Virus record (IMG/VR): IMGVR_UViG_3300036832_000548
Location: 18,592 to 82,591 of that record
Reading direction: 5' to 3' (one strand)
Source of the DNA: a virus
Length of the DNA: 64,000 bases
Shown: positions 1 through 64,000 of the stretch, in pieces
Layout of the letters: every line of letters begins with the position of its first letter
How positions within the stretch are numbered: the first letter of the stretch is position 1
Made by a program: the position numbers and the translations under genes
The notes under the pieces: model-generated
The model's database searches: none
Told to the model about the DNA's origin: nothing
The model's input: the letters and a program-made list of their open reading frames with translations, nothing else

Positions 1-26
1 CGCTGCGGCGATGAGCAGAAGGCGCT

Positions 27-440
27 TCATTGTCGGGGTCCGTTGTTGGTTGAGCTGCCGACAAAGCGGCCCTGATCGTCATAGAACGAGCGCGAGTTGC
101 CAATCCGCACGGAGCTGCCCGCGAACGAACCTTGGCGATCATAGAAGCTCCGCGAGTTGCCGCGTTCCACGGACGACCCAGAGAACTGGCCCTGAGCGTC
201 GTAGAACGAGCGCGTCTGCGCGTGGGCCGCGCCAATGAGGATGCTCATCAGCCAAAGCAGGATCGCCCAGAACACCGCTTTCTTGAAATAGAACCAGACC
301 CAGAAGGCATTGGCCTGATGGATCTCGCTGCGGACCTGAGCGAGACGAGCGCGGACGAGTTCCAGTTCCAGCGCCGCCAGTTCATCACGGGGCGGTAGCG
401 GCTGCGGTCGATGCCGCCCCGGAAATTTGATGAGGGTCAT
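27..440 (-). CDS. Membrane-anchored protein with three 20-aa C-terminal repeats (RSFYDxQGxFxGSS)
   Basis: Open frame from ATG 440, hydrophobic segment ending AHA, three 60-nt repeats at about 40-215. Confidence 0.6.
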   Translation of the reverse strand: MTLIKFPGRHRPQPLPPRDELAALELELVRARLAQVRSEIHQANAFWVWFYFKKAVFWAILLWLMSILIGAAHAQTRSFYDAQGQFSGSSVERGNSRSFYDRQGSFAGSSVRIGNSRSFYDDQGRFVGSSTNNGPRQ

Positions 441-595
441 GATCGCTTCGCCTCCAAAGGAGACACCAGACACAAAACGAGGATGATTATGAGGGCTGAC
501 TGCAGCACGATAAGTGGCATGTCGATGGGCCAAAGCACAACGAGCATACCGCCGCCCAGCACGCCATAAACGAAGAGGCGGATGAGGGTGCTCAT
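437..595 (-). CDS. Small membrane protein
   Basis: Two hydrophobic stretches; ATGA overlap with the next gene. Confidence 0.45.
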   Translation of the reverse strand: MSTLIRLFVYGVLGGGMLVVLWPIDMPLIVLQSALIIILVLCLVSPLEAKRS

Positions 596-708
596 GTTAG
601 CAATCCCAAGGTCAAAATACCGAAAATGATGAACAACGATGCGGCGGTTGACCAAAAACTCACCCAGCGGCTAAAGACGATCCTAGTTGCTTTCAACGTG
701 GTCATGAC

Positions 709-1002
709 TCAGCTTCCCATCGGATATTTGGCGGTGCCATAGATCTCATCGAGGAGTTCCGGGGGGCAGTGGAACGCGCGCTCGACACTGAACGGTTCCG
801 TCATCTGCTTGCCCTTGTGGTCAGCGAAATGCACTGGGCCACCTTTCCACAGACGGTCCTTGCTGGGATCAAATCCAAACTTGGCCTTGATCTCGCGCAC
901 GAACCCTTTCGGATCGTCGCCCTCGTAGAAGATGATGCGACCCTGTGGGAACAGCTCACGCCACGTTGGCGTGCGCTTGGTCTTGGTCTTACGTTTGGTC
1001 AT
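709..1002 (-). CDS. Hypothetical protein
   Basis: ATG 1002 with GGAGGA RBS; operon-like packing. Confidence 0.6.
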   Translation of the reverse strand: MTKRKTKTKRTPTWRELFPQGRIIFYEGDDPKGFVREIKAKFGFDPSKDRLWKGGPVHFADHKGKQMTEPFSVERAFHCPPELLDEIYGTAKYPMGS

Positions 1003-1013
1003 GACTTTCCTCC

Positions 1014-1385
1014 TTATTCCTCGATGAACGCGCCGCAATCGATGCAGCGGCCACGACTGTCGCTGCGATGGTGGCAATGCTTCTGGATCTCTTCGATCTG
1101 TTCGTTGACGAGGGTGAGCACCGCAGACCAATCATCAGTCTGCAATACGGGCAGGCCGTCATCAGCGAACTGGCCATCGCCGTCGAGGCGGTACACAGAA
1201 AAGCGGCAACCCTCCTGATGCTCGCGATCCGCTGGGTCGAGATAGTCAATCCAGATGCTCAGCGGGCACTCTGCGTGATCGAAATGCGGCATCGTGTCGT
1301 TGTGCCAAGAGTTGTCGAGCCACTCTGCAGGAAGCGCAGGCATGGTGGCGGGATCAAACTTTGGGAACTCTTCGCGATAGCTCAT
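1014..1385 (-). CDS. Hypothetical phage protein (C-terminal Cys/His cluster)
   Basis: ATGA overlap with the upstream gene; globular composition. Confidence 0.6.
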   Translation of the reverse strand: MSYREEFPKFDPATMPALPAEWLDNSWHNDTMPHFDHAECPLSIWIDYLDPADREHQEGCRFSVYRLDGDGQFADDGLPVLQTDDWSAVLTLVNEQIEEIQKHCHHRSDSRGRCIDCGAFIEE

Positions 1386-1567
1386 TTGGACACCTTGAGG
1401 TGGAACCACTCCACTATGAAATTGCACGGCTGCGAATAGTGGCGCATCTCGCTGGTGATTAAACGAGCCTTAAGCGCGTTGTAAATTTCCTGATCACTGT
1501 GGAAGAGCCGCAGCGCGTGATAGGTCGCCCCGTTAGGACAGCCCTGCAATCGTTCAAGAACGGTCAT
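1382..1567 (-). CDS. Hypothetical protein
   Basis: ATGA overlaps on both sides. Confidence 0.5.
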   Translation of the reverse strand: MTVLERLQGCPNGATYHALRLFHSDQEIYNALKARLITSEMRHYSQPCNFIVEWFHLKVSK

Positions 1568-2049
1568 TGTCCACCCCATGTCTCGCCAGCGGTGAGCGCG
1601 ACCTCATACGGATCAGGAGCAAGCTTGAACAACCGCTCCATGTCAGCATCGTACTCCGTGACCTGATCTGGGCTGAGAGCGGGCGAATAATCCGCGCCGC
1701 GTGTGTCAGGATGGAAACCAAGGCCAATCCTGACAGCCCACTTGCGGGCGATGCCGTACATCTCGCACCACTCAAGTGCGGCCTGCAGATTGGGGAGCGT
1801 GCCGTCAGCCAGAACGTCGCCCTCAAGACGGTAGAGGCCAACGAGATACGGTTCGTCCAACTTGTCGCCAAGGCCACTACCCTGATCGCAAATCCACAAG
1901 TAGCCATCTGGGACGATCTGCTCCCAACACAGGCACCCGCCGCCCGTGTGCGCGACCGTATAGTTGCCAGCAGCAGCAACCGCCTTGCCAACCTCGCTCG
2001 CTTGCGCGGCAGCAGTGGTCGCATCAAGCCAAGTGAAAAAGTTACTCAC
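1564..2049 (-). CDS. Hypothetical protein
   Basis: GTG start with GGAGG RBS overlapping the upstream stop. Confidence 0.55.
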   Translation of the reverse strand: MSNFFTWLDATTAAAQASEVGKAVAAAGNYTVAHTGGGCLCWEQIVPDGYLWICDQGSGLGDKLDEPYLVGLYRLEGDVLADGTLPNLQAALEWCEMYGIARKWAVRIGLGFHPDTRGADYSPALSPDQVTEYDADMERLFKLAPDPYEVALTAGETWGGQ

Positions 2050-2374
2050 GGGGATCCTCCTGCAGCGCCAATGGTGACTCTGAGTTCCAAGCCTCATCGC
2101 TCTCAGCGTCGTCGCAGCCGGGATCGAGGTGCGTGCCATACGGCGGCAAATAAACCTTGCCCTTCCATTCCTGCTGTAACGCTGCGGTGACTTTTTCGTC
2201 GTCCACGCTCACAAGCATGGCGCACCAAATTTCGTTGAGACCATTTTCAGCGATGGTGCCAACTGTGCCAGCGGGCACGATGCACTCTGGAAAGATGTCG
2301 AGCGGCTCCGCAAAGCGGACGCGCGTCCCTTCCGGGAGTTTCGCGAGTTCAAGCCAAGTCAATTGACGGGTCAT
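2042..2374 (-). CDS. Hypothetical protein
   Basis: ATGA overlap; globular composition. Confidence 0.55.
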   Translation of the reverse strand: MTRQLTWLELAKLPEGTRVRFAEPLDIFPECIVPAGTVGTIAENGLNEIWCAMLVSVDDEKVTAALQQEWKGKVYLPPYGTHLDPGCDDAESDEAWNSESPLALQEDPRE

Positions 2375-2538
2375 GACTTTCTCTTTCGCTGCTTCTGGCC
2401 ATCGCTGTGGCCCCAATCGTAAATCGCTTGATCCAAGCCACCGGGAAAATAGTCGCCTTGTTCGCCGTCTTGGAATCCGGTGCGATAGGTTTCGAGTTCC
2501 GTTCCGGTCAGTTCGTAGGCTTTGCGTTTCTTCTTCAT
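2371..2538 (-). CDS. Small hypothetical protein
   Basis: Fills the operon gap; overlaps the next start. Confidence 0.4.
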   Translation of the reverse strand: MKKKRKAYELTGTELETYRTGFQDGEQGDYFPGGLDQAIYDWGHSDGQKQRKRKS

Positions 2539-2542
2539 GATC

Positions 2543-2749
2543 TCAGTCCATGTAGCCGTGGGGATACTGAGTCTTGGCGTGGTCGCGGCACGAATGGCAC
2601 GGCTCGACGTGAGCGTTCCAACCTTTTGCAACACGCTTTTCGGTGCCGTCATATTTGGAGCGGTAGACATAGAATTTAGCGGTCTCGCGAACTAGTTCAC
2701 CGCGTGAGATACACGGGCCAACGGGAGAGAAGGTTCTAACGGTAGTCAT
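2543..2749 (-). CDS. Small hypothetical protein (CxxC)
   Basis: GAGGA RBS; ORF track. Confidence 0.55.
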   Translation of the reverse strand: MTTVRTFSPVGPCISRGELVRETAKFYVYRSKYDGTEKRVAKGWNAHVEPCHSCRDHAKTQYPHGYMD

Positions 2750-2803
2750 TTGGTTCCTCGTTTGTTTGATCGGTGGGGAGGGGCCGTAACCCCTCCGGGC
2801 TGA

Positions 2804-3001
2804 TCAAGCGCGGTACCTGTCGATATAGGCAACCGCCTCGTCTACGCTCTTAAATCCGTCCTTACAGTCATACATGCTGTTGAACTTGTTATAGATGCTG
2901 TAAGTGCCTGCGGCTTTAGTCGGATATTTTTCTGACCAGAACTCGATTGAATAGTTGCGGTAAGAGATCCGGCCAAATTCGTCTGTCTGTGCTTTGCTCA
3001 T
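2804..3001 (-). CDS. Small hypothetical protein, first gene of the leftward island
   Basis: ATG 3001 after a purine-rich RBS. Confidence 0.5.
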   Translation of the reverse strand: MSKAQTDEFGRISYRNYSIEFWSEKYPTKAAGTYSIYNKFNSMYDCKDGFKSVDEAVAYIDRYRA

Positions 3002-3148
3002 TTCTTTCTCTCTTTGTTGAAATGAATATAGGACAATCCGTCCTAGGACGCAAGGTCCTAGTGTGCGGCATCTTGGCTGGAATAACAGCCTGTTTTTCAA
3101 GGGGGTAACTACGACGGTAACCAGAGGTTGACAAGAGGAACACACACA

Positions 3149-3514
3149 ATGGACGACACGACCAATAAACCCGCCCCGGAAGAGGCCATCGATTTCGAGA
3201 GCAGCCCGCAGCTCGATCAGGAAGCAAACCTTGAGCACACGTTGTCGAAGCCCATCCAAGCGCATGGCGAGGAGTTGCGCATTCTCAGATGGCGCGAGCC
3301 AACCGGAGCTGACATCGAGCGCGCAGGCAATCCCATCGTGATCGATTTCTTTGGCGAGAAGCCCACCCTGACATTCAACGAAAAGAAGATGGGCGCGATG
3401 ATCTCCGCGCTCTGTCAGATCCCGCCCTCGAGCGTGCGCCAGCTAACCGCAGCGGACTGGAATTCCATCGCTTGGAAGCTAGTCCGTTTTTTTATGCCGC
3501 AGGGGGCGGCGTAA
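3149..3514 (+). CDS. Tail assembly chaperone (Mu gp41/gpE-like)
   Basis: LSKPI..HGE..LRWREPTGADI motif; lies directly upstream of tape-measure-like genes; GAGGA RBS. Confidence 0.85.
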   Translation: MDDTTNKPAPEEAIDFESSPQLDQEANLEHTLSKPIQAHGEELRILRWREPTGADIERAGNPIVIDFFGEKPTLTFNEKKMGAMISALCQIPPSSVRQLTAADWNSIAWKLVRFFMPQGAA

Positions 3515-3690
3515 TCGCGCCCGACAGCATCGTGCTGATGTGTTACGAGCTGGCGTATTTCTATCACATTGATCCGCGCTTGTTCCTTGAGCAGACCATC
3601 AGCGAGCTGGCGCGCCACAAGCTGTGGACTGCGCGCCTGACTGAACGGATTCGCGCTGCGCAAGAGGCAGAGTCCGGTTCTGAGAATTAG
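3487..3690 (+). CDS. -1 frameshift extension of the tail chaperone (GT/E' type)
   Basis: T7 slippery run at 3487-3493; -1 frame encodes LAYFYHIDP..FLEQTISEL, typical of gpE'/GT C-termini. Confidence 0.7.
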   Translation, partial: FFYAAGGGVIAPDSIVLMCYELAYFYHIDPRLFLEQTISELARHKLWTARLTERIRAAQEAESGSEN

Positions 3691-3693
3691 GCA

Positions 3694-5877
3694 ATGCCTG
3701 ACCAGACAGTCGAGATCAAACTAGTATTGCGGGACGAGCTGTCCAAGCAGCTTGCCCCTATTGTTGCGCAGGTCAGGCAGCTCAATCAGGCGATCGATAC
3801 TACCCGCCCGCAACAGCACATGGAGCGGTTCGGCGGGGCCGTCCAGGGCGTTCGCCGCGAACTCTCCGCACTATCGCAGATCACTTTCGGCGGGTTGATC
3901 GGCGGCGGCATTGTCGCTGGCTTAATGGCCACGGCAAAGGCGCTGGGCGACATGGCCAACCGTGGCCTCCAGCTCCGCTACAGTGCCGACGCGCTGGGCG
4001 TCACCACCGGGATGCTCAATCAATTTTCCGACGCCATGATGGGGCTCGGGAAATCGCGTGAGGCAGGTCAAGCAAGCATCGAGGCAGCAACCAAGTCGCT
4101 GCGCGAGCTACAGATCGAAGGAGGACAGTCAAAGCTTTTCACTGAACTCGAGCGCGCCGGCGGCGAAACCGGCCAACGCCTCGCGCAAGAACTGGCGAAG
4201 GAGATCGCTGGACCGCGCGGCCTGCAGGGCGGTCTTGAGTATGCGATGCGCCGCATGGCGGGGATGCGACAGGAGTCAGCCGCCAAGTTCGCAGAAATTC
4301 TGGGGCTGGGGCCGGGGTTCGGTCGGGAGGCCGCGCGGGATTATCTGCAAGTCCTCGGGCAGCTCCCCAAGCGACTCGAACTTTCGCATCAGCAGCAGCT
4401 CGAGCTGGCAAAGGCCAATGCGAGCCTCGGCATCTCTTGGGACAATATCAAGACTACGCTGGCCGGATCGCTGCTCCCGATCTTCGCGCAGCTCACTCAC
4501 ACGCTCGATCAGTTCCTGCAATCCAAGGCCGGTCAGGAATTCACCAAGCAGCTCGAATCATGGGGCCGCGAGATGAATGCCGCGCTCAAGGAGTGGCTTG
4601 AGGGCGGCGGCTTAACGCGACTGACCGAAACGCTCGGGACAGCGGTTGGCACGTTGAGGCAGGGATTTGAGGCCGCTGACAAAGTGGTCACGGCCATGGG
4701 AACGGATTGGGGGCACGTCCTAGGTGCGCTTGGGATCGCGGTGTTCGCCTCACAGTTGGCGGGCATTGCTTCTAGCCTCCGATTGATTGGAGGCATTCCC
4801 GGCATCGCCTTGATACTTGGTAGCCTCGCGCTCATCACAAAGCCAAAGATCGAGGACATCAAAGACCCGGCAAAACGTGCGCAAGCGGAAAAGGACGTAG
4901 CGGGCGGCGCAGCACAACCCGGCGACCCGTGGGCACTTTGGAATATTCTCAAGGATCTGTTGAAAGGCAACATCGATTGGAAATCGATGTTGCGCGAAGA
5001 TCCGCTCCTTCCCTTTCCGGGCAGTGGGCAATCCAAGACTCCATCAGAGAAGCGCGCCGACGACGCAGCAAAAAAGAACGCGCAACAGCGCATCACCGAA
5101 GAGTTCAGAGATCTCGATTACGAACTCCAGAAGCTCAATCAATACCTCGCGCCGGGTGGACCAGAAGGCAGCGCAGGATCAAGCGGTTTCCAACTGCCTC
5201 CGTATCAGCAAAAAGATTTCACGTTCTATTATCCCGGTGCCAGCGGTGCGAAGGGAATGGAAGGACCGTTTGAAACCGCGCGAGCGGGATTGGACAAGCA
5301 ATTCACTCCTAAAACACTTGATGATTTTCGGTTGGGGCTCACGCCCGCTGTTACGGTTGCTGGACCTGCGAGCAAATTGGGACAGTCGATCAACTTAGGC
5401 GATATCGAATATCGCAGCCCGATTGATGGCAAAGTCTATCAGGTCCCTAATGTGCCGGGTTATGTGCATGATCGCGGCGGGGCATTCACAGAAGATAAAC
5501 CAAACAAACGCGACATCGCCGTTGGCGATTTTCGTGGCCTCAATCCTGTCACCGGCTTGCCATTCAATGACGCTACCGCAGAAGCGTTCAGCCGCGGGAA
5601 CAAGCAATTTGCCGCCGGCACATTTCCAACAGCGTCAGGCTACGATGAAGCGGGCTTTACCGGCGAAGGCGTTGTCGGCACCGATCCGATCACGTCGCAT
5701 CTCGCCACGCGCGATTCTCAATCCGTCAATGGCACCGCTACCGTCGACATAGACGTTGGCGGCATGACGCAAGCGATGCGAAATCCGAATGACCTGTTCA
5801 AGCCGCAACCACTCGGCGGTTCAGTGCAAATGCAAAACGTGACGCGCCCAGACAACAATCCTATGAGTTTCCAGTAA
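3694..5877 (+). CDS. Tape-measure-like protein 1 with C-terminal 3D/DPBB-like lytic domain
   Basis: Helical Ala/Gly/Leu-rich N-terminal part after the chaperone; FTFYYP..VTVAG..VHDRGGAF..RDIAV motifs. Confidence 0.7.
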   Translation: MPDQTVEIKLVLRDELSKQLAPIVAQVRQLNQAIDTTRPQQHMERFGGAVQGVRRELSALSQITFGGLIGGGIVAGLMATAKALGDMANRGLQLRYSADALGVTTGMLNQFSDAMMGLGKSREAGQASIEAATKSLRELQIEGGQSKLFTELERAGGETGQRLAQELAKEIAGPRGLQGGLEYAMRRMAGMRQESAAKFAEILGLGPGFGREAARDYLQVLGQLPKRLELSHQQQLELAKANASLGISWDNIKTTLAGSLLPIFAQLTHTLDQFLQSKAGQEFTKQLESWGREMNAALKEWLEGGGLTRLTETLGTAVGTLRQGFEAADKVVTAMGTDWGHVLGALGIAVFASQLAGIASSLRLIGGIPGIALILGSLALITKPKIEDIKDPAKRAQAEKDVAGGAAQPGDPWALWNILKDLLKGNIDWKSMLREDPLLPFPGSGQSKTPSEKRADDAAKKNAQQRITEEFRDLDYELQKLNQYLAPGGPEGSAGSSGFQLPPYQQKDFTFYYPGASGAKGMEGPFETARAGLDKQFTPKTLDDFRLGLTPAVTVAGPASKLGQSINLGDIEYRSPIDGKVYQVPNVPGYVHDRGGAFTEDKPNKRDIAVGDFRGLNPVTGLPFNDATAEAFSRGNKQFAAGTFPTASGYDEAGFTGEGVVGTDPITSHLATRDSQSVNGTATVDIDVGGMTQAMRNPNDLFKPQPLGGSVQMQNVTRPDNNPMSFQ

Positions 5878-8775
5878 ATGGTAGCTCGCAAACCACAAAC
5901 CATCGAGGTCGTCGTTCGCGACGAGGTGACGCGCGCTCTTGAGCGTGCGCGCTCGCATATGCGCCAAGTCGGTGGCGGCAAGGAAACACTGGGCGGCATA
6001 ACGGGCGCGATCAAGGGACTCGAGGGTGGCATCGAGTCAGTCGCACGCGGCATCAGCCGCGAGTTTGGCACGCTGGCCCGCATGGCGGGCGGCAGCTTGC
6101 TGGGTGCTGGTTTTGTCGCTGGCCTCAACAGGACGGCGCAGGCGCTGGGCAATGTGGCGCGGGCCGCAACGCAGCAGCACTATCTCGCTGAACAAATCGG
6201 GCTGACGACGCAGCAGCTCGCAAATCTCACGGCTCGCGGTCGCGCGTTCGGCTTGGGTGTTGAGCAGACCACGGCTGGCATTTCGAGTCTCTCCAAAAAT
6301 CTGCGCGATCTGAAGATGCTCGGTCAGAACGCGCCCATTTATAAGTCACTCACGGAAGCGGGCGGCGGTAGTGGTCAGCGGTTTGGCGACAAGCTCATAG
6401 CAGCGGTCAGGGGACCTGGCGGCTACGACGCTGGCGTCCATACGTTTATCAAACTGATGTCGGAGACGAACGCTCAGGCGCAGAGCAAGCTCTCTGATAT
6501 GTTTAATCTAGGTTCGATTGCGTTCCGCGATCTCGATTCTCTTGGTCTGGGCGATCTTCCAAAGCCGATTGTATTGTCTGATTCGGCAGCGCGCGATCTC
6601 ACGCGCTCGACGGCGCTTGCAGATCAGTCGTGGACAAATATCAAAAACACTGTCGGCGGCGCGTTGATGCCGGCGGTCGAACAGTTGGCGCGAACGCTTG
6701 ACGCATTCCTGCAAGGACCTGGCGCAGGAATGCTCAAACAGTTTACAGACTGGGTTTCCAAGATCAACATCCCATGGGGAGCAATCGGCACCGCGCTGGC
6801 GAGTGCAGCCGGAATATTAAGCATGGCCTTCATCTGGGTGAAGAAGGCAATCGTGGAGGTCACTCCGATAGTCGATAAAATCGGCGGCTGGGGACCGCTT
6901 CTGCTCACGGCGGGTGCCGTGATCCAATACGGCAACGTCAACAAGGTCACGCTGAGCTTGTATGTCATCGGCGGTGCGTTGACCGTCATTGGCGAGCACG
7001 ACTGGGTACTCAAAGCACTCGCTGACGCCAGCAGATTGGCAATGGGGACGGGCAAACTGTCATCGCAGTTTGGATCGCCCTATTCGAGGAACATCGAGGA
7101 CCGTCGCGGGCAGCCGTCCATACAGATGCCGCCGAATGCCAAGGCCATGCGCGGCGGCTACAACCTCATGAGCAGCACCACTGGCTCGAGCGACGACGAT
7201 GACGATATCACCAATGCGTTGAGTAATCAGCTGCAAAGCACCAGCGCGCAAGTCATGCAGCTGGCCAATATCGTGGCAACGCAGGGACTGACTCCCGATC
7301 AGCTCGGCGGCGGGACTGCAGGAGGAGGACAGATCCGCATTCCCAGCGCTGGTGGCGGCGGTGGCGGGTACACGCCGCGCCCGCGAGCTGCACCGCCGCC
7401 TTCGACACCACGGACAACAACGCCACCGTCGACGCCACCGTCGACGCCGCCAGCACCGCCTCCATCGACGCCGCCAGTAACACCACCAACGCCATCTTCA
7501 ACACCGTCGAGGCCATCCTCGACAACGCCTCCAGGGCCGACACCGGGACCAACACAGCCGCCGCCCGGAGGTACTAATAAGGGCGTGTTGCTGTTCGCGC
7601 ACGGCCTTACCGGACGCTATGCGGGGATGCACGGCAGCATCGCGCAAGTCGAAGCAGACGTTAAGCGATACGCGGCAGCGCACGGCTATAGCAGCGTTGA
7701 GTTCATTTACGGCTCGCCCGCCGAACAAGAACGGCAAATGCTGGATCGGGTTAAGCGCGGAGGCGTCGGCGGCCTTTTGGGCTTTTCGGCTGGCGCTGGT
7801 CCTGCGCGACGGGTCAGCAATGCGACCGGTGTGCCGGCGGTTACGACCGGAGCACCAAGAGTTCCAGGCGACGTGAGCCCCGCGAAACGTCACATGGACC
7901 AAATCCGCGTGCTGGCGGAACAGGAAGAAAGGAAACGACTACAACAAAATCCGACCGCGCAGCCACAAGTGCCAACCGCGAACCCGCAACAGCCGACCAC
8001 CGGGCGGTCGGGATTGGTTTCGCCGGTCACCGGATCATTCGGTGAGAATTCGTCCAACCCATACGGCGCTGCTCGCAAGGGTGGGCGACCGCACTCCGGC
8101 GTCGATTGGCGCGCGGAGAATGGGACGCCAGCGGTTGCGATGATTGGCGGTGTCGTTACGCACGTCGGCTACGATAGAGGCGGTTACGACAACTATGCGG
8201 TGGTGAAGGGTGACGACGGCGTCTATCGTCGATATGCCTATCACGGGCGATCGCTTGTCCACAAAGGACAGCGGGTCGAGCAAAAGCAACCGCTTGGCAT
8301 CATTGATCGGCGCCATCTGCATTACGAAGAAATCCACCCGAAATTGGCGAATGGCAAACCGAATCCGGTGTATGCGGAATTTGAGCGGAATGGCAACGCC
8401 AGCACCAGCTATCAACGCGGCACGTCCGATCCGTCGCAGACGCTCAATATGCCATATCGGACCAGGGTCACCGCAGGCGAACCGCTTGGCGGCCAACCTG
8501 CAACGGCACAGCCTGCGCAAACGTCGCCAATCGTCTATTCGAACGAGGACGAGATCGAGCGGCTCAAATATAAAAAAGAATTGGACGAACAATATCCGCA
8601 GGGCGGCTATACGCCGATTCCAAAAGGTCGCATCAGCGGCCTTGTCAATCTCCAGATCAATGTGCGCGGGCCGCGCGGCGTGAAAGTATCTGGCGAAGGT
8701 GCCGGGGTCGTAGGGCCTGCGAGCATCGACCGATCCGATCCCAGCGGCGGCATCGAAGGCTTCTCACCGGCATAA
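5878..8775 (+). CDS. Tape-measure-like protein 2 with alpha/beta-hydrolase-like and M23 peptidase domains
   Basis: N-terminus paralogous to neighbours; Pro/Thr linker; LFAHGL and GFSAG; HSGVD and HLHY M23 motifs. Confidence 0.75.
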   Translation: MVARKPQTIEVVVRDEVTRALERARSHMRQVGGGKETLGGITGAIKGLEGGIESVARGISREFGTLARMAGGSLLGAGFVAGLNRTAQALGNVARAATQQHYLAEQIGLTTQQLANLTARGRAFGLGVEQTTAGISSLSKNLRDLKMLGQNAPIYKSLTEAGGGSGQRFGDKLIAAVRGPGGYDAGVHTFIKLMSETNAQAQSKLSDMFNLGSIAFRDLDSLGLGDLPKPIVLSDSAARDLTRSTALADQSWTNIKNTVGGALMPAVEQLARTLDAFLQGPGAGMLKQFTDWVSKINIPWGAIGTALASAAGILSMAFIWVKKAIVEVTPIVDKIGGWGPLLLTAGAVIQYGNVNKVTLSLYVIGGALTVIGEHDWVLKALADASRLAMGTGKLSSQFGSPYSRNIEDRRGQPSIQMPPNAKAMRGGYNLMSSTTGSSDDDDDITNALSNQLQSTSAQVMQLANIVATQGLTPDQLGGGTAGGGQIRIPSAGGGGGGYTPRPRAAPPPSTPRTTTPPSTPPSTPPAPPPSTPPVTPPTPSSTPSRPSSTTPPGPTPGPTQPPPGGTNKGVLLFAHGLTGRYAGMHGSIAQVEADVKRYAAAHGYSSVEFIYGSPAEQERQMLDRVKRGGVGGLLGFSAGAGPARRVSNATGVPAVTTGAPRVPGDVSPAKRHMDQIRVLAEQEERKRLQQNPTAQPQVPTANPQQPTTGRSGLVSPVTGSFGENSSNPYGAARKGGRPHSGVDWRAENGTPAVAMIGGVVTHVGYDRGGYDNYAVVKGDDGVYRRYAYHGRSLVHKGQRVEQKQPLGIIDRRHLHYEEIHPKLANGKPNPVYAEFERNGNASTSYQRGTSDPSQTLNMPYRTRVTAGEPLGGQPATAQPAQTSPIVYSNEDEIERLKYKKELDEQYPQGGYTPIPKGRISGLVNLQINVRGPRGVKVSGEGAGVVGPASIDRSDPSGGIEGFSPA

Positions 8776-8778
8776 AAA

Positions 8779-11292
8779 ATGGCTCAAGGCACCAGATCAC
8801 CCACCGTCGAGATCCTCGTCAGGGATGAGGCTACGGTTGCGCTCGAGCGCGAGCGCGCACGCATCCGAGCGGCTGCGGCCAATCATGAGCTATTTACTGG
8901 ACTCGAGTCAGCCTTCAAAGGATTCGAAGGCGCAATCCAGTCGCTGGCGCGGACGGTCAATCGTGAATTTAGAACGATATTGGGACTAACCGGCGCGGGC
9001 GGCTTTCTCGGAGCTGGCCTTGTCCTCGCCATCGACAAGACGGCACAAGCCGTCAGCGGCCTCGCGCGTTCCGCTGAGGAGAACAGATATCTAGCCGACA
9101 CGCTTGGCGTGACCACCGCGCAGCTCAACAACTTGGTTGCGCGCGGTCAGGCGCTCGGCATGAGCACGGAGCAAAGCAGATCAGGCATCGAGAGCCTGCT
9201 CCGCGCGATGCGCGATCTAAGACTGATGGGGCAGGATGCGCCGGTCTATAAGGCGCTGGTGGAGGCTGGCGGGGCGAGCGGCCAACGTGTTGGTGATCAG
9301 CTCATCGCTATGGTGAAGGGACCGGGCGGCTACGAGGCAGGCATCCGTCAATTTGCCAAACTGCAATCGGGGATGAACCTCGATGCCCAGCGTAAATTGT
9401 CGGAAATTTTCGGCACAAGTTCACTTGCATTCCGCGATCTCTATACCGTCAAGAATATCCCTTCGATTATCGATCTTGCTGGTCCACAGGCGCGCCGTCT
9501 CAGCATCGCGATGGCGAGTCTGAATGTCTCGTTCGATAATTTGAAGACCACGCTTGCTGGCGCGGTGATGCCAGCGTTCGAAGGATTATCGCAAACACTC
9601 GACAAGTTCTTGCAGGGTCCTGGCAAGAAGATCGTTCAGCAATTCGCGGATTGGCTGTCAACGCTCAATATCCCGTGGGACAGAATCGCCAAAGGCTTGG
9701 TGGGCGCGGTCGAGGCGCTGCGAGACATTTTTGCATGGGGCAAGAAAACCGCAGAGGATCTCGAGCCGATCATCGGGAAACCCAAATTGTGGGGACCCGT
9801 ATTGAAAAAGATGGCTGATCTGGTCATTCCCGGATTCGTCAATCATCTGCTGACTTTTGCCAAGGCATTGATGGCCGTTGGCCAGCATGCGGATGTGATC
9901 GCGAAGATAACCGCAGCCGTCCGCGGCGGCGAAGCTCCCGCGCCGCCAACTGCGAAGCCATCAGCATCACCGTTGCTGCCCATGCCGACGCCGCAACAAC
10001 TGCGTGGCACTGGCCGCACGCAAGGCCAGAGTCCGTCAGCGCCGCGAGCGATGGGCCTGCTATCGACTGGTGGTGGTTATACTCCCGGTGGAGGCGAGGA
10101 CCCGCAAGATACCGATCAACTGAGCGAACAGGTACACGCGACATCGCGGCAAGTGTTGCAGCTCGCGAACTACATATCTTCGCAGGCTCTCACCACGGAC
10201 GTGAGCGGTGCGGGCGGATTGGCTGGGCTGGCTGGACAAATCCGCACGGGCAGAGTTGGCCGCGCTGGCACAACAATCGGCGGCGGTGGTGGAGGCACGC
10301 GCGGCGGTGGTGGTGGCCGACGCGGCGGTGGTGGAGACAGTGGCATCCCTGACACCGGGACAAACGCAACCGGCACCACGAAAGGCGTCACGTCAGAAGG
10401 CATGGCACTGCTTGACACCATCGCGACTTGGGAAGCGGAGCCAGCTTTCAAAAACGGTCAGCGCGCTGGCTGGAATACAATGATTGGCAACGTCCGCTTC
10501 GATCCGAATACGGACGAGCACCCTAAAAGAGCCTATCCGTGGCTGCGCGGTTATGTTGGGGGGGCTGGTGTTTCCTATGCGTCTGGTCGCTATCAGGAAA
10601 CGATCAACACCTATTATGAGAACGTCGCGCGCAGCAAGCGATTGCACCCCGGCATGAAGGTTTCGGGCTGGTCGCCAGAGGCCCAGAACATTCGCAACTG
10701 GGACAAGGCACAAGATATTTACGCGCGCCGTTATAGAAATCTCGGCATTCCAAGTCTGACCGGCAACTTGCAAAAAGATTTGGAAGCCAACAAAAACAAC
10801 CCAGCAATGATTGGAAGGATGGCGCGGGCACTTAGTGGTGAATGGACGACGGCCCCTGGTGGACACGAACGCTCAAAACAAACGGGCAAGAGCGAGAGCC
10901 AATATTCAACGCAATATCTAAAAATGCTCGCGAGGACATCGCAAGATCCCGCGCTGGCCAATCAAAGCGATCCTGCCTCGCCGTCCTCATCGTCAGCATC
11001 GTCATCGCCAACAGCGCCGACATCGCCGCCTGCGCCAACGTCACCAATTGTCTGGTCGAACCTGGACGAGATCGCGCGTCTTGAGCGGGAAGCACGGGAG
11101 GCGGCAAGCCTACCAGCTGGCGGGTTCACCCCAATTCCGCGGCAAGGCGGCTCGAGCAGGATCAATCTGAACGTCAACGTGCGCGGGCGCAGTGCAAGGG
11201 TGTCGTCGGAAAGCAGCGGCGACATGGGATCGGCAACGATCAGCCGGGACAAAGACCCAAGCGGCGGCATCGAAGGCTTCTCACCGGGATAA
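8779..11292 (+). CDS. Tape-measure-like protein 3 with lysozyme-like domain
   Basis: Paralogous N-terminus; ALLDTIA..E, ASGRYQ, SPEAQ, LSGEWT motifs of lambda-lysozyme-like muramidases. Confidence 0.75.
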   Translation: MAQGTRSPTVEILVRDEATVALERERARIRAAAANHELFTGLESAFKGFEGAIQSLARTVNREFRTILGLTGAGGFLGAGLVLAIDKTAQAVSGLARSAEENRYLADTLGVTTAQLNNLVARGQALGMSTEQSRSGIESLLRAMRDLRLMGQDAPVYKALVEAGGASGQRVGDQLIAMVKGPGGYEAGIRQFAKLQSGMNLDAQRKLSEIFGTSSLAFRDLYTVKNIPSIIDLAGPQARRLSIAMASLNVSFDNLKTTLAGAVMPAFEGLSQTLDKFLQGPGKKIVQQFADWLSTLNIPWDRIAKGLVGAVEALRDIFAWGKKTAEDLEPIIGKPKLWGPVLKKMADLVIPGFVNHLLTFAKALMAVGQHADVIAKITAAVRGGEAPAPPTAKPSASPLLPMPTPQQLRGTGRTQGQSPSAPRAMGLLSTGGGYTPGGGEDPQDTDQLSEQVHATSRQVLQLANYISSQALTTDVSGAGGLAGLAGQIRTGRVGRAGTTIGGGGGGTRGGGGGRRGGGGDSGIPDTGTNATGTTKGVTSEGMALLDTIATWEAEPAFKNGQRAGWNTMIGNVRFDPNTDEHPKRAYPWLRGYVGGAGVSYASGRYQETINTYYENVARSKRLHPGMKVSGWSPEAQNIRNWDKAQDIYARRYRNLGIPSLTGNLQKDLEANKNNPAMIGRMARALSGEWTTAPGGHERSKQTGKSESQYSTQYLKMLARTSQDPALANQSDPASPSSSSASSSPTAPTSPPAPTSPIVWSNLDEIARLEREAREAASLPAGGFTPIPRQGGSSRINLNVNVRGRSARVSSESSGDMGSATISRDKDPSGGIEGFSPG

Positions 11293-11309
11293 ATTGAGGC
11301 TCGACTAAC

Positions 11310-11864
11310 TTGGCTTCCATACGTGATAATCATAACGTCTGGCGCGACAATCTGGTGCCCGCCTCGTTTCGCGGCGCGGTCTTTCATGTGGAGACGAGCG
11401 CGCGATCGAGCGGACGCAGGACAGTCGTCCATGAGTATCCGAAACGGAATAACCCCTATGCCGAGGACATGGGCCGCAGCGCGATCCGCTGGCAGATCAC
11501 GGGCTATTTGATCCTGCGCGACAAGGGCATTCGTGGCAACCTGCTCAGCCAGATTGGAGACATGATCAACGCGCTCGAGGCGGACGGCCCTGGCGTTTTG
11601 ATTCATCCGACGCTGGGCGAGATGCTGGTCCAGTGCGAGAGATATTCGTACAGCGACAAGCGCACGGCCGGCGGTTACATCGAGTGGGATATGCAGTTCG
11701 TGGAGGCGGGATCTGGGATATTGACTGCAGTGATCAATACTGCAGCCATGCTGGTCATGACCTCGACCGCAGCTGAGACAAGCGCAGCGACGGCAATCAA
11801 AAGCGATACAGCTCCGCTGCAGAGCACGATCAAACCTCAACCCAGCCAAACCGTAGCGGCATGA
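11310..11864 (+). CDS. Mu-like DNA circulation protein, N-terminal domain
   Basis: PASFRG..FHV..SGRRTVVHEYPKRN.PYAEDMGR; LIHPTLG. Confidence 0.9.
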   Translation: MASIRDNHNVWRDNLVPASFRGAVFHVETSARSSGRRTVVHEYPKRNNPYAEDMGRSAIRWQITGYLILRDKGIRGNLLSQIGDMINALEADGPGVLIHPTLGEMLVQCERYSYSDKRTAGGYIEWDMQFVEAGSGILTAVINTAAMLVMTSTAAETSAATAIKSDTAPLQSTIKPQPSQTVAA

Positions 11865-12532
11865 GCACGCCATCTGAACTAGCTGAAATCAACGGCATCG
11901 TTAGTCGGATAACTGCGAATTTGATGCGGTTTAACGGCATGCGCGGTCAGACCGGTTCTGCGTTGCGTCAAGCCTGCGGCGATCTTAATGCACGCACCAG
12001 CACCTATGTGGTTGATGGAACATTCGCCAATCGCTTGTTGAACTGCTTTCTCCTCGCAACCGTGGCCGGCATTAGTCTTGATTGGATGGACCAGGTCGTT
12101 GCTGGACTTATTGCTGAACAGCCGACCACTCTGATGTCGACCAGTGTCGTACAGAATGCGTTGATCATGGCTATCGCGCAGGAAGGGCGGATCATTGCAG
12201 CGACAGTCTATGTCAGTCGCGATGATGTCGATGCGACCATGCAACGGATGAATAATTGGTTCGAAACCATCAAGGACATCATCGCGGATACCATGAGCGG
12301 TCCAGGCTACGAGGCATTCATCACGCTTACGGGATCGATCACCCGGCATCTGACAGACAGCGCGCGACCGTTGCCGCGGATACTACGCTATCAGATGCCC
12401 ATGGTGATGCCGGGGTTGTTGGCCAGCCAATACATCTACGGCGACGGGAGCCGGGATGAAGAACTGGCGGCAGAAAACAAGGTCGTCCATCCCCTGTTCA
12501 TGCCACTGGCATTGCGGGCCTTGAGCGCGTGA
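11861..12532 (+). CDS. DNA circulation protein, C-terminal part
   Basis: LP..YGDGSRDEELAAENKVVHPLFMP motif. Confidence 0.8.
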   Translation: MSTPSELAEINGIVSRITANLMRFNGMRGQTGSALRQACGDLNARTSTYVVDGTFANRLLNCFLLATVAGISLDWMDQVVAGLIAEQPTTLMSTSVVQNALIMAIAQEGRIIAATVYVSRDDVDATMQRMNNWFETIKDIIADTMSGPGYEAFITLTGSITRHLTDSARPLPRILRYQMPMVMPGLLASQYIYGDGSRDEELAAENKVVHPLFMPLALRALSA

Positions 12533-12539
12533 GGCAATC

Positions 12540-13688
12540 GTGCCGTTCAGAGCTTCAGAAATCGCAGTCATTACTGTCGGTGGCATGGATTTCAAGGATT
12601 GGGAAAATGTCACGGTCAAGATGGTGGAAGGAGAATCGAACCACAGTTTCAAGCTGTCGGTGTCGGAAGGAGCCCCGCTGACCAAAGATTTTGGGAGTCT
12701 GAAGATCAAGCCAGGGGATCATTGTACGATCACGCTGGGCGGTGAGCTGGCCATTTCTGGATACGTCGAGACGCGGCAAGTCGGCTACAACGCAACACAG
12801 CATGGCATTCAGATCATTGGGCACAGCTACAATAAGGCGGCGGCTGATGGCTCCGTCATGCACAAGACGATGGAGTTCAAGAACCAATCGCTGCAACAAA
12901 TCGGGACGCAACTCCTGAAACCGTTCGGCATCCAGTTTGTCCCTAAGACGGCAATGCCTACCAAGCAATTTCCACGGGTGAACGTGGCGCCAGGTATGAG
13001 TGCGTGGCATCAACTCGATATCCTTGCGCGCCAGCGGCAGGTGACCCTAGGGACTGACAAGCAAGGCAACGTGACAGGACGGACGTTTTTTCAGGGCGGC
13101 GGCGATGCGCTGGTCGAGGGCGTAAATATTCTTGATGGTCAAGAGGTCATGACCATGAACATGGGCGACGGGCCGCTCAATGAGAAAAGTCAGACACCCG
13201 GCAGCAATTTCAATTTTGGGCGCGAGGCCGCAGGCCCAACGTCAAAAACCGATAGCCGACCACTGGGTGAGTCTGGGAAGGGCGTATATGCGCCGCAGGT
13301 TGGATTGACTGAGCATCACGGCGACAAGGACGACACCAAGGCGCGCGGCAATATGGAACAACAACGCCGCGGCCAAGAGCAGTTGCAAGTGACCATAGTG
13401 GTGCAGGGGTGGATGAGACCGTCAGGCGGCCTTTGGGAGCCGGGGACGAAGGTCATGGTGCAATCGCCCATGCTGTTGGTTAGTGAATCGCTCAAGCTCA
13501 TGTCAGCGACATTTACGCAAGACAACAAGTCAGGGACGCGCACGACGCTGGAGCTCACGCGCGAAACCGGCAGCGAACAGGACGCCAAGGACGGGAAGGC
13601 ACCTTACAACATGGATCCGAAAACCCCTGGCGGCGTGGACGATCCAAGCGATCCGTCCGGGGGCCGACCGGGATTCTCGCCGGGATAA
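12540..13688 (+). CDS. Baseplate hub protein (Mu gp44/gpP-like)
   Basis: IKPGD.CTITLGG..ISGYV; VVQGWMRPSGGLWEPG; FTQDNKSGTRTTLEL. Confidence 0.9.
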   Translation: MPFRASEIAVITVGGMDFKDWENVTVKMVEGESNHSFKLSVSEGAPLTKDFGSLKIKPGDHCTITLGGELAISGYVETRQVGYNATQHGIQIIGHSYNKAAADGSVMHKTMEFKNQSLQQIGTQLLKPFGIQFVPKTAMPTKQFPRVNVAPGMSAWHQLDILARQRQVTLGTDKQGNVTGRTFFQGGGDALVEGVNILDGQEVMTMNMGDGPLNEKSQTPGSNFNFGREAAGPTSKTDSRPLGESGKGVYAPQVGLTEHHGDKDDTKARGNMEQQRRGQEQLQVTIVVQGWMRPSGGLWEPGTKVMVQSPMLLVSESLKLMSATFTQDNKSGTRTTLELTRETGSEQDAKDGKAPYNMDPKTPGGVDDPSDPSGGRPGFSPG

Positions 13689-13704
13689 TGGGAGACATCG
13701 ACCG

Positions 13705-14616
13705 ATGGTGATGCGAAGCAACAGCGGCGACTCGGCTAACCGCATTCAAACTCATGCGTCCCGTGCGACTTTGCGCGAACTCGATTCGAGTCCGTTTTGG
13801 AGTGAGACAAAAGAACTCGATGTGATGGACAGCGAGACACATACCGGCGTCGAATTCGCTGAGAATTATGGGGGGACTTGTGTGCCGGCGAAACAGGACC
13901 AAGACGATCAGCAGCAACAACAAGGCCAACAGGACACTGGGGGTGGCAGCAGCGGTCCCGGAGGCGGCGGCGCTGGCTCGCAGGGCGAGGAAGGCCAACA
14001 GCCGCAGGGCGATGCCGCTGAGGCCATCGTGCTCTATCTCAATGGCTCGCGCAGCCATCCGGTCATCATATCGATGGGCGATCGGCGTCATCGCCTGATC
14101 GGATTAGAGGAAGGCGATGTTGCCAATCATCGGCTCCAGAGCGACCGGCAGCAATTTCTTCTGTCAAGCGACGGCACCTATCTATCGACGCGCGATGACA
14201 AGGTAATGCGGATCGCGCTGGTGCCGTCAGCGGATACTGGCACGCCGAAACCGCAACAGCCATCTGCGACACAAACAGCGGCGAGCGGAGGCAGCAGCGG
14301 CAGCTCGAGCAGCGGTGCAGGTCAGCAGAACCAACAAAAAAAGTACGGCCAGAAATCAGCCAAGAGCGACAACCAGAGTTCAAAGATCAGCATTCAACAA
14401 ACAAAGGACGCGACGACCGTTCAGCAAAACAGTGCATATTCACAGCAGGGGTCGGATCACAGCACGGTTTATTACGGAGACAAAACCAAGTCAGCGCAGG
14501 CGACCACCGACCACGCGCATTTGCGCACGGGCGGCAATCGCATATTCACCGACAGCGGTGGGTGCTGGTCGACGGTGCCGATCCAGCAAAAGAAGGATGG
14601 CTACTGCAAAGAATAA
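13705..14616 (+). CDS. Baseplate spike/assembly protein (Mu gp45-like)
   Basis: AEAIVLYLNGSRSHPV...DRRHR..GLEEGDVA. Confidence 0.85.
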   Translation: MVMRSNSGDSANRIQTHASRATLRELDSSPFWSETKELDVMDSETHTGVEFAENYGGTCVPAKQDQDDQQQQQGQQDTGGGSSGPGGGGAGSQGEEGQQPQGDAAEAIVLYLNGSRSHPVIISMGDRRHRLIGLEEGDVANHRLQSDRQQFLLSSDGTYLSTRDDKVMRIALVPSADTGTPKPQQPSATQTAASGGSSGSSSSGAGQQNQQKKYGQKSAKSDNQSSKISIQQTKDATTVQQNSAYSQQGSDHSTVYYGDKTKSAQATTDHAHLRTGGNRIFTDSGGCWSTVPIQQKKDGYCKE

Positions 14617-14620
14617 TCCC

Positions 14621-15808
14621 ATGCGCTGGTGGCTCAACACGGACGATCCGCAGATATTCGCGGTCGACAATGCGTCAGTCAGCGGGATGGATTTCTCGAC
14701 GCTGCCGATCAATTCGTGGATGGTGCAGTGGACGGATGGCAAGGGCGAGATCGAGAACCAGATTGACCCCAACACGAACGACAATGGCCTACGCGCAAGC
14801 TTTATCGATGTCACGCCTTATGCATCATTCTTTCAGCAGTTCCTTACGCTGTTGCCAGGTCTGACACTGGCGCAAGCGCAGAAGGTTCAAACCGATCTGA
14901 TCAAACAAATCTTCGAAAGCAAGCGGCAGGACCCATTTCACTATCCTGTCGCATCTGGGGACTACTCGTGGGACGCATCGGACGAGGCGCTGTTTTCGTC
15001 TCATGGAGCGCAACTACAAAACAATCTTACAGAGATCGGCGCATCCGTTGTCTCCTACACGGCTTCCGCTACCATCACGATTCCAGCGGAGCAGGCGTGG
15101 GTTCGCATGTGGGGCGGATCGGGCGCGTCGGGTGCTGGATCATCTGTGTCTTATTTGATCGGATCGCCGGGTGTTGGCGCACCGGGTTATCTTGAAAAAT
15201 TTCTGACCGGACTCACGCCAGGCCACACGCTCACCTACACGCGCGGCAATGGTGGCGCAGCGACGACAGGAGTGGGCGGCAACGGCACGCCATCGATCTT
15301 GGCGAGTGGCACGCAGACGATTCCTACGCTCACGGCGAATGGAAGCAACGGGACAAGCCTTAACAGCGCTGGCATGTATCCCACACAAGGCAGTGCAGGC
15401 GGGACGGCGACTGGTGGTGACATCAACCGTAAGGGTCAGATGGGAGGGCCGTCAGTTACTCAACAAGCAGATAGTACTGGCGTGTTGGCGCTGTTGTTTG
15501 GAACGGCTGGTCAGACCGGACTGGCGAGCGGCGTTGATGGTTCCTATACTAGCCCCGGCAATCCGGGCAATCCGGGCGGCATGATCGTGTCCTGGGGCAA
15601 CGTCGTCGTCACGACCGGCATGCAATGGATACCGATTGGTGCCAGCGCGCCGGTGGCCGTGACATCGACAGAGCAAACCGCAATTCTCAATGGCATCGCC
15701 GTGCGCACCAACACTCTTGCTGGCACGAAAAATACGAAAGTCGCGCAGGTCGAAGCGCTGACAGTGATCGCAGACGTAATCAATTACGACGTAACTGCGG
15801 GGTGGTGA
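14621..15808 (+). CDS. Gly-rich tail-associated protein
   Basis: Position in the baseplate operon; Gly-rich central domain. Confidence 0.6.
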   Translation: MRWWLNTDDPQIFAVDNASVSGMDFSTLPINSWMVQWTDGKGEIENQIDPNTNDNGLRASFIDVTPYASFFQQFLTLLPGLTLAQAQKVQTDLIKQIFESKRQDPFHYPVASGDYSWDASDEALFSSHGAQLQNNLTEIGASVVSYTASATITIPAEQAWVRMWGGSGASGAGSSVSYLIGSPGVGAPGYLEKFLTGLTPGHTLTYTRGNGGAATTGVGGNGTPSILASGTQTIPTLTANGSNGTSLNSAGMYPTQGSAGGTATGGDINRKGQMGGPSVTQQADSTGVLALLFGTAGQTGLASGVDGSYTSPGNPGNPGGMIVSWGNVVVTTGMQWIPIGASAPVAVTSTEQTAILNGIAVRTNTLAGTKNTKVAQVEALTVIADVINYDVTAGW

Positions 15809-15809
15809 A

Positions 15810-15992
15810 ATGGGCCAAGCATACCGACCCTCATGCGCCCAGTGTGGCTATGAGGCTCACGGCTTGCCGGATCGCAAGCAGGATCTGGTCCAGAAGCATG
15901 TCATGGGCGTGCTGGTCTGGCTCCATTTGCAGTGCGAGCAAATCTATCGACAGAACGCGGCGCCGCCGCCAGCACCGGCACCACAACAATGA
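15810..15992 (+). CDS. Small CxxC protein
   Basis: Fills the gap with ATGA overlap to the next gene. Confidence 0.4.
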   Translation: MGQAYRPSCAQCGYEAHGLPDRKQDLVQKHVMGVLVWLHLQCEQIYRQNAAPPPAPAPQQ

Positions 15993-16537
15993 CCGATATC
16001 TATCTGCAGGATCGGGTCAGTCTAGCCGGCACGTTCATGGATTGGCTGCAGAACGCTGATGGCTTGTCTGAGGAACAGGAGCTGGCCACGGCGGTGCGCG
16101 TGGCGATCGGTACGGACACCTTGGCCGCGATTGACGATCCGTTGCCTGATCTCGACAGCGAAGATCGCCGCGGCTGGTGGGGGGACTTGGACGCTGAGGA
16201 AATCTGGCAAGGCTGGCCAATAGGCTGCAAGAACTGGCTGCTGTTCCGCGCCAAGATTGCTGACCCTTATTCATGGGAAGGCGCAACCTTGGTGCGTGCC
16301 AAGGCTTACACCCGCCAAGCCCTGCAGCCGTTCATCGATCTGCACATCTGCAGTCGCATCGATGTCGACGCAACGCGCAGCGGTCGCGACCAGATCTCGG
16401 TGAGCGTCAGCATGTATCGCGGACCCAAGCGACTTATCGAGCTGCGCTTCCAAAGTCTGTGGGACGAAATCGGGCGCGATTATGTTCCGGTCGGATCGAA
16501 GGATCGATACGTCACCGGCCAACCCCTTAATCCTTAA
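15989..16537 (+). CDS. Baseplate protein (Mu gp46-like)
   Basis: LATAV..AIGTD..DRRGWWGD..GCKNWLL.RAK. Confidence 0.9.
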   Translation: MTDIYLQDRVSLAGTFMDWLQNADGLSEEQELATAVRVAIGTDTLAAIDDPLPDLDSEDRRGWWGDLDAEEIWQGWPIGCKNWLLFRAKIADPYSWEGATLVRAKAYTRQALQPFIDLHICSRIDVDATRSGRDQISVSVSMYRGPKRLIELRFQSLWDEIGRDYVPVGSKDRYVTGQPLNP

Positions 16538-16552
16538 TTTCGGATCTATCTC

Positions 16553-17641
16553 ATGCCGTGGACCACACCGTCACTCAAGACGGTCAGGCAGCTTACGCGC
16601 GATGCAATCACGGCCAACCTTTACGGTGCCGTCTTCGTCGGCAACAACGTGCTGCGCGTCATGGCAGACACGATGGCGGGGCTGGCGCATCATGTCCTGC
16701 GCTATATCGATTGGCTCGCGCTGCAGCTCCTGCCCGACACCGCTGAAACAGAATGGTTGGATCGGCATGGTTCCATCTGGCTGGTGAATTCAGATGGCAC
16801 CATCGGACGAAAGCTGGCAACGCTGGCATTCGGTTCCATCTCGGTCACTGGCACACCCGGCGTTGTTATTCCGCTGGGCGCGACTTTGGTCAGCCAGCCA
16901 GCGACAGGCGCTGTCACAAATTACGAGACCATGGAACAGAGCGTTGTCGGCCAGACTTCGACATCGCTCAGCGTGCGGGCACTCGATGCTGGCAGTAACG
17001 GCAACCAGGCCGCAGGCCAGTTCTTGCTATTCAATCCAGCATTGAACGGCGTAGATCCTCCCGCCTCTGTGATTACGATCACGGGCGGCGCTGACGATGA
17101 GACGGACGACGAGCTGCGGATGCGCGTTCTCAAGCGCATACAGCAGCCTCCGATGGGGGGAGATGCCACGGATTATGAAGCGTGGGCCTTGGCTGTGCCT
17201 GGAGTTACGCGAGCATGGGCATTTCCGCTAGAGCAAGGCATGGGCACGGTAACCATCCGCTTCATGATGGACGATCTTCGTGCCGACAATAACGGCTTCC
17301 CCTTGGCGGAAGACGTGACGGCGGTCGAAACCTACGTTGACTCGCAGCGCCCAGTGGCGGTCAAGGACATCTTCGTTGTCGCTCCAATTCCGTTTCCAAT
17401 CGATCTGCGCATCAATCAATTGGTCGTTGATAGTGGCGCTACACGCGAAGCAATCGAGCAATCGCTGGTCGAGATGCTTTTTGAAAAAGCCGTTCCTGGC
17501 GGCACGATATATGCCTCATGGGTCGAGGTGGCCATCGCTGACGCGCTAGGCGTCGATCATTTCGAACTGGTGTTTGCCACACAGGCGATGCCTAGTCCTG
17601 GACACTTGGCAATTCTGGGATCGATCATTTACGCGGGATAA
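16553..17641 (+). CDS. Baseplate J/gp47 protein
   Basis: LLPDTAETEWLDRHG; GGADDETDDELR.R; PPMGG..DYEAWALAVPGVTRAW. Confidence 0.95.
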   Translation: MPWTTPSLKTVRQLTRDAITANLYGAVFVGNNVLRVMADTMAGLAHHVLRYIDWLALQLLPDTAETEWLDRHGSIWLVNSDGTIGRKLATLAFGSISVTGTPGVVIPLGATLVSQPATGAVTNYETMEQSVVGQTSTSLSVRALDAGSNGNQAAGQFLLFNPALNGVDPPASVITITGGADDETDDELRMRVLKRIQQPPMGGDATDYEAWALAVPGVTRAWAFPLEQGMGTVTIRFMMDDLRADNNGFPLAEDVTAVETYVDSQRPVAVKDIFVVAPIPFPIDLRINQLVVDSGATREAIEQSLVEMLFEKAVPGGTIYASWVEVAIADALGVDHFELVFATQAMPSPGHLAILGSIIYAG

Positions 17642-17650
17642 GGGTTTGCG

Positions 17651-18367
17651 ATGCCGGATAGGCACATAAGGCGCGACGGTGATGCCTATGCGGTGCAATG
17701 TGCTGCGCTGTTGCCGCAAGGAGTAGCGTGGCCGCGAGAGCCTGATTCCGTCTTAATGAAAACGGTGCGTGGCCTCTCACAGATCTGGGGTTACGTCGAT
17801 GGTCGCGCCGCTGACTTACTGGAAAGGGAAAGCGATCCGCGTCTGACAATCGAGCTGCTCCCGGATTGGGAGCGCAACTGGGGACTTCCTGATCCCTGCT
17901 TCAAAAGTGCGCTGACCATCGAGCAGCGGCATACGTTGCTGCTGTTCAAGATGACGCTGTTGGGTGCGCAAAGCCGACAGTGGTTCATCGATATCTCAAA
18001 GTGGCTCGGCTATAGCATCACGATCACGGAATTCGCGCCATTTACTTGCGGGATCTCGCAATTAGGTGACACGCGCGGCATGGAGTTGTGGGACGACACG
18101 CCAGGTCAGCATCCTGAATTGATGGATGATTTTCGTTGGGAAATCGGCCCACCTGAAACTCGATTTTACTGGCAGGTCCACGTTCACCTTGCGCCATTGA
18201 TGTGGTTTCGATGTGGATCTGGCCGCGCCGGCGAGGACCCGCATCTGACGATCGGATATGCACAGGATCTTGAGTGTCTATTGAGGCGCTGGAAACCTGC
18301 TCAGACTGACATCGTTTTTGATTACAGCAACCTATCTCCGCCGAACAAGTACGCAGGATTGCCATGA
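17651..18367 (+). CDS. Baseplate protein YmfQ/Mu gp48-like (DUF2313)
   Basis: LLPQGVAWP; ELLPDWERNWGLPD; LECLLRRWKPAQT. Confidence 0.9.
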   Translation: MPDRHIRRDGDAYAVQCAALLPQGVAWPREPDSVLMKTVRGLSQIWGYVDGRAADLLERESDPRLTIELLPDWERNWGLPDPCFKSALTIEQRHTLLLFKMTLLGAQSRQWFIDISKWLGYSITITEFAPFTCGISQLGDTRGMELWDDTPGQHPELMDDFRWEIGPPETRFYWQVHVHLAPLMWFRCGSGRAGEDPHLTIGYAQDLECLLRRWKPAQTDIVFDYSNLSPPNKYAGLP

Positions 18368-20151
18368 AATACGAGCCGCCGCTCACCAGCTCTGATCCGA
18401 ATGCGCCGTATATCAACGCGCAGGAGGGAAAGGGCATACATGGCTCGGTTCCAACGGCGGCGACCGTCGAAAATCCGCTGCGAGAGATTACGAGTCTGAT
18501 CACGAACTCGGAACAGACGCCTGACGATGGTGACTTGATGCAGGTCACTCGCGGTGTCCGCGACGGACGATTGAACTTTCGCGTGGATCAAGGAACACCC
18601 GATGCACTTGTTGTCGCGCAACTGTCGCCGCCTATTACAGATTATGAGGCTGGCCTTGAAGTTCGTGTATTGGTGGCCCACAGCGCAAGCGGAACTGTGC
18701 CGGTTACAATTCAGATTGGCAATCTTGCGACGGCGGGTGTCGTAAAATTAGACGGCACTGATTTGAAGGCCAACGATTTGTTGGCCGGACAGATTGCAGA
18801 TTTGGTTTATGATGGTGTTAATTTTCAGGTCCAGAACCTTGGCATTGCCGATCAAGCTGGTTCTGGCAACATTGATCGATATGAAATTACGATCCCCTAC
18901 GTGCATGACACTGGTACTATCAATCATTTGATTGGTTTGTACGTTCCAAGTTTGCCCAATATAAATGAAGGGAGAACCGTTGAAATCAAACTGGCAAACA
19001 ATACGACTGGGCCAGTTGATTTCAAGCCCAACAATTTCCCAGTCTATCCAGTGCGTCATCCTGACGGTACTGACCTGTCCGCAGGCGACGGCGTCATCAA
19101 CCAGATTTTGCTTCTCGTTTGGGACGGCGGGCAGTGGCAGTTAATCAGCAGCCGCGCGGACCCGACTGCACTTATTGTAAGAACGCCAAAGCGATCGCTG
19201 CAGTTTCAGGACCCTAGCGCTGGATGGTGGGGAACCTACACGTCCTTCCCATTTATGATGCGCACGCCCAAGGCCGCTGGCAACAGCAGCCTATGGACGT
19301 TTAGTACGTTCATTCGTTGGCCGGTTTTGATCCCACGGCCTAATGTGGTTCCAGGCCATCAAACCGATCTTAGAGAGTTCGTCATATCCGCTGCCGACGC
19401 TACCGGACCTGCTACTGGTGGAGCTGGCGATGTGACCTGCCTGGAGTTTGAAGGCGCCGACATCGACACCTGTCTATCGACCTTTTGGGACAATACTAAC
19501 GTCCCAAAAAGCGGTTACGGCGACTCCACTACGCCTGCAACGCATAACGGTGTTTTTGCGTGGGGCTTATTCAAAGACACAAACTGGCATCATCTAATGT
19601 GGCGGGGAGACTCGATCAGCGCTCATCAAACTGAAGTGTGGATCGATGGCATTCTGGTAAATGCTGGTTCTGTGACTACTCCAAGCACGATGAATGCAGC
19701 ACGGTTGCACGCTCTCGGCACCGAAACTGGCCCGGATAATCCCGCTAACACGACTCCCACTCCTGTTGCGTTCCAACCATCAGTCTATGGCTGTCGTGCT
19801 CGCATGGCCGAGGTTGTCATGGTTGATGGGCAGTGGCTCGATTGGAGCGTCTTCGCCTATAACATCGGCGGCATAATGGTCCCGAAAGTGCTTAACATAC
19901 CGGCGATGAATTTCGGAGTGAACGGCTATTATTTGAACTGGTCGAATGCCACTGCCATGACAGAAACAACTTTAGGCTCCGACTACAGCGGCAAAGGCAA
20001 TAATTGGACGCCGGTCAACTTCACGGCTGCGCATCTGCATTTGGACTATCCCGGTAATCCTGACTCTACCGAGACCTTCGGAACCTTTACCAATGGCGGC
20101 ACATGGCCAACCGGCCTACCGCCAGGATGGCGCACGATTTCAGGACCGTGA
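18364..20151 (+). CDS. Tail fibre 1 (LamG/concanavalin-like C-terminus)
   Basis: Follows gp48; WTFSTF, NWHHL, VWIDG, FGVNGYYLNW..LGSDYSGKGNNWT. Confidence 0.8.
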   Translation: MKYEPPLTSSDPNAPYINAQEGKGIHGSVPTAATVENPLREITSLITNSEQTPDDGDLMQVTRGVRDGRLNFRVDQGTPDALVVAQLSPPITDYEAGLEVRVLVAHSASGTVPVTIQIGNLATAGVVKLDGTDLKANDLLAGQIADLVYDGVNFQVQNLGIADQAGSGNIDRYEITIPYVHDTGTINHLIGLYVPSLPNINEGRTVEIKLANNTTGPVDFKPNNFPVYPVRHPDGTDLSAGDGVINQILLLVWDGGQWQLISSRADPTALIVRTPKRSLQFQDPSAGWWGTYTSFPFMMRTPKAAGNSSLWTFSTFIRWPVLIPRPNVVPGHQTDLREFVISAADATGPATGGAGDVTCLEFEGADIDTCLSTFWDNTNVPKSGYGDSTTPATHNGVFAWGLFKDTNWHHLMWRGDSISAHQTEVWIDGILVNAGSVTTPSTMNAARLHALGTETGPDNPANTTPTPVAFQPSVYGCRARMAEVVMVDGQWLDWSVFAYNIGGIMVPKVLNIPAMNFGVNGYYLNWSNATAMTETTLGSDYSGKGNNWTPVNFTAAHLHLDYPGNPDSTETFGTFTNGGTWPTGLPPGWRTISGP

Positions 20152-20154
20152 CCC

Positions 20155-20649
20155 ATGTCAATTCTCACACACGACAGACCGGACCCGAGGTACTACACGA
20201 ATATCGTGCAGTACGACAATGGGGACTGGGCAGCTGATCCACTTCCAGTTGACGATACGATCATATATCCGACCAGGGGCGGATACACCGGAGCAGGCAT
20301 TCCATTTCCAGGCTTGCGCACGACCACTGCAGGCAGCGTGAAAACTATGGCGCAACAGCTGATCTACAAATACGCGCCCAACGACTTACAACGAAATGCT
20401 CTCTACATCTTGGTAACTCAAACATCCGGTACTGCTTGGACGAACGCCAAGGCGATGATGGACTGGATAGCTGCGGTCAATGCTTTCAGAGATACAACAA
20501 TTGCGAACATCAAAACATTAAACTTCAACCAGATTGTTATGTATATCCCGCCTCTTGGAATGCCGCCCTGGCCTGTGCCACCGGCTGGCTTGACGCCAGT
20601 ATCGGGAGCACGGGTGGGCAGTGCTACTTATGCGCTTCGCTATTCTTAA
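20155..20649 (+). CDS. Tail fibre-associated protein 1
   Basis: Paralogue of 22574-23020; C-terminal PPWP motif. Confidence 0.65.
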   Translation: MSILTHDRPDPRYYTNIVQYDNGDWAADPLPVDDTIIYPTRGGYTGAGIPFPGLRTTTAGSVKTMAQQLIYKYAPNDLQRNALYILVTQTSGTAWTNAKAMMDWIAAVNAFRDTTIANIKTLNFNQIVMYIPPLGMPPWPVPPAGLTPVSGARVGSATYALRYS

Positions 20650-20661
20650 AGGAGAGATGAC

Positions 20662-22407
20662 GTGCAATATCAGCCTCCATATGGTCCACCTGGCCTAATT
20701 GATCCGAACGCCTCTTACATAAATGGCGATCCTACAATCGGGCGTCAGGGCTCCGTGCCGCCCGCTTCAGCGTTCGAATATCCACAGCGCGAGATCGTCA
20801 ACCTGATCAGCAATTCGAAACAGGTCCCGACTGATCAGGATCTGATGCAGATGACGCGCGCCGTGCGCGACGGCAAGCTGATATATAGTCTCGATAGTGG
20901 TCCGCTGGATACTGTGGAGATTCCCAATTTCAACCCGCCGATCATTTCCTACACTCAAGGGCTGACATTACATGTTCTTATCGCCCATACGGTCACCGGG
21001 CCTACGACTATAGCCATCGGTAATCTAAATCCCACGGCCATCAAGCGCAGAGACGGGGCCGAACTTAATGCTAACGATATGGTGGCCGGCCAGATTGCCA
21101 CTTTGGTTTCGGACGGTAGTTTCTTTCAACTCCAAAATATGGGCGCGGATGGTGGCGTTGGTGGCGCAACGACGCTGCACAACGTCGATCTGCCTTATGT
21201 CCACGACACGGGCGCGCTCGATCCGAATTGGCAAGATCCAAAACAAACCACAAAGAATCATGTGATCGGACTATACAGTCCGGTGTTGCCTGACATCAAG
21301 GAAGGCCGCACGGTTGAGGTTAAGCTCGATCAAGTAATCCAAGGGCCAACTGATTTTGCGCCGAACTCATTTCCGATTCATCCTGTGGCACATCCTGACG
21401 GCTCTCCAATCGTAGCGGGCGATGGCGTTCCTAATCAGATTTGGCTTTTGGTGTTTGATTCAGCCCAATGGCAGTTGCTCGATGTTTTCAATTCAGGCGC
21501 TCAACCCGGACCTGAGCCAGCACCGAAAGCGTATGACGGCAGATCGCTTCAATTGATGCCTCCCGGTAGTCCTAGCTACGGCGCTTGTAACACTCCCCAG
21601 TGTTTGGATCGCATGCCTTCGTTGAATACGAATCGGCAAGTGTTCACGATCAGTGCCTTCGTAAAGACTCCTGTAGCAACAAATCAAATCTATGGGGGCG
21701 CTCAGTCGGGCGGCGGTCAATCTTGGGCGTTCACAGCCGGTGACGTTGGAGGGGCGTGGTGGGGTTGTAGTATGAATTTCTTTGGCGTGAACCTTGAAGG
21801 CGACACAACCAACAACAACATATGGACTGTCTGGTGGAATAACTCTGGCGGTCAAGTCTCAGGCGTAGGATCGTATGAATCTTACACAGGTGTGACGAAT
21901 GGGTACTACACGTCAGGCATAATGACTGACAATAAATGGCATCACTTTCTCTGCACCTCTGATGGAGCATTTATCTATGTCTATATGGACGGCATTCTGA
22001 AAAACAAGGGTGCTGTTTCGGGCAACAGTCCTTGGAATAGCACGCTGAAACAGAACATTGGAACAGATTGGTCTTGTACTGGCATGCCAACCTTAGGTGG
22101 CGCTGCCGGTAATTTCGGGTACAGCACATTGCGTTATGCAGAAGTGATCAACATAGATGGCCAATCGATAGGAGATTATACAAAGTTTGCTCAGGCAGTT
22201 AATGGCATTCTCGTTCCGCTCGATCCGAGCGAGATCATGAAGATGAACTTTGGTCCCAACGGATTTTACTTGAACTGGCAGAACGCAACCGACGCCACGC
22301 CGACTGGCTTAGGCAAGGACGCCAGCCCGAACAACAATAATTGGACGCCAAGAAATATGGATTTGACGCATCTTCAAACCGACTTCCCCGGCAAGCAGCA
22401 ATCATAA
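20662..22407 (+). CDS. Tail fibre 2 (paralogue of fibre 1)
   Basis: Shared N-terminus (YxPP..DPNA.YIN..GSVP..DLMQ.TR.VRDG) and LamG motifs. Confidence 0.8.
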   Translation: MQYQPPYGPPGLIDPNASYINGDPTIGRQGSVPPASAFEYPQREIVNLISNSKQVPTDQDLMQMTRAVRDGKLIYSLDSGPLDTVEIPNFNPPIISYTQGLTLHVLIAHTVTGPTTIAIGNLNPTAIKRRDGAELNANDMVAGQIATLVSDGSFFQLQNMGADGGVGGATTLHNVDLPYVHDTGALDPNWQDPKQTTKNHVIGLYSPVLPDIKEGRTVEVKLDQVIQGPTDFAPNSFPIHPVAHPDGSPIVAGDGVPNQIWLLVFDSAQWQLLDVFNSGAQPGPEPAPKAYDGRSLQLMPPGSPSYGACNTPQCLDRMPSLNTNRQVFTISAFVKTPVATNQIYGGAQSGGGQSWAFTAGDVGGAWWGCSMNFFGVNLEGDTTNNNIWTVWWNNSGGQVSGVGSYESYTGVTNGYYTSGIMTDNKWHHFLCTSDGAFIYVYMDGILKNKGAVSGNSPWNSTLKQNIGTDWSCTGMPTLGGAAGNFGYSTLRYAEVINIDGQSIGDYTKFAQAVNGILVPLDPSEIMKMNFGPNGFYLNWQNATDATPTGLGKDASPNNNNWTPRNMDLTHLQTDFPGKQQS

Positions 22408-22602
22408 ATGTGTACGTTTTGCGAGGAAACGAGACGCAGGGCGATAAGGTTGACCGCCATCGTCGAAGCTTGGACCAGAAGCCGACTGGGTGTCAATTCG
22501 CAGATTGTGACTGAAATTGATCGCTATTACCGTGAACAGTACAGACTGGCGGACTCAAACGCGGAAGGTCAAAATGGCGATAATCACGACAACCAAGCCT
22601 GA
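22408..22602 (+). CDS. Small CxxC protein
   Basis: ATG immediately after the upstream stop. Confidence 0.4.
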   Translation: MCTFCEETRRRAIRLTAIVEAWTRSRLGVNSQIVTEIDRYYREQYRLADSNAEGQNGDNHDNQA

Positions 22603-23020
22603 TCCGAGGTATTATCAAAATATCACGCAACTGCCCGACCTCACTTGGTCCTCTGATCAGAAGCTTCTTCCTGACCAACAACGTATTGCGCCCGGATATA
22701 CGAGTGCCAACCCTCAGAACATCGCAACCATTCCTGGGCTAACGTCAGAAACAGCATCGAATGTCACTGAATACGCTGCATCACTGGTCAACAAATACGC
22801 GCCTGCGGATGTGCAAAGAAACGCTCTCTATACATTGTCCCACACACCCACTGATGCGAACTCCAAGGCGACGATGGATTGGGTTGCTTCAGTCAACTCC
22901 TATCGGGACACGCAAATCGCCAACGTCAAGACATTAGATTTCAATGGATGTGTAGCGTACATCGTGCCTACTGGAATGCCACCGTGGCCAACACCCCCGT
23001 CCTTCCTGACACCCTCATAA
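22574..23020 (+). CDS. Tail fibre-associated protein 2
   Basis: PDPRYY..KYAP.D.QRNALY..MDW..PPWP shared with 20155-20649. Confidence 0.65.
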   Translation: MAIITTTKPDPRYYQNITQLPDLTWSSDQKLLPDQQRIAPGYTSANPQNIATIPGLTSETASNVTEYAASLVNKYAPADVQRNALYTLSHTPTDANSKATMDWVASVNSYRDTQIANVKTLDFNGCVAYIVPTGMPPWPTPPSFLTPS

Positions 23021-23033
23021 AAAGACCGTCATC

Positions 23034-23507
23034 ATGGCCTCGCAGCTTCTTTATTTGCCCGTCTGCGTGCTCGTTGCTGAAGCGGCAAACAATGCTGATT
23101 GGCTCGATGGCCTTGAATATTGGGATGCACCGCCGCCAGCCGGCAATCCGATAATGCTGGACGGCATCTCGTTCACGCTCGAGATGCGATCTGCGCCGCC
23201 AGCCGCAACCGTTGTGCTGCAGGCAAGCACAGTCAATGGGTTTCTCAAGGTCTATGACAACACTTGGCAATTGTCTGTTCCGGCTGCGACTATGCAGCTC
23301 GTCCCGCCAGGAGATTACGTTTTCGATCTGCTCGGGATGGCTGACGGATACACGCGCAATCTCGTGCAAGCGACGGTCACCATCGATCTGGGAATCACAC
23401 GAAGCATTATTCCAACAGCGACGATATTGCCGAGTGCCCAACCGATTCCATTTCCGGCATCAACAATCACTCGCGTCGTCGGAATCAATCCAGAGGCAGT
23501 GATATGA
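23034..23507 (+). CDS. Virion structural/adaptor protein
   Basis: NADW.DG..FTLEMR..PGDYVFDL pattern; operon position. Confidence 0.6.
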   Translation: MASQLLYLPVCVLVAEAANNADWLDGLEYWDAPPPAGNPIMLDGISFTLEMRSAPPAATVVLQASTVNGFLKVYDNTWQLSVPAATMQLVPPGDYVFDLLGMADGYTRNLVQATVTIDLGITRSIIPTATILPSAQPIPFPASTITRVVGINPEAVI

Positions 23508-24904
23508 CGATCCAATCAGTCACAGTCGTAAACGGCAGCGCCGGCAACATCGGCCCTCCTGGCCCTCCTGGTCCGAGTTATAACGGAAGCAGCACTTCAC
23601 CCTTCGTCATTGGCGTTGGTCCAAAAACTTTCATCACGCAACCCAATCTCGCATACCTGCCGGGGAGCAGAGTGCGTTTCTCATCGGCGGCGTTGCCAAT
23701 CGATGATTGGATGGAAGGTGTCGTCAATTCTTATTCTGCTGGCGTCATGCTGGTCACGATTGATCTAATTAGTCAGACACGGGACTCGAACAGTCATAGT
23801 GACTGGAATTTGACCGCTGCAGGACATCCCGGCGCACAAGGCAATCCCGGCGCGCAAGGTGTGGCTGGTCGTCCGGGTAATGTCATCTGGCAAGGAGTAG
23901 CCGCGCCGACAGGGAGTGCTCCGGCATCGCCCGTCGATGGTGACTATTATCTTCAAAACAATCCGGCTGTGCCGGGATCAGCGGCATATCTGTGGGGGCC
24001 ATATAATCATGCCGCCACGCCGTCGTGGGGCGCGTCTGGTTTGTTGCTTGCGGTTGGACCGCCCGGACCCATGGGACCTACAGGGGCGACTGGGGCGACC
24101 GGGGCGACTGGGCCTCAGGGATCTATCGGACCAGCGGGGCCTCAAGGTGTGCCGGGGCCATCCGGGAACCAAGGACTTCAAGGAAATCCTGGAGCAGGAT
24201 ATGGTGGCTTCTCCACAACATCAGCAACAGTCGGAATAGGAACATTCACGTTCATTTTGACTACGGCTGGATATGCTTATGTTGTTGGATCACGCATCCG
24301 CGCGACTTCGCAATCAAGCAATGAATGGATGGAAGGCGTTGTCACCAACTACACCGGTACGACCCTGGCGTTTACTGCCGATCTTGTTTCTGGTTCCGGG
24401 ACACACGCTGACTGGAATATCAGTATCGCTGGCCAACAGGGTCAGCAAGGCATCCCAGGACCTGCGGGAGCTGGCAGTGGCGACATGCTCCGCAGCAATA
24501 ATCTCTCAGATGTTTTGAGCGTTTCGACTGCGCGCAACAATCTCGGCCTCGCTGCCGTCGCTAACAGCGGTTCGTATGCGGATCTATCCGGCAAGCCACT
24601 GCCGCCAACGCAGCGCAGCGTCACGGCCTCACCAATCTCGCTCGTGGCAAATGATGAGATTATCAACTGCAACATCACGAGCGGTACGGCTTCATGCAAC
24701 TTGCCATCTGCCGCCACGCGCGCGGGCAGAGCACTCGTCTTCAAGGACGTTGGCGGGCAATTCTCCAACCATCCGCTGACGCTTACTTGCGCTGGCTCAG
24801 AAAGAATGGACGGGCTCGGCGGCATTACGCTCAACACCAACTATCAGTTCCTGCGGCTCGTACCCGCCAATGATGGGGTGAACACAGGATGGTCACTGCA
24901 ATAA
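23504..24904 (+). CDS. Collagen-repeat fibre protein
   Basis: GXY repeats; duplicated WMEGVV..DWN module; NNLSDV..ARNNLGL. Confidence 0.8.
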   Translation: MTIQSVTVVNGSAGNIGPPGPPGPSYNGSSTSPFVIGVGPKTFITQPNLAYLPGSRVRFSSAALPIDDWMEGVVNSYSAGVMLVTIDLISQTRDSNSHSDWNLTAAGHPGAQGNPGAQGVAGRPGNVIWQGVAAPTGSAPASPVDGDYYLQNNPAVPGSAAYLWGPYNHAATPSWGASGLLLAVGPPGPMGPTGATGATGATGPQGSIGPAGPQGVPGPSGNQGLQGNPGAGYGGFSTTSATVGIGTFTFILTTAGYAYVVGSRIRATSQSSNEWMEGVVTNYTGTTLAFTADLVSGSGTHADWNISIAGQQGQQGIPGPAGAGSGDMLRSNNLSDVLSVSTARNNLGLAAVANSGSYADLSGKPLPPTQRSVTASPISLVANDEIINCNITSGTASCNLPSAATRAGRALVFKDVGGQFSNHPLTLTCAGSERMDGLGGITLNTNYQFLRLVPANDGVNTGWSLQ

Positions 24905-25692
24905 GACTGCTCATCATCTTCGCAGCTCTGCTGCTTGGCCTCGATAGGGCGCAGGCGCAGTGCTCAGGCCAACCTAGCGCCAATCAATTCTGTGCTGGCC
25001 CGAGCTCAGGCGGCTCCGGTTTGCCAGGCTGGCGTGCGATGGTTGGCGCGGATCTGCCGACACCGATCAGCGCGCCGATCCAAGTGAACACGACAGTGAT
25101 CACCGGCGGCACGTCGGGCCGCACTCCGTACAACAATGCGGGGGTATATGGCGAATTCGTCATGGGCGGCGATTGTAGCCTCGCTGTGCCTAGCATTACT
25201 TGCACCAAGACGGGCGGCGCGGCATTCGTCGCATCAGCAACGACTGACGCGACCAACGCCAGCAACATCGGCACCGGCACGCTCGCCACGGCGCGGCTCA
25301 ACACGGCGGCAGCTGCGGATTTCGAGGCTGGCACTGCCGGTAAGGTTCTAGTCGCAGATCAGGTGTTTACTACCGAAGCAACGGTCGTGGCAGCGGCGAC
25401 CACAACTCTCAACTTTAGCAACTTCATCAACGTCCAAGTCACGATGGGTGCGTCGATCACGACGCTGAATTTTTCAAACGTCAAAGCCGGTCAGGCTGGA
25501 CTGATACGATTCGTGCAAGGAGCATCGGGCGGCCCATACACAATCCCGGCGACGATAAATTCAACATTAAAATGCGCGGGAGCGTGTAACTATACGCTAT
25601 CAACGGCAGCGAGCGCAGTCGATATCATTGGCTACACTTGTCTCTCGGCCACGTATTGTGTTGGTGGCGCATTGCTTAAGGACGTGAAATGA
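24889..25692 (+). CDS. Fibre-like protein with N-terminal signal peptide
   Basis: Hydrophobic N-terminus ending AQA; C-terminal GLIRFVQ..LSTAASAVDII fibre-type domain. Confidence 0.6.
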   Translation: MVTAIRLLIIFAALLLGLDRAQAQCSGQPSANQFCAGPSSGGSGLPGWRAMVGADLPTPISAPIQVNTTVITGGTSGRTPYNNAGVYGEFVMGGDCSLAVPSITCTKTGGAAFVASATTDATNASNIGTGTLATARLNTAAAADFEAGTAGKVLVADQVFTTEATVVAAATTTLNFSNFINVQVTMGASITTLNFSNVKAGQAGLIRFVQGASGGPYTIPATINSTLKCAGACNYTLSTAASAVDIIGYTCLSATYCVGGALLKDVK

Positions 25693-28652
25693 AAATGCGC
25701 TGGCGTTGGCTGCAAAATGTAGTGAGCGTCGCGGCGCTCTGCGGATTGTTTTCGCAGGGCGCGTTCGCGCAACTACCGGGGACGTTTCAGCCGCTCACTG
25801 CGGTGGCCGCTGGTGGTGGTGTCCAAGATTGTATTGGTGGGACTATCACCTATAACGCCGGACAAACGATACACACGTTCACGAATGCTGGAAGCAATGA
25901 TTTCGCATGTGCGTCCGCGCGAACCGTAAACTATTTGGTCGTTGCGGGCGGCGGTGCCAGTGGCGGTGCACAAAATGCAGGCGGTGGCGGTGCTGGAGGG
26001 ATGCTGACTGGCACTGGCACAATTCCTATTGGAACAAGTCAGGTCGTGGTTGGGGCAGGCGGCATCGCTGCCGTAGGGTTAACGAAAGGATCGAGCGGCG
26101 GCAATTCGCTGATACTAACACCGGGCGGTGCTGGATCGTGGTTTGGCATAATGCCAAGTCTATCACTTTCTAGCTTCGGGTCAGGGAGTGCCGGGTTCGA
26201 ATATCGCAGCCGCATCAATACGGCGGCATATGTAGGGGCACCTGTGCTAGGATCGCAACTGCGGATAACAATCGGTCAAGGTGCTAGTAGCCGCGCACTA
26301 TTCAATGCGATGTATTGCGGTCATGCGGCAGCGGCAAGCCCCAACTTAAATTACGATGGCAATCAGGTTCAGATCAAATGGGCAGGTGCCGCAAGCCCAT
26401 CTGGCGGCGTCCCAACCGGCTCGATTGTTTCCGATCCAGTCACCTTCGCGTTTTCCGGCAGCAAGGATTTAATCTGTGCAACAAATTGGAATGACAATTC
26501 TATTACTGGAAATGAAACGGCTGGCACTAATATCGTTGGTACTAATTGCTCAGGTGCGAATGCTGGCAACACGACATCGCCCTGCGCAACTGGTACTGCT
26601 CAGTACTGGCTGGTTCCGATTTTGCAGATCGAGGCCTTCGCCGCTGGCACGATTCTCGCGCAATCCACGGGTGGTGGAGGCGGCGGCGTCAACTCAGGAG
26701 GCTTGCAAGTTGGTCTCAACGGTGGGTCAGGTGGTGGTGGTAGTGGTGCCGCAACGGCGGCAGGGACTGGGATAGCTGGACAGGGTCACAACGGTGCATT
26801 TGCTGGCAGTGGTGTTAATTCTGGCAGCGGTGGTGGCGGGGCTGGTGCCGTTGGTGTTGTGGCTGTCGATCCTAACGGCGGCAACGGCGGCGCTGGTCTC
26901 TCGTCATCAATAACTGGCACATCGGTTTGCTACGCGGGCGGCGGTGCCGGCGGGCCGTGGACCGGTGTTGCGGGAACGGCCACTTGCGGCGGCGGCAACG
27001 GCGGAAGCTATTCGCCCTCGACCGCTTGCACGGTAGGAACACCAAACACTGGCGGCGGGGGCGGCGGCGGTAATGGCACCGGCGGCTCGTGCACTGGTGG
27101 AAGCGGCATCGTTGTCATCAGCTATCCGTCGTCTGGCGTGCCGTACGTGAATTGCATAGGCGGCACGATCACGACTTCCGGCGCGAACACTGTCCATACG
27201 TTCGCAACAGCCGGCACCTTCAGTATTAGCTGCGGAACGGGCAAGACAATTAACTATTTGATTGTTGCTGGCGGCGGTGCTGGTGGTGCTAATTCTGGCA
27301 GTGCAAGTGCTTCACCTGGCGCTGGTGGAGCAGGCGGATTTTTAACTGCTTCAGGCACATTCCTACCGGCTGGGGCGTCGTCTGTTGTTGTTGGAGCTGG
27401 GTCACCTGCGCCTACAGCTTATAATGTTGCGCCTTGCAATACGACTGGCACAGCAGGTAATTCATCAATTGGACCTATCGCAACCGCCATCGGCGGGGGC
27501 AACCCCGGTTGTAATCAATTTGCTGGTTCCAATGGTGGCTCGGGCGGCGGCAGTTCCTATGGTTACACCGTCGGGCTAGGTACTAGCGGACAAGGCAACA
27601 ATGGCGGAAAAGGCTTTGTGGCAGCACCTGGGGGCGGCGGCGGTGGTGGTGGTTGCGGCGCTATAGGCGTGGATGCTCTCACTGGCACTGTTGCCGGCAA
27701 TGGTGGGACTGGTTGCACCAGTTCGATCACTGGAACATCGGTTTGCTATTCCGGTGGCGGCGGCGGCGGCATTACGGGAGTTGGAACGCCGGGAACTGCA
27801 ACGTGCGGCGGCGGCAATGCCGGGGCCTCGGGTGGCGTCAACGTCGGAACTGCTGGGGTTAATGGAACTGGAGGCGGTGGCGGTGCCAGCAGTACAAATG
27901 CTGCAGCTCTTGGCGGATCAAAAGGTGGGGATGGAATTGTTGTCATCTCGTATGTCACAGGCTCCACGACGCCGCCACCACCTGTTCCTAATCTGACGCT
28001 TTTCGCTAATCCGGGGAAGAGTACTCAAACCACCACAGTCATTACAGCAACCACGACTGCGCCGATAGTTGCTGGCAACTTGGCCATCGTCGCATTTGGG
28101 AATGCGAGCAACAACGGCGCCGCAACAGTGTCAGTGTCGGATGGCACCAACAGTTACACAAAAGCAAAGAACCAAGGCACAGCGACGACAAATTATGCCG
28201 AGGTCTGGTACAAAGCCAATGCCGCTGCCGTGCCGAGTGGATCAACGATTTCTGTCACATACGCCAGTGCTCCCGGTGGAGCACCCTATGAGCGCCAAGT
28301 CATCATCGGTGCGCAGTCGCTAAATGTCATTACGACTTCGCCGCTGGATCAGACGGCGGGTGCGAACGGGACTGGCAGCACAGTGTCAGTGTCTATACCG
28401 GCACTCGCGCAGGCATCCGAGGTGATTGTTTGTATGTGGTGGGTAAATCAACCGGGCAGTCCTAGTTCATTGACTGCCTCTGGACCTGGCTTTACCAATG
28501 TAGCGACCGGATTTGATGCCACCAACTATCCAGATGGCTGGTCGCTCGACCAGAAGGTCACACAGAGCACTGCTGCGGTGACCTACAATCCAACTTGGAG
28601 CTCTGGTAACTCGGGCGCGCCGGCAGCGTGCGCCACGTTCAAGGGCATCTGA
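25689..28652 (+). CDS. Large glycine-rich domain protein with signal peptide
   Basis: Two copies of IHTF..YLVVAGGG..GGSGIVVISY; N-terminal AFA cleavage-like site. Confidence 0.75.
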   Translation: MKMRWRWLQNVVSVAALCGLFSQGAFAQLPGTFQPLTAVAAGGGVQDCIGGTITYNAGQTIHTFTNAGSNDFACASARTVNYLVVAGGGASGGAQNAGGGGAGGMLTGTGTIPIGTSQVVVGAGGIAAVGLTKGSSGGNSLILTPGGAGSWFGIMPSLSLSSFGSGSAGFEYRSRINTAAYVGAPVLGSQLRITIGQGASSRALFNAMYCGHAAAASPNLNYDGNQVQIKWAGAASPSGGVPTGSIVSDPVTFAFSGSKDLICATNWNDNSITGNETAGTNIVGTNCSGANAGNTTSPCATGTAQYWLVPILQIEAFAAGTILAQSTGGGGGGVNSGGLQVGLNGGSGGGGSGAATAAGTGIAGQGHNGAFAGSGVNSGSGGGGAGAVGVVAVDPNGGNGGAGLSSSITGTSVCYAGGGAGGPWTGVAGTATCGGGNGGSYSPSTACTVGTPNTGGGGGGGNGTGGSCTGGSGIVVISYPSSGVPYVNCIGGTITTSGANTVHTFATAGTFSISCGTGKTINYLIVAGGGAGGANSGSASASPGAGGAGGFLTASGTFLPAGASSVVVGAGSPAPTAYNVAPCNTTGTAGNSSIGPIATAIGGGNPGCNQFAGSNGGSGGGSSYGYTVGLGTSGQGNNGGKGFVAAPGGGGGGGGCGAIGVDALTGTVAGNGGTGCTSSITGTSVCYSGGGGGGITGVGTPGTATCGGGNAGASGGVNVGTAGVNGTGGGGGASSTNAAALGGSKGGDGIVVISYVTGSTTPPPPVPNLTLFANPGKSTQTTTVITATTTAPIVAGNLAIVAFGNASNNGAATVSVSDGTNSYTKAKNQGTATTNYAEVWYKANAAAVPSGSTISVTYASAPGGAPYERQVIIGAQSLNVITTSPLDQTAGANGTGSTVSVSIPALAQASEVIVCMWWVNQPGSPSSLTASGPGFTNVATGFDATNYPDGWSLDQKVTQSTAAVTYNPTWSSGNSGAPAACATFKGI

Positions 28653-28667
28653 GAATTCCATTGATGG

Positions 28668-29036
28668 ATGACGATGAGCACTTCCTTCCGCGAGGACTGG
28701 AAGGTCGGCAGCGCATTGCTCGCCGCGTTGTTGGCGCTTGGCATCATTGGCGCGGTCATCGTTTATTTAATGACTCCTGCGCCAGCACAACAAGTGTCAC
28801 CGCCGTCAGCAGATTTGTATGCCGACATTCCGTTCGATCCAAAGCTGTTGCAAATCGACAAGACGGCGCTGACTGAGGCATACCACGATCAGCTCAAGCA
28901 TCTATTTGACATCTGGCTCCGGGGACAGGCGCAGAGCACCAAGGAAATCACCACGGGGCTAAAGATCGCGCGGCGCGCATACGGCATTGCCGCTGGGCAG
29001 ATTGCCAAGCGCGAAGCAGAGGCCGGACTGAAATGA
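28668..29036 (+). CDS. Membrane-anchored hypothetical protein
   Basis: N-terminal TM segment. Confidence 0.6.
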   Translation: MTMSTSFREDWKVGSALLAALLALGIIGAVIVYLMTPAPAQQVSPPSADLYADIPFDPKLLQIDKTALTEAYHDQLKHLFDIWLRGQAQSTKEITTGLKIARRAYGIAAGQIAKREAEAGLK

Positions 29037-29051
29037 GCATCGAGGGCGCAT
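29033..29051 (+). repeat. 19-bp direct repeat, copy 1 (ATGAGCATCGAGGGCGCAT)
   Basis: Identical to 33516-33534. Confidence 0.85.
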
Positions 29052-29073
29052 ATGCCAAGGCAGAAGGAGAACG

Positions 29074-29454
29074 ATGATGGCTGTGAACTATTCCAATTCG
29101 ATCAAAGACCAAAGGATGACGGCAGCATTGAACGGCATCGACAACAATGCCGCGCCAGCCTACATCGAGATCTGCACGGCTGCGTTTGCCGCGGTGCTGG
29201 TGACGATCACGCTGGCCAAGCCAAGCTTCACTGAAGCCGCGCAAACGCTCACGATGGCGGGCGCGCCAAAGTCAGGCGTTGCTGGCGGGAACGGCACTGC
29301 TGCGGTCGCCCGTATCAAGGACGGCGGCGGCACGGTGCAGGTCAACAATCTGTCTGTTGGCACGTCAGGCTCTGACATCAATCTCAATAGCGTGGCTATA
29401 AGTTCTGGTCAGACCGTTACGCTTTCTTCGGGGACTGTGACCCACGCGCCGTGA
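29074..29454 (+). CDS. Virion structural protein
   Basis: GTAAVARI..VGTSGSDINLNSVAISSGQTVT pattern; AGGAG RBS. Confidence 0.7.
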   Translation: MMAVNYSNSIKDQRMTAALNGIDNNAAPAYIEICTAAFAAVLVTITLAKPSFTEAAQTLTMAGAPKSGVAGGNGTAAVARIKDGGGTVQVNNLSVGTSGSDINLNSVAISSGQTVTLSSGTVTHAP

Positions 29455-29466
29455 TAGAGTTACCGA

Positions 29467-30168
29467 ATGGGCGAAACAAAAATAGAGCGTCACCGTCGTC
29501 AATGCCGCGAAGCTACACGCCGATGGCGCGCACGGCACAAAGCGGGCATGCCAAAGCGCATCATGCAGGCTGCACCGGAGGGAATCGCACTGTATCCGAT
29601 CCCCGGTTACAGCAATTACATGATTGATGATGATGGCATCTTATATTCGCGGTTACCATTTCACGCGCCGCGAATAGAAGATGGCAACTTTGTCCCGTGG
29701 CGCGTTGTCCCGCTGAATAGATCGTTAAGAAAAGGGGCGAATGGTCACAACTATTTCACGGTGAGAATACGCGCCGATGCTGAGAAAAAACGAAAGCGCG
29801 TCTTAGTGCATCGGCTGGCAGCACTGGCATTCCTTGGTCCGCGTCCGACCGGAATGTTTGTTGCGCATGAACAACTAGGATTTGAAAATAATTCGCGTGC
29901 TAATCTGTCCTACAAAACGCCTAAACAAAACAAAGCAGATGAGCTTAGAGACGGCACGCGCTATCAGGGCGAAGAGCATCATGAAGTGCGGATACATAAT
30001 GCCATCTGGCCGGAGCTAGTGGTTCGATGGAATGCGGGCATAGAACGTAAATCGGATATTTGTCGCGAGTACAAGATCAGCCATCAGGCCGTGAGGCGTC
30101 GATTGGCGCGTGAAAATCCATACAGCAGGCCGGACTTCGCGGGTGCATTTGAAGGATTAGTAACATGA
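29467..30168 (+). CDS. HNH homing endonuclease (NUMOD4/HNH_3-like)
   Basis: IPGYSNY; VHRLAALAFLGPRP..H..NNSRANLSYKTPKQN. Confidence 0.85.
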   Translation: MGETKIERHRRQCREATRRWRARHKAGMPKRIMQAAPEGIALYPIPGYSNYMIDDDGILYSRLPFHAPRIEDGNFVPWRVVPLNRSLRKGANGHNYFTVRIRADAEKKRKRVLVHRLAALAFLGPRPTGMFVAHEQLGFENNSRANLSYKTPKQNKADELRDGTRYQGEEHHEVRIHNAIWPELVVRWNAGIERKSDICREYKISHQAVRRRLARENPYSRPDFAGAFEGLVT

Positions 30169-30332
30169 CGTTCGAACAAGAACTCAAGGCAGCAATCGAC
30201 CAACATCGCGGCGAAGGCTTCGAAAAGCTGCGGGCCGTAGTCGATGCGATCTTCGCCAAGCATGGTCGCGAGATCCCGCAACCGATCACCGGCACCATTG
30301 AGACAGTTGACCCTGGCGATAGGCTGCAATGA
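30165..30332 (+). CDS. Small hypothetical protein
   Basis: ATGA overlaps on both sides. Confidence 0.5.
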   Translation: MTFEQELKAAIDQHRGEGFEKLRAVVDAIFAKHGREIPQPITGTIETVDPGDRLQ

Positions 30333-30736
30333 CTCAGCAAACGATCGGCATTGGTTCCGCGCCCAACGACGGCACCGGCGATCCGGTTAGAACTGCGTTC
30401 GACAAGTGCAATAAAAATTTCACTGAGCTCTATCAGACCCAGCGGCGCGTCACGTCCTCGCCCATCACGATTACATCGACTGATGCGATCATAAATTGCA
30501 ACATCAGCAGCGGCTCGCCTACTTGTACCTTGCCGCCATCCGCCTCGCGCGGAGGCCTGCCGCTCATCTTCAAGGATGTCGGGGGTCATTTCGCCGCTAA
30601 CAACCTGACCATCACTGCGGCAGCTAGCGAATTTATCGACGGGCTGACCACCATCGTACTCAGCACGAATTACCAGAGGCTGAAGCTGCTTCCAGTCAAT
30701 GACGGCGTTGGAGTGGGGTGGATCATTGACCAATGA
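30329..30736 (+). CDS. Fibre/baseplate-associated protein
   Basis: IGIGSAPNDGTGDPVRTAFDKCNKNFTELY N-terminal motif; C-terminal domain paralogous to the end of 23504-24904. Confidence 0.75.
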   Translation: MTQQTIGIGSAPNDGTGDPVRTAFDKCNKNFTELYQTQRRVTSSPITITSTDAIINCNISSGSPTCTLPPSASRGGLPLIFKDVGGHFAANNLTITAAASEFIDGLTTIVLSTNYQRLKLLPVNDGVGVGWIIDQ

Positions 30737-33519
30737 CATTCCCAACTGCCGATCTCACAACGATCACGGCAGACAGAACTGATTTCACTGCCGACGCTTC
30801 CGTTACGCTAACTGCCGACACGACGAAATTCACGGCGGATAGCACCAGCATATCCGCCGATATGATCATGCTGCCGGGTGCCGTGGGCACACTGGCGGCG
30901 ACGGAAGCGGCAGACGGCGCGACATTTGCTGGTGCGGTTGCGTGGCCGGTCATCACCGGCACGTTGGTCGCAACCGACGTTGCTGATGGCGCAGCATTCA
31001 GCGCAACGTCAGTCACGCTCGGGGCATTGGCGGCGACTGAGAGCAGCGACACTGCGGCATTTTCCGGTGCGGCGGCTACTCTTGGATCGCTAGCGGCGAC
31101 AGACGCTAGTGACGCCACGACGTTCGCCGGTCAAGTCGCTTGGCTCGGAACAATCGCCGCGACGGAAGGCGCGGATACCAGCACATTCTCTGGCATCATC
31201 GGATTGCTCGGCTCGCTGGCGGCTGAAGAGATCGATGATGCGGCAAGTTTCACCGGCTCTGCAGTTACGTTTGGATCGTTCGCTGCGAACGAGGCTATCG
31301 ATACCGCAGCGTTTGCTGGCACTGCCGTCACGCTCGGCAGCTTTGCGCTCACTGAAGATGTCGACACGGCGGATTTCGCGGGCGGTCTCGTTGGCCTCTC
31401 GACGCTGACGGCACAGGAAGGCCCGGATAGTGCTGCGGTCAGCGGCCAGGTCGAATGGTTCGTAACTCTAACGGCGACGGAAGGCGCGGATAGCGGTTCG
31501 TTTGCGGGTCTGACCGGTCTGCTTGGTTCGCTCGCGGCGACTGACGATCTCGATACGGCGGCAATCGACGGCGCGGTTGATTGGCAGCTCGAACTCGCGG
31601 CTGTTGAGGGCTCTGACGCTGCAGCGTTCAGCGGGCAGAGCGAATGGATCGCCACCCTAGCCGCGACTGAAGGCGCGGACGTTGCGGCCTTTGTCGTATC
31701 GTCAGCGTTCAGCGGCATCCTCGCCGCGACTGATGATCTCGACACCGCAGTGTTCAGCGGACTTGCTGGTGCGATCGGCCAGGTCGCGGCGGTCGAGGCG
31801 GGCGACAGCGCGTCGTTCAGCGGCCAAGTCGAAACCGTTGTGGCGCTGGCCGCGACGGAGGACGCAGATGCAGCCGCGTTCGCTGGCGAGCTGGTCTGGG
31901 CCGGGACGCTGGCAGCGGTTGAAGCCAGCGATATCGTGGCCTTCGCTGGCGGGATCTCAACGGCCGGCGCGTTGGCGGCGACTGAGGACATCGATACCGC
32001 AGCGTTCTCCGGTTCTGGCTATCTGATCTATGCCAGCCTCGCCGCCACAGACGCGGTCGATGCTGCGGCATTCAGCGGACTGGCTGGTGTGCTGGGATCG
32101 CTGACGGCGCTCGAGGGCGCTGATCAGGCGACGTTCGCGGTCACAGCCACATGGCTTGGCACGCTGGCCGCGACTGAGCGCGCTGACGACGCCTATTTCC
32201 CCGGCGAGTCGATTACGTTTGGCACGGTCGCCGCGACTGACGGGCAAGACGCGCCGTCCTTCAGCGGCACGGTCGCATGGCAAGGTGCCCTTGCTGCGGC
32301 AGAGATTGGCGACCGTGCGGGATTTGCCGGTCAAGCGGCCTTTCTAGCCACGCTGGCTGCAATCGAGCTGCCAGACGCCGCCAGCCTCACGGGCGCGGTA
32401 GCGTGGCTGGGCACGCTGGCCGCTCAGGAGGCGGCGACCGATACAGCCTCGATCCAGGGGCTTGTAAGCGCCTACGGTGCGCTAGCTGCCAACGAGGCAG
32501 GCGACAGGGCCAGCCTAACCGCCAGCGTGCAGACCCTCGGGTCTCTGGCAGCAACGGAACTCCGTGACACCGCTGCGTTCAGTTCGCAGGTCGGGGTCAG
32601 CGGAACCCTAGCGGCGAATGAGACCGCCAGCGACACTGCCAGTTTCGGGCTGTCTGCCCAAACGCTCGGTGTCATAAGCGCGATTGAAGCAGCCGGTGAT
32701 GCCGCCGCGTTCAGCGGGGAGGCTGGTCGCGTCGGCACGCTGGCCGCGACTGAGACGACGGTCGATGCCGCGCAGTTTCAGGGTCAAGTCGTTTGGGTCG
32801 CCACGCTGGCGGCGGTCGATGGTCCCGACAGCGCGCAGCTTGCGGGGCGCGTTACCTGGTTCGCCACTCTGGCGGCGAACGAAGGTCCTGACGCCGCCAG
32901 CTTCAGTGTCACCCTCGGATGGCTGGGTGCGCTCGCCGCGCATGAGGCGCCTGACAGCGCCAGCATCACGGCTGTTGCCCAGACGTTTGCAACGCTCGAG
33001 GCGGTCGAGCGTCCAGACAGCGCGGCGATATACGGCATAGCCGGCATAGTCGGTTCGCTCAATGCGCACGAAGCGCCCGACACATTTCAGGCCAGCGCGG
33101 TGGCCGGCGCGATCGGCGCGCTCGCCGCGCTCGAGGCACCGGATCGCGCGAGCTTCACGTCAGCTGACGTTCAGACGGTTCAGTTCGTTGCAAGGAAAAT
33201 CCCGCTCGATGTCACGGTCACCGTCAAGCCACGGATTGTCGCCGTCGTCAGGCAGGTCGACACGGCGTGGCAAACCAATGTCACAGCGTCAGGCTATAGC
33301 GATGCTGTTCAAAGCAAGCAAACGCGCATCACGGCGACCAATCGGCAGACTGAGTTTACTGGCCAGAGCACGCCGCTCGATAATGTTATTACGTTCAAAC
33401 CAAGCGGCCTGAGTTCTACAAGCAAAAAGATCGGCGCAACTGCCGACATGAAGATCACTGCATCTGGCTATCAGGCGACGGCGCAAGGCAAGCGGACGGG
33501 GTGGAAAGGAAAGCCATGA
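30733..33519 (+). CDS. Long tandem-repeat structural protein (about 23-aa GxLAATExxDxAxFxG repeats)
   Basis: More than 30 imperfect repeats visible in translation. Confidence 0.8.
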   Translation: MTFPTADLTTITADRTDFTADASVTLTADTTKFTADSTSISADMIMLPGAVGTLAATEAADGATFAGAVAWPVITGTLVATDVADGAAFSATSVTLGALAATESSDTAAFSGAAATLGSLAATDASDATTFAGQVAWLGTIAATEGADTSTFSGIIGLLGSLAAEEIDDAASFTGSAVTFGSFAANEAIDTAAFAGTAVTLGSFALTEDVDTADFAGGLVGLSTLTAQEGPDSAAVSGQVEWFVTLTATEGADSGSFAGLTGLLGSLAATDDLDTAAIDGAVDWQLELAAVEGSDAAAFSGQSEWIATLAATEGADVAAFVVSSAFSGILAATDDLDTAVFSGLAGAIGQVAAVEAGDSASFSGQVETVVALAATEDADAAAFAGELVWAGTLAAVEASDIVAFAGGISTAGALAATEDIDTAAFSGSGYLIYASLAATDAVDAAAFSGLAGVLGSLTALEGADQATFAVTATWLGTLAATERADDAYFPGESITFGTVAATDGQDAPSFSGTVAWQGALAAAEIGDRAGFAGQAAFLATLAAIELPDAASLTGAVAWLGTLAAQEAATDTASIQGLVSAYGALAANEAGDRASLTASVQTLGSLAATELRDTAAFSSQVGVSGTLAANETASDTASFGLSAQTLGVISAIEAAGDAAAFSGEAGRVGTLAATETTVDAAQFQGQVVWVATLAAVDGPDSAQLAGRVTWFATLAANEGPDAASFSVTLGWLGALAAHEAPDSASITAVAQTFATLEAVERPDSAAIYGIAGIVGSLNAHEAPDTFQASAVAGAIGALAALEAPDRASFTSADVQTVQFVARKIPLDVTVTVKPRIVAVVRQVDTAWQTNVTASGYSDAVQSKQTRITATNRQTEFTGQSTPLDNVITFKPSGLSSTSKKIGATADMKITASGYQATAQGKRTGWKGKP

Positions 33520-33534
33520 GCATCGAGGGCGCAT
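33516..33534 (+). repeat. 19-bp direct repeat, copy 2
   Basis: Identical to 29033-29051. Confidence 0.85.
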
Positions 33535-33731
33535 TGCCGCCGCATCCGCCACCGCTCGAGCCCACGCCTTCGTATGCGATCAAGGAGCTGCTCACTGAGG
33601 CGAAAATCAGTGCGCTCAACGAAGGTCTCGCTGACCAGGGCGTCACGCCGGATCAGATCATTTCTATTCAGTACAGGCGTATGCATGGAAGCGCGCGTTA
33701 CCACGTCTTCTACAAAGGAACACAGACATGA
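33516..33731 (+). CDS. Small hypothetical protein
   Basis: ATGA overlaps with both neighbours. Confidence 0.55.
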   Translation: MSIEGALPPHPPPLEPTPSYAIKELLTEAKISALNEGLADQGVTPDQIISIQYRRMHGSARYHVFYKGTQT

Positions 33732-35011
33732 GCAAAGCTATCGCCATCAGCTCTGGCCATGCGCAGGATGTGCCAGGCGCATCAGGCGAATGCGACGAGG
33801 TCACAGAAGCCCGCAAAATTGTCGACCGCGTCCATGAACTGCTGCAGCAAGCAAACGTGCCGTGCGTCAAGTTCCACGATAACGAATCGCAATCGCAGTC
33901 AGAAAATTTAGACGCCATAGTATCCTGGCATAATCAGCAGGACCGGCAGAGAGACATCAGCGTCCACCTAAATGCTGGAGGCAATGATGGTCCAATGGGC
34001 TGTGAGGTGCTTTGGGTCACGCAGGAAGAACTCGCTGGCGAGATCTCCGCGGCTATCGCAGCTGCAGGTCATCTCAAAAACAGAGGGCCGAAGGAACGCA
34101 CTGATCTGGCGTTCCTGAACGGGACCGACATGCCTAGTTGCTTGCTCGAGGTAATATTTTGCGATAGCAGTGCCGACACTGAGTTGCTGAACGAGCACCA
34201 TGAAGCGATCTGCGTTGCGATTGCGGAGAGCATCGCTGACGTGAGGCTCGAGCAACAGCCACCAGCAGAGAGGCCACCAATCGATATGCCAGATCGGCCA
34301 CCGCCCGAACCCGCTGAGGAGCAAAGCCGCGTCAATATCGTGGGCCGCGCGCAGGGAGATGTTCAAGTCACCATCAACGGCGTCGTCGTCTATGGGCACG
34401 GTCGACGGGGGCGCGGTCAGCGTTGTCCGAATAGGGTGGACATGGTCGCCACGATGCAGGGTGATGTCATCGTCGTGCTGAACGGCGAAGAGTTTCACAA
34501 CAAACCTGTCGCTATCCCGCCAGAGCCGCCGCCTGACGAACTCCAACCGGAGATCAAAGCGAACCACAAGAACGTATTCGCGACCACGTTCGGCGGCGAA
34601 GCGGACAACGAACACAGTGCCTATCCACCCTATGACAGCGACGGCATGGGCGAGTATTTGGACGATGAGAGCTTCTATGTATCGCTGCCAGTTGCTGTCG
34701 ACGATGCGGAGGACCGCGAGCGCGGGGTCACGGTGTTCAATCGCGCGAACGGCAAGAGCGCGCCGGCGCCGGTGAAGGACAAGGGACCATGGGTTATCAA
34801 TGACGATGCGTATGTGTTTGGTGACGAGCGACCGATCGCGGAGCAATGCTACAACGATCATGAGCCGCTGCCGCAGGGATCAGGAAATAACGCTGGGAAG
34901 ATCCCGGCGAATCCCGCTGGCATCGATCTGTCGCCGGGACTGATGAAAGAACTCGGGATGACCGACAACGGCCCAGTTGATTGGCGCTGGAACGAGGCTG
35001 AGATCGCCTAA
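33728..35011 (+). CDS. Endolysin: N-acetylmuramoyl-L-alanine amidase (Amidase_3) plus RlpA/DPBB-like C-terminal domain
   Basis: ISSGH..E, ISVHLNA, LLEV Zn-amidase motifs; ATTFGG..VKDKGPW..IDLSP. Confidence 0.85.
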   Translation: MSKAIAISSGHAQDVPGASGECDEVTEARKIVDRVHELLQQANVPCVKFHDNESQSQSENLDAIVSWHNQQDRQRDISVHLNAGGNDGPMGCEVLWVTQEELAGEISAAIAAAGHLKNRGPKERTDLAFLNGTDMPSCLLEVIFCDSSADTELLNEHHEAICVAIAESIADVRLEQQPPAERPPIDMPDRPPPEPAEEQSRVNIVGRAQGDVQVTINGVVVYGHGRRGRGQRCPNRVDMVATMQGDVIVVLNGEEFHNKPVAIPPEPPPDELQPEIKANHKNVFATTFGGEADNEHSAYPPYDSDGMGEYLDDESFYVSLPVAVDDAEDRERGVTVFNRANGKSAPAPVKDKGPWVINDDAYVFGDERPIAEQCYNDHEPLPQGSGNNAGKIPANPAGIDLSPGLMKELGMTDNGPVDWRWNEAEIA

Positions 35012-35123
35012 GTTCTGTTGACAACCAAGTGTTGCGCTATTGACGAACTGTCACAAGCGCGTAGCAATCACTAGCGTAACGTCAGACTCGTTTACCAACC
35101 AACCCAAAAGGAGCTTGACCGCG

Positions 35124-35777
35124 ATGAATCCTTTCCTCGCTATGATTATTCCCGTCAGTGGTGCTGGTGGTCCGGTTGATCCGGGGTTCGGCGTGCCCGG
35201 TTGGCCCGCGCATCCGATCGCACCGGGCGGCCCACCGGGGGTGCCGACACACCCGTGGGTTCCGCCAATGCCGCCAACGTGGGGCGGACGACCACCTCCC
35301 GGTTACATTTCTGGTGGTCCCGGATCGCTGCCGGGTGTCCCGCCTGGAACATGGGGCGGGGTTGCGCCGCCGTGGGTTGACCATACGCTGCCGGGTGTCC
35401 CGCCTGGAACATGGGGTGGAGTCGCGCCGCCGTGGGTTGACCACACGCTGCCCGGATGGCAACCACATCCGTCACATCCGATCGCGCCCGGTGGTGGTCA
35501 ACCTCCCGGCATTTGGGGCGGCCCCGGTTCATTGCCGCCTTGGGCCATGCCGCCGATCTATCTTCCGCCTGACGAAACGCCACCAGAGCCTGGTTCTGGC
35601 AATTCGCCAGCACATCCGATTTACATCCCGCCCCCGCACGGACAGCAGCCGGGTGGCGGCAAGTTCTTGGTCCATGTTTTTGTGCCGGGTGTCGGCGGTG
35701 TGTGGTTCCTAATCGAAGCGCCGCCAGCTCCAGCGCATCCGATTGTTGAACCGCCTCCAACGGGACCGAAGGCCTGA
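35124..35777 (+). CDS. Proline-rich protein with PxHPI motifs
   Basis: AGGAG RBS; 60-nt near-perfect tandem duplication at about 35327-35452. Confidence 0.7.
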   Translation: MNPFLAMIIPVSGAGGPVDPGFGVPGWPAHPIAPGGPPGVPTHPWVPPMPPTWGGRPPPGYISGGPGSLPGVPPGTWGGVAPPWVDHTLPGVPPGTWGGVAPPWVDHTLPGWQPHPSHPIAPGGGQPPGIWGGPGSLPPWAMPPIYLPPDETPPEPGSGNSPAHPIYIPPPHGQQPGGGKFLVHVFVPGVGGVWFLIEAPPAPAHPIVEPPPTGPKA

Positions 35778-35843
35778 ACACGACGGGACGAGCGGCAAGA
35801 ACGGCGGGATGACCGTCGTGCCGCCCGCCGCGACTGAGGTAAT

Positions 35844-35880
35844 AAAAAAGCGGGGCACCGACATGGTGCCCCGCATTATT
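35844..35880. terminator. Intrinsic terminator between convergent genes
   Basis: A6-GCGGGGCACC/GGTGCCCCGC hairpin. Confidence 0.7.
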
Positions 35881-36336
35881 TCATTCTGATTTTCTCGCTT
35901 CCATCTCAGCCTTGAAATCATCAGGCGTTCGCCGCGTCTTCCGTTTCGGCTCAGCCCCATCAGCCCTTGCAGGTCCGGGTGGGGCGGGAGGGGAACCGGC
36001 CTCGGTTGTGTTCCCCGAGGTCGGTTTCTTCTTCCTGCGCAACGACGGGACCTCGTCATTCAGCGGAGCCTCGACCGTCTTAGCGGCGATCGCCGTGATC
36101 AGCGCCGGCACTGCTGATGCGGTTGGGCCTCCATTGTGGGTGGCGATAGTCAGGCGGTCGAGCTTGTCGAGCCGCTTGCTGCTGCGGGTCACGGTACGGA
36201 TCTGGGCGTCGATCCGCTTTTCCTGCCGGACGAATGCCGCGAGCATTTTTTCCCGCTTGTCTCGCATCCGGTTCAGAAGGGCCACCTCGGCATTGTGTTT
36301 CCGTCGGGCACGTTCTAGTCTTGGACTGTCGGTCAT
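35881..36336 (-). CDS. Basic coiled-coil hypothetical protein
   Basis: AAGGA RBS; upstream hairpin at 36371-36400. Confidence 0.6.
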   Translation of the reverse strand: MTDSPRLERARRKHNAEVALLNRMRDKREKMLAAFVRQEKRIDAQIRTVTRSSKRLDKLDRLTIATHNGGPTASAVPALITAIAAKTVEAPLNDEVPSLRRKKKPTSGNTTEAGSPPAPPGPARADGAEPKRKTRRTPDDFKAEMEARKSE

Positions 36337-36579
36337 GATTGATATCCTTAGAAGGTTGGTTGCAGACCCCACCCCGGCTGGTTGACGCCCAGCCGGGGTT
36401 TCTTTGCTTTCCGATTTACATTTCAAAAAGCCCGGTCATTAACGACCGTGAGATAGAGTCTAGCACACGCGATTCCGCGTTCAGTTAGTTAGAAGATGAA
36501 TAGCAAACACTTAGCTCGGCGCGGTGTTTGATGTTGTTGATGAAAATACTTTCTAAAAATACCGTTTTGGAATTTCGGC

Positions 36580-36690
36580 ATGGATCGCGGCACCCGCAAC
36601 GCAGCCATCATTTTCCTGATCGTCGTCGCGATCCTAGTCGCGATGTGGTTTATCGGTGCGTATGTCTGGAACGGAGGAGACTACCAATGA
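36580..36690 (+). CDS. Small single-TM protein
   Basis: MDRGTRNAAIIFLIVVAILVAMWFIG; ATGA overlap. Confidence 0.45.
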   Translation: MDRGTRNAAIIFLIVVAILVAMWFIGAYVWNGGDYQ

Positions 36691-36866
36691 CAAGAGGTCT
36701 ACTGTTTTGGGTCGTCTATGTGATCTGCGTCATCGTTTGGCTAGGCGTTAGCTTTGGCGGCTTCGGCGGTCCATACGGCGCGCACCTAGCTGGCGGCAGC
36801 GTCATCGAGTTCATTCTGTTTGGTCTGCTCGGCTGGCAAGTATTTGGTCCGGTCGTTCACGGCTAA
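36687..36866 (+). CDS. Small two-TM membrane protein
   Basis: GGAGGAG RBS; two hydrophobic helices. Confidence 0.65.
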   Translation: MTRGLLFWVVYVICVIVWLGVSFGGFGGPYGAHLAGGSVIEFILFGLLGWQVFGPVVHG

Positions 36867-36912
36867 CGAGTTCCGCGTTACGCTCCGTGGCGCGGAAGAT
36901 TGCCCTCCCCAC

Positions 36913-36943
36913 TAGCCCCGGCTCACACCGGGGCTTTTTTTAT
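36913..36943 (+). terminator. Intrinsic terminator
   Basis: AGCCCCGG/CCGGGGCT hairpin followed by a T run. Confidence 0.75.
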
Positions 36944-37237
36944 TATGATCGCAGCATCCACATGGCGAGCCCAAACAATGCCGCGCCGAGTGACATGCCT
37001 ATGATGGCGATTGCCACGCCAAGCAGCATGAGTTGCCAGCCCTGGCGGCGGTTCATCCAACTGTCAATCCGCCCGATTGGTATTCGTTTGCTCATTGGTG
37101 GTGGATGTGCTGCATGAAGAGGTCACGCTTCGCGATCTCCATGAAGACCGCGCGCGTATCCTGCGGCAGCGGATTGAGCTTGGCCCAGCTCACCATCACG
37201 ACGGCGAAGACGAGCGGCAGCAGCACGGTGAGCCGGG

Positions 37238-37459
37238 TCATTTTGCCCATTTTGGCCGCTTGAGTTCGCCACTCGCCAGATCGATCAGAGCCGTGCCTAT
37301 CTTGGCGGCTTGCTCGCGCGGGATCAGCCAAGTGATCGTCATGTGCTCTGGGTGTTGCATACTCAGAAAAATGTGCTCGGACCCATCGAACATCACCTTG
37401 CCGACCTTCCAGCGCGGATCGAGTATGGCTTGCAGTATCTTTTCGTCATTGATGCTCAT
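37238..37459 (-). CDS. Hypothetical protein
   Basis: ATGA overlap with the upstream gene. Confidence 0.5.
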   Translation of the reverse strand: MSINDEKILQAILDPRWKVGKVMFDGSEHIFLSMQHPEHMTITWLIPREQAAKIGTALIDLASGELKRPKWAK

Positions 37460-37710
37460 GTGGTTCCTAAGCTCATCAGTTCATCTGCAAGCTTTTCCAT
37501 GAGCTTGCTGACCTCGCGTATCCTGCGTGCGGTCATTCGCAGGTTCAACCTGTGATCAGGTCTGCTGACCAACGCCGCGAATCGTTCCGCCTCTTTCCGG
37601 CTCTTAAATGTTTTGATCCGGCGTTTGCCATCAGCGTCAGTCCAATTAACGATCATCGCTATGCTGCGCACACCTTTGCTATTGTACCATGTACGCTCGC
37701 GGATGCTCAT
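37456..37710 (-). CDS. Stand-alone integrase arm-binding-like domain protein
   Basis: MSIRERTW..IVNWTDADGKRRIKTFKSRKEAERF resembles tyrosine-integrase N-termini. Confidence 0.55.
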   Translation of the reverse strand: MSIRERTWYNSKGVRSIAMIVNWTDADGKRRIKTFKSRKEAERFAALVSRPDHRLNLRMTARRIREVSKLMEKLADELMSLGTT

Positions 37711-37947
37711 TATGGCCGCATGGTTCGCGTTGTTCGATAGACGCCGTGGCCGACTTTGACCACAACGCCGTTGCGTCGAAGCGTGCGCAGCGTAGGAAAT
37801 TCAATCCCCTTAGCGCGTGCGCTTCCGCGTAGTTCGCGCCATTGCACCCATCGGAATTTTTGTGGTTGGACTCGTTTCATGGATTTCCCTTTGCCTTCCA
37901 CCCAGATCTTTGGCTAGTGTCGGCCCTCCTGTCAACTGGAGGTTGCC

Positions 37948-38367
37948 TTGCGCGCTTACCTGATCGACCCTGCCCTGCATCGGATCTCGGACATCGAGCT
38001 TAACGACCGGGACATTGTCGGGGATATGCACCGGATAATTGGTGCGGTGACGCTCGACAAATTAAAGATTAGTGACGCCGGCGACCGCATGTGGTGCGAT
38101 GACGGCGTGCTCGCTCGAGGTGTTCCCTGTTTCGCATTCAAGCTAAGGGGCAACGGACCCTTCGGCGGCAAGTGCATCATCATCGGACATGACAGACAGG
38201 GCGACGAGCGCGCTCCAGTCGTTCCGCTGGAAATGATTGAGAACGACGTTGATTGGCTCGATGAAATCGTCCCGGAAATCGTCTGGCTCCAAGAGCCCGC
38301 AACGGTCTTCGGGAAAGAGGGCACCCGGTTCCACAGCGTCGTCACCTACTCGCGCAAAAAAACCTAA
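37948..38367 (+). CDS. Hypothetical protein (DUF3846-like)
   Basis: MRAYLIDP..WCDDG..PFGGKCIIIG; GGAGG RBS. Confidence 0.6.
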   Translation: MRAYLIDPALHRISDIELNDRDIVGDMHRIIGAVTLDKLKISDAGDRMWCDDGVLARGVPCFAFKLRGNGPFGGKCIIIGHDRQGDERAPVVPLEMIENDVDWLDEIVPEIVWLQEPATVFGKEGTRFHSVVTYSRKKT

Positions 38368-38532
38368 AATGAAGCAGCGTAAGTTGCAGCTCCCGATGGT
38401 CGACGGCAGCTTAGTGGTGTGCGCGCGTTGTACGTTTCGCGCCGCCAGTCATTACATTGTGGAGATGGTTAGCGGCAGTTCAAAATATCGCGTCTTGTGT
38501 TGCCAGTGCTACGAGTGTTCTGAAGGAAAGAA

Positions 38533-38910
38533 ATGCAATCATGTGTAGCTTTTGCGATCAGGTCAGGAACTGGCCGCGCGCCATCGGGCGATGGATGGGA
38601 GATCGTTATGCAAATCCGCAGATTCAGCGACATACCGGAAATCGATTCCGACGAGGGGGCCAAGCAAGCGCAAGCAATCAAGCGGCAAATCAGGCCGCAC
38701 CTGGCCGGCCTTCCGTCAGAGGTTCAGGGAGCAATCCTAGCGGACCTTCTGTCCCTTTGGCTGGCGGGCCACATCGTTCCCGGCAACCGGCGCGAGACTG
38801 ATAGCCTGCGCTCCGTCTTGCTCAGGCAGCACGTCAAGGCGGTGCGGGAGATGATCCCATCGAGCGAGGCGGAAATTTTGGGGAACCTGCCTGTGGCTGG
38901 CAGTGGCTGA
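38533..38910 (+). CDS. Hypothetical protein (start probably at about 38608)
   Basis: LAGLPSEVQGAILADLLSLWLAGH helical pattern. Confidence 0.5.
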   Translation: MQSCVAFAIRSGTGRAPSGDGWEIVMQIRRFSDIPEIDSDEGAKQAQAIKRQIRPHLAGLPSEVQGAILADLLSLWLAGHIVPGNRRETDSLRSVLLRQHVKAVREMIPSSEAEILGNLPVAGSG

Positions 38911-39412
38911 CGGTAGCAACGCACGGTTGACAGGTTGCCGCAGGGTGCCAGAGTCCGCGTGTCTGCAAGGGATGGGGGATTTCATGAGACTAGTCACCGG
39001 AATGCTTTTGCTCGCGTGCAGCTCGAGCGCGATGGCGGCTGACCAGTGCATCAGGTCGCTGCCTGATCACCGTCAAGGCCACTGGCACTATCGCTATCAG
39101 GATGGTGCCAAGTGCTGGTACGGGCCGGGAGCGGAGTCGATTCGACTCTCGCGCCGGGAGGATCGTGAGCAGCTCGAGCCGCGTAGGCACCGCGAGCCTG
39201 AGCGGACGGCACCGCCTACACCGGTCGCCAGCATTGCACAATATATAGAAGAAGAGCCTGACCAGCCGCTCGATCCAACGGTGAAGCGCGTGCGCGTGGA
39301 ACCGTTTCGGATGCCGCTCAGCTCAAGCCGGCGAATCCAGCAAACTTTTGAGCAGCTCGTTGACGCTTGCCAGTTAAGCATCGAGGCGTGCGAGCGATTT
39401 GTCGGTCGCTGA
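38903..39412 (+). CDS. Secreted hypothetical protein (start probably at about 38984)
   Basis: Signal peptide; C..GHWHYR..KCWY motif. Confidence 0.55.
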   Translation: MADGSNARLTGCRRVPESACLQGMGDFMRLVTGMLLLACSSSAMAADQCIRSLPDHRQGHWHYRYQDGAKCWYGPGAESIRLSRREDREQLEPRRHREPERTAPPTPVASIAQYIEEEPDQPLDPTVKRVRVEPFRMPLSSSRRIQQTFEQLVDACQLSIEACERFVGR

Positions 39413-39752
39413 TATGTCTATATCCAATGATAGGGCAACTGGGAGTTGACGATTCTCGCGTTAGCGTCAGGGTGGGGACGGTGGGACAGTTGCGTTGCTA
39501 GTGCGCTCTTGCCCTGCCTGCGGCGGGCGACCTGGGGCCTCGGGTAAGCCCGCCGTATCATTCTTTTGTCTTAACCCCATAGCTCCCGGTTCAATTGCGG
39601 AAGCATCGCCTTCCATCCACAGCATTTTTTGTCCGCAACAAAAGGTTGACCCTTATACCTTTCGATATACGGACAACGCCGTAGTTTTGCGCATAGAGTT
39701 GCCTCGATGGGATTCCACGGGGAGGGCGACCCCTCCAGAAAGAAGGAACTGA

Positions 39753-40460
39753 ATGAAGACTCTATTACTAGGTGCAGCCGCGCTTGCCGCGTTAGCGTTC
39801 GTGACGCCCGCAAGCGCGCAAAGCGAAAGCGTGACTATCGACCTGACTAACATCAACCTTCCCGGTACTACGTTCTCGGTCTCCGGTAGCGTGACTCAGA
39901 ATGGTACGGGCGGCCTCAATGTCAGTTTGGTCACTGACGGGTTCAACACGCCGGACCTATTCTTCCACGGTTCGACGGGTCATCCGACGTTGGGCTTCGA
40001 TCTGGGTGGCCTCGTTGCCGGTCTTGGTATCGTCAATGGCGATATCTCGATTGCCAACGCGACCTTCTTCGACCCGACCCACAACGTGACGACGACCGCC
40101 GTTCTCGGCATCGGCAGTCAGCAATACGATGGGTTCGGCAATTTCACGTTCAACCTCACTTGCGGTCTTGCCTGCCAAGCGTCGACCACGGACGTGACGA
40201 CGTTGAACTTCACCATCAAGGACAGCGACGGCAGCTTGCTGTTGGCGAACCTCGTCAACAACGGTAACGGCAATCTGTTCGGTCTGGACGTTTGGACTGA
40301 TCAGGGCGGCGCAGGTGGCAACACCGTCGCCACTGGCTTCGCAGCCGTGCAACTCGCTGCGGCGGTTCCAGAACCCGCGACATGGGGCATGATGCTGCTC
40401 GGCTTCATTGGCCTCGCGGCTGCGTTTCGCACACGTCGCCGGATAGCTGGCTTCGCCTAA
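39753..40460 (+). CDS. PEP-CTERM (PEPxxWA-type) exosortase-target protein 1
   Basis: Signal peptide ending ASA; VPEPATWGMMLLGF-TM-RTRRR. Confidence 0.9.
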   Translation: MKTLLLGAAALAALAFVTPASAQSESVTIDLTNINLPGTTFSVSGSVTQNGTGGLNVSLVTDGFNTPDLFFHGSTGHPTLGFDLGGLVAGLGIVNGDISIANATFFDPTHNVTTTAVLGIGSQQYDGFGNFTFNLTCGLACQASTTDVTTLNFTIKDSDGSLLLANLVNNGNGNLFGLDVWTDQGGAGGNTVATGFAAVQLAAAVPEPATWGMMLLGFIGLAAAFRTRRRIAGFA

Positions 40461-40530
40461 TAAGAAACGGGCATCGATATCGGGACGGGCGCACGCGCCC
40501 CTCCAGCTTCCCTCCACTTAATCGGGTGAC

Positions 40531-41181
40531 ATGATGAAGAAAATCTTACTTGCTAGCGTGTTTGCTTTGGCGGTCGGACCCGCCCTCGCAGACTCGATCC
40601 AACTGACGGCAACCGCCGATGGCGGCGTTCCTATTGTTATCAATAGCGCCGATGGTTCGCTCACTGTGACGAACCAAGCATTCGGTGTGTTCAACTTGAA
40701 CAGTCTGTCGATCAACAGTCAGACGTTCCTTGCGCCTCCGGGCGTGTTATCGTCCAACACGTTGGACGTTGATCAAGCCACGACCGGCACTCACACGCTG
40801 GCCCTCGACATCATTGCATCTGGTCTCTCTGGGCCGAATGCAGTTGAGAACTTTCTGTCGAGCTTCAGCGTGAGCGGCCAAACGGCAGGATGGTCAGTGA
40901 TCGAGCGAACAACGATCAACGGCAATCCGTTGGCGACCACTCCCTTGTTTACTGGCGTTAGCGACTCGGCGTTCAGCAACAATCTCGCGTTTGCTGGCAC
41001 GCTGTTCACCGCCGACGAGCACTATCTGATCACCAGCGTGGGCCAAGGCAGTTTCAACGGCGGCATCGACATCGCCGTTGGCGTTCCTGAGCCTGCGACT
41101 TGGGGTATGATGTTGCTAGGCTTCGTCGGCTTGGCTGCAGCGTTCCGCACACGTCGGCGGATGAGCCACGGCATCGCGTAG
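40531..41181 (+). CDS. PEP-CTERM (PEPxxWA-type) exosortase-target protein 2
   Basis: Signal peptide ending ALA; VPEPATWGMMLLGF-TM-RTRRR. Confidence 0.9.
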   Translation: MMKKILLASVFALAVGPALADSIQLTATADGGVPIVINSADGSLTVTNQAFGVFNLNSLSINSQTFLAPPGVLSSNTLDVDQATTGTHTLALDIIASGLSGPNAVENFLSSFSVSGQTAGWSVIERTTINGNPLATTPLFTGVSDSAFSNNLAFAGTLFTADEHYLITSVGQGSFNGGIDIAVGVPEPATWGMMLLGFVGLAAAFRTRRRMSHGIA

Positions 41182-41240
41182 GCTTTAGTAACTTTCACTA
41201 CGCGACACCTCGCCGGGAGCCCACCGCTCCCGGCATTTTT

Positions 41241-41600
41241 ATGAGGCCCGCAATGTTATGGACTTACTCTCTGATCTTCTGCGCGGTCGTGGGCGCGCTC
41301 ATCATCTGGAAAATGTTTCAAGGCGAGAAGCGCATCGAGCTTCCGCGCTCGACGGGAACACCGCGATCGAACGAAGCTGGCAGCATCCTCTCCCGCAACG
41401 AGTGTCCGGTCTGCCGACAGGCAGGCGCGGATTTCTACTATGGCCCAGTCAATCCTGAGTTCCGCGTGCTGTATTGTGCAAACCCGGAGTGCCGCACGAC
41501 CTTCAAGGTCGAGAACTACGGCGGCGGTCGCGTCTATGCGGACATCGATGACGATGAAGCGCCAGCGTACCTGTACGGGCTGACTAAGCGGCGGTCCTAG
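41241..41600 (+). CDS. Membrane-anchored Zn-ribbon protein
   Basis: TM helix then CPVC..CANPEC. Confidence 0.6.
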   Translation: MRPAMLWTYSLIFCAVVGALIIWKMFQGEKRIELPRSTGTPRSNEAGSILSRNECPVCRQAGADFYYGPVNPEFRVLYCANPECRTTFKVENYGGGRVYADIDDDEAPAYLYGLTKRRS

Positions 41601-41829
41601 CTCGCCTCAGCCAGCCCGTGCCTTGGGGACCGGGCTGGCTGCTTCTGGGGCGGGCATTCGTCATGGGGTGGGGGTGGATATGACGCCTGCTGCTTCCATC
41701 AAGCCGCAGGACTCAAGGGGGGCGAGATTCCTGCGACCGCGAACAGTGTAACACGGATTCGCGCTGTTCCAACCACAGGTTGACATTCGCACACGAAAAT
41801 TCCACCCTGACAATCGAGGCTAATCCCCC

Positions 41830-42819
41830 ATGAGCGATTCTGCTGTCGAGAAGGCAATCACGAACTGCCGCGCAGGTGTTGAGCAAGCCGCGACCGGCAC
41901 GCGCGCCATTGAGAAGGCGCACGCTGACCTCAAGCCCATAGTGTTCCGCAGCCAGCCCGTGGGCCTCGCGATCGCCATGGGCGACTTGGAGCGTCAGCGC
42001 AACACGACGATCCGCGGCATGCTGCTGGCCAATGCCAAGGAGGCTGTCAGGCTTGACCGCCGCCCCGCTGCTGGCTTGGCCTTCTGCCAACTCCGTGAGA
42101 CCTTTGAGCGGCCCAGCGAGTGGCTGGCGTTTCTGCAGATGAACCTTGCTCCGCTACAGCTCACCAAGGTCGAGGCCCTGATGGGCGAGGTCCGGTTCCG
42201 GGGTGCGCTGATGACCTGCTCGCATCCGGGGTGTGACTGCACGGTCAAGGCACCCTGCTCCCACGGCAAGCCTTATATCGTTGACGGGTCGTGGCCTGAC
42301 GATACCGCCGTTGTGCCTGCAGCGCTTGTGACGACCGCCGCCATGGATCGCGCCCTTGAGGCCATCAAGGCTGACCGGAATAAGAGTAACCGTTTGATCG
42401 CACGAGAGATCGGCGCTTCTGAGTTCCTTGTCCGCAAGGCCCGCAAGGCAATCGCACCCGCAATCGCAGTTGCAGACGAGACGGCCCGCATCGGGCAGGA
42501 CGGTCGCGCTCGCCGCGCGCCCAAGCGCGGTCAGGGTTGGCAGGTCTTGCCCCCGGAAGGCCAAGGGGAATGCGATTACAATCCTGAATTTGAGCCAGCG
42601 TTCGACGGCATGTCTGACGCTGAGCTTCGCCAGCAGGCCCACAAGGCGCAGATGGCTGAGGCTGAGCGTCTGGGGCAGGAAGGTGCTTTTTTGCGCGCCG
42701 GCACCAAGAAAGGCGAGATCAACCGGGCGCGCCTGAAGGAGGTGCGGCGGGCGATCAGGTCATTGAAGACGTACTACGACAGGCTGCTCGAAATCGGAGA
42801 GATAAAGAAAGGGTCGTAA
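41830..42819 (+). CDS. Hypothetical DNA-binding protein (Cys cluster plus HTH)
   Basis: KSNRLIAREIGASEFLVRKAR HTH; TTGACA upstream. Confidence 0.65.
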   Translation: MSDSAVEKAITNCRAGVEQAATGTRAIEKAHADLKPIVFRSQPVGLAIAMGDLERQRNTTIRGMLLANAKEAVRLDRRPAAGLAFCQLRETFERPSEWLAFLQMNLAPLQLTKVEALMGEVRFRGALMTCSHPGCDCTVKAPCSHGKPYIVDGSWPDDTAVVPAALVTTAAMDRALEAIKADRNKSNRLIAREIGASEFLVRKARKAIAPAIAVADETARIGQDGRARRAPKRGQGWQVLPPEGQGECDYNPEFEPAFDGMSDAELRQQAHKAQMAEAERLGQEGAFLRAGTKKGEINRARLKEVRRAIRSLKTYYDRLLEIGEIKKGS

Positions 42820-42836
42820 CCAGAGAGGAGGCGCCG

Positions 42837-43412
42837 ATGGCGCGACAAAAGTACAAGAAGCTCTACACGGCTGACGATTGCTCGACGCACGTCTGGGCGC
42901 TCGTCAAAGACGCGCGGGAGAACGTCGAGTTCACGCTCAAGCTCGACGCCGCGTTCATCCAGGACTCGCGGCGCGGCGTGCCGTGGAAATGCCTGCTGGC
43001 CAACGGCACGGCTGCTATCGCCCATAGCGGTCACAATCCGTTCAGCCATCCGGTCAAGTTCGTTTACGTCGAGGGGTCGCACCTCTACGTCCTGACCCGC
43101 GTGTCAGGCCGCAACCGGCGTGAGTATCCGCTGGCCATGCGATATCGCCACAATTTCACAAAGACCTTGCGGCAATTCGACAACATGACCAAGGCCCAGT
43201 TTGTGGAGCTGTTTGGCGATGCGGGTGTACAGATCAGGCTGAAGCCACCCATCCGCCATCAGCGCAGTGCGGAGCAGACTGAGAGCCGCCAGCAGCCCGC
43301 GCGTGCGCCCTCGACTGAGCGCAGGCTGGTTGGGGCCATGCGGCGCGCCCGTGACGCGGGCCTGCTCAACCTTGAGCACCTTGGCGGGCCTAGCCCTGCC
43401 ACGGCGGCCTGA
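42837..43412 (+). CDS. Hypothetical protein
   Basis: GAGGAGG RBS. Confidence 0.7.
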   Translation: MARQKYKKLYTADDCSTHVWALVKDARENVEFTLKLDAAFIQDSRRGVPWKCLLANGTAAIAHSGHNPFSHPVKFVYVEGSHLYVLTRVSGRNRREYPLAMRYRHNFTKTLRQFDNMTKAQFVELFGDAGVQIRLKPPIRHQRSAEQTESRQQPARAPSTERRLVGAMRRARDAGLLNLEHLGGPSPATAA

Positions 43413-43445
43413 CGACCCTCTCCCGGAGGGGAGGTGCGGCGGTGA

Positions 43446-43476
43446 ACCGGGTGCCCGAAAGGGTGCCCGGTTTTTT
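43446..43476 (+). terminator. Intrinsic terminator
   Basis: ACCGGGTGCCC-GAAA-GGGTGCCCGGT hairpin followed by a T run. Confidence 0.75.
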
Positions 43477-43494
43477 ATGGGGAGAGAGACGTAT

Positions 43495-43598
43495 CGTCTC
43501 GGCCAAGGCGCTCTTGATACCCATGTCCCGGATGCCGAGACGGGCCGCCATCGGCCACAAGGGGAATGATGCCCACCTGCTTGATGCCGGTGGCGGCC
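43495..43598 (+). ncRNA. Orphan TIGR-like guide doublet (2 dual-spacer stem-loop units)
   Basis: CGTCTCGGC-CA-N9-TGATACCCA-N9-T-GCCGAGACG then GGCCGCCATCGGC-CA-N9-TGATGCCCA-N9-T-GCCGGTGGCGGCC. Confidence 0.8.
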
Positions 43599-43942
43599 AC
43601 CTAAAAGAACGAGCCGACCTCCGGGGCGTTAAGAGGCCGGCTCGTCCTGCTTGGTAACCCGGCTGGTCGAGGGCTGGGCAACCGCGGGGATCATCGCACC
43701 GGCGCGGCTGTGTTGTCTAGGCCTATCCCTGCCGTTGCCGGCCCATCCACAAGAAACAAACGTAGACCCGACATTTGGCCCGACAGAAACTGGAAAGGTT
43801 GGTGTATTCAAGGTGTTGAAGCACCCTATAAGGGCGAAATAGACCATCAATCGCTGCCCATCGCTGCCAAAAGCATTGTGATTGCAATGGGACTTATTAT
43901 CTGGTCTGATGTCAGCAACCACCGACCCGACAAGGACCAGAC

Positions 43943-45136
43943 ATGGATAAGATCGATACCAAGGGCGCCCGCGAGAAGCTCCCCGCACGCGGGCGCGCAT
44001 ACTTCCTAAACACTGTCGCCAGTGGCATCACGCTGGGCTATCGCCGCCTGCCGGCTGGCCCTGGCTCCTGGCTCATTCGTAAGGCCGACGGCAAGGGCGG
44101 GGCCGTCCTCGTCACCTTCGCCAAGGCGGACGACCTGGTGCCAGCCGACGGCAAAACCATCCTCGACTTTGATCAAGCCCTCTTGCGAGCCCGCGAGGTT
44201 GCGGTCGACCTCATGAGCGACGTTGGCCCGCTGTCTATCGACAGGGCACTCACCGACTTTGCCAACGATCTGGCTGGCCGCGATTCGAACCCCGATAATG
44301 CCCGCCGCGTTCGCAAGCATTTGTCCTCGACTATGCTTGCCAAGCCCGTGGGCGCGCTCACCGCGCGCGAGCTTAAGCGATGGCGTGACGATCTCCTGAA
44401 GAAGATGACGCGGCCGACGGCCGTACGAACAATCAAGATGTTCCGCGCCGCGCTTAATCTCGCTGCCGATCTCGATAGCAAAATCACCAACCGCAATGAC
44501 TGGCGGATCGGCCTTAAGACGCGAGACGACTATCGGCCGGTTGATCGGGTACTTGAGGATGATCAGGTGCTACAGCTGATCGACGCGGCCTATGCGTTCG
44601 ACTATCAGTACGGCTTGCTGCTTGAGGTGTTGGCGTTCACCGGAACGCGCACCAAGCAGGCGACGCGCCTGATGGTCAGCGATCTTGATATCGCTGACAA
44701 GGACAAGCCGCGCCTGATGATGCCCGTGAGCCGCAAAGGCAAGTATCGCAAGACCGAGGTCAATCGGTCGATCCCGATTCCTGTCGATCTCGCTGGCAGG
44801 CTGCGTGCAGCTGCTGGCACTCGGCCGCGCAATACAGCGTTACTAGTCGACGGCAAGGGCAACCCGTGGAAACCGGCCGGCAACGAGATACGCAGGATGT
44901 GGAAGCGCGTCGCCGAGCAAGGCGGAATCAAAGAAACCATGTACGCCCTGCGGCACTCGTTCATCACGCGCAGTCTTAAGGCTGGCATTCCGCCAAGCGT
45001 GCTGGCGAACAGCGTCGACACATCGGTGGCAATGATCGAGAAAACCTATGGGCGCTTCGTCGCCAATCATGCGGACGACATCATGCGTCGTGCCCTGCTG
45101 CCATCAAGCAAGAGGATCCTTCGGATTGTGCCGTAG
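43943..45136 (+). CDS. int: Tyrosine recombinase/integrase
   Basis: Arm-binding N-terminus; TGTR, YALRHS, EKTYG catalytic motifs. Confidence 0.9.
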   Translation: MDKIDTKGAREKLPARGRAYFLNTVASGITLGYRRLPAGPGSWLIRKADGKGGAVLVTFAKADDLVPADGKTILDFDQALLRAREVAVDLMSDVGPLSIDRALTDFANDLAGRDSNPDNARRVRKHLSSTMLAKPVGALTARELKRWRDDLLKKMTRPTAVRTIKMFRAALNLAADLDSKITNRNDWRIGLKTRDDYRPVDRVLEDDQVLQLIDAAYAFDYQYGLLLEVLAFTGTRTKQATRLMVSDLDIADKDKPRLMMPVSRKGKYRKTEVNRSIPIPVDLAGRLRAAAGTRPRNTALLVDGKGNPWKPAGNEIRRMWKRVAEQGGIKETMYALRHSFITRSLKAGIPPSVLANSVDTSVAMIEKTYGRFVANHADDIMRRALLPSSKRILRIVP

Positions 45137-45334
45137 CCGCTCAATGCGGCGGGCCCACTCCGCGTCGGCCTCGCGTGTAATGCTGATCTTCCCGCCTCGC
45201 GACAGTTGCACAATAGCTGGCGCGAGGCCTTTCTTTTGTAACTTCGTGAACCGGGTGCGCGAGACACGCCGCTTCACCAGCCATTCGGCCAATGTGTAGT
45301 CGCGGTCAGCCGCGATGGCCTCTTTTTTTGGCAC
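45104..45334 (-). CDS. Excisionase/AlpA-like DNA-binding protein
   Basis: YTLAEW..VSRTRFTKL.K.GLAP..ISITREADAEW; convergent on the integrase. Confidence 0.7.
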   Translation of the reverse strand: MPKKEAIAADRDYTLAEWLVKRRVSRTRFTKLQKKGLAPAIVQLSRGGKISITREADAEWARRIERLRHNPKDPLA

Positions 45335-45554
45335 GTTTCCGTCCTTTCCGCTTGATTCTCGCTTGTCTCAATCTCGTCGCGTAGCCGCCCATCATCTCAT
45401 CGTTGATGCGACCGCTCGTCTGCCACCAATCCTTGGCTATTTTTGCGCGCTTGCCCTCAAACAAACCGCCGCAACCGCCGCAATAAAAATTGCCGTTGAG
45501 TTCCAGCGGGAGCTGCAGGGCTCGCCGCAGATCGCAGGCGCAGATCGCGGTCAT
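45306..45554 (-). CDS. Small Zn-finger protein
   Basis: CAC..CGGC. Confidence 0.45.
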   Translation of the reverse strand: MTAICACDLRRALQLPLELNGNFYCGGCGGLFEGKRAKIAKDWWQTSGRINDEMMGGYATRLRQARIKRKGRKRAKKRGHRG

Positions 45555-45806
45555 CGCTTCAGCCCTTTGCGTTGCCGCCGCTTCGGTGCCGTCGCTTCCA
45601 AATGCCGACTTGCAAGTGCAGCGAACACGCGCAGCTGTTCGTGCAACTCGCGCGGATACATCACGACGATGCGTTGCTTGCGGCCTTTGCCGATGGTCCG
45701 TACTTTGATTGTTTCATTGTCGCTATTCATCGGAACACCGTCAGCGACGCGATCGCGACCAGCAAAAGCGCCAGCACGATCAGCACCAATGCGAGCTGCA
45801 TCCCCA

Positions 45807-45998
45807 TCACTGTTTCACCGGTCTGAGAATGTTGAACATCGGTTCCTCGCACGCTTCGCAGTAAACCCACATCACGCCACCGCCATCGGCCCACAAGATT
45901 AGCGGCACATGCTCCTCAGGAATTTCCTTGCCGCATTTCGAGCACAGGTCCGTGTGCTTGCGCGGCGTGCCGAGGGTTCGATGTGGATCATCCATCAC
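45807..45998 (-). CDS. Small Zn-finger protein
   Basis: CSKC..CEAC; ATGA overlap. Confidence 0.55.
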   Translation of the reverse strand: MMDDPHRTLGTPRKHTDLCSKCGKEIPEEHVPLILWADGGGVMWVYCEACEEPMFNILRPVKQ

Positions 45999-46216
45999 CC
46001 TAGCTCGCTCTCGTCGCAGGCCACGTAGGCGTCGGGAGCTGGCACGATGGGCTCAAGGCCAACGTCAATCCGCTGCGGATTAACGCGGTCGACGCATGCC
46101 CGACAAATCGGCTTGCGGTCACCCTGGTGTCGAATGCTAGGCACCCGCATCGGGTTGTAGCTGAAAATGCGGTGGCATCCGAAGCACTCGGACGTGCACA
46201 AAGCGTAGCCCATCAT
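45995..46216 (-). CDS. Small Zn-finger protein
   Basis: CFGC..CRAC. Confidence 0.6.
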   Translation of the reverse strand: MMGYALCTSECFGCHRIFSYNPMRVPSIRHQGDRKPICRACVDRVNPQRIDVGLEPIVPAPDAYVACDESELG

Positions 46217-46488
46217 GCACGTCCCTTCATTTCCGGCTGGCCTTCGAAGCGTTTAATCATTTCCTTGAAAAGCACGACTACATCGCGACGATCAGCACCA
46301 TTGCTGATGAAATTGCACCGGTCGCCCTCTTTGCGGACGCCGTACTCATACACGAGCAACACGAAGCCTACCTTGCGATCCTTGCCCTTGGCCTCGCCGT
46401 TGAAAAACCCGTCGAGCACTTGCGCGACGGCATTCATCTGCGCGATATATTCCGGGTCAATTGGAGCGTCGCCTAATCGTTCTGCCAT
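46213..46488 (-). CDS. Conserved phage hypothetical protein
   Basis: GFVLLV..NFISNGADR.DVV..FKE..RFEG; AGGA RBS. Confidence 0.7.
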   Translation of the reverse strand: MAERLGDAPIDPEYIAQMNAVAQVLDGFFNGEAKGKDRKVGFVLLVYEYGVRKEGDRCNFISNGADRRDVVVLFKEMIKRFEGQPEMKGRA

Positions 46489-46697
46489 GCTGGCTTTCCT
46501 TTCTTATGCCGGGCCTCGTGGGCTTTTGATTTCCCGGTTATCGCTTTTCTGTCGCATCCCACTTGAAGCAAGTCCTTGCACTACGCCTTGGACTTGCATC
46601 GCCCTGACTACCTTGCGGTAGAGCGTAGCGGCGTGAACTGTTCCGGCGACGCCCATCGGTACGCTTGGCGGTTAACCGTGAGCGCCGCCGGCAAGGG

Positions 46698-46973
46698 TCA
46701 GTCTCTCGTCCGACCCAAGATCTTTCGTCTCCAATAACTGCGATTCCTCAACACATCCTTAACTTTCTCCTGATTTGTAATTTTGTCCCATTCTTCGAAT
46801 GTCGGCTCGCGCAGCGTTTGGTCCGCGTTATAGATCGAGATCAGCCCGCAATAGACACACATTGAAATGTCGCCTTCCCCTGGCACCGTTCCGTCTTCCA
46901 TCGGTCGCGCCCGTTCAAGTGGCTCATTGCACTTGCGGCATCGACTGAGCGGGACATCCAAGCTCTCGCTCAT
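46698..46973 (-). CDS. Small Zn-finger protein
   Basis: CRKC..PGEGDISMCVYCG. Confidence 0.6.
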   Translation of the reverse strand: MSESLDVPLSRCRKCNEPLERARPMEDGTVPGEGDISMCVYCGLISIYNADQTLREPTFEEWDKITNQEKVKDVLRNRSYWRRKILGRTRD

Positions 46974-47152
46974 GGTCGTCCCATGCGCGCTTTGACCTCT
47001 GTCGGTTCATCGAGCACATATTTAACCGCTGGTCTGCCGCATTCGCATTTTCCCCACACATTGTCCTCGCACCACTGGCGACCATCAGGGTTTTTGCAAT
47101 CGTCGCACCACGGTTGCAGCCAGATGGTTTTGTGTTCGGTCATGGGGTTCAT
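46970..47152 (-). CDS. Small Cys-rich protein
   Basis: IWLQPWC..RQWCEDNVW. Confidence 0.55.
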   Translation of the reverse strand: MNPMTEHKTIWLQPWCDDCKNPDGRQWCEDNVWGKCECGRPAVKYVLDEPTEVKARMGRP

Positions 47153-47312
47153 TTGCTCACCAACTCAATCTCGGCGCGCAGCCGGTCAATTAGCTTTTGT
47201 TGCTCCTGTCCCCACGCCCATAGGTCGTGGATCAATACCGCCGCAGTCGAAAAGGCCATGTGATGCGGCAATTCCCGCTCCACCCGCTTGCGCAAGTCGT
47301 CCATCTTGTCGC

Positions 47313-47717
47313 TCATGCGCGCTCCTTAAACCATGGCGCGATGCGCTCGCCGTTGTAGTAGATGCGATAAGGCTCGGCGTCTTTTTCCTCGATCACATAA
47401 GCCACGCATTCCGCAAATCCTATGCGATGCAAGGCACGCAGCCGGTGGTGCCCGTCGATCAGCCAATCCTTTCCGCCGTCGCCAACAAGGATCAGCGGCG
47501 GCGCATCTCCCATGTGATCTGTGGCTAGCGAGCGGACTTTGGCTGGATCGACCTCGACGCGCTTGTTGTGCTCATAAAGCTCCCGCACATCGACCAAATA
47601 GAGTTTGTGCTTGCCAGCTTGGCAATCGTTCTTGGCCCGCGTTACGTTCCAACTGCCGACATCAGAGTCAAATGTCTCATCGCCAAGCTTCATGTTGGAC
47701 ACGATCAAGGGCTTCAT
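47313..47717 (-). CDS. ParB/Srx N-terminal-like domain protein
   Basis: PPLILV..WLIDGHHRLRA motif; GAGG RBS. Confidence 0.75.
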   Translation of the reverse strand: MKPLIVSNMKLGDETFDSDVGSWNVTRAKNDCQAGKHKLYLVDVRELYEHNKRVEVDPAKVRSLATDHMGDAPPLILVGDGGKDWLIDGHHRLRALHRIGFAECVAYVIEEKDAEPYRIYYNGERIAPWFKERA

Positions 47718-47890
47718 CGTTGTTGCACCTCATGCACTACCATTATGTCCTCGCGGATTTCTTCCTCTTTGGTAGGCGTGCAGCGCCAAGCGCGGCGGAT
47801 GGCATCGTCCTGATCATCGGCCTCGATCCGGTAAGTGCGGCGCACCAGCGCATTGATGACGACGTGCCAATGTTTCATCAGTCTTCGTCC

Positions 47891-48319
47891 TCAGTGTCGT
47901 TCGTGCGCCAAGGTTTTGTATCGTTCAAGCCATTGCTCGTAAGACACTGACCTATACAACTGTTTCATTTGCCAGATCGCACAAGCAACGCCGCTTGCAG
48001 GATCAGTAATTTCCAGACCACTGTCTTCAACCGGATGATACGGAGTGGCACCGATTGAACGCGACACCCACACCAATCCGATTCGCGCCCTTCGCATCGA
48101 AGATAGTTTGTCAAACAGTCCAGTCGGTTCAGCCAATTTCCACAGCTGCCAATCGCTCAGGCCTGAAACGGACTGCAGTGTTTCATAAGTCCATTTCTCT
48201 TGGGCGAGCACACGTTTGGCTCGCGGCCTTTTTGCCCCGGAGCGACTGGGTTTGCTGTGGCTTTGAAACGGCAACGGTCGATGAGAGAACAGATCATCGT
48301 CGTCGCTGCGGTCTTTCAT
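47891..48319 (-). CDS. Hypothetical protein (possible winged helix)
   Basis: GAGG RBS before ATG 48319. Confidence 0.5.
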   Translation of the reverse strand: MKDRSDDDDLFSHRPLPFQSHSKPSRSGAKRPRAKRVLAQEKWTYETLQSVSGLSDWQLWKLAEPTGLFDKLSSMRRARIGLVWVSRSIGATPYHPVEDSGLEITDPASGVACAIWQMKQLYRSVSYEQWLERYKTLAHERH

Positions 48320-48427
48320 TGCCTGCCTCGTATTTGAACCGCCGCCGCCACGGGGGACTGAACAAACAGATTCCATGACGACGGCGGCCACAGCCACGAC
48401 ACGCACTTGTGAGGGTACAAGCCGCAG

Positions 48428-49045
48428 CTATTCGGATGCAGTATTTTTGTCCGTTTTGAGTGGGATCATCGGCGGATCGATATTCTCAAGCGCTTCAGCA
48501 ACAAGCCGGTCGCTCAGGTTCATCCGCGCCGTCAGATCCTTGATCGTATCGGTGACTTGCGTGCCGATCTTCGATGACATCTCGACCTCACGGAACGCCT
48601 CCGCGCCTTTCTGCCGAATGAGCCGCGCGGTATCGATGACTGTCTTGAGCACGGTTTGCGCTTGGTCGTGATACTCGCGGCCCATCTGCTCCAGTGTTTG
48701 CGCGCATTGTTCGTAGCCGATCACGACGGCATGCGCGGCGATGGCGGCACTGCGGGACACGTCAGGCGCGTGCGTAACGTAGTCAGGCAGCGGCCCCAGC
48801 ACCTTAGTGGCATTGTCCTGCCGCTGCTCAGGCGGCGCGTAATCGGCTGGGACCGGGACGTGTGGATCATCGAAGGTTGGACCTTTGATCCGCTCAGTCA
48901 CCATTCTTGGCGCGCGCTTTCCTGCCGCATTGACCTCAGCTTCAAGCGCCGCAGCAACGGCGGCAAACCCTTTCTCTTCCGGCGCTGCGTTCGGCAACAG
49001 TGCTTTCAAAGGGCTCTTCCCACGCACCACTGATGTGTCAGTCAT
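48428..49045 (-). CDS. Hypothetical protein
   Basis: AGGAG RBS; coiled-coil C-terminus. Confidence 0.65.
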   Translation of the reverse strand: MTDTSVVRGKSPLKALLPNAAPEEKGFAAVAAALEAEVNAAGKRAPRMVTERIKGPTFDDPHVPVPADYAPPEQRQDNATKVLGPLPDYVTHAPDVSRSAAIAAHAVVIGYEQCAQTLEQMGREYHDQAQTVLKTVIDTARLIRQKGAEAFREVEMSSKIGTQVTDTIKDLTARMNLSDRLVAEALENIDPPMIPLKTDKNTASE

Positions 49046-49222
49046 TTCGATCTCACTCCTTTGGTTGATCTTTGCAGGTTCCGAGGCGTATCAAGCGACC
49101 CTACCCACCACAGGTCGTCGCGCCGATTGGCTTCCGCCCACACAACGGCATCGTGTTCGCTCTGGAACGGCCCCAGATAGCTGAACCCGTCCTGCGGATT
49201 GCCGATGATAATGATGCAGATC

Positions 49223-50344
49223 TTAGGAACGCCCATCGGTTCCCTCAGGATGCGCTTGCTGCTCGTCCCAGCCTGCGCGCCACTCAAGGGCTTCGCGCGC
49301 CCGTGTTGGATCTCGATACTCGATCGGGGTTGCTTTGCGCTGCATGCCCTTGGCTTGGTCAGCGCGACCGCGTTCGCGCGCAATCACCAGCAAATCTGGG
49401 GCGGTCGCCTGTTGGGGTTCTACTTTCGTTTCGGATTTTGCAGCCGTTTGCTGCGGTTCCTGATTCGTTTCCGTGTTCGAATCATCGGAGTGCTGCTCGC
49501 TTGGCGGCGATTCCGGTTCTGTCAAGTGGTCGACGATGGTTCGGTCAGCGTGGGCTTGGTCGTGCGCTTCCTGCACGGTGTCTGCTGGTGGACCGGCGAA
49601 ATGATCGAGCGTCGCGCCGCGGGCGGTCTCACTGCGAGCGCGGGACTGGGCGGTCGTCTCGCCCTCTTCATCTTCGTACATCTCCTCATCTTTGCGGATC
49701 AGATCATCGAGGTCAGACGACATGGGCAGAAGCCGCGACAGGACCCGGATCGCGGTCTTCATCTCCATTTCTTCCGTCCACATTTTCCAAGGCGCGTCCT
49801 CGCGCGAGGCGCGGCTCATGTTGCGGCGCTTGGCAATCTCACTAGGCGATAGTGGCGCGATAAAAACCCCGCCGTCCTTGGTCCCGGCTGCGGCGTAGAC
49901 AAGACGCTTCTTCTTGTCGGTGTGATCGTCGCCCGGAATATGTTTGAAATGCGGGCCGTTCTCGTCAGTCCAGTGTTCCCAATGGTCGCCATCGTAAACG
50001 ATATCCGTCGTCACCCATTTAAATTGCCCGCTATTGCGGAATTTTTTGAGCAGGCCTTGGTACATCGGCAGGTATTGGACCTTGTTCTTAAATGGCACCA
50101 ACGCGGCCTCGCGACCGTCAGGCAGCAAACCGTCCTGGGCACAACGCAGTGCGGAGTTGAACAGCGAGCCGCGGTCACAGGTGAGCAGGTCGTTATTGAG
50201 CTGCACGGCGGTCAGCACAACGCGGAAGAACCGTTCGGCTGGCATGTGCTTCGGGAGCGCATGTTGAAATTGCACACTGCGATCGTTGAGTTGATCGCGC
50301 AGGACCACCATCGGGTGCGCGGGTTTGTTGGCTTGATCGTTCAT
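49223..50344 (-). CDS. recT: RecT-family single-strand annealing protein
   Basis: ALPKHM..ERF.RV..SL..CAQDGLLPDGREAALVPF..MYQGLLK..PW...EEM..KT.IR.L. Confidence 0.92.
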   Translation of the reverse strand: MNDQANKPAHPMVVLRDQLNDRSVQFQHALPKHMPAERFFRVVLTAVQLNNDLLTCDRGSLFNSALRCAQDGLLPDGREAALVPFKNKVQYLPMYQGLLKKFRNSGQFKWVTTDIVYDGDHWEHWTDENGPHFKHIPGDDHTDKKKRLVYAAAGTKDGGVFIAPLSPSEIAKRRNMSRASREDAPWKMWTEEMEMKTAIRVLSRLLPMSSDLDDLIRKDEEMYEDEEGETTAQSRARSETARGATLDHFAGPPADTVQEAHDQAHADRTIVDHLTEPESPPSEQHSDDSNTETNQEPQQTAAKSETKVEPQQATAPDLLVIARERGRADQAKGMQRKATPIEYRDPTRAREALEWRAGWDEQQAHPEGTDGRS

Positions 50345-50368
50345 TCGTTTTTCTCCTTTTGATTAGGT

Positions 50369-51038
50369 GCCGCCGAGGGCAGTCGAGCGTCGGGCATCAA
50401 GGCCTCGCAGGCCCTCGGCGGCGATCTCGGCACCGATTTCCTGGGCATCATAGGACGTTTGGCCGAGATTTCTTTTTGGTGCCGCCGAGGGCAACTTGAA
50501 CTTGGGCATCATGGGTGACATGGCCCTCGGCGGCTTGCTCGGCGTGCAGTTTTTGGGAACCCACTAATTTCTGGCCAAGCAATTTCTTGGAGTTGGTGCC
50601 GCCGCGGGCAACCCGAAGGGGGGGATCATTCGGGGCATGGCCCGCAGCGGCGGTCTCGGCAGGGGATGCATGGGCATCACGAAGTTCGTGGCCGAGATTT
50701 TTGCGCTTGCGTTTTTTGGGGCCGCCGACGGCGCTTGCGATTTGGGGATCAACCGAGCAATGGCCATCGGCAGCGACCTCGGCACCCATGCCATGGGCAT
50801 CAAGAACTACATGGCCGAGATCATTGGTGCCGCCGAGGGCAGAGGAATCCTGGGCATCATGCGCTGCTTGGCCATCGGCGGCGATCTCGGCAAAGCGTCG
50901 CTGGGCATCATGGATCCGTTGGCCGAGACCATTCGAATAGATGCCGCCGGCATGGCTCCTCTGGGCATCAGCCGCATGCTGGCCGACGGCGATCTCGGCA
51001 GCGCCATTTTGGGCATCATTGCTCATGTGGCCGAGATC
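50369..51038 (-). ncRNA. TIGR-like stem-loop array A (6 doublets, 12 dual-spacer units)
   Basis: Repeated GATCTCGGC-CA-N9-TGATGCCCA-N9-T-GCCGAGATC / GCCGCCGAGGGC-CA-N9-TGATGCCCA-N9-T-GCCCTCGGCGGC with unique spacers. Confidence 0.88.
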
Positions 51039-51974
51039 ATTCGTGGCTTGATCGACCCACTGTTCCCACAGGTCCACCAAGAATTGTTTGAAGGCGATCC
51101 GCAATCCGTCCTGGCGGCGATGACCGGGCGTCCATTCGGGATGCGATATCTCAGTGCGTATTCGGCGCGCGGCATAGACCTCGCCATAGCGTCCGTTGGG
51201 ATGACCTTCATCGGCCCCGGCCTTCGCTGCCGATATCCACTGCTTGTTCACGAGCCACAAGGCGATCGTGTACATCGTGGCGTATCGCTCACCCGAAAAC
51301 GGATTCGCGATCCATTCCTCCTTATCCAACTTACGCGGCCGCCACGTTTCCCGTTTCCAAGTCGATCCGGCGTGGCCATCATACGGTGCAAAGCCGAGAC
51401 GCTTCCAAAGCTTCTCCGGGTTCGCGTAGTTATCGAGCGGGCCCGCCTCCGCAACGATCAGGGCAAGGCCGAGGATGCCCGCGCCGGGGATCGACTCAAC
51501 CCACGGTGCAACGGGCAACTGCGCCGCGAGTTCCTCTATTCCAGCCGTTGAGTCGTCTCGCACTTCATCCATTGGCCCACGCGCGATGTCAGTCTTCTGC
51601 ACAATCGTGAGCAGATCGTGGGGCAAGTCCGTTTGAACAATCTCGCCGCTGCCGTTGGCGGCCTTCTTGTACACCGCGCGCGCCTCCTTGATCATCGCGG
51701 CAACCTTCTTGTTGTATTCCGCGCGAATGGCTTCCGACTCAGTCGGCTTCCAATCTGTAAAGTTGCGCCGGATATAGGACTCAAGAGCGCGGTCGATCTT
51801 TTGTTGAACTTTGATCGCGAACTTGCGCCGTCGCGCCAGCGTCACGATGTTCTTCACCAGCTCGTCGCGAGCACGAATTTGCAGCACCAGCGAAGGCAAG
51901 CCAATGGCGGAATTGCGCGCATCAATCAAAGCTTGAGCGCGGCGAGTGCGGTCGGCATTTGTTTGCTGTGTCAT
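50448..51974 (-). CDS. tasA: IS110/Nop-domain RNA-binding protein without nuclease domain (TasA-like); C-terminal about 195 aa read through array A
   Basis: Coiled coil, then LPVAPWVESIPGAGILGLALIVAEAG..YANPEKLWKRLGFAP..YGEVY..GHRRQDGLRIAFKQFLVDLW; no N-terminal DEDD/RuvC; AAGGGA RBS. Confidence 0.8.
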   Translation of the reverse strand: MTQQTNADRTRRAQALIDARNSAIGLPSLVLQIRARDELVKNIVTLARRRKFAIKVQQKIDRALESYIRRNFTDWKPTESEAIRAEYNKKVAAMIKEARAVYKKAANGSGEIVQTDLPHDLLTIVQKTDIARGPMDEVRDDSTAGIEELAAQLPVAPWVESIPGAGILGLALIVAEAGPLDNYANPEKLWKRLGFAPYDGHAGSTWKRETWRPRKLDKEEWIANPFSGERYATMYTIALWLVNKQWISAAKAGADEGHPNGRYGEVYAARRIRTEISHPEWTPGHRRQDGLRIAFKQFLVDLWEQWVDQATNDLGHMSNDAQNGAAEIAVGQHAADAQRSHAGGIYSNGLGQRIHDAQRRFAEIAADGQAAHDAQDSSALGGTNDLGHVVLDAHGMGAEVAADGHCSVDPQIASAVGGPKKRKRKNLGHELRDAHASPAETAAAGHAPNDPPLRVARGGTNSKKLLGQKLVGSQKLHAEQAAEGHVTHDAQVQVALGGTKKKSRPNVL

Positions 51975-51998
51975 ATTGTGTGTCCCTTGTTGTTAGGT

Positions 51999-52100
51999 GC
52001 CGCCGAGGACATTCGACGTATGGGTATCACCCGAGCAACGGCCCTCGGCGGCGATCTCGGCGATCATACAATGGGCATCACTGGGGCTGTAGCCGAGATC
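51999..52100 (-). ncRNA. TIGR-like array B (1 doublet)
   Basis: Same repeat architecture, intergenic upstream of tas. Confidence 0.85.
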
Positions 52101-52102
52101 AT

Positions 52103-52795
52103 TTAGTGTCCTTCGATATACTTTTGCAGGCTCGCCACCGTCGCAACGACTGCGGTGTTCAACGCAGCCGGGGCTTGCTCGCGAGCTTCCCGATCAAACT
52201 GCTCGAGCACATTTGCTGGGACGATATCGCGGACCCGCGCATCCGTATTTGGCACGCGCGCGTAGCTGCGGATCTTGCACATGAGCAGCGTGTCGGCAGT
52301 CTCCTGCAGTGTGCTCAACACGGTCGAACCGACGACCGCAATGCGCTCCTCAATCGCGGCGTCCAGCTCCCGCCAGTGCAGGTCGCCAACCGGCGCGCCG
52401 TTGATCCTGCGGCGGTCATAGATGAGGCCAACGCTGCGCATCATCGCGGTTCGGTTGATCGCCTTGTCGCGGGCTGTGGGTGATTTGGTGCCGCCGCTGG
52501 CGTTTCTGCTTTGGGCATCAAGTCCACGCTGGCCAGCGGCAGCGGTCTTGGCACGCAGCGTGTGGGCATCAGCATGTACGCGGCCAAGATCATTCGAAAT
52601 GCGTTTGAGATAATCCAGCGCGAGCCCGCCGAGTAATTCCGGGCGGCGTTGAATTTTCTTGACGAAGCCGGTCAAGACTTTCGTCGGGTCGTTTTTGTTG
52701 TCATTCAACAAATTGACGGCAGCGACCCGCAGCTCGTTAGCGACGGTGTCGAGGCCGGCTTTCTTCAGAGCAGCTCCGATAGATGTGTCAGTCAT
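52103..52795 (-). CDS. Hypothetical helical protein containing an in-frame guide doublet
   Basis: GGAG RBS before ATG 52795; open across array C. Confidence 0.7.
   Translation of the reverse strand: MTDTSIGAALKKAGLDTVANELRVAAVNLLNDNKNDPTKVLTGFVKKIQRRPELLGGLALDYLKRISNDLGRVHADAHTLRAKTAAAGQRGLDAQSRNASGGTKSPTARDKAINRTAMMRSVGLIYDRRRINGAPVGDLHWRELDAAIEERIAVVGSTVLSTLQETADTLLMCKIRSYARVPNTDARVRDIVPANVLEQFDREAREQAPAALNTAVVATVASLQKYIEGH
52490..52591 (-). ncRNA. TIGR-like array C (1 intragenic doublet)
   Basis: Same architecture with compensatory stem changes. Confidence 0.8.
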
Positions 52796-52818
52796 TTTGT
52801 GTTCTCCGTTCAAAAGGT

Positions 52819-53033
52819 GCCGCTGAGGGCACCAGTCCCGTAGGCATCAACAAACAGATGGCCCGCAGCGGCGATCTCGGCAAAACTTGGTTGGGCATCA
52901 TGGATGCGATAGCCGAGATCATTTGTGTGGGTGCCGCCGAGGGCATTGCGTCGTTGGGCATCAGGCGTTCCTGGGCCCCCGGCGGCGGTCTCGGCACCGA
53001 TCCTCTGGGCATCAACGCGCGGATGGCCGAGAT
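52819..53033 (-). ncRNA. TIGR-like array D (2 doublets)
   Basis: Same repeat architecture. Confidence 0.87.
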
Positions 53034-53038
53034 TTGTG

Positions 53039-53734
53039 TCATATCGTTACCCTGAAGATTTCGCTGAATGGCGGGCGGTGCGCCGCGTCAGATAGCTCGT
53101 TGCTGACGACTAGCACGCGATATCGAAAGCCGCGGCTTTGATTGATTACGCTGGTTCGCGCGAGATAGTTTTTCTGGAGCTGTTGCAGCCAAAAACTGGC
53201 GTGTTGCAGTTCCCCGTAAATCTTCTGCCGTCGGGCTGCATGATTGATCCGACGAAGAACGGACCCCTCATTGAACACAACGATGAAATCGCTGGCTGCA
53301 ACGTCGCGCGCCACGATCCGCATCGCGCCAACGCCATGCCCGGTGTAGCCGCAGGGATCTGATAGCCATAGGACGTAATCGTACCCACCGGCGCGTACGA
53401 CATCGACGACATCGGAATGCGTCTCGGCAATGAGGGCACTCGGAAACCGTTTGCGCAGCAAAAGCCGTTGCCTCCGACTCGCATCGCACAGGCAAACGTC
53501 CGCGCTCACGGCGAAGGCGATGTTGGTGACAATCTGCGGCGTTGGCGTCGACACAACGCCGTCATGCAAAACGCCGATACCATCACCAGCATTGGCATCG
53601 ATCAAAAGAAGTTTGTCGTGCAGATGAGCGGTCCTGACTTGCGCTTCAACGATCTTGCTCAACAACGAGTGTTTGATCCACGACCCCTCGCTGCGGCCCG
53701 CATTAGCGCGTTCGTTGGTCGAGGCGTGGGTCAT
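53039..53734 (-). CDS. SAM-dependent methyltransferase-fold protein (TcmP/GMT-like)
   Basis: SWIKHSLL..LIDANAGDG..LSDPCG, similar to the KH/IDxxAGxG/DPxG motifs of TcmP-like proteins. Confidence 0.55.
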   Translation of the reverse strand: MTHASTNERANAGRSEGSWIKHSLLSKIVEAQVRTAHLHDKLLLIDANAGDGIGVLHDGVVSTPTPQIVTNIAFAVSADVCLCDASRRQRLLLRKRFPSALIAETHSDVVDVVRAGGYDYVLWLSDPCGYTGHGVGAMRIVARDVAASDFIVVFNEGSVLRRINHAARRQKIYGELQHASFWLQQLQKNYLARTSVINQSRGFRYRVLVVSNELSDAAHRPPFSEIFRVTI

Positions 53735-53743
53735 CGTGTAGGT

Positions 53744-54406
53744 GCCGCCGCAGGCAGAGGCCGAGTGGGCATCATCGTCGTTGTGGCCCGCGGCGGCGAT
53801 CTCGGCGTTCCGCGTTTGGGCATCAAGCGATCGTTGGCCGAGAATTGTTGAAAGGCTGCCGCCGAGGGCATGACGATTTTGGGCATCAACGAACGACTGG
53901 CCATCGGCGGCGATCTCGGCAAGCGCCTTCTGGGCATCATCTGGCCTGTGGCCGAGATCATTCGAATGGGGGCCGCCGAGGGCAAGCACAGGATGGGCAT
54001 CACGGGTCGCGTGGCCCCCGACGGCGATCTCGGCACCCGAGTCATGGGCATCAAGTGGTCATGGGCCGAGATTATAGGTGCCGCCGAGGGCAACGATCCA
54101 TTGGGCATCACGCTGGCAACGGCCCTCGGCGGCGATCTCGGCATTCCATCATTGGACAGCAAGTCGTCGTTGGCCGAGAAGATTTTAGGTGCCGCCGAGG
54201 GCGCACCTCCCATGGGCATCAAGGACGGCGTGGCCCGCGGCGGCGATCTCGGCAACGGGTGGCTGGGCATCAGCCGTCTACTGGCCGAGATCATTCTGAT
54301 AGATGCCGCCGAGGGCATGAGCTGCTTGGGCATCAGCCAGCTTCTGGTCCTCGACGGCGATCTCGGCAGAGCTCGTATGGGCATCACTGGTGGATTGGCC
54401 GAGATC
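53744..54406 (-). ncRNA. TIGR-like array E (6 doublets, 12 units)
   Basis: Same repeat architecture; starts at the stop codon of the YqaJ gene. Confidence 0.9.
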
Positions 54407-55325
54407 ATTTGGTTGCTTCTTTACGTTCGTGAATTCGGAGAACGCGGACCTCGCGTGGGAGGACCGTATAGCCGGAAAAATTCGAGGTTTTGTAGGTGAC
54501 TTTCCATCCGTTAACGCCGGAGACTTGGGCCGCGTCACCCAATTTGTATTTTATCTGAGCCTCGATCTCGTCTTTGCGTTGGTCGAGCGAAGCGATCCGT
54601 TGCATCAGGGCGGCGCGTTCCGCGAGGATTTCCGGCAGCTCGTTGTCGCCAGACATGTCGACCATCTTATCGGTGGCTTCGCGTGGACTGATCAACTTGA
54701 TCAGCTCAGCATCCTTGCCGAAATCGGGCGCCGGCTCGTGACCGATCCGCATTAGCTCCCAAAAATTCTGGGCGGCTGTCTTGATCCGCTCCTCGGCACC
54801 GGCGTGGCGTGGCAATTCCCTGATGCAGACATCGAGATCATAGTTGTAAACCACGGCGGCCACCCCGAAGGCGGCGTCGGCCAGCAGCATCTCGGTGAGC
54901 AGCTGCAGCTCGATCCACAATGGGGTGATATTTCCGTTGTCCCAATCGCGCTCAAAGATGTGCGGATAGGCGGTTTTAGTTTGCAGGATGCCGAGGCCGC
55001 GCGGATCGCCGTGGATAAAGAAATCTGGCGTAGCGCCCAACTGCAGCTCAGGGGCACGGAAATATGTCTGGCATTTCTCAATGATCCAATCGTCGTGTTC
55101 CTCTCCGACACGCTGGGCAACGACGTTTTCGAGCAGGCGCCCGCGGCGGATCGGTTTCGTTTCCTCGAATTCGAACTCCATCCCATTGTGCTGATAGTAA
55201 AGCTTGAGCGCGGTGACATACGGGTGCAGGCCGAACAGCGCCGCCACCACGGAGGCGGTGATGTCCGGCTTGCGCAGCTCCAGCCACTGCGGGCGACTCA
55301 GGATTGGGATGCGTTCGACGATCAT
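54405..55325 (-). CDS. YqaJ/lambda-exonuclease family protein
   Basis: WLELRKPDITAS..RGRLLE..GATPDF..LQTKT..QL. Confidence 0.9.
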   Translation of the reverse strand: MIVERIPILSRPQWLELRKPDITASVVAALFGLHPYVTALKLYYQHNGMEFEFEETKPIRRGRLLENVVAQRVGEEHDDWIIEKCQTYFRAPELQLGATPDFFIHGDPRGLGILQTKTAYPHIFERDWDNGNITPLWIELQLLTEMLLADAAFGVAAVVYNYDLDVCIRELPRHAGAEERIKTAAQNFWELMRIGHEPAPDFGKDAELIKLISPREATDKMVDMSGDNELPEILAERAALMQRIASLDQRKDEIEAQIKYKLGDAAQVSGVNGWKVTYKTSNFSGYTVLPREVRVLRIHERKEATK

Positions 55326-55372
55326 GGGTGTTCCGAATCGAATAGGGCAATCTTGCCTCTGAGCCGCGCGGC

Positions 55373-55389
55373 GTCAACAAGGAGTTGAC
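55373..55389. promoter_or_regulatory. Palindromic operator-like site in the divergent early control region
   Basis: GTCAAC-AAGGA-GTTGAC; contains TTGAC -35-like hexamers on both strands; another TTGACA at about 55432. Confidence 0.5.
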
Positions 55390-55493
55390 TCTTTCCCCGC
55401 TGTCCTTTCTCCGGGGGTGGCAACCCTAGTTTGACAACGTTAGGGCTACTCGGTTAATTTTTTCTTGCTTGGTAACCCTTGGTCGATATTCAC

Positions 55494-55763
55494 ATGGCAA
55501 AAGAGAGACTTGACGCAGCCATTCTGGCGCTGCGGGAAGAGAATTGGCTACCTAGAATCGCGCAGCGACTCAATTTGACCCGGCAGGCGACCTCGAAATG
55601 GCGCCGCGTTCCGGCAGATCGTGTGCGCGAGGTCGCCAAGATCACGGATTATCCCCTGGCATTTTTACGTCCTGATCTTTACGAGGACATGCCATCCAAG
55701 CCGCCCAAGCTGGCGAAGCCGAAAGCTCGCCGCCGCAATCATCGTGCTGTTGCGCATGCTTGA
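55494..55763 (+). CDS. Cro/YdaS-like HTH regulator
   Basis: IAQRLNLTRQATSKWRRVPADRV..LRPDLY. Confidence 0.85.
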   Translation: MAKERLDAAILALREENWLPRIAQRLNLTRQATSKWRRVPADRVREVAKITDYPLAFLRPDLYEDMPSKPPKLAKPKARRRNHRAVAHA

Positions 55764-56359
55764 GGGGTATTATGGGCCAGCCATTCGACGGTCTTCCGCG
55801 CGCCCATTTCCGCGCAATCCTGGCTGACCCGCCGTGGAACTTTGAGACCTATAGCGAGGCTGGTCGCGATCGTTCTCCCAATTATCCGCTGATGACGGCG
55901 CAGGGCTTGCGCGATCTGCCGGTCAAAGACCTCGCGGCGCCTGATTGCGTGCTGTTCATGTGGGTTACATGGCCAATGCTCGAGCAATCGCTGGCGCTGA
56001 TTCGCGCGTGGGGGTTCACCTACAAGACGTGCGGGTTTGACTGGATGAAGGCGCACGCGGGCCAGATCGATATGTTCCGCGACGACGCGGATGGCCAGGT
56101 TGGGCTTGGCTACTGGACGCGCAGCAACAGCGAGCCGTGCCTGTTGGCAACGCGCGGCAAGCCCAGACGGGTCAACGCTGATGTCCGCATGGGCATCATC
56201 GAGCCGCGGCGCGAGCACAGCCGCAAGCCTTATTGCATCTATGACCGCATCGAGCGGCTCGTCCAAGGACCATATATTGAATTATTTGCTCGCTGGCAGC
56301 GTCCGGGCTGGACCGCTTGGGGCAATGAGACTGACCGATTCAAGGAGGCTGCGGAGTGA
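55760..56359 (+). CDS. MT-A70 family adenine methyltransferase
   Basis: ILADPPW; LFMWVT; AWGFTYKT; GLGYWTRSNSEPCL; REHSRKP; IELFAR. Confidence 0.92.
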   Translation: MRGIMGQPFDGLPRAHFRAILADPPWNFETYSEAGRDRSPNYPLMTAQGLRDLPVKDLAAPDCVLFMWVTWPMLEQSLALIRAWGFTYKTCGFDWMKAHAGQIDMFRDDADGQVGLGYWTRSNSEPCLLATRGKPRRVNADVRMGIIEPRREHSRKPYCIYDRIERLVQGPYIELFARWQRPGWTAWGNETDRFKEAAE

Positions 56360-56995
56360 ATGTCCTCGATTTATTCAGCGGGATCGGCGGCTTCTCACTC
56401 GGACTCGAACGGGCCGGAATGCGAACTACCGCTTTTTGCGAGTCTGATGCGTTCTGCCGGCGCGTCCTCGCCAAGCACTGGCCCGACATCCTCTGCTACG
56501 ACGATGTCACAACTCTCACTGCCGCTCGACTTAGCGCCGATGGCATTGACAGCATTGATCTCATCTGCGGCGGATTTCCCTGCCAAGACATCTCCGTTGC
56601 CGGCAAAGGCGCAGGACTTGCTGGCGAGCGATCGGGCCTATGGCTCGAGTTCGCGCGAATTGTTGGCGAGCTACGACCCCGTTACGTCATCGTGGAGAAC
56701 GTCGCAGCTCTGCTTGGACGGGGACTATCAACAATTCTCGGAGACCTGGCCGCGCTCGGGTTTGATGCGGAATGTGGGTCGAGTGGTTGATGGGCCTGCC
56801 GCTCGAGTGGACCGTCGTAAGCGGCTCATCGCGCTTGGAAACGGACTCGTCCCGCAAATCCCGGAAATCATTGGACGCGCCATAATGGATGCTGAGCGCC
56901 CATACGACTTGCACGATGACATCAACAAGTCGCTGAAGGTTTGTTACGACGAGATCAAGGCGCGGCAGGCTGCGGGCGGTCCCGGCTGGCCATGA
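56356..56995 (+). pseudogene. C5-cytosine methyltransferase split over two frames with an apparent internal deletion
   Basis: Motifs I (DLFSGIGG), IV (GFPCQD) and VI (ENV) in 56356-56790; motif X (LGNGLVPQI) in the +1 frame; motif VIII and TRD absent. Confidence 0.7.
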
Positions 56996-57408
56996 GCGCG
57001 CTGCAACAAAAAGATCTTTTCACTAAACGCTGGCGGCATGTTCGCGAGCTGGACCCGTATGAAGATCAGATACAGGAAGCCCTGGTTGCGCAATTGCAAT
57101 GGGGCAAGCTGCGCGCCGGCGTGGTGTTCTTTCATGTTCCCAATGGCGGCAAGCGCGATAAGCGCACTGCTGCCAAGCTGAAACGTATGGGAGTGTTGCC
57201 GGGTGTCGCTGATCTAATATTTCTGTGGGCAACCGGCATGATCCCGCGCGTGTTATTTCTTGAGCTGAAGGCCAAGGGCGAAGGTTTATCGAAGGAACAG
57301 AGACTGTTCCGCGACAATGTGAAGACGGTGCGGTGCTACTTTGAGTGCGCTGACAACATCGATGACGCGCTGACGATTCTGGATAGATACAAGTTGCTGC
57401 GTGGTTGA
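56992..57408 (+). CDS. VRR-NUC domain nuclease
   Basis: EDQIQ..FHVPNGG..GVLPGVADL..LELK..LSKEQ. Confidence 0.88.
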   Translation: MSALQQKDLFTKRWRHVRELDPYEDQIQEALVAQLQWGKLRAGVVFFHVPNGGKRDKRTAAKLKRMGVLPGVADLIFLWATGMIPRVLFLELKAKGEGLSKEQRLFRDNVKTVRCYFECADNIDDALTILDRYKLLRG

Positions 57409-57414
57409 GCGGAG

Positions 57415-58998
57415 TTGCAAAACAATGAGGCGGTTGTGGTCGAGGAACACATCGGCGGTGTGGACGAGCACACGTCTGAGGAGACGACGGTTGGCGAAAC
57501 CTATCAGCGGGCATTTTCATCGATAGGCCGAACGATCTCTCTCGCGGACGGATTCGAGGCGAAGCTTGCAGCTTGGCGCAACGGGCTGCATGAGGCGCTG
57601 GTCTATTGGCATGGCATCGAGCGTCCCGACATATTTGATGAATGCTATCGGCTGGCGGAAGCATATGGTCTGGTCGATCAATTTGGCGACGAGAAGATTC
57701 AAGAGACTCTAGCGGCGGAAGCGCAGACGGCCAAGAAGCCGCAACAGACCAACGGCAAATATGCTGACGAGGAGGTGCCGCACACGCAAGCGCAGGCTGC
57801 GCCTGTTGTGCCGCATCCCACGTTCTACGTTGCGCCGGACGAGGCGAGCATTCCGCAGCGGGCTTGGTTGCTGGGCGGGCACTACATACGGCAGGCGGCG
57901 ACGGCGACGGTTGCACCGGGCGGCTGGGGCAAGACCACGCTGACCTTGTACGAGGCGATCACCATGGTCGCTGCTGGGTTGGCGGTCTGGTACTTGAGCG
58001 GGGAGGACCCGCGCGTGGAGATCGACCGGCGCATTGCGGCGCACTGCCGCCAGCACGGCATCACCTTGAGTGAACTGCCGGGGAAACTATTCGTGGACGA
58101 CCGCTCGTCGTTTCCCATGTTCATTGCCAAGAGTCCGCGAGCTGCAGCGGTGACGTTCGATGACAAATCGCTCGAGCAATTTGAGCACGCGATTGTTATG
58201 GCTGAGATCGATGTCGTGATGCTCGATCCGTTCGTGTCGTTTCATTCCGTGCCTGAGAACGACAACGGCTGCGTCGATGCCGTGGTCAAGCGGATCGCCG
58301 CCATTGCGCAGCGCACCAACTCCTGCATCGAGATTTCGCATCATGTTCGCAAGATGATGATGGGCTTCCATCAATCGATCACGGTGGACGACAGCCGCGG
58401 CGGCGGTGCGATCATCAATGCGGTGAGATCGGGGCGCGTGATCAATCGCATGAACAGTACGGAAGCTGATCAGGCGCACATCGATCCCGATCAGCGGCAT
58501 TTTTACCTGCGGGTCGACAAGGGCAAGCGCAACATGGCCCCGCCTGACAAGGCGGTTTGGTACGAGCTCAAGAGCGTCGAGCTGGCCAACGGCGATCACG
58601 TTCAGGCGCTGGCAACGTGGGACTTTCCCAAGGTGCTGGACAACGTGTCGATTGAGGACACGGACTGGGTGCGCGATCTGGTGCGGCGCAAGGCCTATCG
58701 CGTGGATACGCGGTCATCGCGTTGGCTGGGCTTGGAGTTGGCGCGACGGTTCAAGAAAAATCCGCAGCAAAAGGCTGACATTAGCTGGATGAACAAGTTG
58801 ATAGGCATCTGGCTGATAGCTGATCCGCCGCCGTTCAAGAAAATGGAGATGCGCGACCAGGACGAGCGCAAGAAGCGGATGTTTTATGTCTCGCTCGATG
58901 CCAAGGGCGACACGCCATATGAGAGTGCTGGCAATGTGGTAGAACTGTTCCCGCATCCGCGCGGTGACGTTGATGATGATGGCAATGGCGATCACTGA
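57415..58998 (+). CDS. AAA_25/RepA-like replicative helicase (primase-helicase)
   Basis: Walker A APGGWGKT; Walker B VVMLDP; ENDN; HHVRK; DSRGG. Confidence 0.88.
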   Translation: MQNNEAVVVEEHIGGVDEHTSEETTVGETYQRAFSSIGRTISLADGFEAKLAAWRNGLHEALVYWHGIERPDIFDECYRLAEAYGLVDQFGDEKIQETLAAEAQTAKKPQQTNGKYADEEVPHTQAQAAPVVPHPTFYVAPDEASIPQRAWLLGGHYIRQAATATVAPGGWGKTTLTLYEAITMVAAGLAVWYLSGEDPRVEIDRRIAAHCRQHGITLSELPGKLFVDDRSSFPMFIAKSPRAAAVTFDDKSLEQFEHAIVMAEIDVVMLDPFVSFHSVPENDNGCVDAVVKRIAAIAQRTNSCIEISHHVRKMMMGFHQSITVDDSRGGGAIINAVRSGRVINRMNSTEADQAHIDPDQRHFYLRVDKGKRNMAPPDKAVWYELKSVELANGDHVQALATWDFPKVLDNVSIEDTDWVRDLVRRKAYRVDTRSSRWLGLELARRFKKNPQQKADISWMNKLIGIWLIADPPPFKKMEMRDQDERKKRMFYVSLDAKGDTPYESAGNVVELFPHPRGDVDDDGNGDH

Positions 58999-59007
58999 GA
59001 GCGCATC

Positions 59008-59217
59008 ATGAGTGACGATGATGATGAGATCACTGAAGAGATGGTCGAGGGCATCTATGCGGAGCATCAGCACAAGATTGAAACTATTTCCGGTTATGCC
59101 GAAGCGTTCCAGCGCCTGTATGAGCTAATGCACAAGGTGATGCTTGGCGAGCAGGTCGATCCCAAGGCCATCAACGAGGCAATGCTAGAATTATTTTTGG
59201 CAACTATGGTTGGTTGA
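59008..59217 (+). CDS. Small acidic hypothetical protein
   Basis: ORF directly after the helicase. Confidence 0.5.
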   Translation: MSDDDDEITEEMVEGIYAEHQHKIETISGYAEAFQRLYELMHKVMLGEQVDPKAINEAMLELFLATMVG

Positions 59218-59473
59218 TTGCATGGCTGACTTGGCGTTCATGTGGCGACCGTTTAAGAGTACGCTGCCGGGAATGAGCGCGTGGGTGACGTTCGCGGGGC
59301 CATTTCAATATGCGGTGGCGAGGGATAGTGCGGGTGCGTGGTTTGCGTCCGTGCGGCTAATGAAGGGCGGCGCTGTGATGACGGACCTGAGTGGCGGCGT
59401 GGCGTTTGAATCGGAAACAGCGGCCAAGAATGCGTGTCGGCGGCACTGGGATGCGAACCGGCTACAGTTCTAG
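59210..59473 (+). CDS. Hypothetical protein
   Basis: AAKNACRRHW C-terminal pattern; operon position. Confidence 0.5.
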   Translation: MVDCMADLAFMWRPFKSTLPGMSAWVTFAGPFQYAVARDSAGAWFASVRLMKGGAVMTDLSGGVAFESETAAKNACRRHWDANRLQF

Positions 59474-59480
59474 TTTCATT

Positions 59481-59816
59481 TCAGTGTTTTGGTCCCAGCG
59501 CACGACAAAGCTTATCGATCAAGTGCGGCGGCGTTTTTGGATGATGCAGCCAATCGCGCACAGCTTTGAGGGTAACGGCAAAATCGTCAGCTGACATCGA
59601 GCCCTTTCTGGTTCGTGTCATTTTCTGCATACGCTTGAGCGCCGCCTTACCATGACAAAACGCTATCAAGCGGCCCGCAGCCAACTCGCCCTGTAGTTCC
59701 TCTGGCGTAAAATTCATCCGTTCAGCGAAATAGCCGAGCGGGAAATATCCTTGCTCTGGTGCCTCAGTGATGATGCGCTCCAATTCAGGACCCGGCTTCA
59801 CTGGTTTGAATTTCAT
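59481..59816 (-). CDS. Hypothetical protein
   Basis: AGGAG RBS. Confidence 0.55.
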   Translation of the reverse strand: MKFKPVKPGPELERIITEAPEQGYFPLGYFAERMNFTPEELQGELAAGRLIAFCHGKAALKRMQKMTRTRKGSMSADDFAVTLKAVRDWLHHPKTPPHLIDKLCRALGPKH

Positions 59817-59822
59817 GGGCTC

Positions 59823-60068
59823 CTAATCGTCCTTGGTCATCATGTGCTCGCAATAATCGCAAAGGCCGTCTCTGGTGCAATCGCACAGATACAATCGCCA
59901 TTCGCTGGCGGCACTATTCCCATCAAGATCGTAATGCTCTGCGGCGAATTGTATGGTTTCGATGGCTTCTTGCTCATCCACGAAGATTGCCTCGCCGCAA
60001 CGCGCGCACTCGATCTTCATCGCGTATTTCGCCCATCGCGCAACATCGTGGTCCGATAGCGTGCCCAT
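59823..60068 (-). CDS. Small Cys-rich protein
   Basis: CARC..CDC..CDYC; GGAG RBS. Confidence 0.5.
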   Translation of the reverse strand: MGTLSDHDVARWAKYAMKIECARCGEAIFVDEQEAIETIQFAAEHYDLDGNSAASEWRLYLCDCTRDGLCDYCEHMMTKDD

Positions 60069-60278
60069 GTTATTGCTCCGGTTGCTTCTTCTATGTGGCT
60101 CAGCGTCCTTGCGGCCAAGTCTCATATTGTTCGATTTGATCAGCAATTTCCCGCACACCTTTGGCCAAGCTGAGCCGCACCGCTTGCGGCAGCTCAGCAA
60201 GAAGTTTGTGACAGTCTTCAGACATCATGATCGCCAAAGGTTCGCTTTGCGGCCCCTTCGATACCGTCAGATAGAAGA

Positions 60279-60698
60279 TCATTGCTGTTCCCTAGCTGCG
60301 AGTGTGGCTTCCTTGGCGGCAAGATCCGTCGCCAACTCCTGCTTGTATGCATTCACTTGCGCGATGAATTTGTCGATGCCTGTGATCTGTTCGCGGATGT
60401 GTTGCATCTGATTGGGATATGGTTCAGGTACATCAGCATAACTTGCGTTCGATATCGTGACATCCATAGATAGCGCAACGTCACCGGGTCCAACGCCGAT
60501 CAGAGCGTCAGCGCCATCGTTGGAAAAATCGATCCAACAACGCGAACCTTCAAGGCGCGCCTCGATGAATTTGTCCACCGCTTCGCAGACGGCGTCATGC
60601 CAAAGCGCATCTGATAATGCTTCTTTGACCGCCTCTGATAGTAGTTTTGCTGTCTCTGGTTTCAGCGTCGGCAATGATCGCTGCATGCGCTCCGACAT
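60279..60698 (-). CDS. Hypothetical protein
   Basis: Tight operon packing. Confidence 0.55.
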   Translation of the reverse strand: MSERMQRSLPTLKPETAKLLSEAVKEALSDALWHDAVCEAVDKFIEARLEGSRCWIDFSNDGADALIGVGPGDVALSMDVTISNASYADVPEPYPNQMQHIREQITGIDKFIAQVNAYKQELATDLAAKEATLAAREQQ

Positions 60699-61022
60699 TT
60701 ATTTCTCCTGCAATTGTTGTTGCCATTTTAAGATCATATCGAAGAAATCACGCAATTGCCGAACTGTGTCCCACTCTAATGTTGTGGTGAGAACTGCATG
60801 GAACGCCCTTTTGGTATCGTCGTTTTCGACGTGAAAAACTCTGTGGTGAATTTTTACGTTGTGCTCGTCATCAACAATGATAGTCAATTCAAAATCATCT
60901 ACTGTTTTCTCTATGAGGCGATTATTGTTTGGATAAAAACCGTCAGCGGATCGCTCGCCACGCTCAGTCAAATCTATTTCTCCAGACAAATCCTCAAAAG
61001 AAATTGTGCATTCTGCTGTCAT
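60699..61022 (-). CDS. Hypothetical protein
   Basis: ATGA overlap. Confidence 0.55.
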   Translation of the reverse strand: MTAECTISFEDLSGEIDLTERGERSADGFYPNNNRLIEKTVDDFELTIIVDDEHNVKIHHRVFHVENDDTKRAFHAVLTTTLEWDTVRQLRDFFDMILKWQQQLQEK

Positions 61023-61546
61023 TGCAGCGTTCCCCGTCTGGGCAGCAGGCCGACAAACCGGCCCTCTGATCTGCTGATGTCATCGTGCAGGATCAGCGGC
61101 CCTAGATACGCGCTGCCACGATTTGGCCGAATGATGTCGCGATGGTAGCTGAGACAGTTGGTGGCATCCTCGGCATGGATCACCACCACCTCGCGTCGAT
61201 TGGGATGATGCTCTAATCCAACCAGTGCGGCCATGTTCGTGACGCTGTCAGCATCCTTCATGCTGGCTTCAACGACCCATGCCTCGTCCACGAAAATGTA
61301 GGCAACCACGTCCCTTTCTTGGAAAATGAAGCGCACGAATTGCGCCTGCAGATCCTTGTTGGGTAGTATGCCGTCGAGCGTAAAGTGCTCGCCGTCTGCC
61401 CGAAACGCGAACCAGACCGGCTCAAGCTGCCCGTGCTTGGAAAATTTTATGTCAGCCGCTCGCGATATCCGCTCAATCGCTTTGCGCAGGTCAAGCATGG
61501 CGGCGGCGGCGGGTTTCATTACGATAGTCCCGCAGCTCAGCGTCAT
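61019..61546 (-). CDS. Conserved phage hypothetical protein
   Basis: YIFVDEAW..HPNRREVV..EGRF motifs. Confidence 0.65.
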   Translation of the reverse strand: MTLSCGTIVMKPAAAAMLDLRKAIERISRAADIKFSKHGQLEPVWFAFRADGEHFTLDGILPNKDLQAQFVRFIFQERDVVAYIFVDEAWVVEASMKDADSVTNMAALVGLEHHPNRREVVVIHAEDATNCLSYHRDIIRPNRGSAYLGPLILHDDISRSEGRFVGLLPRRGTLQ

Positions 61547-61825
61547 GCTCGGCGCGCTCTTGCGGGTTCATGGCGCGCACGCGGCGGCGGTGGCGCCTCG
61601 CAAGCCACTTGTGAATGATATCGTTGTTCACCGCCGTGAAATGCTTGGGCTCGCGCATTGGACGATTATCGTTGTGAATATTCACCTGTCGGCTTCCGTG
61701 CTCTGAGTACGGATCAAGCAATGCATCGATGATCTCCAAGCACTGCTTGACAGTGAGCTGCTGCTCGCTGGCGAGGCTGTGAGCCCCAAACTGGATGTGT
61801 TCTGATGCGTTCACTGGTGTTCCTC

Positions 61826-62077
61826 CTATCTTTGGCCGCGTCGTTGGCGTCGTGCAAGAAAGTGACTGTTACGCCGCACGATGGCTTGCATCTGATCGAG
61901 AGCACCAATCGGAACCTCGCCGCCACGACACACCTTGCCGGTGCGATCACGCCACGCGAGCTTTACCGAAAATGCCGTATTGCTTCCGTCATCCCACGAC
62001 GCAATTCCAAAACGGATTTCCTCATTCGGCTCGCTGGCGTGCCGATAGGCCTCTTTCGCTATTACCTTCATCGACAA
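61826..62077 (-). CDS. Hypothetical protein, first gene of a leftward unit
   Basis: AAGGAG RBS. Confidence 0.55.
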   Translation of the reverse strand: MSMKVIAKEAYRHASEPNEEIRFGIASWDDGSNTAFSVKLAWRDRTGKVCRGGEVPIGALDQMQAIVRRNSHFLARRQRRGQR

Positions 62078-62449
62078 GTCTCCTTCTGTTGAGACTGTCT
62101 TGATACTACGGAGTTAGTGCGCGCTACGATCTATCGTCCGGTATAGATGGCTCCCCGCCGTTTCCGCACCGTCTCGTCACGGCTGACCCCTAACCAGGGC
62201 TTCGAGGGTCATTGACCGGATCAATCGCGCGGGTCCGCACGATCCAAGGGGAGCCTGCCCGTGGCGCGACCTCTGACCCTGCTACGGGAAGGAAAGGTCG
62301 ACACCACGGACAACCCACGCAAGCGTCCTCACTAGAATCGTGGGCGCTCTATCGTGCCCGTGGGCCTCAATTCCTGTCAACCGTTCGTTGCAGATGTGGA
62401 TAATCCGGCCAATCCAGCCCCACCCGTTGATTTTCCTCAAATTTTTCTG

Positions 62450-62824
62450 ACTGGCGCACTGACTGGCGCAGACTGGCGCGTTCGTTGCCCTGAGCAATCA
62501 ATTGCGTTACGCGCGGTAGCGGTGCTCGTCGGTGAGTCGCAGCCCGTTTTTGCCGTTCCGGCACCCTAACCCTCGAAAAAGCTCGAAAATGCTGGATTCA
62601 CAACTGGCGCAACACTGGCGCACGACTGGCGCACCTATTTTTTGAAAGCGCCGCCGTTGTGTTAGAGGGATTGACACAGGCCTACGGCTGCGCCAGTCGT
62701 TAGCCGGGGACCCGCCAGGGCACCCACGGCTAAAACGAACTGGCGCACCCATCCGAAGAGATGGGCTGTGTCGGAATCCCTCCAACACACATAGGCGGTT
62801 CTCACTGGCGCAACACTCGGCGCA
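62450..62824. repeat. Cluster of ACTGGCGCA motifs (iteron-like)
   Basis: Copies at 62450, 62462, 62472 (ACTGGCGCG), 62603, 62614, 62625, 62689 (inverted), 62739, 62804 and a degenerate copy at 62815. Confidence 0.8.
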
Positions 62825-62869
62825 TGTTGAACAACTTGACGGTCATCAAACAGTTTTCTAAAAATCCGC

Positions 62870-63346
62870 ATGCCGTACTGGAGCGTTGCGCAGTGCGAAA
62901 CCCATCGTGAGCCAGTCGCGGCTCAGTTCCTCAAGGCTGGTGGCTTTGAGTGCTATTTCCCACGCATCAAAATCCAGCAACGTGTCGCCCCGTTATTTCC
63001 CGGATACGTCTTCGTTCAAATCGTGGATCGATGGTGGTCAATCTCCAACACCGTGGGCGTCATCCGCTTGCTCAATTCCGGCGATCGACCTGCTCGCCTC
63101 CGTGACGAAATCGTCAACTCCATCAAAGCAAAAGAACGAAACGGCCTTGTGAAATTACCGCAACGCCCTGGTCTCAAAGTAGGCGACAAAATCCGCATCA
63201 TCCGCGGTTCGTTCGAAGGCCACCTCGGCATCTACGCAGGCATGTCAGGCAAAGCCCGCGAACGCATCTTGCTCGAGCTGCTCGGTAGACACGTCACCGT
63301 CGAACTCTCAGCCAAAGACTTCCAACCCCTAAATGTAGCGTCCTGA
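62870..63346 (+). CDS. NusG/RfaH-family transcription antitermination protein
   Basis: PLFPGYVFV NGN motif; GDKIRIIRGSFEG KOW motif. Confidence 0.92.
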   Translation: MPYWSVAQCETHREPVAAQFLKAGGFECYFPRIKIQQRVAPLFPGYVFVQIVDRWWSISNTVGVIRLLNSGDRPARLRDEIVNSIKAKERNGLVKLPQRPGLKVGDKIRIIRGSFEGHLGIYAGMSGKARERILLELLGRHVTVELSAKDFQPLNVAS

Positions 63347-63549
63347 ATATTGCACGACGCCTTTGCTTGATGTAAAAGCCACATCTAAGGCTAATCCGAT
63401 AACTCCAGAATTGCTCACAGCTTTCTCACCAAAATCGAGAGAGCCATCGTGCAGCGCGTTTTTGGCCACGCAACGGAAAGTGCTTCGGCCAAGGCGCAAG
63501 GTCCATCAGCGAGCTGTCGGATTAGCCTCCTAGTCAGCGGAGTCGGACC

Positions 63550-63900
63550 TTGCGCCCCTCCTACCACCAGCGCACCGGTCAATGGCACCACCTCTATGTC
63601 ACTGGCCGCTGGGTCCGTAAAAGGAGGACCCAACTCAAACACCGCCCCCTGTGCGTGATGTGCCTAGCCAAGGGCATCCCAGAACCAGCCACCGTCGCTG
63701 ACCACATCCATCCACACAACGGTGATGAGCACGCGTTCTTCTTTGGTGCCCTGCAGTCCCTTTGCAAACACTGCCACGATCAACGCAAGAAGATCGAAGA
63801 GATCCATGGATACCAGAGCGATGTAGGTGAGGACGGTTGGCCGATCGACCCGCGTCATCCTGCTAACAGACCCAGTACCTTCAAGCCTAAACTCAAATAG
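63550..63900 (+). CDS. Packaging-associated HNH endonuclease
   Basis: PLCVMC..ATVADHIHPH.GD..LQSLCKHCHD..DGWPIDPRHP. Confidence 0.88.
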   Translation: MRPSYHQRTGQWHHLYVTGRWVRKRRTQLKHRPLCVMCLAKGIPEPATVADHIHPHNGDEHAFFFGALQSLCKHCHDQRKKIEEIHGYQSDVGEDGWPIDPRHPANRPSTFKPKLK

Positions 63901-64000
63901 CACTCAGGGTCCCCCCGCGCGGGGATTGGAACTTTAAATCAAATTCAAAAACGGGCCGGGGGGGTGCATCGGAAAAAAAGAGGGCCGCCGCGCTTAAGAC

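What the first reader, a model, noticed from the sequence alone, without database searches (positions are those of the whole stretch)
43495..43598. Orphan guide doublet 7 kb from the tas locus, on the opposite strand, upstream of the integrase
A complete two-unit cassette with the same CCA-N9-TGAT(A/G)CCCA-N9-TG core lies in the intergenic region where attP would be expected, between a terminator and another hairpin (GAGCCGACCTC/GAGGCCGGCTC). Spacers are AGGCGCTCT/TGTCCCGGA and CAAGGGGAA/CCTGCTTGA. The stems are re-coded (CGTCTCGGC/GCCGAGACG; GGCCGCCATCGGC/GCCGGTGGCGGCC) but still pair, and the ACCTAA tail is retained. This suggests guides supplied in trans under different regulation, or that doublets are mobile.
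Basis: seen in the sequence. Interest (0 to 1): 0.8.

Follow-up and report, generated by a model that had tools for sequence, protein, structure and literature searches.

The report
Lone TIGR guide-RNA pair beside integrase
A complete pair of guide-RNA hairpins of this soil phage's TIGR-TasA system (an RNA-guided DNA-binding system first described in 2025) sits alone about 7 kb from the rest, on the other strand just before the integrase gene; it is a known kind of element in an unusual, separately transcribed place, and whether the phage uses it is untested.

Summary
Window 43491-43605 (+) is a complete two-hairpin guide cassette. It has four CCA and four UG anchor motifs, four 9-nt spacers, stems of 9 and 13 pairs that all pair, and the ACCTAA tail. 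A covariance model built only from the 16 minus-strand doublets at 50.36-54.41 kb scores it at 83.4 bits (training copies 77.9-107.2; next hit outside the arrays 14.7). It is the only such copy elsewhere in the 82.6-kb phage record. It lies 6.76 kb from the nearest array and on the opposite strand. It starts 16 nt after the late-operon terminator and ends 337 nt before the integrase start codon.

It is a stem-loop tigRNA pair of a TIGR-TasA system (Faure 2025; Xu 2026). Lone, distant doublets recur in related phages: at least 3 of 4 other records that are 81% or more complete have one 14-42 kb from tas. This scan also noted orphan TIGR units earlier on other DNA (five findings).

Use in trans by TasA under separate (late or read-through) transcription is the best reading. 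It remains unproven: I found no promoter, no RNA data, no target and no close relative to test conservation. This is a new variant of a known kind and of moderate interest.

The parts
43444..43478 (+). Intrinsic terminator of the late (+) operon: a 13-pair hairpin followed by UUUUUUAU. It ends 16 nt before the doublet.
   Evidence: Folds at -24.7 kcal/mol, z -4.2. The last late ORF, 42837-43412, has GC3 0.80. The simple terminator scan did not list it.
43495..43542 (+). Orphan hairpin 1 (a stem-loop tigRNA unit): 9-bp stem, box C CCA, spacer A at 43506-14, loop repeat at 43515-23, spacer B at 43524-32, box D UG.
   Evidence: 9 of 9 pairs, 2 changed on both sides relative to the canonical consensus. 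Folds alone at -20.4 kcal/mol.
43543..43598 (+). Orphan hairpin 2: 13-bp stem (one G.U), CCA, spacer A at 43558-66, loop repeat at 43567-75, spacer B at 43576-84, UG.
   Evidence: 13 of 13 pairs, 4 changed on both sides. Folds alone at -37 kcal/mol, z -5.1.
43599..43604 (+). ACCTAA tail, as found after canonical doublets.
   Evidence: the consensus tail of the 16 canonical doublets is ACCTA.
43610..43644 (.). Second hairpin. It is imperfect on the + RNA (A.C) and perfect with G.U on the - RNA, where UUCUUUU follows. It is probably a - strand terminator.
43943..45136 (+). Tyrosine integrase gene, 337 nt downstream of the doublet.
   Evidence: PF00589 E 1.2e-10 and phrog_1 E 1e-28.
51040..51974 (-). 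tasA-like gene (Nop/IS110-C-terminal-type RNA-binding protein with no nuclease domain). The mechanical ORF runs on through the array to 50448.
   Evidence: PF02371 at 20.5 bits, just under its cut-off of 21.3. phrog_4285. 251 homologues. The only PDB sequences with E below 1 are 9mty_A (E 0.002), which I take to be TasR from its 331-aa length alone, and TasH (E 0.005).
50362..54410 (-). The 16 canonical doublets, in five blocks: 50362-51042, 51992-52104, 52483-52595, 52812-53038 and 53737-54410.

Best explanation
[quoted passage not shown] It belongs to the phage's own TIGR-TasA system but lies outside the tas locus.

The inferred mechanism has three steps.
1. It is transcribed on the + strand as the extreme 3' end of the late operon. 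This would happen by read-through or antitermination of the terminator 16 nt upstream. The timing would therefore differ from that of the 16 doublets in the early RecE-tasA-RecT operon.
2. The two hairpins are cut out and loaded in trans onto TasA dimers made from the gene 7.4 kb away.
3. [quoted passage not shown] There, nuclease-less TasA binds and blocks transcription.

Shown here: the anatomy, family membership, strand, uniqueness in the genome, intactness, and the recurrence of lone distal doublets in related phages. Inferred: transcription, processing, loading and repression. The targets are unknown.
For: Family membership and uniqueness:
- Model R1 was built from the 16 canonical doublets only. 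It scores the orphan at 83.4 bits, E 2.7e-16, inside the range of the training copies (77.9-107.2).
- The best hit in the window outside the arrays scores 14.7 bits, and antisense-strand hits over the doublets (arrays and orphan) reach at most 19.6 bits.
- Nothing in the first 18.7 kb of the record scores above 16.9 bits.

Match to published tigRNA features:
- Edge and loop elements that start with UG and end with CCA, and 9-nt spacers, match the structural description of tigRNAs (PMC12045711 section 8).
- The palindromic flanks match stem-loop TIGR arrays (PMC12045711 section 9).

Intactness:
- 22 of 22 stem pairs are formed, with 6 both-sided and 0 one-sided changes relative to the canonical consensus.
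- All four CCA and all four UG motifs are present. By contrast, 3 of the 32 in-array units have degenerate loops.

The partner protein:
- The same genome encodes a TasA-type protein.
- TasA proteins were shown to act as RNA-guided repressors, and stem-loop tigRNAs were shown to be expressed from flexible positions (Xu 2026 bioRxiv, sections 11-13).

Recurrence of lone, distant doublets:
- G024 (78 kb, CheckV 100%) has one 42 kb from tas.
- G012 (81% complete) has lone doublets 14 kb and 50 kb from tas.
- G010 (91% complete) has one 20 kb away and another on the opposite strand 1.8 kb away.
- G005 has a lone doublet on a 42-kb contig with no TasA.

The four orphan spacers have no match within 1 mismatch in the roughly 500 units (about 1000 spacers) collected in the window and fetched loci, so the orphan adds new specificities.
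Against: - There is no promoter-like site on the + strand in 42800-44100.
- The doublet starts 16 nt after a strong terminator.
- It is followed by a hairpin that looks like a terminator for the opposite strand. It therefore sits in a pocket insulated from both sides.
- Of four lone doublets inspected elsewhere (G024/L032, L033, L040, L045), three have an exact TTGACA hexamer, which I place about 30-35 nt before the first stem (seen by eye). The fourth (L033) has a consensus promoter that passes the scan. This orphan has neither.
- In the 25 related loci, 173 of 174 doublets lie on the tas strand, so an opposite-strand copy is unusual.
- No target was found: none in the phage itself, none above control level in about 0.53 Mb of related phage loci, and none in 401 Xanthobacteraceae genomes (0 exact; 8 one-mismatch hits against 16 for the control pattern).
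- Conservation could not be tested because no close relative's DNA was available.
- Intactness could reflect recent arrival rather than selection.
Confidence: 0.55

Rival explanations
1. Silent relic or hitch-hiker. The doublet is a genuine tigRNA cassette by descent, but it is not expressed in this phage. It would have been carried in by recombination with the integrase or late-operon end module, or left behind by a former array. It still looks intact only because it is recent.
For: - No promoter was found, and terminators face it from both sides.
- Its stems differ from those of all 16 local doublets at 6 pairs.
- Its stems resemble lone doublets from unrelated contigs. The H1 core GTCTCGGC is shared with L040. 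The 13-bp H2 that starts GGCCGCC is shared with L032/G024. This fits a foreign origin.
- The TIGR-Tas cassette is itself an accessory module that is absent from a related contig.
- No target was found.
Against: - All 22 stem pairs, all 8 anchor motifs and the exact 9-nt spacer lengths are kept, whereas some in-array units have decayed.
- It scores higher against this phage's own model (83.4 bits) than any doublet of the 25 related loci (73.7 bits or less). Lone doublets in G004/G024 score 86.5.
- Lone doublets recur in several complete phages, which argues that they are kept.
Confidence: 0.3
2. A cis or architectural role connected to integration or to the late mRNA. One version is a TasA-binding RNA structure at the late transcript's 3' end or in an int leader that tunes int expression. 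Another is guides that let TasA bend DNA as an RNA-guided helper of the adjacent integrase, an idea raised in the Discussion of Faure et al. 2025.
For: - The position is immediately upstream of int and of the region where attP would normally lie.
Against: - No 18-bp site for either hairpin exists anywhere in the 82.6-kb phage genome at 2 mismatches or fewer. This holds for contiguous sites and for gaps of 0-30 nt, and the counts equal those of control arrangements.
- No half-site cluster lies in 43606-45200.
- Six prophage loci with the closest integrase relatives found (38-43% identity) have no doublet beside them.
- Lone doublets in other phages lie in tail or baseplate regions, not beside integrases.
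Confidence: 0.1
3. Chance inverted repeats, or integrase or attP binding repeats unrelated to TIGR.
For: The location is intergenic and next to int, where inverted and direct repeats are common.
Against: - 0.05 matches to the core pattern are expected by chance, and two adjacent exact ones are present.
- The covariance-model score is 83.4 bits.
- My unit detector found 0 hits in reversed-sequence controls against 271 real ones.
- No Rfam family matches.
Confidence: 0.01

Closest known systems
Stem-loop TIGR arrays with nuclease-less TasA (PlTasA, BlTasA; Faure et al. 2025 Science, PMC12045711, sections 4, 6, 8, 9, legends and passages read; Xu et al. 2026 bioRxiv 10.64898/2026.09.09.750476, sections 5, 11, 13 and passages read; Guan et al. 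2026 bioRxiv 10.64898/2026.08.11.744272, section 5 read)
   Same: - Two 9-nt spacers per unit.
- CCA (box C) before each spacer and UG (box D) after each spacer.
- A loop element that starts with UG and ends with CCA.
- Palindromic flanks that form a stem.
- A phage-borne TasA without a nuclease domain.
- Units between genes and inside coding sequence at the main locus.
   Different: - This copy is solitary (one doublet), 6.8 kb from the nearest array and on the opposite strand to tas. It lies after a terminator in another operon.
- The papers' main texts describe units upstream of, downstream of and within tas. The words 'orphan', 'opposite strand' and 'antisense' do not occur in Xu et al., and 'orphan' does not occur in Faure et al..
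- The CUU processing motif reported at stem bases is absent here.
- Units come as fixed short-stem/long-stem pairs.
- Supplements, Fig. 1d and the TIGRSafari resource could not be seen. They may already show distal units.
Orphan or mini CRISPR arrays and solitary repeat units on viruses and prophages that use Cas proteins encoded elsewhere
   Same: A guide-encoding unit separated from its effector genes, presumed to work in trans, often with its own promoter. It is thought to serve conflicts between mobile elements.
   Different: The chemistry and architecture differ (box C/D-type dual-spacer hairpins and a Nop-domain protein). Here the effector is on the same genome.
IS110-family bridge RNA
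   Same: Faure et al. (Fig. [quoted passage not shown] This doublet is two tigRNA-like loops in tandem, next to a recombinase gene.
   Different: - The neighbouring recombinase is a tyrosine integrase, not a DEDD/RuvC-Tnp enzyme.
- TasA matches only the IS110 C-terminal domain family, and weakly (PF02371).
- No complementarity to any phage site was found.
Archaeal and eukaryotic box C/D guide RNAs
   Same: A bipartite guide held by terminal and internal protein-binding motifs on a Nop-domain dimer.
   Different: - There are no RUGAUGA or CUGA boxes in the classical sense.
- The guides target DNA on both strands rather than RNA.
- No fibrillarin or L7Ae partner was seen. These two families were not specifically searched for.

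Membership tests
Stem-loop tigRNA unit of a TIGR-Tas system | Box C (CCA) immediately 5' of each spacer and box D (UG) immediately 3', at both the stem ('edge') and loop positions | tested here: met
   4 of 4 CCA and 4 of 4 UG motifs are in register in the two hairpins. The definition is taken from PMC12045711 section 8.
Stem-loop tigRNA unit of a TIGR-Tas system | Two variable spacers of 8-12 nt per unit | tested here: met
   There are four spacers of exactly 9 nt. None has a match within 1 mismatch in the roughly 500 units (about 1000 spacers) collected in the window and fetched loci.
Stem-loop tigRNA unit of a TIGR-Tas system | Palindromic flanks that close each unit into a hairpin, supported by covariation | tested here: met
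   9 of 9 and 13 of 13 pairs are formed, with 6 both-sided changes relative to the canonical consensus and 0 one-sided. Each hairpin folds alone as predicted.
Stem-loop tigRNA unit of a TIGR-Tas system | A Tas protein (Nop-type RNA-binding domain) encoded in the same genome | tested here: met
   - Gene at 51040-51974(-). PF02371 scores 20.5 bits, just below its cut-off of 21.3.
- The alignment profile hits only 9mty_A (331 aa, which I take to be TasR from its length alone, E 0.002) and TasH (E 0.005) in the PDB.
- 251 homologues were found, many with guide-like C-terminal repeats.
Stem-loop tigRNA unit of a TIGR-Tas system | Lies in a tandem array adjacent to, or within, tas and on the tas strand | tested here: not met
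   It is a single doublet, 6757 nt from the nearest array, about 7.4 kb from tasA and on the opposite strand. In the 25 related loci, 173 of 174 doublets are on the tas strand.
Stem-loop tigRNA unit of a TIGR-Tas system | Conserved CUU at the stem base marking the processing site (Xu et al. 2026, section 11) | tested here: not met
   By inspection, no CUU lies at either stem base of the orphan. The consensus of the canonical doublets has none either. This clade may be processed differently.
Stem-loop tigRNA unit of a TIGR-Tas system | Expressed, processed to discrete units and bound by Tas | not testable with these tools
   No RNA data could be used (see Tried and rejected). RNA-protein binding cannot be modelled with the tools offered.
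IS110 bridge RNA | Encoded beside a DEDD/RuvC plus Tnp recombinase, with loops complementary to the donor (element end) and target DNA | tested here: not met
   Only a weak PF02371 hit and no DEDD transposase domain in TasA. The adjacent gene is a tyrosine integrase. No complementarity to the phage genome was found.
Any curated RNA family (Rfam 15) | Covariance-model match | tested here: not met
   The only hit in 43300-44000 is whalefall-1 at 15.2 bits (gathering score 37). It is on the other strand and outside the doublet.

The most novel reading that the evidence does not exclude
The integrase-proximal doublet programmes TasA as an RNA-guided, IHF-like DNA-bending helper for the neighbouring tyrosine integrase, with its 18-bp sites in the bacterial attachment region. 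This idea was floated, but never exemplified, in the Discussion of Faure et al. 2025.

My evidence excludes target sites in the phage's own DNA. It does not exclude sites in the unknown host.

A milder and more likely version (about 0.4) is that lone distal doublets are a general, separately regulated second tier of TIGR guides in TasA phages.
Probability: 0.05. Interest if true: 0.85.

Novelty: new variant of a known kind. Interest (0 to 1): 0.45.

Why it matters
TIGR-Tas biology is young. The natural targets and the timing of guide expression are unknown (Xu 2026 Discussion). Arrays have been annotated around tas.

A complete guide pair in another operon on the other strand shows that guide repertoires cannot be read from the tas neighbourhood alone. 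So do lone doublets 14-50 kb from tas in other near-complete phages.

If such copies are expressed, different guides may be deployed at different stages of the phage life cycle (early, late, lysogenic). A lone unit with only two guides is also a convenient handle for experiments. Deleting it, or exchanging its spacers, tests trans-loading and target choice without touching the main arrays.

Tried and rejected
- **Close relatives.** Peptide-pattern scans with TasA and with the integrase found nothing in IMG/VR. TasA found nothing in metagenome contigs. No cultured phage has a TasA relative. The contigs of the closest TasA homologues (P0002 at 82% identity, 58.7 kb; P0003 at 58%, 95.7 kb) therefore could not be read, and positional conservation of the orphan is untested.
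- **Structure.** I used a PDB sequence-profile search instead.
- **Expression.** The look-up of sequencing runs listed two DNA runs (soil metagenomes) and no RNA holder. Read laying used contigs only and says nothing on transcription.
- **Targets in the phage.** With the spacers joined as A+rc(B) or rc(A)+B, no site with 2 mismatches or fewer exists in the 82.6-kb genome. The counts at 3-4 mismatches equal those of five control arrangements. Allowing gaps of 0-30 nt gave the same result.
- **Targets elsewhere.** In about 0.53 Mb of related loci I saw no enrichment over controls. In IMG/VR, the A+rc(B) 18-mer of H1 has 1 exact hit (L041, near the 5' end of a 638-aa gene that follows a 609-aa gene; I guess portal after terminase, not tested) and that of H2 has 0. 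That is roughly what I would expect by chance for an 18-mer in a collection of this size, though I did not compute the expectation. In 401 Xanthobacteraceae genomes, H1 gave 0 exact hits and 8 one-mismatch hits against 16 for the reversed control. H2 was not run there. The rc(A)+B order was not run on the public collections. I inferred the A+rc(B) order from '8-nt 3' overhangs' and the 'C-5 rule'. The paper's two wordings of the cut site disagree, so the order is not certain.
- **attP.** No tRNA or tRNA fragment was found. Integrase relatives in Xanthobacteraceae are only 34-43% identical (14 of 401 genomes at E 1e-30 or better), so attP and the host were not determined. The host family is only a guess, based on one MAG contig carrying a 45%-identical TasA.
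- **Promoters of lone doublets elsewhere.** The consensus scan of 4 (L033) and does not call L032, L040 or L045. The TTGACA hexamers in those three were seen by eye only.
- **Mobility.** I saw no duplicated flank around the orphan by eye. No tool was run for this.
- **Literature.** I searched 'TIGR-Tas'/'tigRNA' (51 papers), 'tigRNA'+'orphan' (1 review, listing only) and 'tigRNA'+'in trans' (5 papers). None of the texts I read describes distal or opposite-strand units.
- **Slips corrected.** One search had a term that was too short and was repeated. One search had a pattern that must start with 4 plain bases and was repeated. One search had wrong ORF bounds and was repeated. One search needed a genome handle for 'of' and was replaced.

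Full report
**What is there.** Window 43495-43604 on the + strand reads as two adjacent hairpins.
- Hairpin 1 has a 9-bp stem (43495-43503 / 43534-43542). It encloses CA, a 9-nt spacer, TGATACCCA, a 9-nt spacer and T.
- Hairpin 2 has a 13-bp stem (43543-43555 / 43586-43598). It encloses the same frame, with TGATGCCCA as the loop element.
- ACCTAA follows.

The core pattern with up to one mismatch occurs 28 times in the window, against 0.05 expected from shuffles. Two occurrences are exact and on the + strand (these two units). The other 26 are on the - strand between 50431 and 54398.

**The system it belongs to.** The - strand region 50.36-54.41 kb holds 16 such doublets in five blocks. They lie between and inside the genes of an early operon. 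The operon includes a RecE-like exonuclease (54405-55325), two unknown ORFs, a 311-residue protein at 51040-51974 and RecT (49223-50344).

That 311-residue protein has the following matches.
- It hits only the IS110 C-terminal family, and weakly (PF02371, 20.5 bits against a cut-off of 21.3).
- A profile of it and 23 homologues hits only two PDB sequences with E below 1. One is 9mty_A, labelled as an IS110 C-terminal-domain protein (E 0.002). I take it to be TasR because its 331-aa length matches the length given for TaTasR; no call names it so. The other is TasH (E 0.005).
- It has 251 homologues, mostly from soil metagenomes. The closest ones carry C-terminal tails that translate guide units.

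The RNA anatomy matches published tigRNAs. Edge and loop elements begin with UG (box D) and end with CCA (box C), the spacers are 9 nt, and in 'stem-loop arrays' the edge repeat is replaced by a palindrome (PMC12045711 sections 8 and 9). This is therefore a stem-loop TIGR-TasA system in a phage. The record is an 82,591-bp IMG/VR virus contig from a soil metagenome with a CheckV completeness of 100.

**Is the orphan a true member?** I built a covariance model from the 16 canonical doublets only (alignment A2, model R1).
- With filters off, the orphan scores 83.4 bits (E 2.7e-16) over the full model length at 43491-43605 (+). The training copies score 77.9-107.2.
- The best hit in the window outside the arrays scores 14.7 bits, and antisense-strand hits over the doublets (arrays and orphan) reach at most 19.6 bits.
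- The orphan's own antisense scores 11 and 8 bits, so its orientation is unambiguous.
- The 18.7 kb of the record outside the window has nothing above 16.9 bits. There is exactly one orphan.
- A separate unit detector found 271 units in the window and 24 related loci, and none in reversed-sequence controls.
- No Rfam family matches.

**Intactness.** Both stems pair completely (9 of 9 and 13 of 13, with one G.U).
- Relative to the consensus of the 16 canonical doublets, two pairs of hairpin 1 and four of hairpin 2 are changed on both sides. One of these creates a 13th pair. No pair is changed on one side only.
- All four CCA and all four UG motifs and all spacer lengths are kept, while three of the 32 in-array units have degenerate loops.
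- Each hairpin folds alone as drawn (-20.4 and -37 kcal/mol).
- The hairpin-to-hairpin spacing is 52 nt. Canonical doublets use 51 nt, with all spacings multiples of three, and lie in open frames.
- The orphan lies in no credible ORF. The mechanical ORFs across it lack the GC3 bias of real genes.

**Context.** Three features frame the doublet.
- The last late gene (42837-43412, +, GC3 0.80, no family) is followed by a 13-pair hairpin plus UUUUUUAU (43444-43478; -24.7 kcal/mol).
- The doublet begins 16 nt later. After it comes a hairpin at 43610-43644. This hairpin has an A.C mismatch on the + strand RNA. On the - strand RNA it is continuous (G.U) and is followed by UUCUUUU, so it looks like a terminator for leftward transcription.
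- The integrase gene (PF00589, phrog_1) starts at 43943 on the + strand. It converges on the early - strand operon, which ends at 45306.

The simple scan finds no sigma-70-like site on the + strand in 42800-44100. The only visible way to transcribe the doublet is read-through of the late terminator.

**Comparison with other phages.** A profile scan of IMG/VR gave 24 loci with TasA relatives (43-58% identity), and the genome collection gave one (a Xanthobacteraceae MAG contig).
- In these 25 loci, R1 finds 174 doublets at E 1e-3 or better, and 173 are on the tas strand. By the unit detector (24 loci), most lie within about 2.3 kb of tas.
- The exceptions matter. L005 has a complete doublet on the opposite strand 1.8 kb upstream, inside a divergent operon.
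- I then searched whole records (150 hits listed, 38 not listed). G024 (77,961 bp, completeness 100) has tas at about 73.5-74.3 kb and a lone doublet at 31420-31533, about 42 kb away. It lies in the tail-fibre region and is antisense to both neighbours. The identical doublet lies on the fragment G004.
- G012 (81% complete) has lone doublets about 14 kb and 50 kb from tas. The 50-kb copy lies between baseplate-region genes and is antisense to them.
- G010 (91% complete) has one about 20 kb away.
- G005 (42 kb, 54% complete) has one doublet and no TasA on the contig.

At least three of the four other records that are 81% or more complete have a distal lone doublet, as does this phage. The lone copy in G024, like the orphan here, has stems unlike those of its local arrays.

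The orphan here differs from four other lone copies that I inspected in one respect. Three of them (G024/L032, L040 and L045) have an exact TTGACA hexamer. I place it about 30-35 nt before the first stem, by eye only; the scan did not call these. The fourth, L033, has a TTGCAA-16-TATATT promoter that passes the scan. The orphan has a terminator there instead.

**Origin.** The orphan scores higher against this phage's own model than any doublet of the 25 related loci (73.7 bits or less). That argues for kinship with the local arrays.
- Its hairpin-1 stem core is shared with the lone doublet of L040, and its 13-bp GGCCGCC-type hairpin 2 with that of G024. A separate 'lone-copy' lineage or a foreign origin therefore cannot be excluded.
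- In the source sample, a related contig joins recT (up to 50359) directly to recE (from 54665) with 241 other letters between them. The 4.3-kb TIGR-Tas cassette is thus an accessory insertion.

**Function.** What is established elsewhere is the following.
- tigRNA spacers A and B pair with opposite strands of a contiguous 18-bp site (PMC12045711 sections 6 and 8; Guan et al. section 5).
- TasA lacks a nuclease and acts as an RNA-guided transcriptional repressor.
- Stem-loop tigRNAs are made from positions upstream of, downstream of and inside tas (Xu et al. sections 11-13).

By inference, the orphan supplies two more guides to TasA in trans, from a different transcription unit.

I could not find their targets.
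- There is no site in the phage genome at 2 mismatches or fewer, whether contiguous or gapped, and the counts equal control arrangements.
- There is no enrichment in related phage loci.
- There are one and zero exact hits in IMG/VR for the two hairpins, roughly what I would expect by chance, though I did not compute the expectation.
- There is no exact hit in 401 Xanthobacteraceae genomes for hairpin 1, and one-mismatch hits fall below the control.

The absence of self-sites argues against one version of the published speculation that TasA could aid phage integrases by bending DNA (passage). In that version the bend would be in attP. A site in an unknown host attB is not excluded. Six prophage loci with the nearest integrase relatives (38-43% identity) have no doublet beside them.

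**Verdict.** The element is a genuine, intact, solitary stem-loop tigRNA doublet (confidence about 0.95). That TasA uses it in trans under separate regulation is the best reading (about 0.55). A silent relic is the main rival (about 0.3). The deciding data are missing: an RNA signal, TasA loading, and conservation in close relatives.

Compared with what I could read in print, the new points are the solitary, distant, opposite-strand placement and its recurrence in related phages. Supplements and the TIGRSafari resource were not visible and may already cover this. This scan has also already reported five orphan TIGR units in other genomes.

Noticed in passing
window 50359-54665: In the source metagenome, a related contig joins recT directly to recE, with 241 other letters in place of these 4.3 kb. 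The whole TIGR-Tas cassette (tasA, two ORFs, 16 doublets) therefore looks like an accessory insertion between the RecET genes (joint 50359>54665, side 255).
   Followed up: partly
window 50448-51974 (-) and 53731-54408 (-): The tasA frame has no stop after the Nop-like domain and reads through 11 guide units. All unit spacings in the arrays are multiples of 3. Homologues P0002-P0008 also carry guide-like C-terminal repeat tails.
   Followed up: partly
window 52483-52595 within ORF 52103-52813 (-): A full doublet lies in frame inside a 236-aa ORF upstream of tasA. The apparent counterpart of this gene in L004 (about 9361-10022) seems to lack the doublet by eye. No alignment was made.
   Followed up: no
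window 43600-43720 (-): A promoter-like site on the - strand (43719>43690, TAGACA-18-GATGAT with TG) lies about 45 nt upstream of the hairpin at 43610-43644, which reads as a - strand terminator. Together they could define a small leftward RNA of roughly 80 nt between int and the doublet.
   Followed up: no
L030 / G002 (IMGVR_UViG_3300043611_000020, 40.6 kb, 72% complete): Six doublets lie on both strands (22.2-25.8 kb on -, 31.0-33.4 kb on +). No TasA is detectable with the family profile on the whole contig.
   Followed up: no
L040 527-560; L045 about 1915-1950; L032 8982-9010: Lone doublets in three unrelated contigs each have an exact TTGACA hexamer that I place about 30-35 nt before the first stem. 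Two are followed 17-18 nt later by (G/C)ACGGT rather than a TATAAT-like box, which may be a shared non-canonical promoter. The consensus scan does not call them.
   Followed up: partly
L041 7183-7200 (IMGVR_UViG_3300043180_000048): The only exact IMG/VR match to the joined spacers of orphan hairpin 1 lies 24-41 nt inside a 638-aa gene that follows a 609-aa gene. I guess these are portal after terminase (not tested). One hit is about what I would expect by chance.
   Followed up: partly
window 43646-43654: The sequence matches spacer B of orphan hairpin 2 at 8 of 9 positions in the same sense, 62 nt downstream of that spacer. It is a half-site only, and the genome-wide frequency of such matches (10) is at chance level.
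   Followed up: no

Follow-up and report, generated by a model that had tools for sequence, protein, structure and literature searches.

Guide arrays of a stem-loop TIGR-Tas locus lie in open reading frames joined to the neighbouring genes of a soil-phage operon

Can guide arrays that interrupt a phage operon be read by ribosomes, and is this property selected? The question is raised by a 64,000-nt stretch of viral DNA (IMG/VR record IMGVR_UViG_3300036832_000548, positions 18,592 to 82,591; hereafter the window), in which we confirmed a stem-loop TIGR-Tas locus distributed across the minus-strand operon yqaJ, geneX, geneY, tas, recT (Table 1). A reading of the letters alone, the original prediction, had proposed that the arrays preserve reading frame, are bridged by translationally coupled ORFs and serve as both mRNA and guide precursor, an interpretation that our analysis partly supports. 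Just 18 nt of the about 6.1 kb between yqaJ and recT fall outside any ORF path, and scanning 48.5-57 kb of the window found no sigma-70-like promoters or minus-strand terminators. Neither ORF E, geneX nor geneY has a family match in Pfam or PHROG; geneY nevertheless recurs beside tas, with tblastn matches in 24 of 66 loci. The tas-proper segment matches Pfam Transposase_20 below cut-off (E 0.0013) and PHROG 4285 (E 1.2e-7), and the Tas family profile matches TasR 9MTY (E 0.001) and TasH (E 0.0027); domain and profile searches for a nuclease family in tas proper detected none.

Table 1 Features of the locus in window coordinates (all on the minus strand)
Feature	Position	Description	Evidence
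yqaJ	54405..55325	YqaJ-like exonuclease gene, 306 aa	Pfam YqaJ E 3.5e-10; ORF list
ORF E	53731..54408	225 codons, frame a, spans array E	ORF list; junctions
Array E	53744..54407	12 stem-loop units = 6 doublets (short-stem H1 + long-stem H2)	unit search; spacing
geneX	53039..53734	231 aa	ORF list
ORF D	52788..53042	84 codons, frame a, spans array D	ORF list; junctions
Array D	52819..53032	4 units = 2 doublets	unit search; spacing
geneY	52103..52795	230 aa	tblastn neighbour of tas
geneY doublet	52490..52589	guide doublet inside geneY, frame c	unit search; spacing
Mini-ORF 1	52064..52102	over array C, 12 codons, frame a	reading of window
Array C	51999..52099	one doublet, between geneY and tas	unit search; spacing
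Mini-ORF 2	51993..52067	over array C, 24 codons, in tas frame	reading of window
tas, whole ORF	50448..51974	508 aa	ORF list
tas proper	51039..51974	about 312 aa, Nop/IS110-type guide-binding domain	Pfam, PHROG, family profile
tas continuation	50448..51038	array-encoded, frame c, 9 units	ORF list; spacing
Array A	50369..51039	11 clear units + one degenerate H1 near 50540-50590	unit search; spacing
Tail ORF	50341..50451	36 codons, frame a, spans end of array A	ORF list; junctions
recT	49223..50344	373 aa	Pfam RecT E 2e-31

The guide units follow the layout stem-CCA-N9-TGATGCCCA-N9-TG-stem, as seen in array E. The second doublet of array D was missed by the strict finder because its box C is CTA and its loop TGATGCCTA, and in the first H2 of array A each stem arm is 3 nt shorter. 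Both stems of the doublet embedded in geneY are re-coded with pairing kept, and embedded arrays occupy the matching place of geneY in several other loci. Across 67 non-redundant loci (66 further loci of the Tas clade and the window) we identified 743 units with 1,486 spacers, nearly all on the tas strand, with 13 minus-strand calls over all loci. Stem positions 1-7 pair in 87-98% of 726 units, as against 40-63% with shuffled partners, and the stems covary, with several pair types at every position.

Loop-to-loop steps in the window are 51, 63, 51, 60, 51, 57, 51, 63, 51, 63 and 51 nt in array E, all 11 of them multiples of 3, followed by 51, 63 and 51 in array D and 48, 60, 51, 57, 51, 72, 51, 117, 61 and 51 in array A, where 61 is the sole step in the window that is not a multiple of 3. 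The doublet core of 99 nt and the linkers given in the original prediction hold throughout on the minus strand (15, 12, 9, 15, 15 in E; 15 in D; 15, 9, 24, 18 and 13 in A); its lone 13-nt exception corresponds to the 61-nt step, right after which the tas ORF closes at a loop TGA. At a chance of 1/3 per linker, at least 10 of 11 multiples of 3 has a probability of 1.3e-4, the linkers being not fully independent because 63 recurs. With each linker entered once, 141 of 184 H1-to-H1 doublet periods are multiples of 3, or 133 of 176 in the 66 loci beyond the window, so linker lengths in homologous arrays are not random. Distinct period lengths per locus give 87 of 127 (binomial P 6e-16), although the loci share ancestry and counts over them are not fully independent, and peaks in the length distribution fall at 102, 105, 108, 111, 114 and 117. 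The remaining 43 of the 184 periods break the frame. Certain loci have single steps off 3 whose sums are on 3, for example 49+62 and 52+65, but this holds for only 38 of the 105 distinct pairs that include such a step, where chance alone would give about 25-33%.

The arrays are read in two forward frames, frame a (xTG ATG CCC), used by ORF E, ORF D and the tail ORF, and frame c (GAT GCC CAx), used by tas across array A, while the third forward frame (b) is always closed by the loop TGA. Array E contains no stops in frame a and four in frame c; the geneX frame also continues without a stop upstream as far as a GTG at 53989, crossing the last four array E units in frame c. Given the period, a frame a or c free of stops over array E has a null P of about 0.45 by rotation and 0.16 by shuffling. 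Taken alone, the window thus shows spacing beyond chance and an ORF E open frame that is not significant, and the case for selection is drawn from the homologous loci. Among in-phase segments of at least 4 units, window included (n = 40), frame a or c is entirely open in 38, where 17.6 are expected by nucleotide shuffling and 22.3 by rotation, which preserves oligonucleotide content. For segments of at least 8 units the figures are 15 of 16 against 3.9 and 6.9, for segments fused to no gene 19 of 21 against 10.0, and for tas-fused segments 7 of 7 against 3.3. One locus (L004) runs through 22 units and 1,305 nt in frame a without meeting a stop; frame c has 7 there, and the three reverse frames have 8, 11 and 15. 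These nulls are somewhat liberal, since the untranslated reverse strand shows a weaker excess too (27/40 open versus 20.6 expected, P 0.003; 8/16 versus 4.5 for long segments). Stops in the alternative forward frame are as frequent as expected, and a single frame spans only 12 of 23 arrays of at least 8 units. Spacers are depleted of stops, as had been anticipated, with 1.95% in frame a and 2.39% in frame c versus 3.43% in the always-closed frame b, rates from which the proposed constraint on spacer choice stands in a mild form only.

The open frames meet their neighbours at characteristic junctions. The predicted spanning of array E by an ORF with ATGA at both ends agrees with the ORF list and the junctions, and ATGA overlaps join yqaJ to ORF E, ORF E to geneX, geneX to ORF D and the tail ORF to recT. 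The first repeat, ATGATCTCGG, provides the yqaJ stop, the TGA sitting within the ATGA that opens both ORF E and this repeat. ORF D overlaps genes at both ends as claimed, meeting the geneY start in the 8-nt ATGACTGA. The tail ORF does span the end of array A from the tas stop (ATGATG) to recT, with a start possible at 50451 and not only at 50448 as first given. Array C, omitted from the original prediction, is tiled by two mini-ORFs, one beginning right after the geneY TAA and closing in ATGA, the other closing at a TAA 18 nt upstream of the tas ATG. Since recT and geneY each have their own GGAG (a Shine-Dalgarno sequence at recT, preceding the ATG at geneY), coupling is not strictly required for those two.

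Such junctions extend across the family. Where a start lies at most 60 nt from the first unit and the upstream open frame has at least 60 codons, an upstream 4-nt NTGA overlap is present at 57 of 111 arrays versus 10.4% of 2,220 random control positions; 32 others are entered by in-frame extension, 2 overlap by 1 nt and 20 show no coupled entry. Exact 4-nt overlaps are 5-fold above control, and offset histograms peak sharply at 4 nt (25/63 upstream, 29/77 downstream), with every other offset at 5 or fewer. A same-strand gene lies downstream of 60 of 65 arrays with at least 4 units, leaving only 5 arrays without one.

We consider that these are TIGR-Tas arrays embedded in a polycistronic phage operon, selected to stay translatable and coupled to the flanking cistrons, a reading to which we assign a probability of roughly 0.55. 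The period, the stop depletion and the junction overlaps are constraints present in the sequences themselves; from them we infer ribosome occupancy of the arrays, an anti-polarity or coupling benefit, and co-transcription. Polarity avoidance together with kept translational coupling would be the best reason for the arrays to be open.

The open frames could instead have arisen with no selection for translation, as by-products of GC-rich repeats with the period acquired incidentally through unit duplication. By reading, the conserved unit parts lack stops in frames a, c and every reverse frame, that is in five of six, and the plus strand, too, has ORFs across the arrays (195, 209 and 304 aa) as by-products, in keeping with the lack of significance of ORF E alone and the excess on the reverse strand. 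However, varied period lengths cluster on multiples of 3, the forward excess (38 vs 22.3, rotation) is much larger than the reverse, the alternative forward frame is not depleted of stops and 4-nt overlaps recur at both array ends; we disfavour this account as very improbable. Selection might also act on the encoded protein, with the arrays contributing disordered tails or linkers to Tas, to the geneY product and to small array proteins (basic tails that aid nucleic-acid binding, for instance) and the frame kept for these proteins and not for ribosome traffic. Lys/Arg-rich linkers between units (e.g. PKKRKRKN, KSKKR) in the tas tails of the window and its eight nearest relatives (P0002-P0009), the recurrent place of the geneY doublet, the uniformly open tas-fused segments and the mapping of intragenic tigRNAs to disordered Tas regions and the BlTasA wedge loop, in the part of Xu et al. 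2026 drawn on here, fit this idea. Yet the frames are about equally used (25 segments open in a, 25 in c, 12 in both), tas tails being in frame c in P0002-P0009 and in frame a in P0052 and P0096, so that the same RNA motifs yield unrelated peptides. Spacer-encoded residues are wholly different between the window and an 82%-identical relative, and neither a rise in GC3 nor avoidance of TTA/CTA/TCA was found in the open frames. Many tas genes terminate ahead of the array, arrays that stand alone with a start and a stop of their own are open as well, and ending at the next gene start would be needless for a C-terminal tail. With two alternative frames in use and codon usage unadapted, ribosome passage rather than peptide seems to be selected, the peptides seem to be by-products, and we regard selection for protein parts as quite doubtful.

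It is somewhat less doubtful, if still unlikely, that a regulatory switch operates in which translation competes with guide maturation for a single transcript. Passing ribosomes would unfold the hairpins and leave the mRNA intact until accumulated Tas captured these hairpins, whereupon processing would sever the operon mRNA, cutting the tas message too, ahead of its stop codon, and giving negative feedback on tas, recT and other genes; open frames would be needed for the unprocessed transcript to work as mRNA. The period, open frames and overlaps fit this as they fit selection for translatability against polarity, and in the window and its eight nearest relatives no tas stop lies ahead of 9 guide units, so processing would leave a stop-less message. 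Xu et al. 2026 also suggest, as far as the passages on the subject go, that tigRNA maturation and Tas translation may be linked. Against the switch, tas already reaches a stop of its own ahead of the array in about 40 of 64 loci, and no sequence feature separates it from plain anti-polarity or coupling.

Returning to arrays selected to stay translatable, the closest known systems address parts of this arrangement. In its passages on stem-loop arrays, Xu et al. 2026 (bioRxiv 10.64898/2026.09.09.750476) place units within the tas 5′ end, 3′ end or interior with the frame undisrupted, as in the 9 units of array A within the tas ORF, and give the processing sites and responsible RNase as unknown. 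Unlike those cases, most window units lie outside tas, in bridging ORFs of 225, 84 and 36 codons with 4-nt overlaps, and also inside the non-tas gene geneY; the same main-text passages test neither period mod 3 nor stop depletion nor junction overlap, and say nothing on arrays between other operon genes. The new elements are thus the bridging ORFs that lie outside tas and are coupled to their neighbours, along with the statistics across the family, arrays inside tas having been reported in that September 2026 preprint. The sections of Faure et al. 2025 (PMC12045711) used here describe stem-loop TIGR arrays with TasA, each unit having two 8-12-nt spacers, box C (CCA), box D (UG) and palindromic flanks; tandem units, sub-arrays, phage carriage and a Nop-domain effector related to the IS110 RNA-binding domain are common to both. 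There the arrays are non-coding, an 'intergenic region' lies between sub-arrays and terminators close the dual-repeat arrays, whereas in the window two stem types strictly alternate to form doublets, and reading frames cover arrays that are interspersed among the genes of a recombination operon.

Archaeal C/D box sRNAs, in the portion of Lui et al. 2018 (PMC6009581) consulted, are co-transcribed with overlapping mRNAs, the C box forming the upstream gene stop in 23 cases, which parallels the repeat-borne yqaJ stop; in both, coding and guide function constrain each other. Those are single sRNAs at gene ends, with guide targets often lost, and serve RNA methylation, while the window has long in-frame arrays linked to both neighbours and TIGR-Tas binds DNA. 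According to the account of Stringer et al. 2020 excerpted from PMC7862264, boxA/Nus antitermination protects long untranslated CRISPR arrays from Rho-dependent termination and polarity. The problem would be the same and the solution different, an RNA element modifying RNA polymerase in CRISPR and a translatable array in our proposal.

In each array the doublets would recur at a multiple of 3 nt, and one of the forward frames, a or c, would stay free of stops and be joined to the flanking cistrons via 4-nt NTGA overlaps or in-frame fusion. Ribosomes exiting the upstream gene would re-initiate or continue and traverse the hairpins to the next start codon, so that transcription and translation stay coupled over stretches of structured, otherwise non-coding RNA that are several hundred to about 1,300 nt long. 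Rho-type polarity would thereby be avoided and downstream start codons supplied with ribosomes, while Tas would bind a portion of the same transcripts, to be cut into guides. For the predicted double role of this DNA, the covarying stems, recurrent periods, stop-free frames and 4-nt overlap spikes speak in favour, and ribosomes would cover the arrays; with its arrays kept ribosome-readable, the same RNA appears to be both message and guide precursor.

We mapped stem-loop guide hairpins (units) throughout a putative minus-strand operon of the window, in which a yqaJ-like exonuclease gene, geneX, geneY, tas and recT are interleaved with guide arrays E, D, C and A; the window is part of a virus record with a total length of 82,591 bp (IMG/VR). 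Each unit consists of a stem 5′ arm, CCA, 9 nt, TGATGCCCA, 9 nt, TG and a stem 3′ arm, and 30 window units match stem-CCN-N9-TGNNNNCCN-N9-YG. This layout is the same as that of the stem-loop tigRNAs, which carry a CCA box C, a UG box D and two spacers according to the available text of Faure et al. 2025 (PMC12045711). Two stem types, H1 (ATCTCGG/CCGAGAT) and H2 (GCCGCCGAGGG/CCCTCGGCGGC), alternate strictly, giving doublets.

Features of the putative tas operon and of the orphan guide doublet in the window
Feature	Position	Strand	Remarks
yqaJ-like exonuclease gene	5′ end of minus-strand stretch 55325-49223	-	Pfam E 3.5e-10
ORF E (bridging ORF over array E)	54408-53731	-	
array E			12 units
geneX	53039-53734	-	between yqaJ and recT
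ORF D (bridging ORF over array D)	53042-52788	-	
array D			4 units
geneY	52103-52795	-	between yqaJ and recT
units inside geneY			2 units
array C			2 units
array A			11 clear units and one degenerate unit
first H2 of array A	50943-50990	-	both arms exactly 3 nt shorter; 8-bp stem
degenerate H1 of array A	~50540-50590	-	wobble-containing stem
recT	3′ end of minus-strand stretch 55325-49223	-	Pfam E 2e-31
orphan guide doublet	43494-43598	+	other strand, 7 kb from locus
ORF covering orphan doublet	43442-43657		71 codons

The original prediction held that these arrays preserve reading frame and are bridged by translationally coupled ORFs, and all of its spacing, ORF and junction numbers were reproduced on the window sequence. 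Loop-to-loop distances (steps) from H1 to H2 are 51 nt with one exception of 48 nt, where the stem arms are 3 nt shorter, and those from H2 to H1 are 63, 60, 57 or 72 nt, with 117 nt across the degenerate unit and a single step of 61 nt. Frame a (xTG ATG CCC) is used by ORF E, ORF D and the tail ORF that bridges the end of array A, frame c (GAT GCC CAx) serves the tas tail and, across its embedded doublet, geneY, and frame b always runs into the loop TGA. ORF E begins in the ATGA ending yqaJ and finishes in the ATGA starting geneX, while ORF D begins in the ATGA ending geneX and shares 8 nt with the start of geneY. Guide units lie inside the tas ORF without a frame break: the ORF reads through nine units and, after the 61-nt step, enters the frame with the loop TGA. 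The ATGATG at this terminating TGA opens the tail ORF of 36 codons, which ends in the recT ATGA. In array C a 12-codon ORF begins right after the geneY TAA and stops in an ATGA, from which a 24-codon ORF runs in the tas frame and terminates at a TAA, 18 nt upstream of the tas ATG; with array C tiled by these two mini-ORFs, only 18 nt of approximately 6.1 kb fall outside a possible ribosome path.

Several local irregularities were also observed. The paired 3-nt deletion in the first H2 of array A preserves both pairing and reading frame. The degenerate H1, whose diverged loop GGGTTCCCA replaces TGATGCCCA, was missed by the strict unit finder, and the reading frame is kept across it. Upstream of geneX its frame stays open as far as a GTG at 53989, through the last four array E units in frame c (53744-53989, minus strand); frames a and c are thus both open here, and the true geneX start is uncertain. 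Antisense plus-strand ORFs of 195, 209, 141, 141 and 304 aa span the arrays (53845-54499 and 50515-51551). These plus-strand ORFs, the lack of stops in the conserved repeat parts in frames a, c or any reverse frame, and the null probability that array E, given its period, has frame a or c open (0.45 by rotation, 0.16 by shuffle) make the window ORFs by themselves weak evidence.

Homologous tas loci were retrieved with an alignment query, yielding 24 viral loci, 80 metagenome loci and one locus from a metagenome-assembled genome (MAG). A single Tas protein as query found no close relatives in viral or genome contigs, the locus of the nearest relative, P0002, was not found in viral contigs, and tblastn against 50,697 phage records did not find this Tas in cultured phages. 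There are 251 Tas relatives at E ≤ 0.001, and the eight nearest (52-82 % identity, 405-523 aa) all have array-encoded tails. Units were called by fixed 9-nt spacers, a TGNNNNCCN loop and at least 5 of 6 stem pairs, and the non-redundant set comprises 67 loci and 743 units; the loci in the family statistics are related and share ancestry. The MAG locus, L106, was kept outside the statistics. It lies on a 4.6-kb contig (DATGCX010000444.1) of a Xanthobacteraceae MAG, the only match in 185,579 species genomes, and is a weak hint of a Xanthobacteraceae host for the phage group.

Among 726 units from the 67 non-redundant loci, pairing at stem positions 1-7 reaches 87-98 %, compared with 40-63 % when partners are shuffled, and GC, CG, AT and TA pairs all occur at most positions; compensatory stem changes are present in the window at 52849, 52571, 52520 and 50628. 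The covariation across the 67 loci indicates that the units are selected RNA hairpins. A conserved CUU at the stem base has been proposed as a processing mark in the available text of Xu et al. 2026 (bioRxiv 10.64898/2026.09.09.750476). In the 105 loci nearly all units share the strand of tas, the sole window exception being the orphan plus-strand doublet. Re-coding has left both of its stems paired (9 and 12 bp), the loops read TGATACCCA and TGATGCCCA, and it directly follows a strong terminator-like hairpin and T-run (about 43442-43478) 3′ of a gene at 42837-43412, with no coupling to an upstream gene. The ORF covering it is unremarkable because only two units are involved.

The tas ORF has 508 codons, the first ~312 of which encode the Tas-type protein. 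This protein matches PHROG 4285 (E 1.2e-7) and shows weak similarity to Pfam Transposase_20 (E 0.0013, below the family cut-off). A profile of 27 Tas family members matches TasR (PDB 9MTY, the TasR RNP of Faure et al. 2025) at E 0.001 over colinear stretches and TasH at E 0.0027. By this weak similarity, the window Tas appears to carry the Nop/IS110-type RNA-binding domain of TIGR-Tas systems. Pfam, PHROG and profile searches detected no nuclease family in it, on which ground we regard it as probably TasA-like. In several relatives (P0002, P0097; L010, L051, L053, L077) an array runs in frame into the 5′ end of tas, instead of continuing its 3′ end, and extends the protein N-terminally by up to ~140 residues. 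In tblastn the first ~30 residues of the window Tas aligned to array-encoded sequence in locus L004, and the Tas N-terminus may derive from an old guide unit.

The tas module neighbours yqaJ, recT and geneY vary in order among loci. geneY is the commonest of them, found by tblastn in 24 of 66 loci, and in several loci (L023, L075, L077, L047), as in the window, a guide doublet is embedded in its frame near residues 70-105; it is a candidate Tas partner. geneX gave a tblastn match in only one of the 66 loci (L014), there on the other strand. Neither gene matched a family in Pfam or PHROG searches; an assignment of geneX as a methyltransferase is unsupported, with no Pfam match even at E ≤ 5 and no PHROG match.

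The spacing of units across the family favours multiples of 3. Of 525 steps shorter than 100 nt, 338 are multiples of 3, as are 141 of 184 doublet periods (H1-to-H1 distances, each linker counted once) and 87 of 127 distinct period lengths taken once per locus (P 6e-16), and the period spectrum peaks at 102, 105, 108, 111, 114 and 117 nt. The linker lengths of homologues are thus not random, with 133 of 176 periods outside the window multiples of 3, in agreement with the original prediction. Some loci combine two steps that are not divisible by 3 into a sum that is (49+62, 52+65); a test for such compensation came out only slightly above chance, since of 105 distinct step pairs containing a non-multiple, 38 add up to a multiple of 3. 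The anticipated depletion of stop codons in the spacers of homologous arrays was likewise found: stops make up 58 of 2,972 spacer codons in frame a and 71 of 2,972 in frame c, against 153 of 4,458 in frame b, which can never be read.

Among 40 constant-phase segments of at least 4 units, frame a or c is fully open in 38, whereas 17.6 would be expected from nucleotide shuffling within the variable blocks and 22.3 from a rotation null, which keeps local oligonucleotide content and replaced the first shuffle null; both are reported here. For segments of at least 8 units the figures are 15 of 16 open against 3.9 (shuffle) and 6.9 (rotation) expected, and none of 200,000 simulations reached either observed value. 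Open frames were found in 19 of 21 stand-alone segments (10.0 expected), 7 of 7 tas-fused segments (3.3 expected) and 12 of 12 segments fused to another frame (9.1 expected). In the forward frame that is not open, stops are about as frequent as expected; L004 has none in frame a and 7 in frame c, against 5.7 expected. The reverse strand shows a weaker excess of open frames under the rotation null (27 of 40 against 20.6 expected, P 0.003; 8 of 16 against 4.5), which codon choice (TTA/CTA/TCA) does not explain and which indicates that the nulls are somewhat liberal. As the reverse strand also beats the shuffle null (27 against 16.7 expected), that null overstates significance.

Array junctions provide signals independent of the shuffle nulls. 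In a set of 112 arrays of at least 2 units away from contig ends, 75 lie within a single start-to-stop ORF and 81 within a single stop-free frame. We scored start codons that lie no more than 60 nt from the first unit, and whose frame stays open across it, for overlap with the stop of an upstream frame of at least 60 codons. A 4-nt overlap was present at 57 of 111 arrays, compared with 10.4 % of 2,220 random positions in the same loci; 32 of the other arrays are entered by in-frame continuation of the upstream frame, 2 by a 1-nt overlap and 20 by neither. Histograms of the offset spike at exactly 4 nt both upstream (25 of 63) and downstream (29 of 77), no other offset exceeding 5. There are 39 stops inside arrays; 18 are loop TGAs, 17 of them with an overlapping start codon. 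In the window, consecutive cistrons are joined by overlapping (NTGA) or abutting stop and start codons, as in a translationally coupled operon, and the junction signals are the strongest sign that the array ORFs behave like cistrons. A same-strand gene lies downstream of 60 of 65 arrays and is lacking in 5. A simple consensus scan of 48,500-57,000 found no sigma-70-like promoter and no minus-strand terminator.

We considered whether selection acts on the passage of ribosomes or on the peptide made. Frame a is open in 25 of the 40 segments, frame c in 25 and both in 12; in L011 a single ORF reads H1 in frame a and H2 in frame c, and the tas tails of the nearest clade are read in frame c, those of others in frame a. 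Proteins that are 82 % identical do not conserve the residues encoded by their spacers. GC3 is not raised in the open frame (0.58 and 0.56, against 0.69 in tas), and the rare codons TTA/CTA/TCA are not avoided (49 occurrences in the open frame, 47 in the other); a weak excess of GC1 over GC2 tracks the open frame and is at most suggestive. The free use of both frames, the unconserved residues, the unraised GC3 and the lack of codon avoidance together argue for a constraint on ribosome passage, not on the product. A real function of the Lys/Arg-rich tails is an unlikely alternative. The inter-doublet linkers of arrays downstream of tas (window 50448-51038, minus strand; P0002-P0009; L055, L072, L016, L074) are purine-rich and specify Lys/Arg/Ser-rich patches (PKKRKRKN, KSKKR, SRKRK) in whichever frame is open; the linkers of array E do not. 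This property could belong to the RNA, for instance as a processing site, or to the protein.

Selection for array translatability is, from these comparisons, well supported at the level of the family, and it is in this form, as sequence selection, that the proposal of an RNA serving as both guide precursor and translated message gains support. The downstream genes, the module neighbours and the scan for promoters and terminators fit ribosome passage. From established knowledge of transcription-translation coupling, translation of the arrays would spare up to 1.3 kb of RNA that is otherwise untranslated from Rho-type polarity, and would deliver ribosomes to downstream start codons beside stable hairpins. 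A more far-reaching reading, for which we would put the probability at roughly one in four, is that of obligatorily translated 'coding guide arrays', in which ribosome passage, leaving an intact YqaJ/Tas/RecT mRNA, would be set against capture by Tas, yielding guides and a severed message; Tas would autoregulate the whole recombination operon, and guide repertoire, spacer space and recombination-gene expression would be coupled through one RNA. Taken separately, autoregulation in which ribosomes and Tas compete for one transcript is an unlikely explanation.

CRISPR and TIGR guide-RNA arrays are normally regarded as non-coding. The account of intragenic arrays in the available text of Xu et al. 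2026 (bioRxiv 10.64898/2026.09.09.750476) makes array A a known kind of element. In the available text of the TIGR-Tas papers we found no arrays outside tas with their own ORFs bridging cistrons by 4-nt overlaps, no family-wide 3-nt period and no frame-specific stop depletion; the supplementary locus tables of Faure 2025 and Xu 2026 and TIGRSafari may list such loci or ORF overlaps. A more distant parallel is provided by archaeal C/D box sRNA genes that overlap coding genes, where the C box sometimes gives the upstream stop codon (available text of PMC6009581). CRISPR arrays have been reported to counter polarity by boxA antitermination (Stringer et al. 2020, as cited in PMC7862264), and operon-embedded arrays, if they must stay translatable, would be a second natural solution to the polarity of long untranslated arrays.

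If operon-embedded arrays must stay translatable, their spacers would be filtered by a coding constraint in addition to targeting, with in-frame stops excluded and indels restricted to multiples of 3. Gene callers would then keep fusing arrays to their neighbours, inflating Tas (here 508 aa called against about 312 aa real), and the design of arrays for operon-expressed TIGR tools may need to follow the same rule. The finding offers a simple, testable handle on how one RNA is partitioned between message and guide fates.

Follow-up and report, generated by a model that had tools for sequence, protein, structure and literature searches.

In a complete soil phage, the part of the early operon (minus strand) that lies between the YqaJ-type exonuclease gene and the RecT recombinase gene is very probably a stem-loop TIGR-TasA system, that is a nuclease-free, RNA-guided DNA binder. 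The phage record is 82,591 nt (82.6 kb) with a CheckV completeness estimate of 100%, and the 64-kb stretch of it that was analysed is referred to below as the window. Systems of this kind are already known and the locus adds no new kind to them. TIGR-Tas systems were published in 2025 (Faure 2025, PMC12045711). The stem-loop TIGR arrays catalogued number 2,559.

Results

Organization of the locus and its guide units

The features of the locus are listed in Table 1. The guide units have the form stem-CCA-N9-TGATGCCCA-N9-TG-stem. A scan for CCA-N9-TGATGCCCA-N9-TG, scored at its 14 fixed positions, recovered 31 minus-strand units with no more than two mismatches, all within 50380-54398. A degenerate unit, which retains a stem of 8 bp, brings the total for the tasA strand (50368-54406) to 32 hairpin units, each with two 9-nt variable spacers, arranged as 16 pairs in five blocks. 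The sequence-only reading had given the same 16 doublets, 32 units and five blocks, and the first four spacer pairs that it quoted were exact. Its estimate of about 34 guides also held, as one further pair (the 17th), which lies on the plus strand and folds like the rest, gives 34 units in the window, every one of them paired. An open reading frame at 43943-45136 comes after this lone pair. All 68 spacers in the window are distinct, the two most similar pairs differing by 1 nt, in agreement with the earlier description of essentially all spacers as different.

Table 1. Coordinates of the TIGR-TasA locus and its flanking genes, numbered from the first nucleotide of the window.
Feature	Position	Strand	Description
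Lone guide pair	43495-43598	+	About 7 kb from the locus, opposite strand (motif span 43503-43586)
RecT recombinase gene	49223-50344	-	Downstream flank; Pfam PF03837, E 2e-31
TIGR block 5	50368-51038	-	6 guide pairs, including degenerate unit 50543-50574
tasA	51045-51974	-	310-aa solo Nop-domain protein (by sequence)
TIGR block 4	51998-52100	-	1 guide pair, tasA/gene Y intergenic
gene Y	52103-52795	-	230 aa, conserved tasA partner without assigned function
TIGR block 3	52489-52591	-	1 guide pair, in frame inside gene Y (central linker, variable)
TIGR block 2	52818-53034	-	2 guide pairs
gene X	53039-53734	-	231 aa, no assigned function; between blocks 1 and 2
TIGR block 1	53743-54406	-	6 guide pairs (12 stem-loop units); begins right past the exonuclease stop codon
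YqaJ-type exonuclease gene	54405-55325	-	Upstream flank; Pfam PF09588, E 3.5e-10

The unit pattern is far beyond chance. Over the whole 82,591-nt record the motif occurred 25 times on the minus strand and twice on the plus strand at no more than one mismatch, and a reversed motif, run on the same record at the same threshold, occurred on neither. Three additional scan matches were rejected as offset artefacts within arrays. A further 12 matches elsewhere (six on each strand; 11 with three mismatches and one with two) had flanking stems of only 0-2 bp and were not counted as units.

The boxes (box C, CCA; box D, UG), the 9-nt spacers and the 9-nt loop fit the published definition of TIGR units (PMC12045711, section 8; TIGRFinder methods, Xu 2026), and there is overlap between the TIGRFinder motif set and the box variants observed (CCG, CCC, CTA, CCT and CG). 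UG opens and CCA closes the loop between the spacers. Judged by sequence, the stem bases here do not conserve the CUU processing motif that has been reported for other stem-loop clades.

Covariation of the stems

Covariation was assessed in 150 units picked by the motif alone. Of the stem cells, 80.4% were paired, a level that none of 500 shuffles attained (56.3% in shuffles); sliding the partners gave 34-44%. The stems covary strongly: changes on both sides were present at 12 of the 14 stem pairs, and each of the seven base pairs adjoining the boxes formed in 91-99% of units and showed 12-87 double-sided changes. Within the loop, positions G26 and C31 formed a G-C pair in all 150 units. Five guide pairs were also folded and each yielded two hairpins (z-scores -2.4 to -5.2); two pairs from block 1 were among them, and gave two abutting hairpins each.

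Association with tas and pairing of the units

Among 63 non-redundant related loci, 549 units lay on the tas strand and eight on the opposite strand, and 52 of the loci carried at least two units. Relatives from soil phages make up the clade; it gave no match in 50,697 deposited phage genomes, and only two matches in a set of 185,579 species represented by one genome each.

Pairing is a property of the clade as well as of the window. In 22 sources, 131 distances between successive units were 48-53 nt, and at 119 of these 131 junctions the stems abut (-3 to +2 nt). Stem length (8.0 bp in the first unit, 9.5 bp in the second) and loop variants both depend on the position within the pair. Linkers between pairs span 1-69 nt, with an A+T content of 56% compared with 39.5% overall.

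It is possible, if unlikely, that the working guide is the pair and not the unit, in the form of a two-hairpin, four-spacer RNA of ~110 nt carrying two TasA dimers and addressing two 18-bp sites, adjacent or bridged, possibly with gene Y; this would modify the main explanation without contradicting it. The complete pairing of the 34 units in the window, which includes three isolated occurrences, is consistent with such a guide, as are the abutting stems, the position-dependent stem lengths and loops, and the 413 of 549 units with a partner at 46-53 nt. Moreover, paired hairpins have no single-stranded stretch between them for RNase cutting. Against this, every processed RNA of PlTasA is a single stem-loop (PMC12045711, section 9), 136 of the 549 units had no detected partner, spacers A and B of a unit showed no relation beyond chance, and duplication could simply proceed pair by pair. 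Abutting hairpins have also been seen before, since Xu 2026 described arrays with overlapping stems, scored as zero linker. A more specific proposal, slightly more doubtful again, is that in this TasA clade the heterotypic pair is the guide, with end-to-end stacked stems and two dimers giving 36-bp specificity or an IS110-like DNA bridge, with gene Y.

Reading frames through the arrays

Block 5 lies largely within a 3' extension of the tasA frame, which is open without a stop to 50448 (508 aa; 198 extra codons). The units could therefore be read as protein-coding, with a variable, repetitive TasA tail, an insert in gene Y and codons in place of spacers. The pair embedded in gene Y is in frame, and the eight closest homologues (P0002-P0009) have same-frame extensions encoded by arrays, C-terminal in all eight and also N-terminal in P0002 and P0004. 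However, the frame that is open changes from block to block: block 1 lacks stops in a different register (MISANPP...), and also in both plus-strand frames. Spacer-borne stops in the tas frame were not depleted (P = 0.11, 2000 shuffles) and composition at spacer positions was not periodic. In the wider clade the tas frame stops 6-50 codons beyond the Nop match in 22 of 24 loci (93 codons in the near-identical L022 and L023); 13 of these 24 frames are free of units. Compensatory changes on both sides of the stems maintain RNA pairing, and in-frame stem-loop units are a published property (Xu 2026). A coding origin of the repeats is considered highly improbable.

The TasA protein

A profile of the TasA family (36 members) was compared with 177,635 PDB sequences. 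TaTasR (9mty) ranked first (E 2.3e-4), followed by TasH (9w04) and related entries (E 0.018), and both alignments include the C-terminal H-x-x-x-A-x-R helix. The NCBIfam model NF052498 (TIGR_Tas_endo) matched with E 1.8e-12 over profile positions 44-214 of 215, at 47.7 bits against a cut-off of 100; matches below the cut-off were also found in seven of 14 control genomes, so this model alone cannot separate Tas from IS110. PF02371 scored 20.5 bits (cut-off 21.3) and matched 30 of the 36 family members. The NCBIfam IS110 model (NF033542; E 7e-8) matched in its C-terminal region only (profile positions 113-278 of 343), and PHROG 4285 ('transposase') matched with E 1.3e-7. Every HMM match of TasA falls below the curated cut-off.

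No RuvC, HNH or DEDD match was detected in Pfam or NCBIfam at E<=0.1, and only ~45 residues precede the conserved coiled-coil helix. The family comprises 251 proteins at E<=1e-3, of which the best 120 all have E<=1.5e-79, and many members are just 267-300 aa; tasA is the sole Tas-like gene in the phage. These data support the identification of the predicted product as a Nop/IS110-type RNA-binding protein of the TasA subtype without a nuclease, and the earlier assignment of an IS110 C-terminal/Nop-like domain lacking RuvC and HNH was borne out by sequence. Together with the box C/D motifs, the 9-nt spacers and loop and the stem covariation, the PDB and NCBIfam matches also uphold its assignment of the locus to TIGR-Tas with a nuclease-free TasA.

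Least probable of all is that TasA is the remnant of a degenerate IS110 transposase beside unrelated intergenic repeats (terminators or REP-like), a reading that fits the PF02371, IS110 and PHROG 'transposase' matches but not the large, conserved family, the undetected DEDD/RuvC-like N-terminal domain, the same-strand units that 52 of the 63 loci have alongside tas, the two copies of the box C/D signature in every unit, or the minus strand from 49 to 57 kb, where no terminator-like site was found.

Genes X and Y

A homologue of gene Y was present in 32 of the 35 related loci having upstream sequence, and in 27 it was directly upstream of tas on the same strand. Gene Y has 538 representatives at E<=1e-3 and gave no match in family or structure searches; ParB_N (PF02195) had no match phage-wide at E<=10, nor in any of 12 gene Y family members in Pfam at E<=1. 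Units also sit within the gene Y homologue in P0122, L027, L028 and L030. Gene X, which had no match in Pfam, PHROG, NCBIfam or PDB, has three homologues besides itself and was near tas in one of 33 related loci of at least 7 kb. It is not a regular tas companion.

Spacer turnover and targets

The loci L014 and L018 have tas genes that are 96.3% identical, yet share 2 of 14-16 guides; stems, loops and linkers are conserved while the spacers differ. Spacers are swapped in place, far faster than the flanking genes change.

No convincing tandem-spacer DNA target emerged, and no site stood out from the controls, whether in the phage itself, among tas-bearing relatives or among RecT-sibling phages. 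The own genome contained one site at no more than two mismatches, against 1.1 in controls. There was no perfect site in the tas-bearing relatives or in the RecT-sibling phages, where one-mismatch sites numbered 13 (5.3-9.6 in controls) and 20 (9-14 in controls), respectively.

Discussion

The closest described counterparts are PlTasA (from a Peromyscus leucopus gut contig), BlTasA and MbTasA, which were compared by published description. They share with the present locus a solo-Nop protein, predicted here from sequence, without a nuclease, hairpins with a 9-nt loop and two 9-nt spacers that are each bounded by boxes C and D, stems that are variable in sequence and always palindromic, sub-arrays on both sides of tas and within coding sequence with the frame intact, and occurrence in a phage. 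Here, in contrast to PlTasA-type loci, short-stem and long-stem units abut in pairs, the arrays are dispersed among five genes of a recombination operon with one pair 7 kb away on the opposite strand, one pair lies inside a non-tas gene, and gene Y nearly always adjoins tas. The locus had been called an unusual variant in the sequence-only reading. That view stands for the paired doublets, which are real and clade-wide, but not for the interleaving with genes or the in-frame placement, which are published traits of stem-loop arrays. Three features had no description in the TIGR-Tas literature consulted: the abutting pairs of short and long stems, the gene Y partner, and the in-place replacement of spacers between near-identical phages.

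TaTasR and SpTasH, the best sequence matches among solved structures, likewise have CCA/UG boxes, 9-nt spacers and a UG...CCA loop, whereas the present locus lacks RuvC and HNH and has long stems instead of short edge repeats, with units of ~51 nt or more against 36 nt in dual-repeat TasR/TasH. The Y/H processing loop of TasR/TasH is reported missing from stem-loop clades. Box C is CCA here and CUU as reported for PateTasR. In TasA-tasParB operons (Faure 2025, section 44) a conserved second gene with array units in between is also found, but gene Y has no ParB match and the published arrays there are of the dual-repeat type.

Other systems were rejected. IS110 bridge-RNA recombinases have a homologous RNA-binding domain (PF02371, NF033542) and a two-loop guide resembling a unit pair in outline; they differ in having a DEDD catalytic domain, which was not detected at the N-terminus here where the match is limited to the C-terminal region, and one guide in place of dozens. 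Archaeal box C/D sRNPs (Nop5-fibrillarin-L7Ae) resemble the locus in their dual-guide RNA, box C/D and C'/D' and Nop-domain dimer (PMC12045711), but here there are no K-turn boxes, the published Tas targets are DNA, and no fibrillarin or L7Ae family match was found in the neighbouring proteins (Pfam, PHROG, NCBIfam). No Rfam box C/D family reached threshold, sR44 giving only E 0.55 on the opposite strand. The earlier exclusion of CRISPR-Cas was confirmed, as the units are two-spacer hairpins and not 25-36-nt direct repeats with single spacers, and there was no Cas1 match phage-wide at E<=1.

Because no promoter- or terminator-like sites lie within it, the exo-to-recT stretch may yield one or a few long transcripts. 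Judging from the published structures of TaTasR, SpTasH and PlTasA, the last a stem-loop RNP reportedly solved by cryo-EM (Guan 2026, bioRxiv 10.64898/2026.08.11.744272), a TasA dimer would grip each unit, one protomer holding, at the stem, the C-G pair formed between boxes C (CCA) and D (UG), and the other the same C-G pair in the UGAUGCCCA loop. Host RNases would presumably cut in the 10-16-nt A/U-rich linkers that separate the pairs. Having no nuclease domain, TasA would block transcription or replication instead of cutting DNA; MbTasA binds target DNA and represses transcription (Xu 2026, bioRxiv 10.64898/2026.09.09.750476, section 4). The likely targets would be host genes or rival mobile elements.

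The locus is a useful natural example of such a system, in a complete phage and with 34 guides, none of which has a convincing match in its own genome. The strict pairing of units and the near-constant gene Y provide hypotheses that can be tested experimentally. Published papers pose targets, spacer acquisition, guide maturation and partners as questions for TIGR-Tas, and the in-place replacement of 9-nt spacers within conserved scaffolds is directly relevant to spacer renewal in arrays.

Guide units and their arrangement

The minus strand of the locus was read, and a scan was made with the 14 fixed positions of the pattern CCA-N9-TGATGCCCA-N9-TG; each unit is a hairpin carrying two 9-nt spacers (A and B) and represents one guide. 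At up to two mismatches, 31 units were located on the minus strand between 50380 and 54398, and a degenerate unit (50543-50574) retains an 8-bp stem. These 32 units form 16 pairs in five blocks, the number and layout that the sequence-only reading had claimed, and the spacers it had quoted were exact. The coordinates of the blocks, of a 17th pair and of the neighbouring genes are listed in the table.

Features of the guide-unit locus and its surroundings
Feature	Coordinates	Strand	Description
17th pair	43503-43586	+	located by motif scan
RecT gene	49223-50344		other flank of minus-strand locus; PF03837, E 2e-31
Block 5	50368-51038	-	6 pairs
tasA	51045-51974	-	310-aa putative Nop-domain protein
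Block 4	51998-52100	-	1 pair
Gene Y	52103-52795	-	230 aa
Block 3	52489-52591	-	1 pair
Block 2	52818-53034	-	2 pairs
Gene X	53039-53734	-	231 aa
Block 1	53743-54406	-	6 pairs
YqaJ-type exonuclease gene	54405-55325		flank of minus-strand locus; PF09588, E 3.5e-10
Divergent ORFs	55760-57408	+	run divergently from the locus

Over the whole record the pattern was found 25 times on the minus strand and twice on the plus strand at one mismatch or fewer, while a control pattern written backwards was found on neither strand. The rest of the scan matches were rejected as units, three being offset artefacts and 12 being scattered sites with three mismatches (11 sites) or two (one site) and flanks that pair over just 0-2 bp. 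No two of the window's 68 spacers are identical. Rfam yielded two matches only, both at chance level.

Stem covariation and pairing of units

Covariation was assessed in 150 units picked by the motif alone, comprising all 34 from the window and 116 drawn at random from 208 motif matches in 21 viral loci. Flank cells were paired in 80.4% of cases, compared with 56.3% in shuffles (none of 500 reached the observed value) and 34-44% when the partners were slid. The seven pairs adjoining the boxes were paired in 91-99% of units and demonstrated between 12 and 87 double-sided changes apiece, and C13-G44 and G26-C31 never varied.

Within the window the two units of a pair lie 48-51 nt apart, and five such pairs, when folded, each gave two abutting hairpins (z-scores -2.4 to -5.2). 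Across 22 sources, 131 distances between successive units measured 48-53 nt, and a further cluster lay at 54-66 nt. The stems abut, with 119 of the 131 junctions measuring -3 to +2 nt, and have a mean length of 8.0 bp in the first unit and 9.5 bp in the second. The linkers between pairs are variable in length, mostly 10-16 nt, and are 56% A+T compared with 39.5% overall.

The TasA protein

Residues 1-310 of TasA matched PF02371 at 20.5 bits, just under the cut-off of 21.3, and the NCBIfam model NF052498 ('TIGR-Tas system RNA-guided endonuclease') over profile positions 44-214 of 215 (E 1.8e-12, 47.7 bits against a cut-off of 100); a match to the IS110 model NF033542 (E 7e-8) was confined to the non-catalytic part of that model, and all of these scores lie under the curated cut-offs. 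Matches to NF052498 below its cut-off were also present in seven of 14 control genomes, presumably to IS110 proteins. No RuvC, HNH or DEDD family in Pfam or NCBIfam was matched, which bears out the earlier claim that the embedded gene lacks RuvC and HNH.

A profile built from 36 family members was compared with 177,635 distinct PDB sequences. TaTasR (9mty) ranked first (E 2.3e-4) and the TasH entries (9w04 and others) second (E 0.018); the next matches were designed helical repeats at E>5. The alignments cover the glycine-rich helix-hairpin region as well as a helix at the C-terminus in which an H...A.R motif is shared. At E<=1e-3 the family consists of 251 proteins, all metagenomic and nearly all unnamed; one carries the label IS110-family transposase. 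The 120 best matches reach E<=1.5e-79 without exception, and many of the proteins are just 267-300 aa long. tasA is the sole Tas-like gene in the phage.

The tas frame runs without a stop for 198 codons into block 5, and the eight closest tas homologues have similar array-encoded tails. The A-rich linkers between the pairs of block 5, e.g. AAAAACGCAAGCGCAAAAA, read as Lys-rich in the tas frame, and KSKKR-type linkers also occur in the tails of the homologous proteins P0002-P0009. Stops carried by spacers in the tas frame were not significantly depleted (P = 0.11), and the other blocks are open in other registers. The tas ORF stops 6-50 codons beyond the matched Nop region in 22 of 24 viral loci and 93 codons beyond it in the near-identical L022 and L023; 13 of the 24 ORFs contain no unit at all. 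The placement of units in frame has been published before (section 4 of Xu 2026, bioRxiv 10.64898/2026.09.09.750476).

Association of the units with tas

In the 24 viral loci with a tas homologue, the strand of tas carried 245 motif matches, 228 of them with at least five contiguous flanking pairs, and the other strand carried four, one with a stem. Two genome loci and 63 metagenome loci were added, and removal of redundancy left 63 loci, with 549 units on the tas strand compared with eight on the other. At least two units were present in 52 of these 63 loci. A partner at 46-53 nt was found for 413 of 549 units.

Nothing matching the clade was present among 50,697 deposited phage records. When one genome was searched from each of 185,579 species, just two matches emerged, one on a 4.6-kb contig from a Xanthobacteraceae MAG and the other, a partial one, in a MAG from a betaproteobacterium. 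Queries with single proteins returned no close relatives in metagenome or viral contigs, whereas alignment queries did recover relatives.

Targets and turnover of spacers

Sites for the guides were sought in the phage's own 82.6-kb genome in both arrangements (the reverse complement of A then B, and B then the reverse complement of A), allowing a gap of 0-2 nt. One site was found at two mismatches and 26 at three, compared with 1.1 and 16.6 for shuffled spacers (maximum 27); self-targeting was rejected. A search of 376 kb of relatives with 349 guides gave no perfect site and one with one mismatch (controls 0.05 and 2.05), and 583 guides against 581 kb of tas-bearing relatives gave no perfect site and 13 with one mismatch, compared with 5.3 when spacers were shuffled and 9.6 when partners were swapped. 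The window's 34 guides found one site with one mismatch and 26 with two in 80 RecT-relative viral loci (1.2 Mb), five controls giving 4-30 of the latter; in 66 non-redundant RecT loci the 583 guides found no perfect site and 20 with one mismatch (controls 9.0 and 14.2). No target signal was found in the phage's own genome, tas-bearing relatives or RecT-sibling phages.

The guide at 54122-54091 (-) matches, with one mismatch, position 1116 of L054, a related locus, within the conserved EWI..PFSG region of another phage's tasA, and a guide of the related locus L049 likewise matches the tas genes of L035 and L050. By the controls, these matches to the tas genes of other phages are within chance level.

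Complementarity between spacers A and B of a unit was 2.655, compared with 2.654 when partners were shuffled. Of 1105 distinct 9-mers, just 50 were shared by two or more loci, and nearly all of this sharing was among close relatives; there is no common spacer pool. The tas genes of the related loci L014 and L018 are 96.3% identical and two of their 14-16 guides are held in common; those of L010 and L018 are 89.4% identical and no guide is shared. When the three loci, which come from near-identical phages, were aligned (positions 4650-7200 of each), stems, loops, linkers and genes were conserved, and within this frame single 9-nt spacers were wholly different, identical or 1 nt apart. In some units just spacer A or just spacer B differed, and one whole pair had been inserted or deleted.

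Gene Y and the setting of the locus

A homologue of gene Y was present in 33 of 35 loci having at least 1200 nt upstream of tas. When the queries contained no embedded units and matches to self were discarded, 32 of the 35 loci still had one, and in 27 it lay directly upstream on the same strand. The family numbers 538 representatives at E<=1e-3. No match to gene Y was found in Pfam, PHROGs, NCBIfam or the PDB profile search; its Atlas model was poor (pLDDT 0.46) and had no structural neighbour at TM 0.5. Assignment as ParB was rejected, there being no detectable ParB match. Guide units sit in the variable central linker of gene Y in the window, in its homologue P0122 and in the related loci L027, L028 and L030.

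In P0159, a remote gene Y homologue, an N-terminal T5orf172/MUG113 domain, of the GIY-YIG nuclease superfamily, is fused to gene Y profile positions 39-223. This was one case among ten gene Y relatives, mostly longer ones, scanned with Pfam. The fusion hints that the C-terminal part of gene Y may be a module to which a nuclease can be attached.

The 82,591-nt virus record, of which the window takes in bases 18592-82591, was rated 100% complete by CheckV. The whole stretch is contained in one DNA run only, a soil metagenome that may be the record's own source; none of the runs listed is recorded as RNA. Of 33 tas loci of at least 7 kb, 12 had YqaJ or RecT inside the flank retrieved, and tas was present in just seven of 80 RecT-relative viral loci; the association of tas with recombination genes therefore recurs but is loose.

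Gene X matched nothing in Pfam, PHROGs, NCBIfam or the PDB profile search and has only three homologues apart from itself. Two invariant motifs of gene X, DANAGDG and SDPCGY, resemble methyltransferase motifs, a likeness that no search supported. Judged by eye, translations of the divergent ORFs resemble an adenine methyltransferase, a cytosine-5 methyltransferase and a VRR-NUC nuclease.

Relation to published systems and proposed mechanism

What was observed directly is how the units are built, that their stems covary, that they associate strand-specifically with a Tas-like protein and that their spacers are hypervariable. Stem-loop arrays with TasA were described by Faure 2025 (PMC12045711), and 2,559 such arrays were catalogued by Xu 2026. 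Edge and loop repeats of TaTasR have UG at the start and CCA at the end, named box D and box C and joined by a C-G pair (PMC12045711, section 8), and in stem-loop arrays variable palindromes take the place of the edge repeats (section 9). The TIGRFinder motif consists of CCA/CGA/CTA/CAA-N9-TG/CG intervals in twos with flanking stems (methods of Xu 2026). The definition given in these sections fits the window's units point by point. This kind of system is already known, and the stem-loop TIGR-TasA locus is a further member. The TIGR-Tas texts consulted do not describe the pairing of units, gene Y, the embedding of a guide pair in any gene besides tas or the RecT/Exo link; supplementary tables and TIGRSafari may already cover the clade, the array layout or the neighbouring genes.

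Because the promoter scan gave no promoter-like site in 49-57 kb and the terminator scan no terminator-like site on the minus strand of that interval, the locus might be co-transcribed with the early operon; cleavage would fall in the A/U-rich linkers. For published TasA proteins, there are reports of repression and EMSA for MbTasA (Xu 2026, section 4) and solved structures of PlTasA and its RNP (Guan 2026, bioRxiv 10.64898/2026.08.11.744272). By analogy with this work, a TasA dimer would grip each hairpin at both of its box C/D pairs, the spacers would pair with opposite strands of an 18-bp site, and the complex, having no nuclease, would repress rather than cut.
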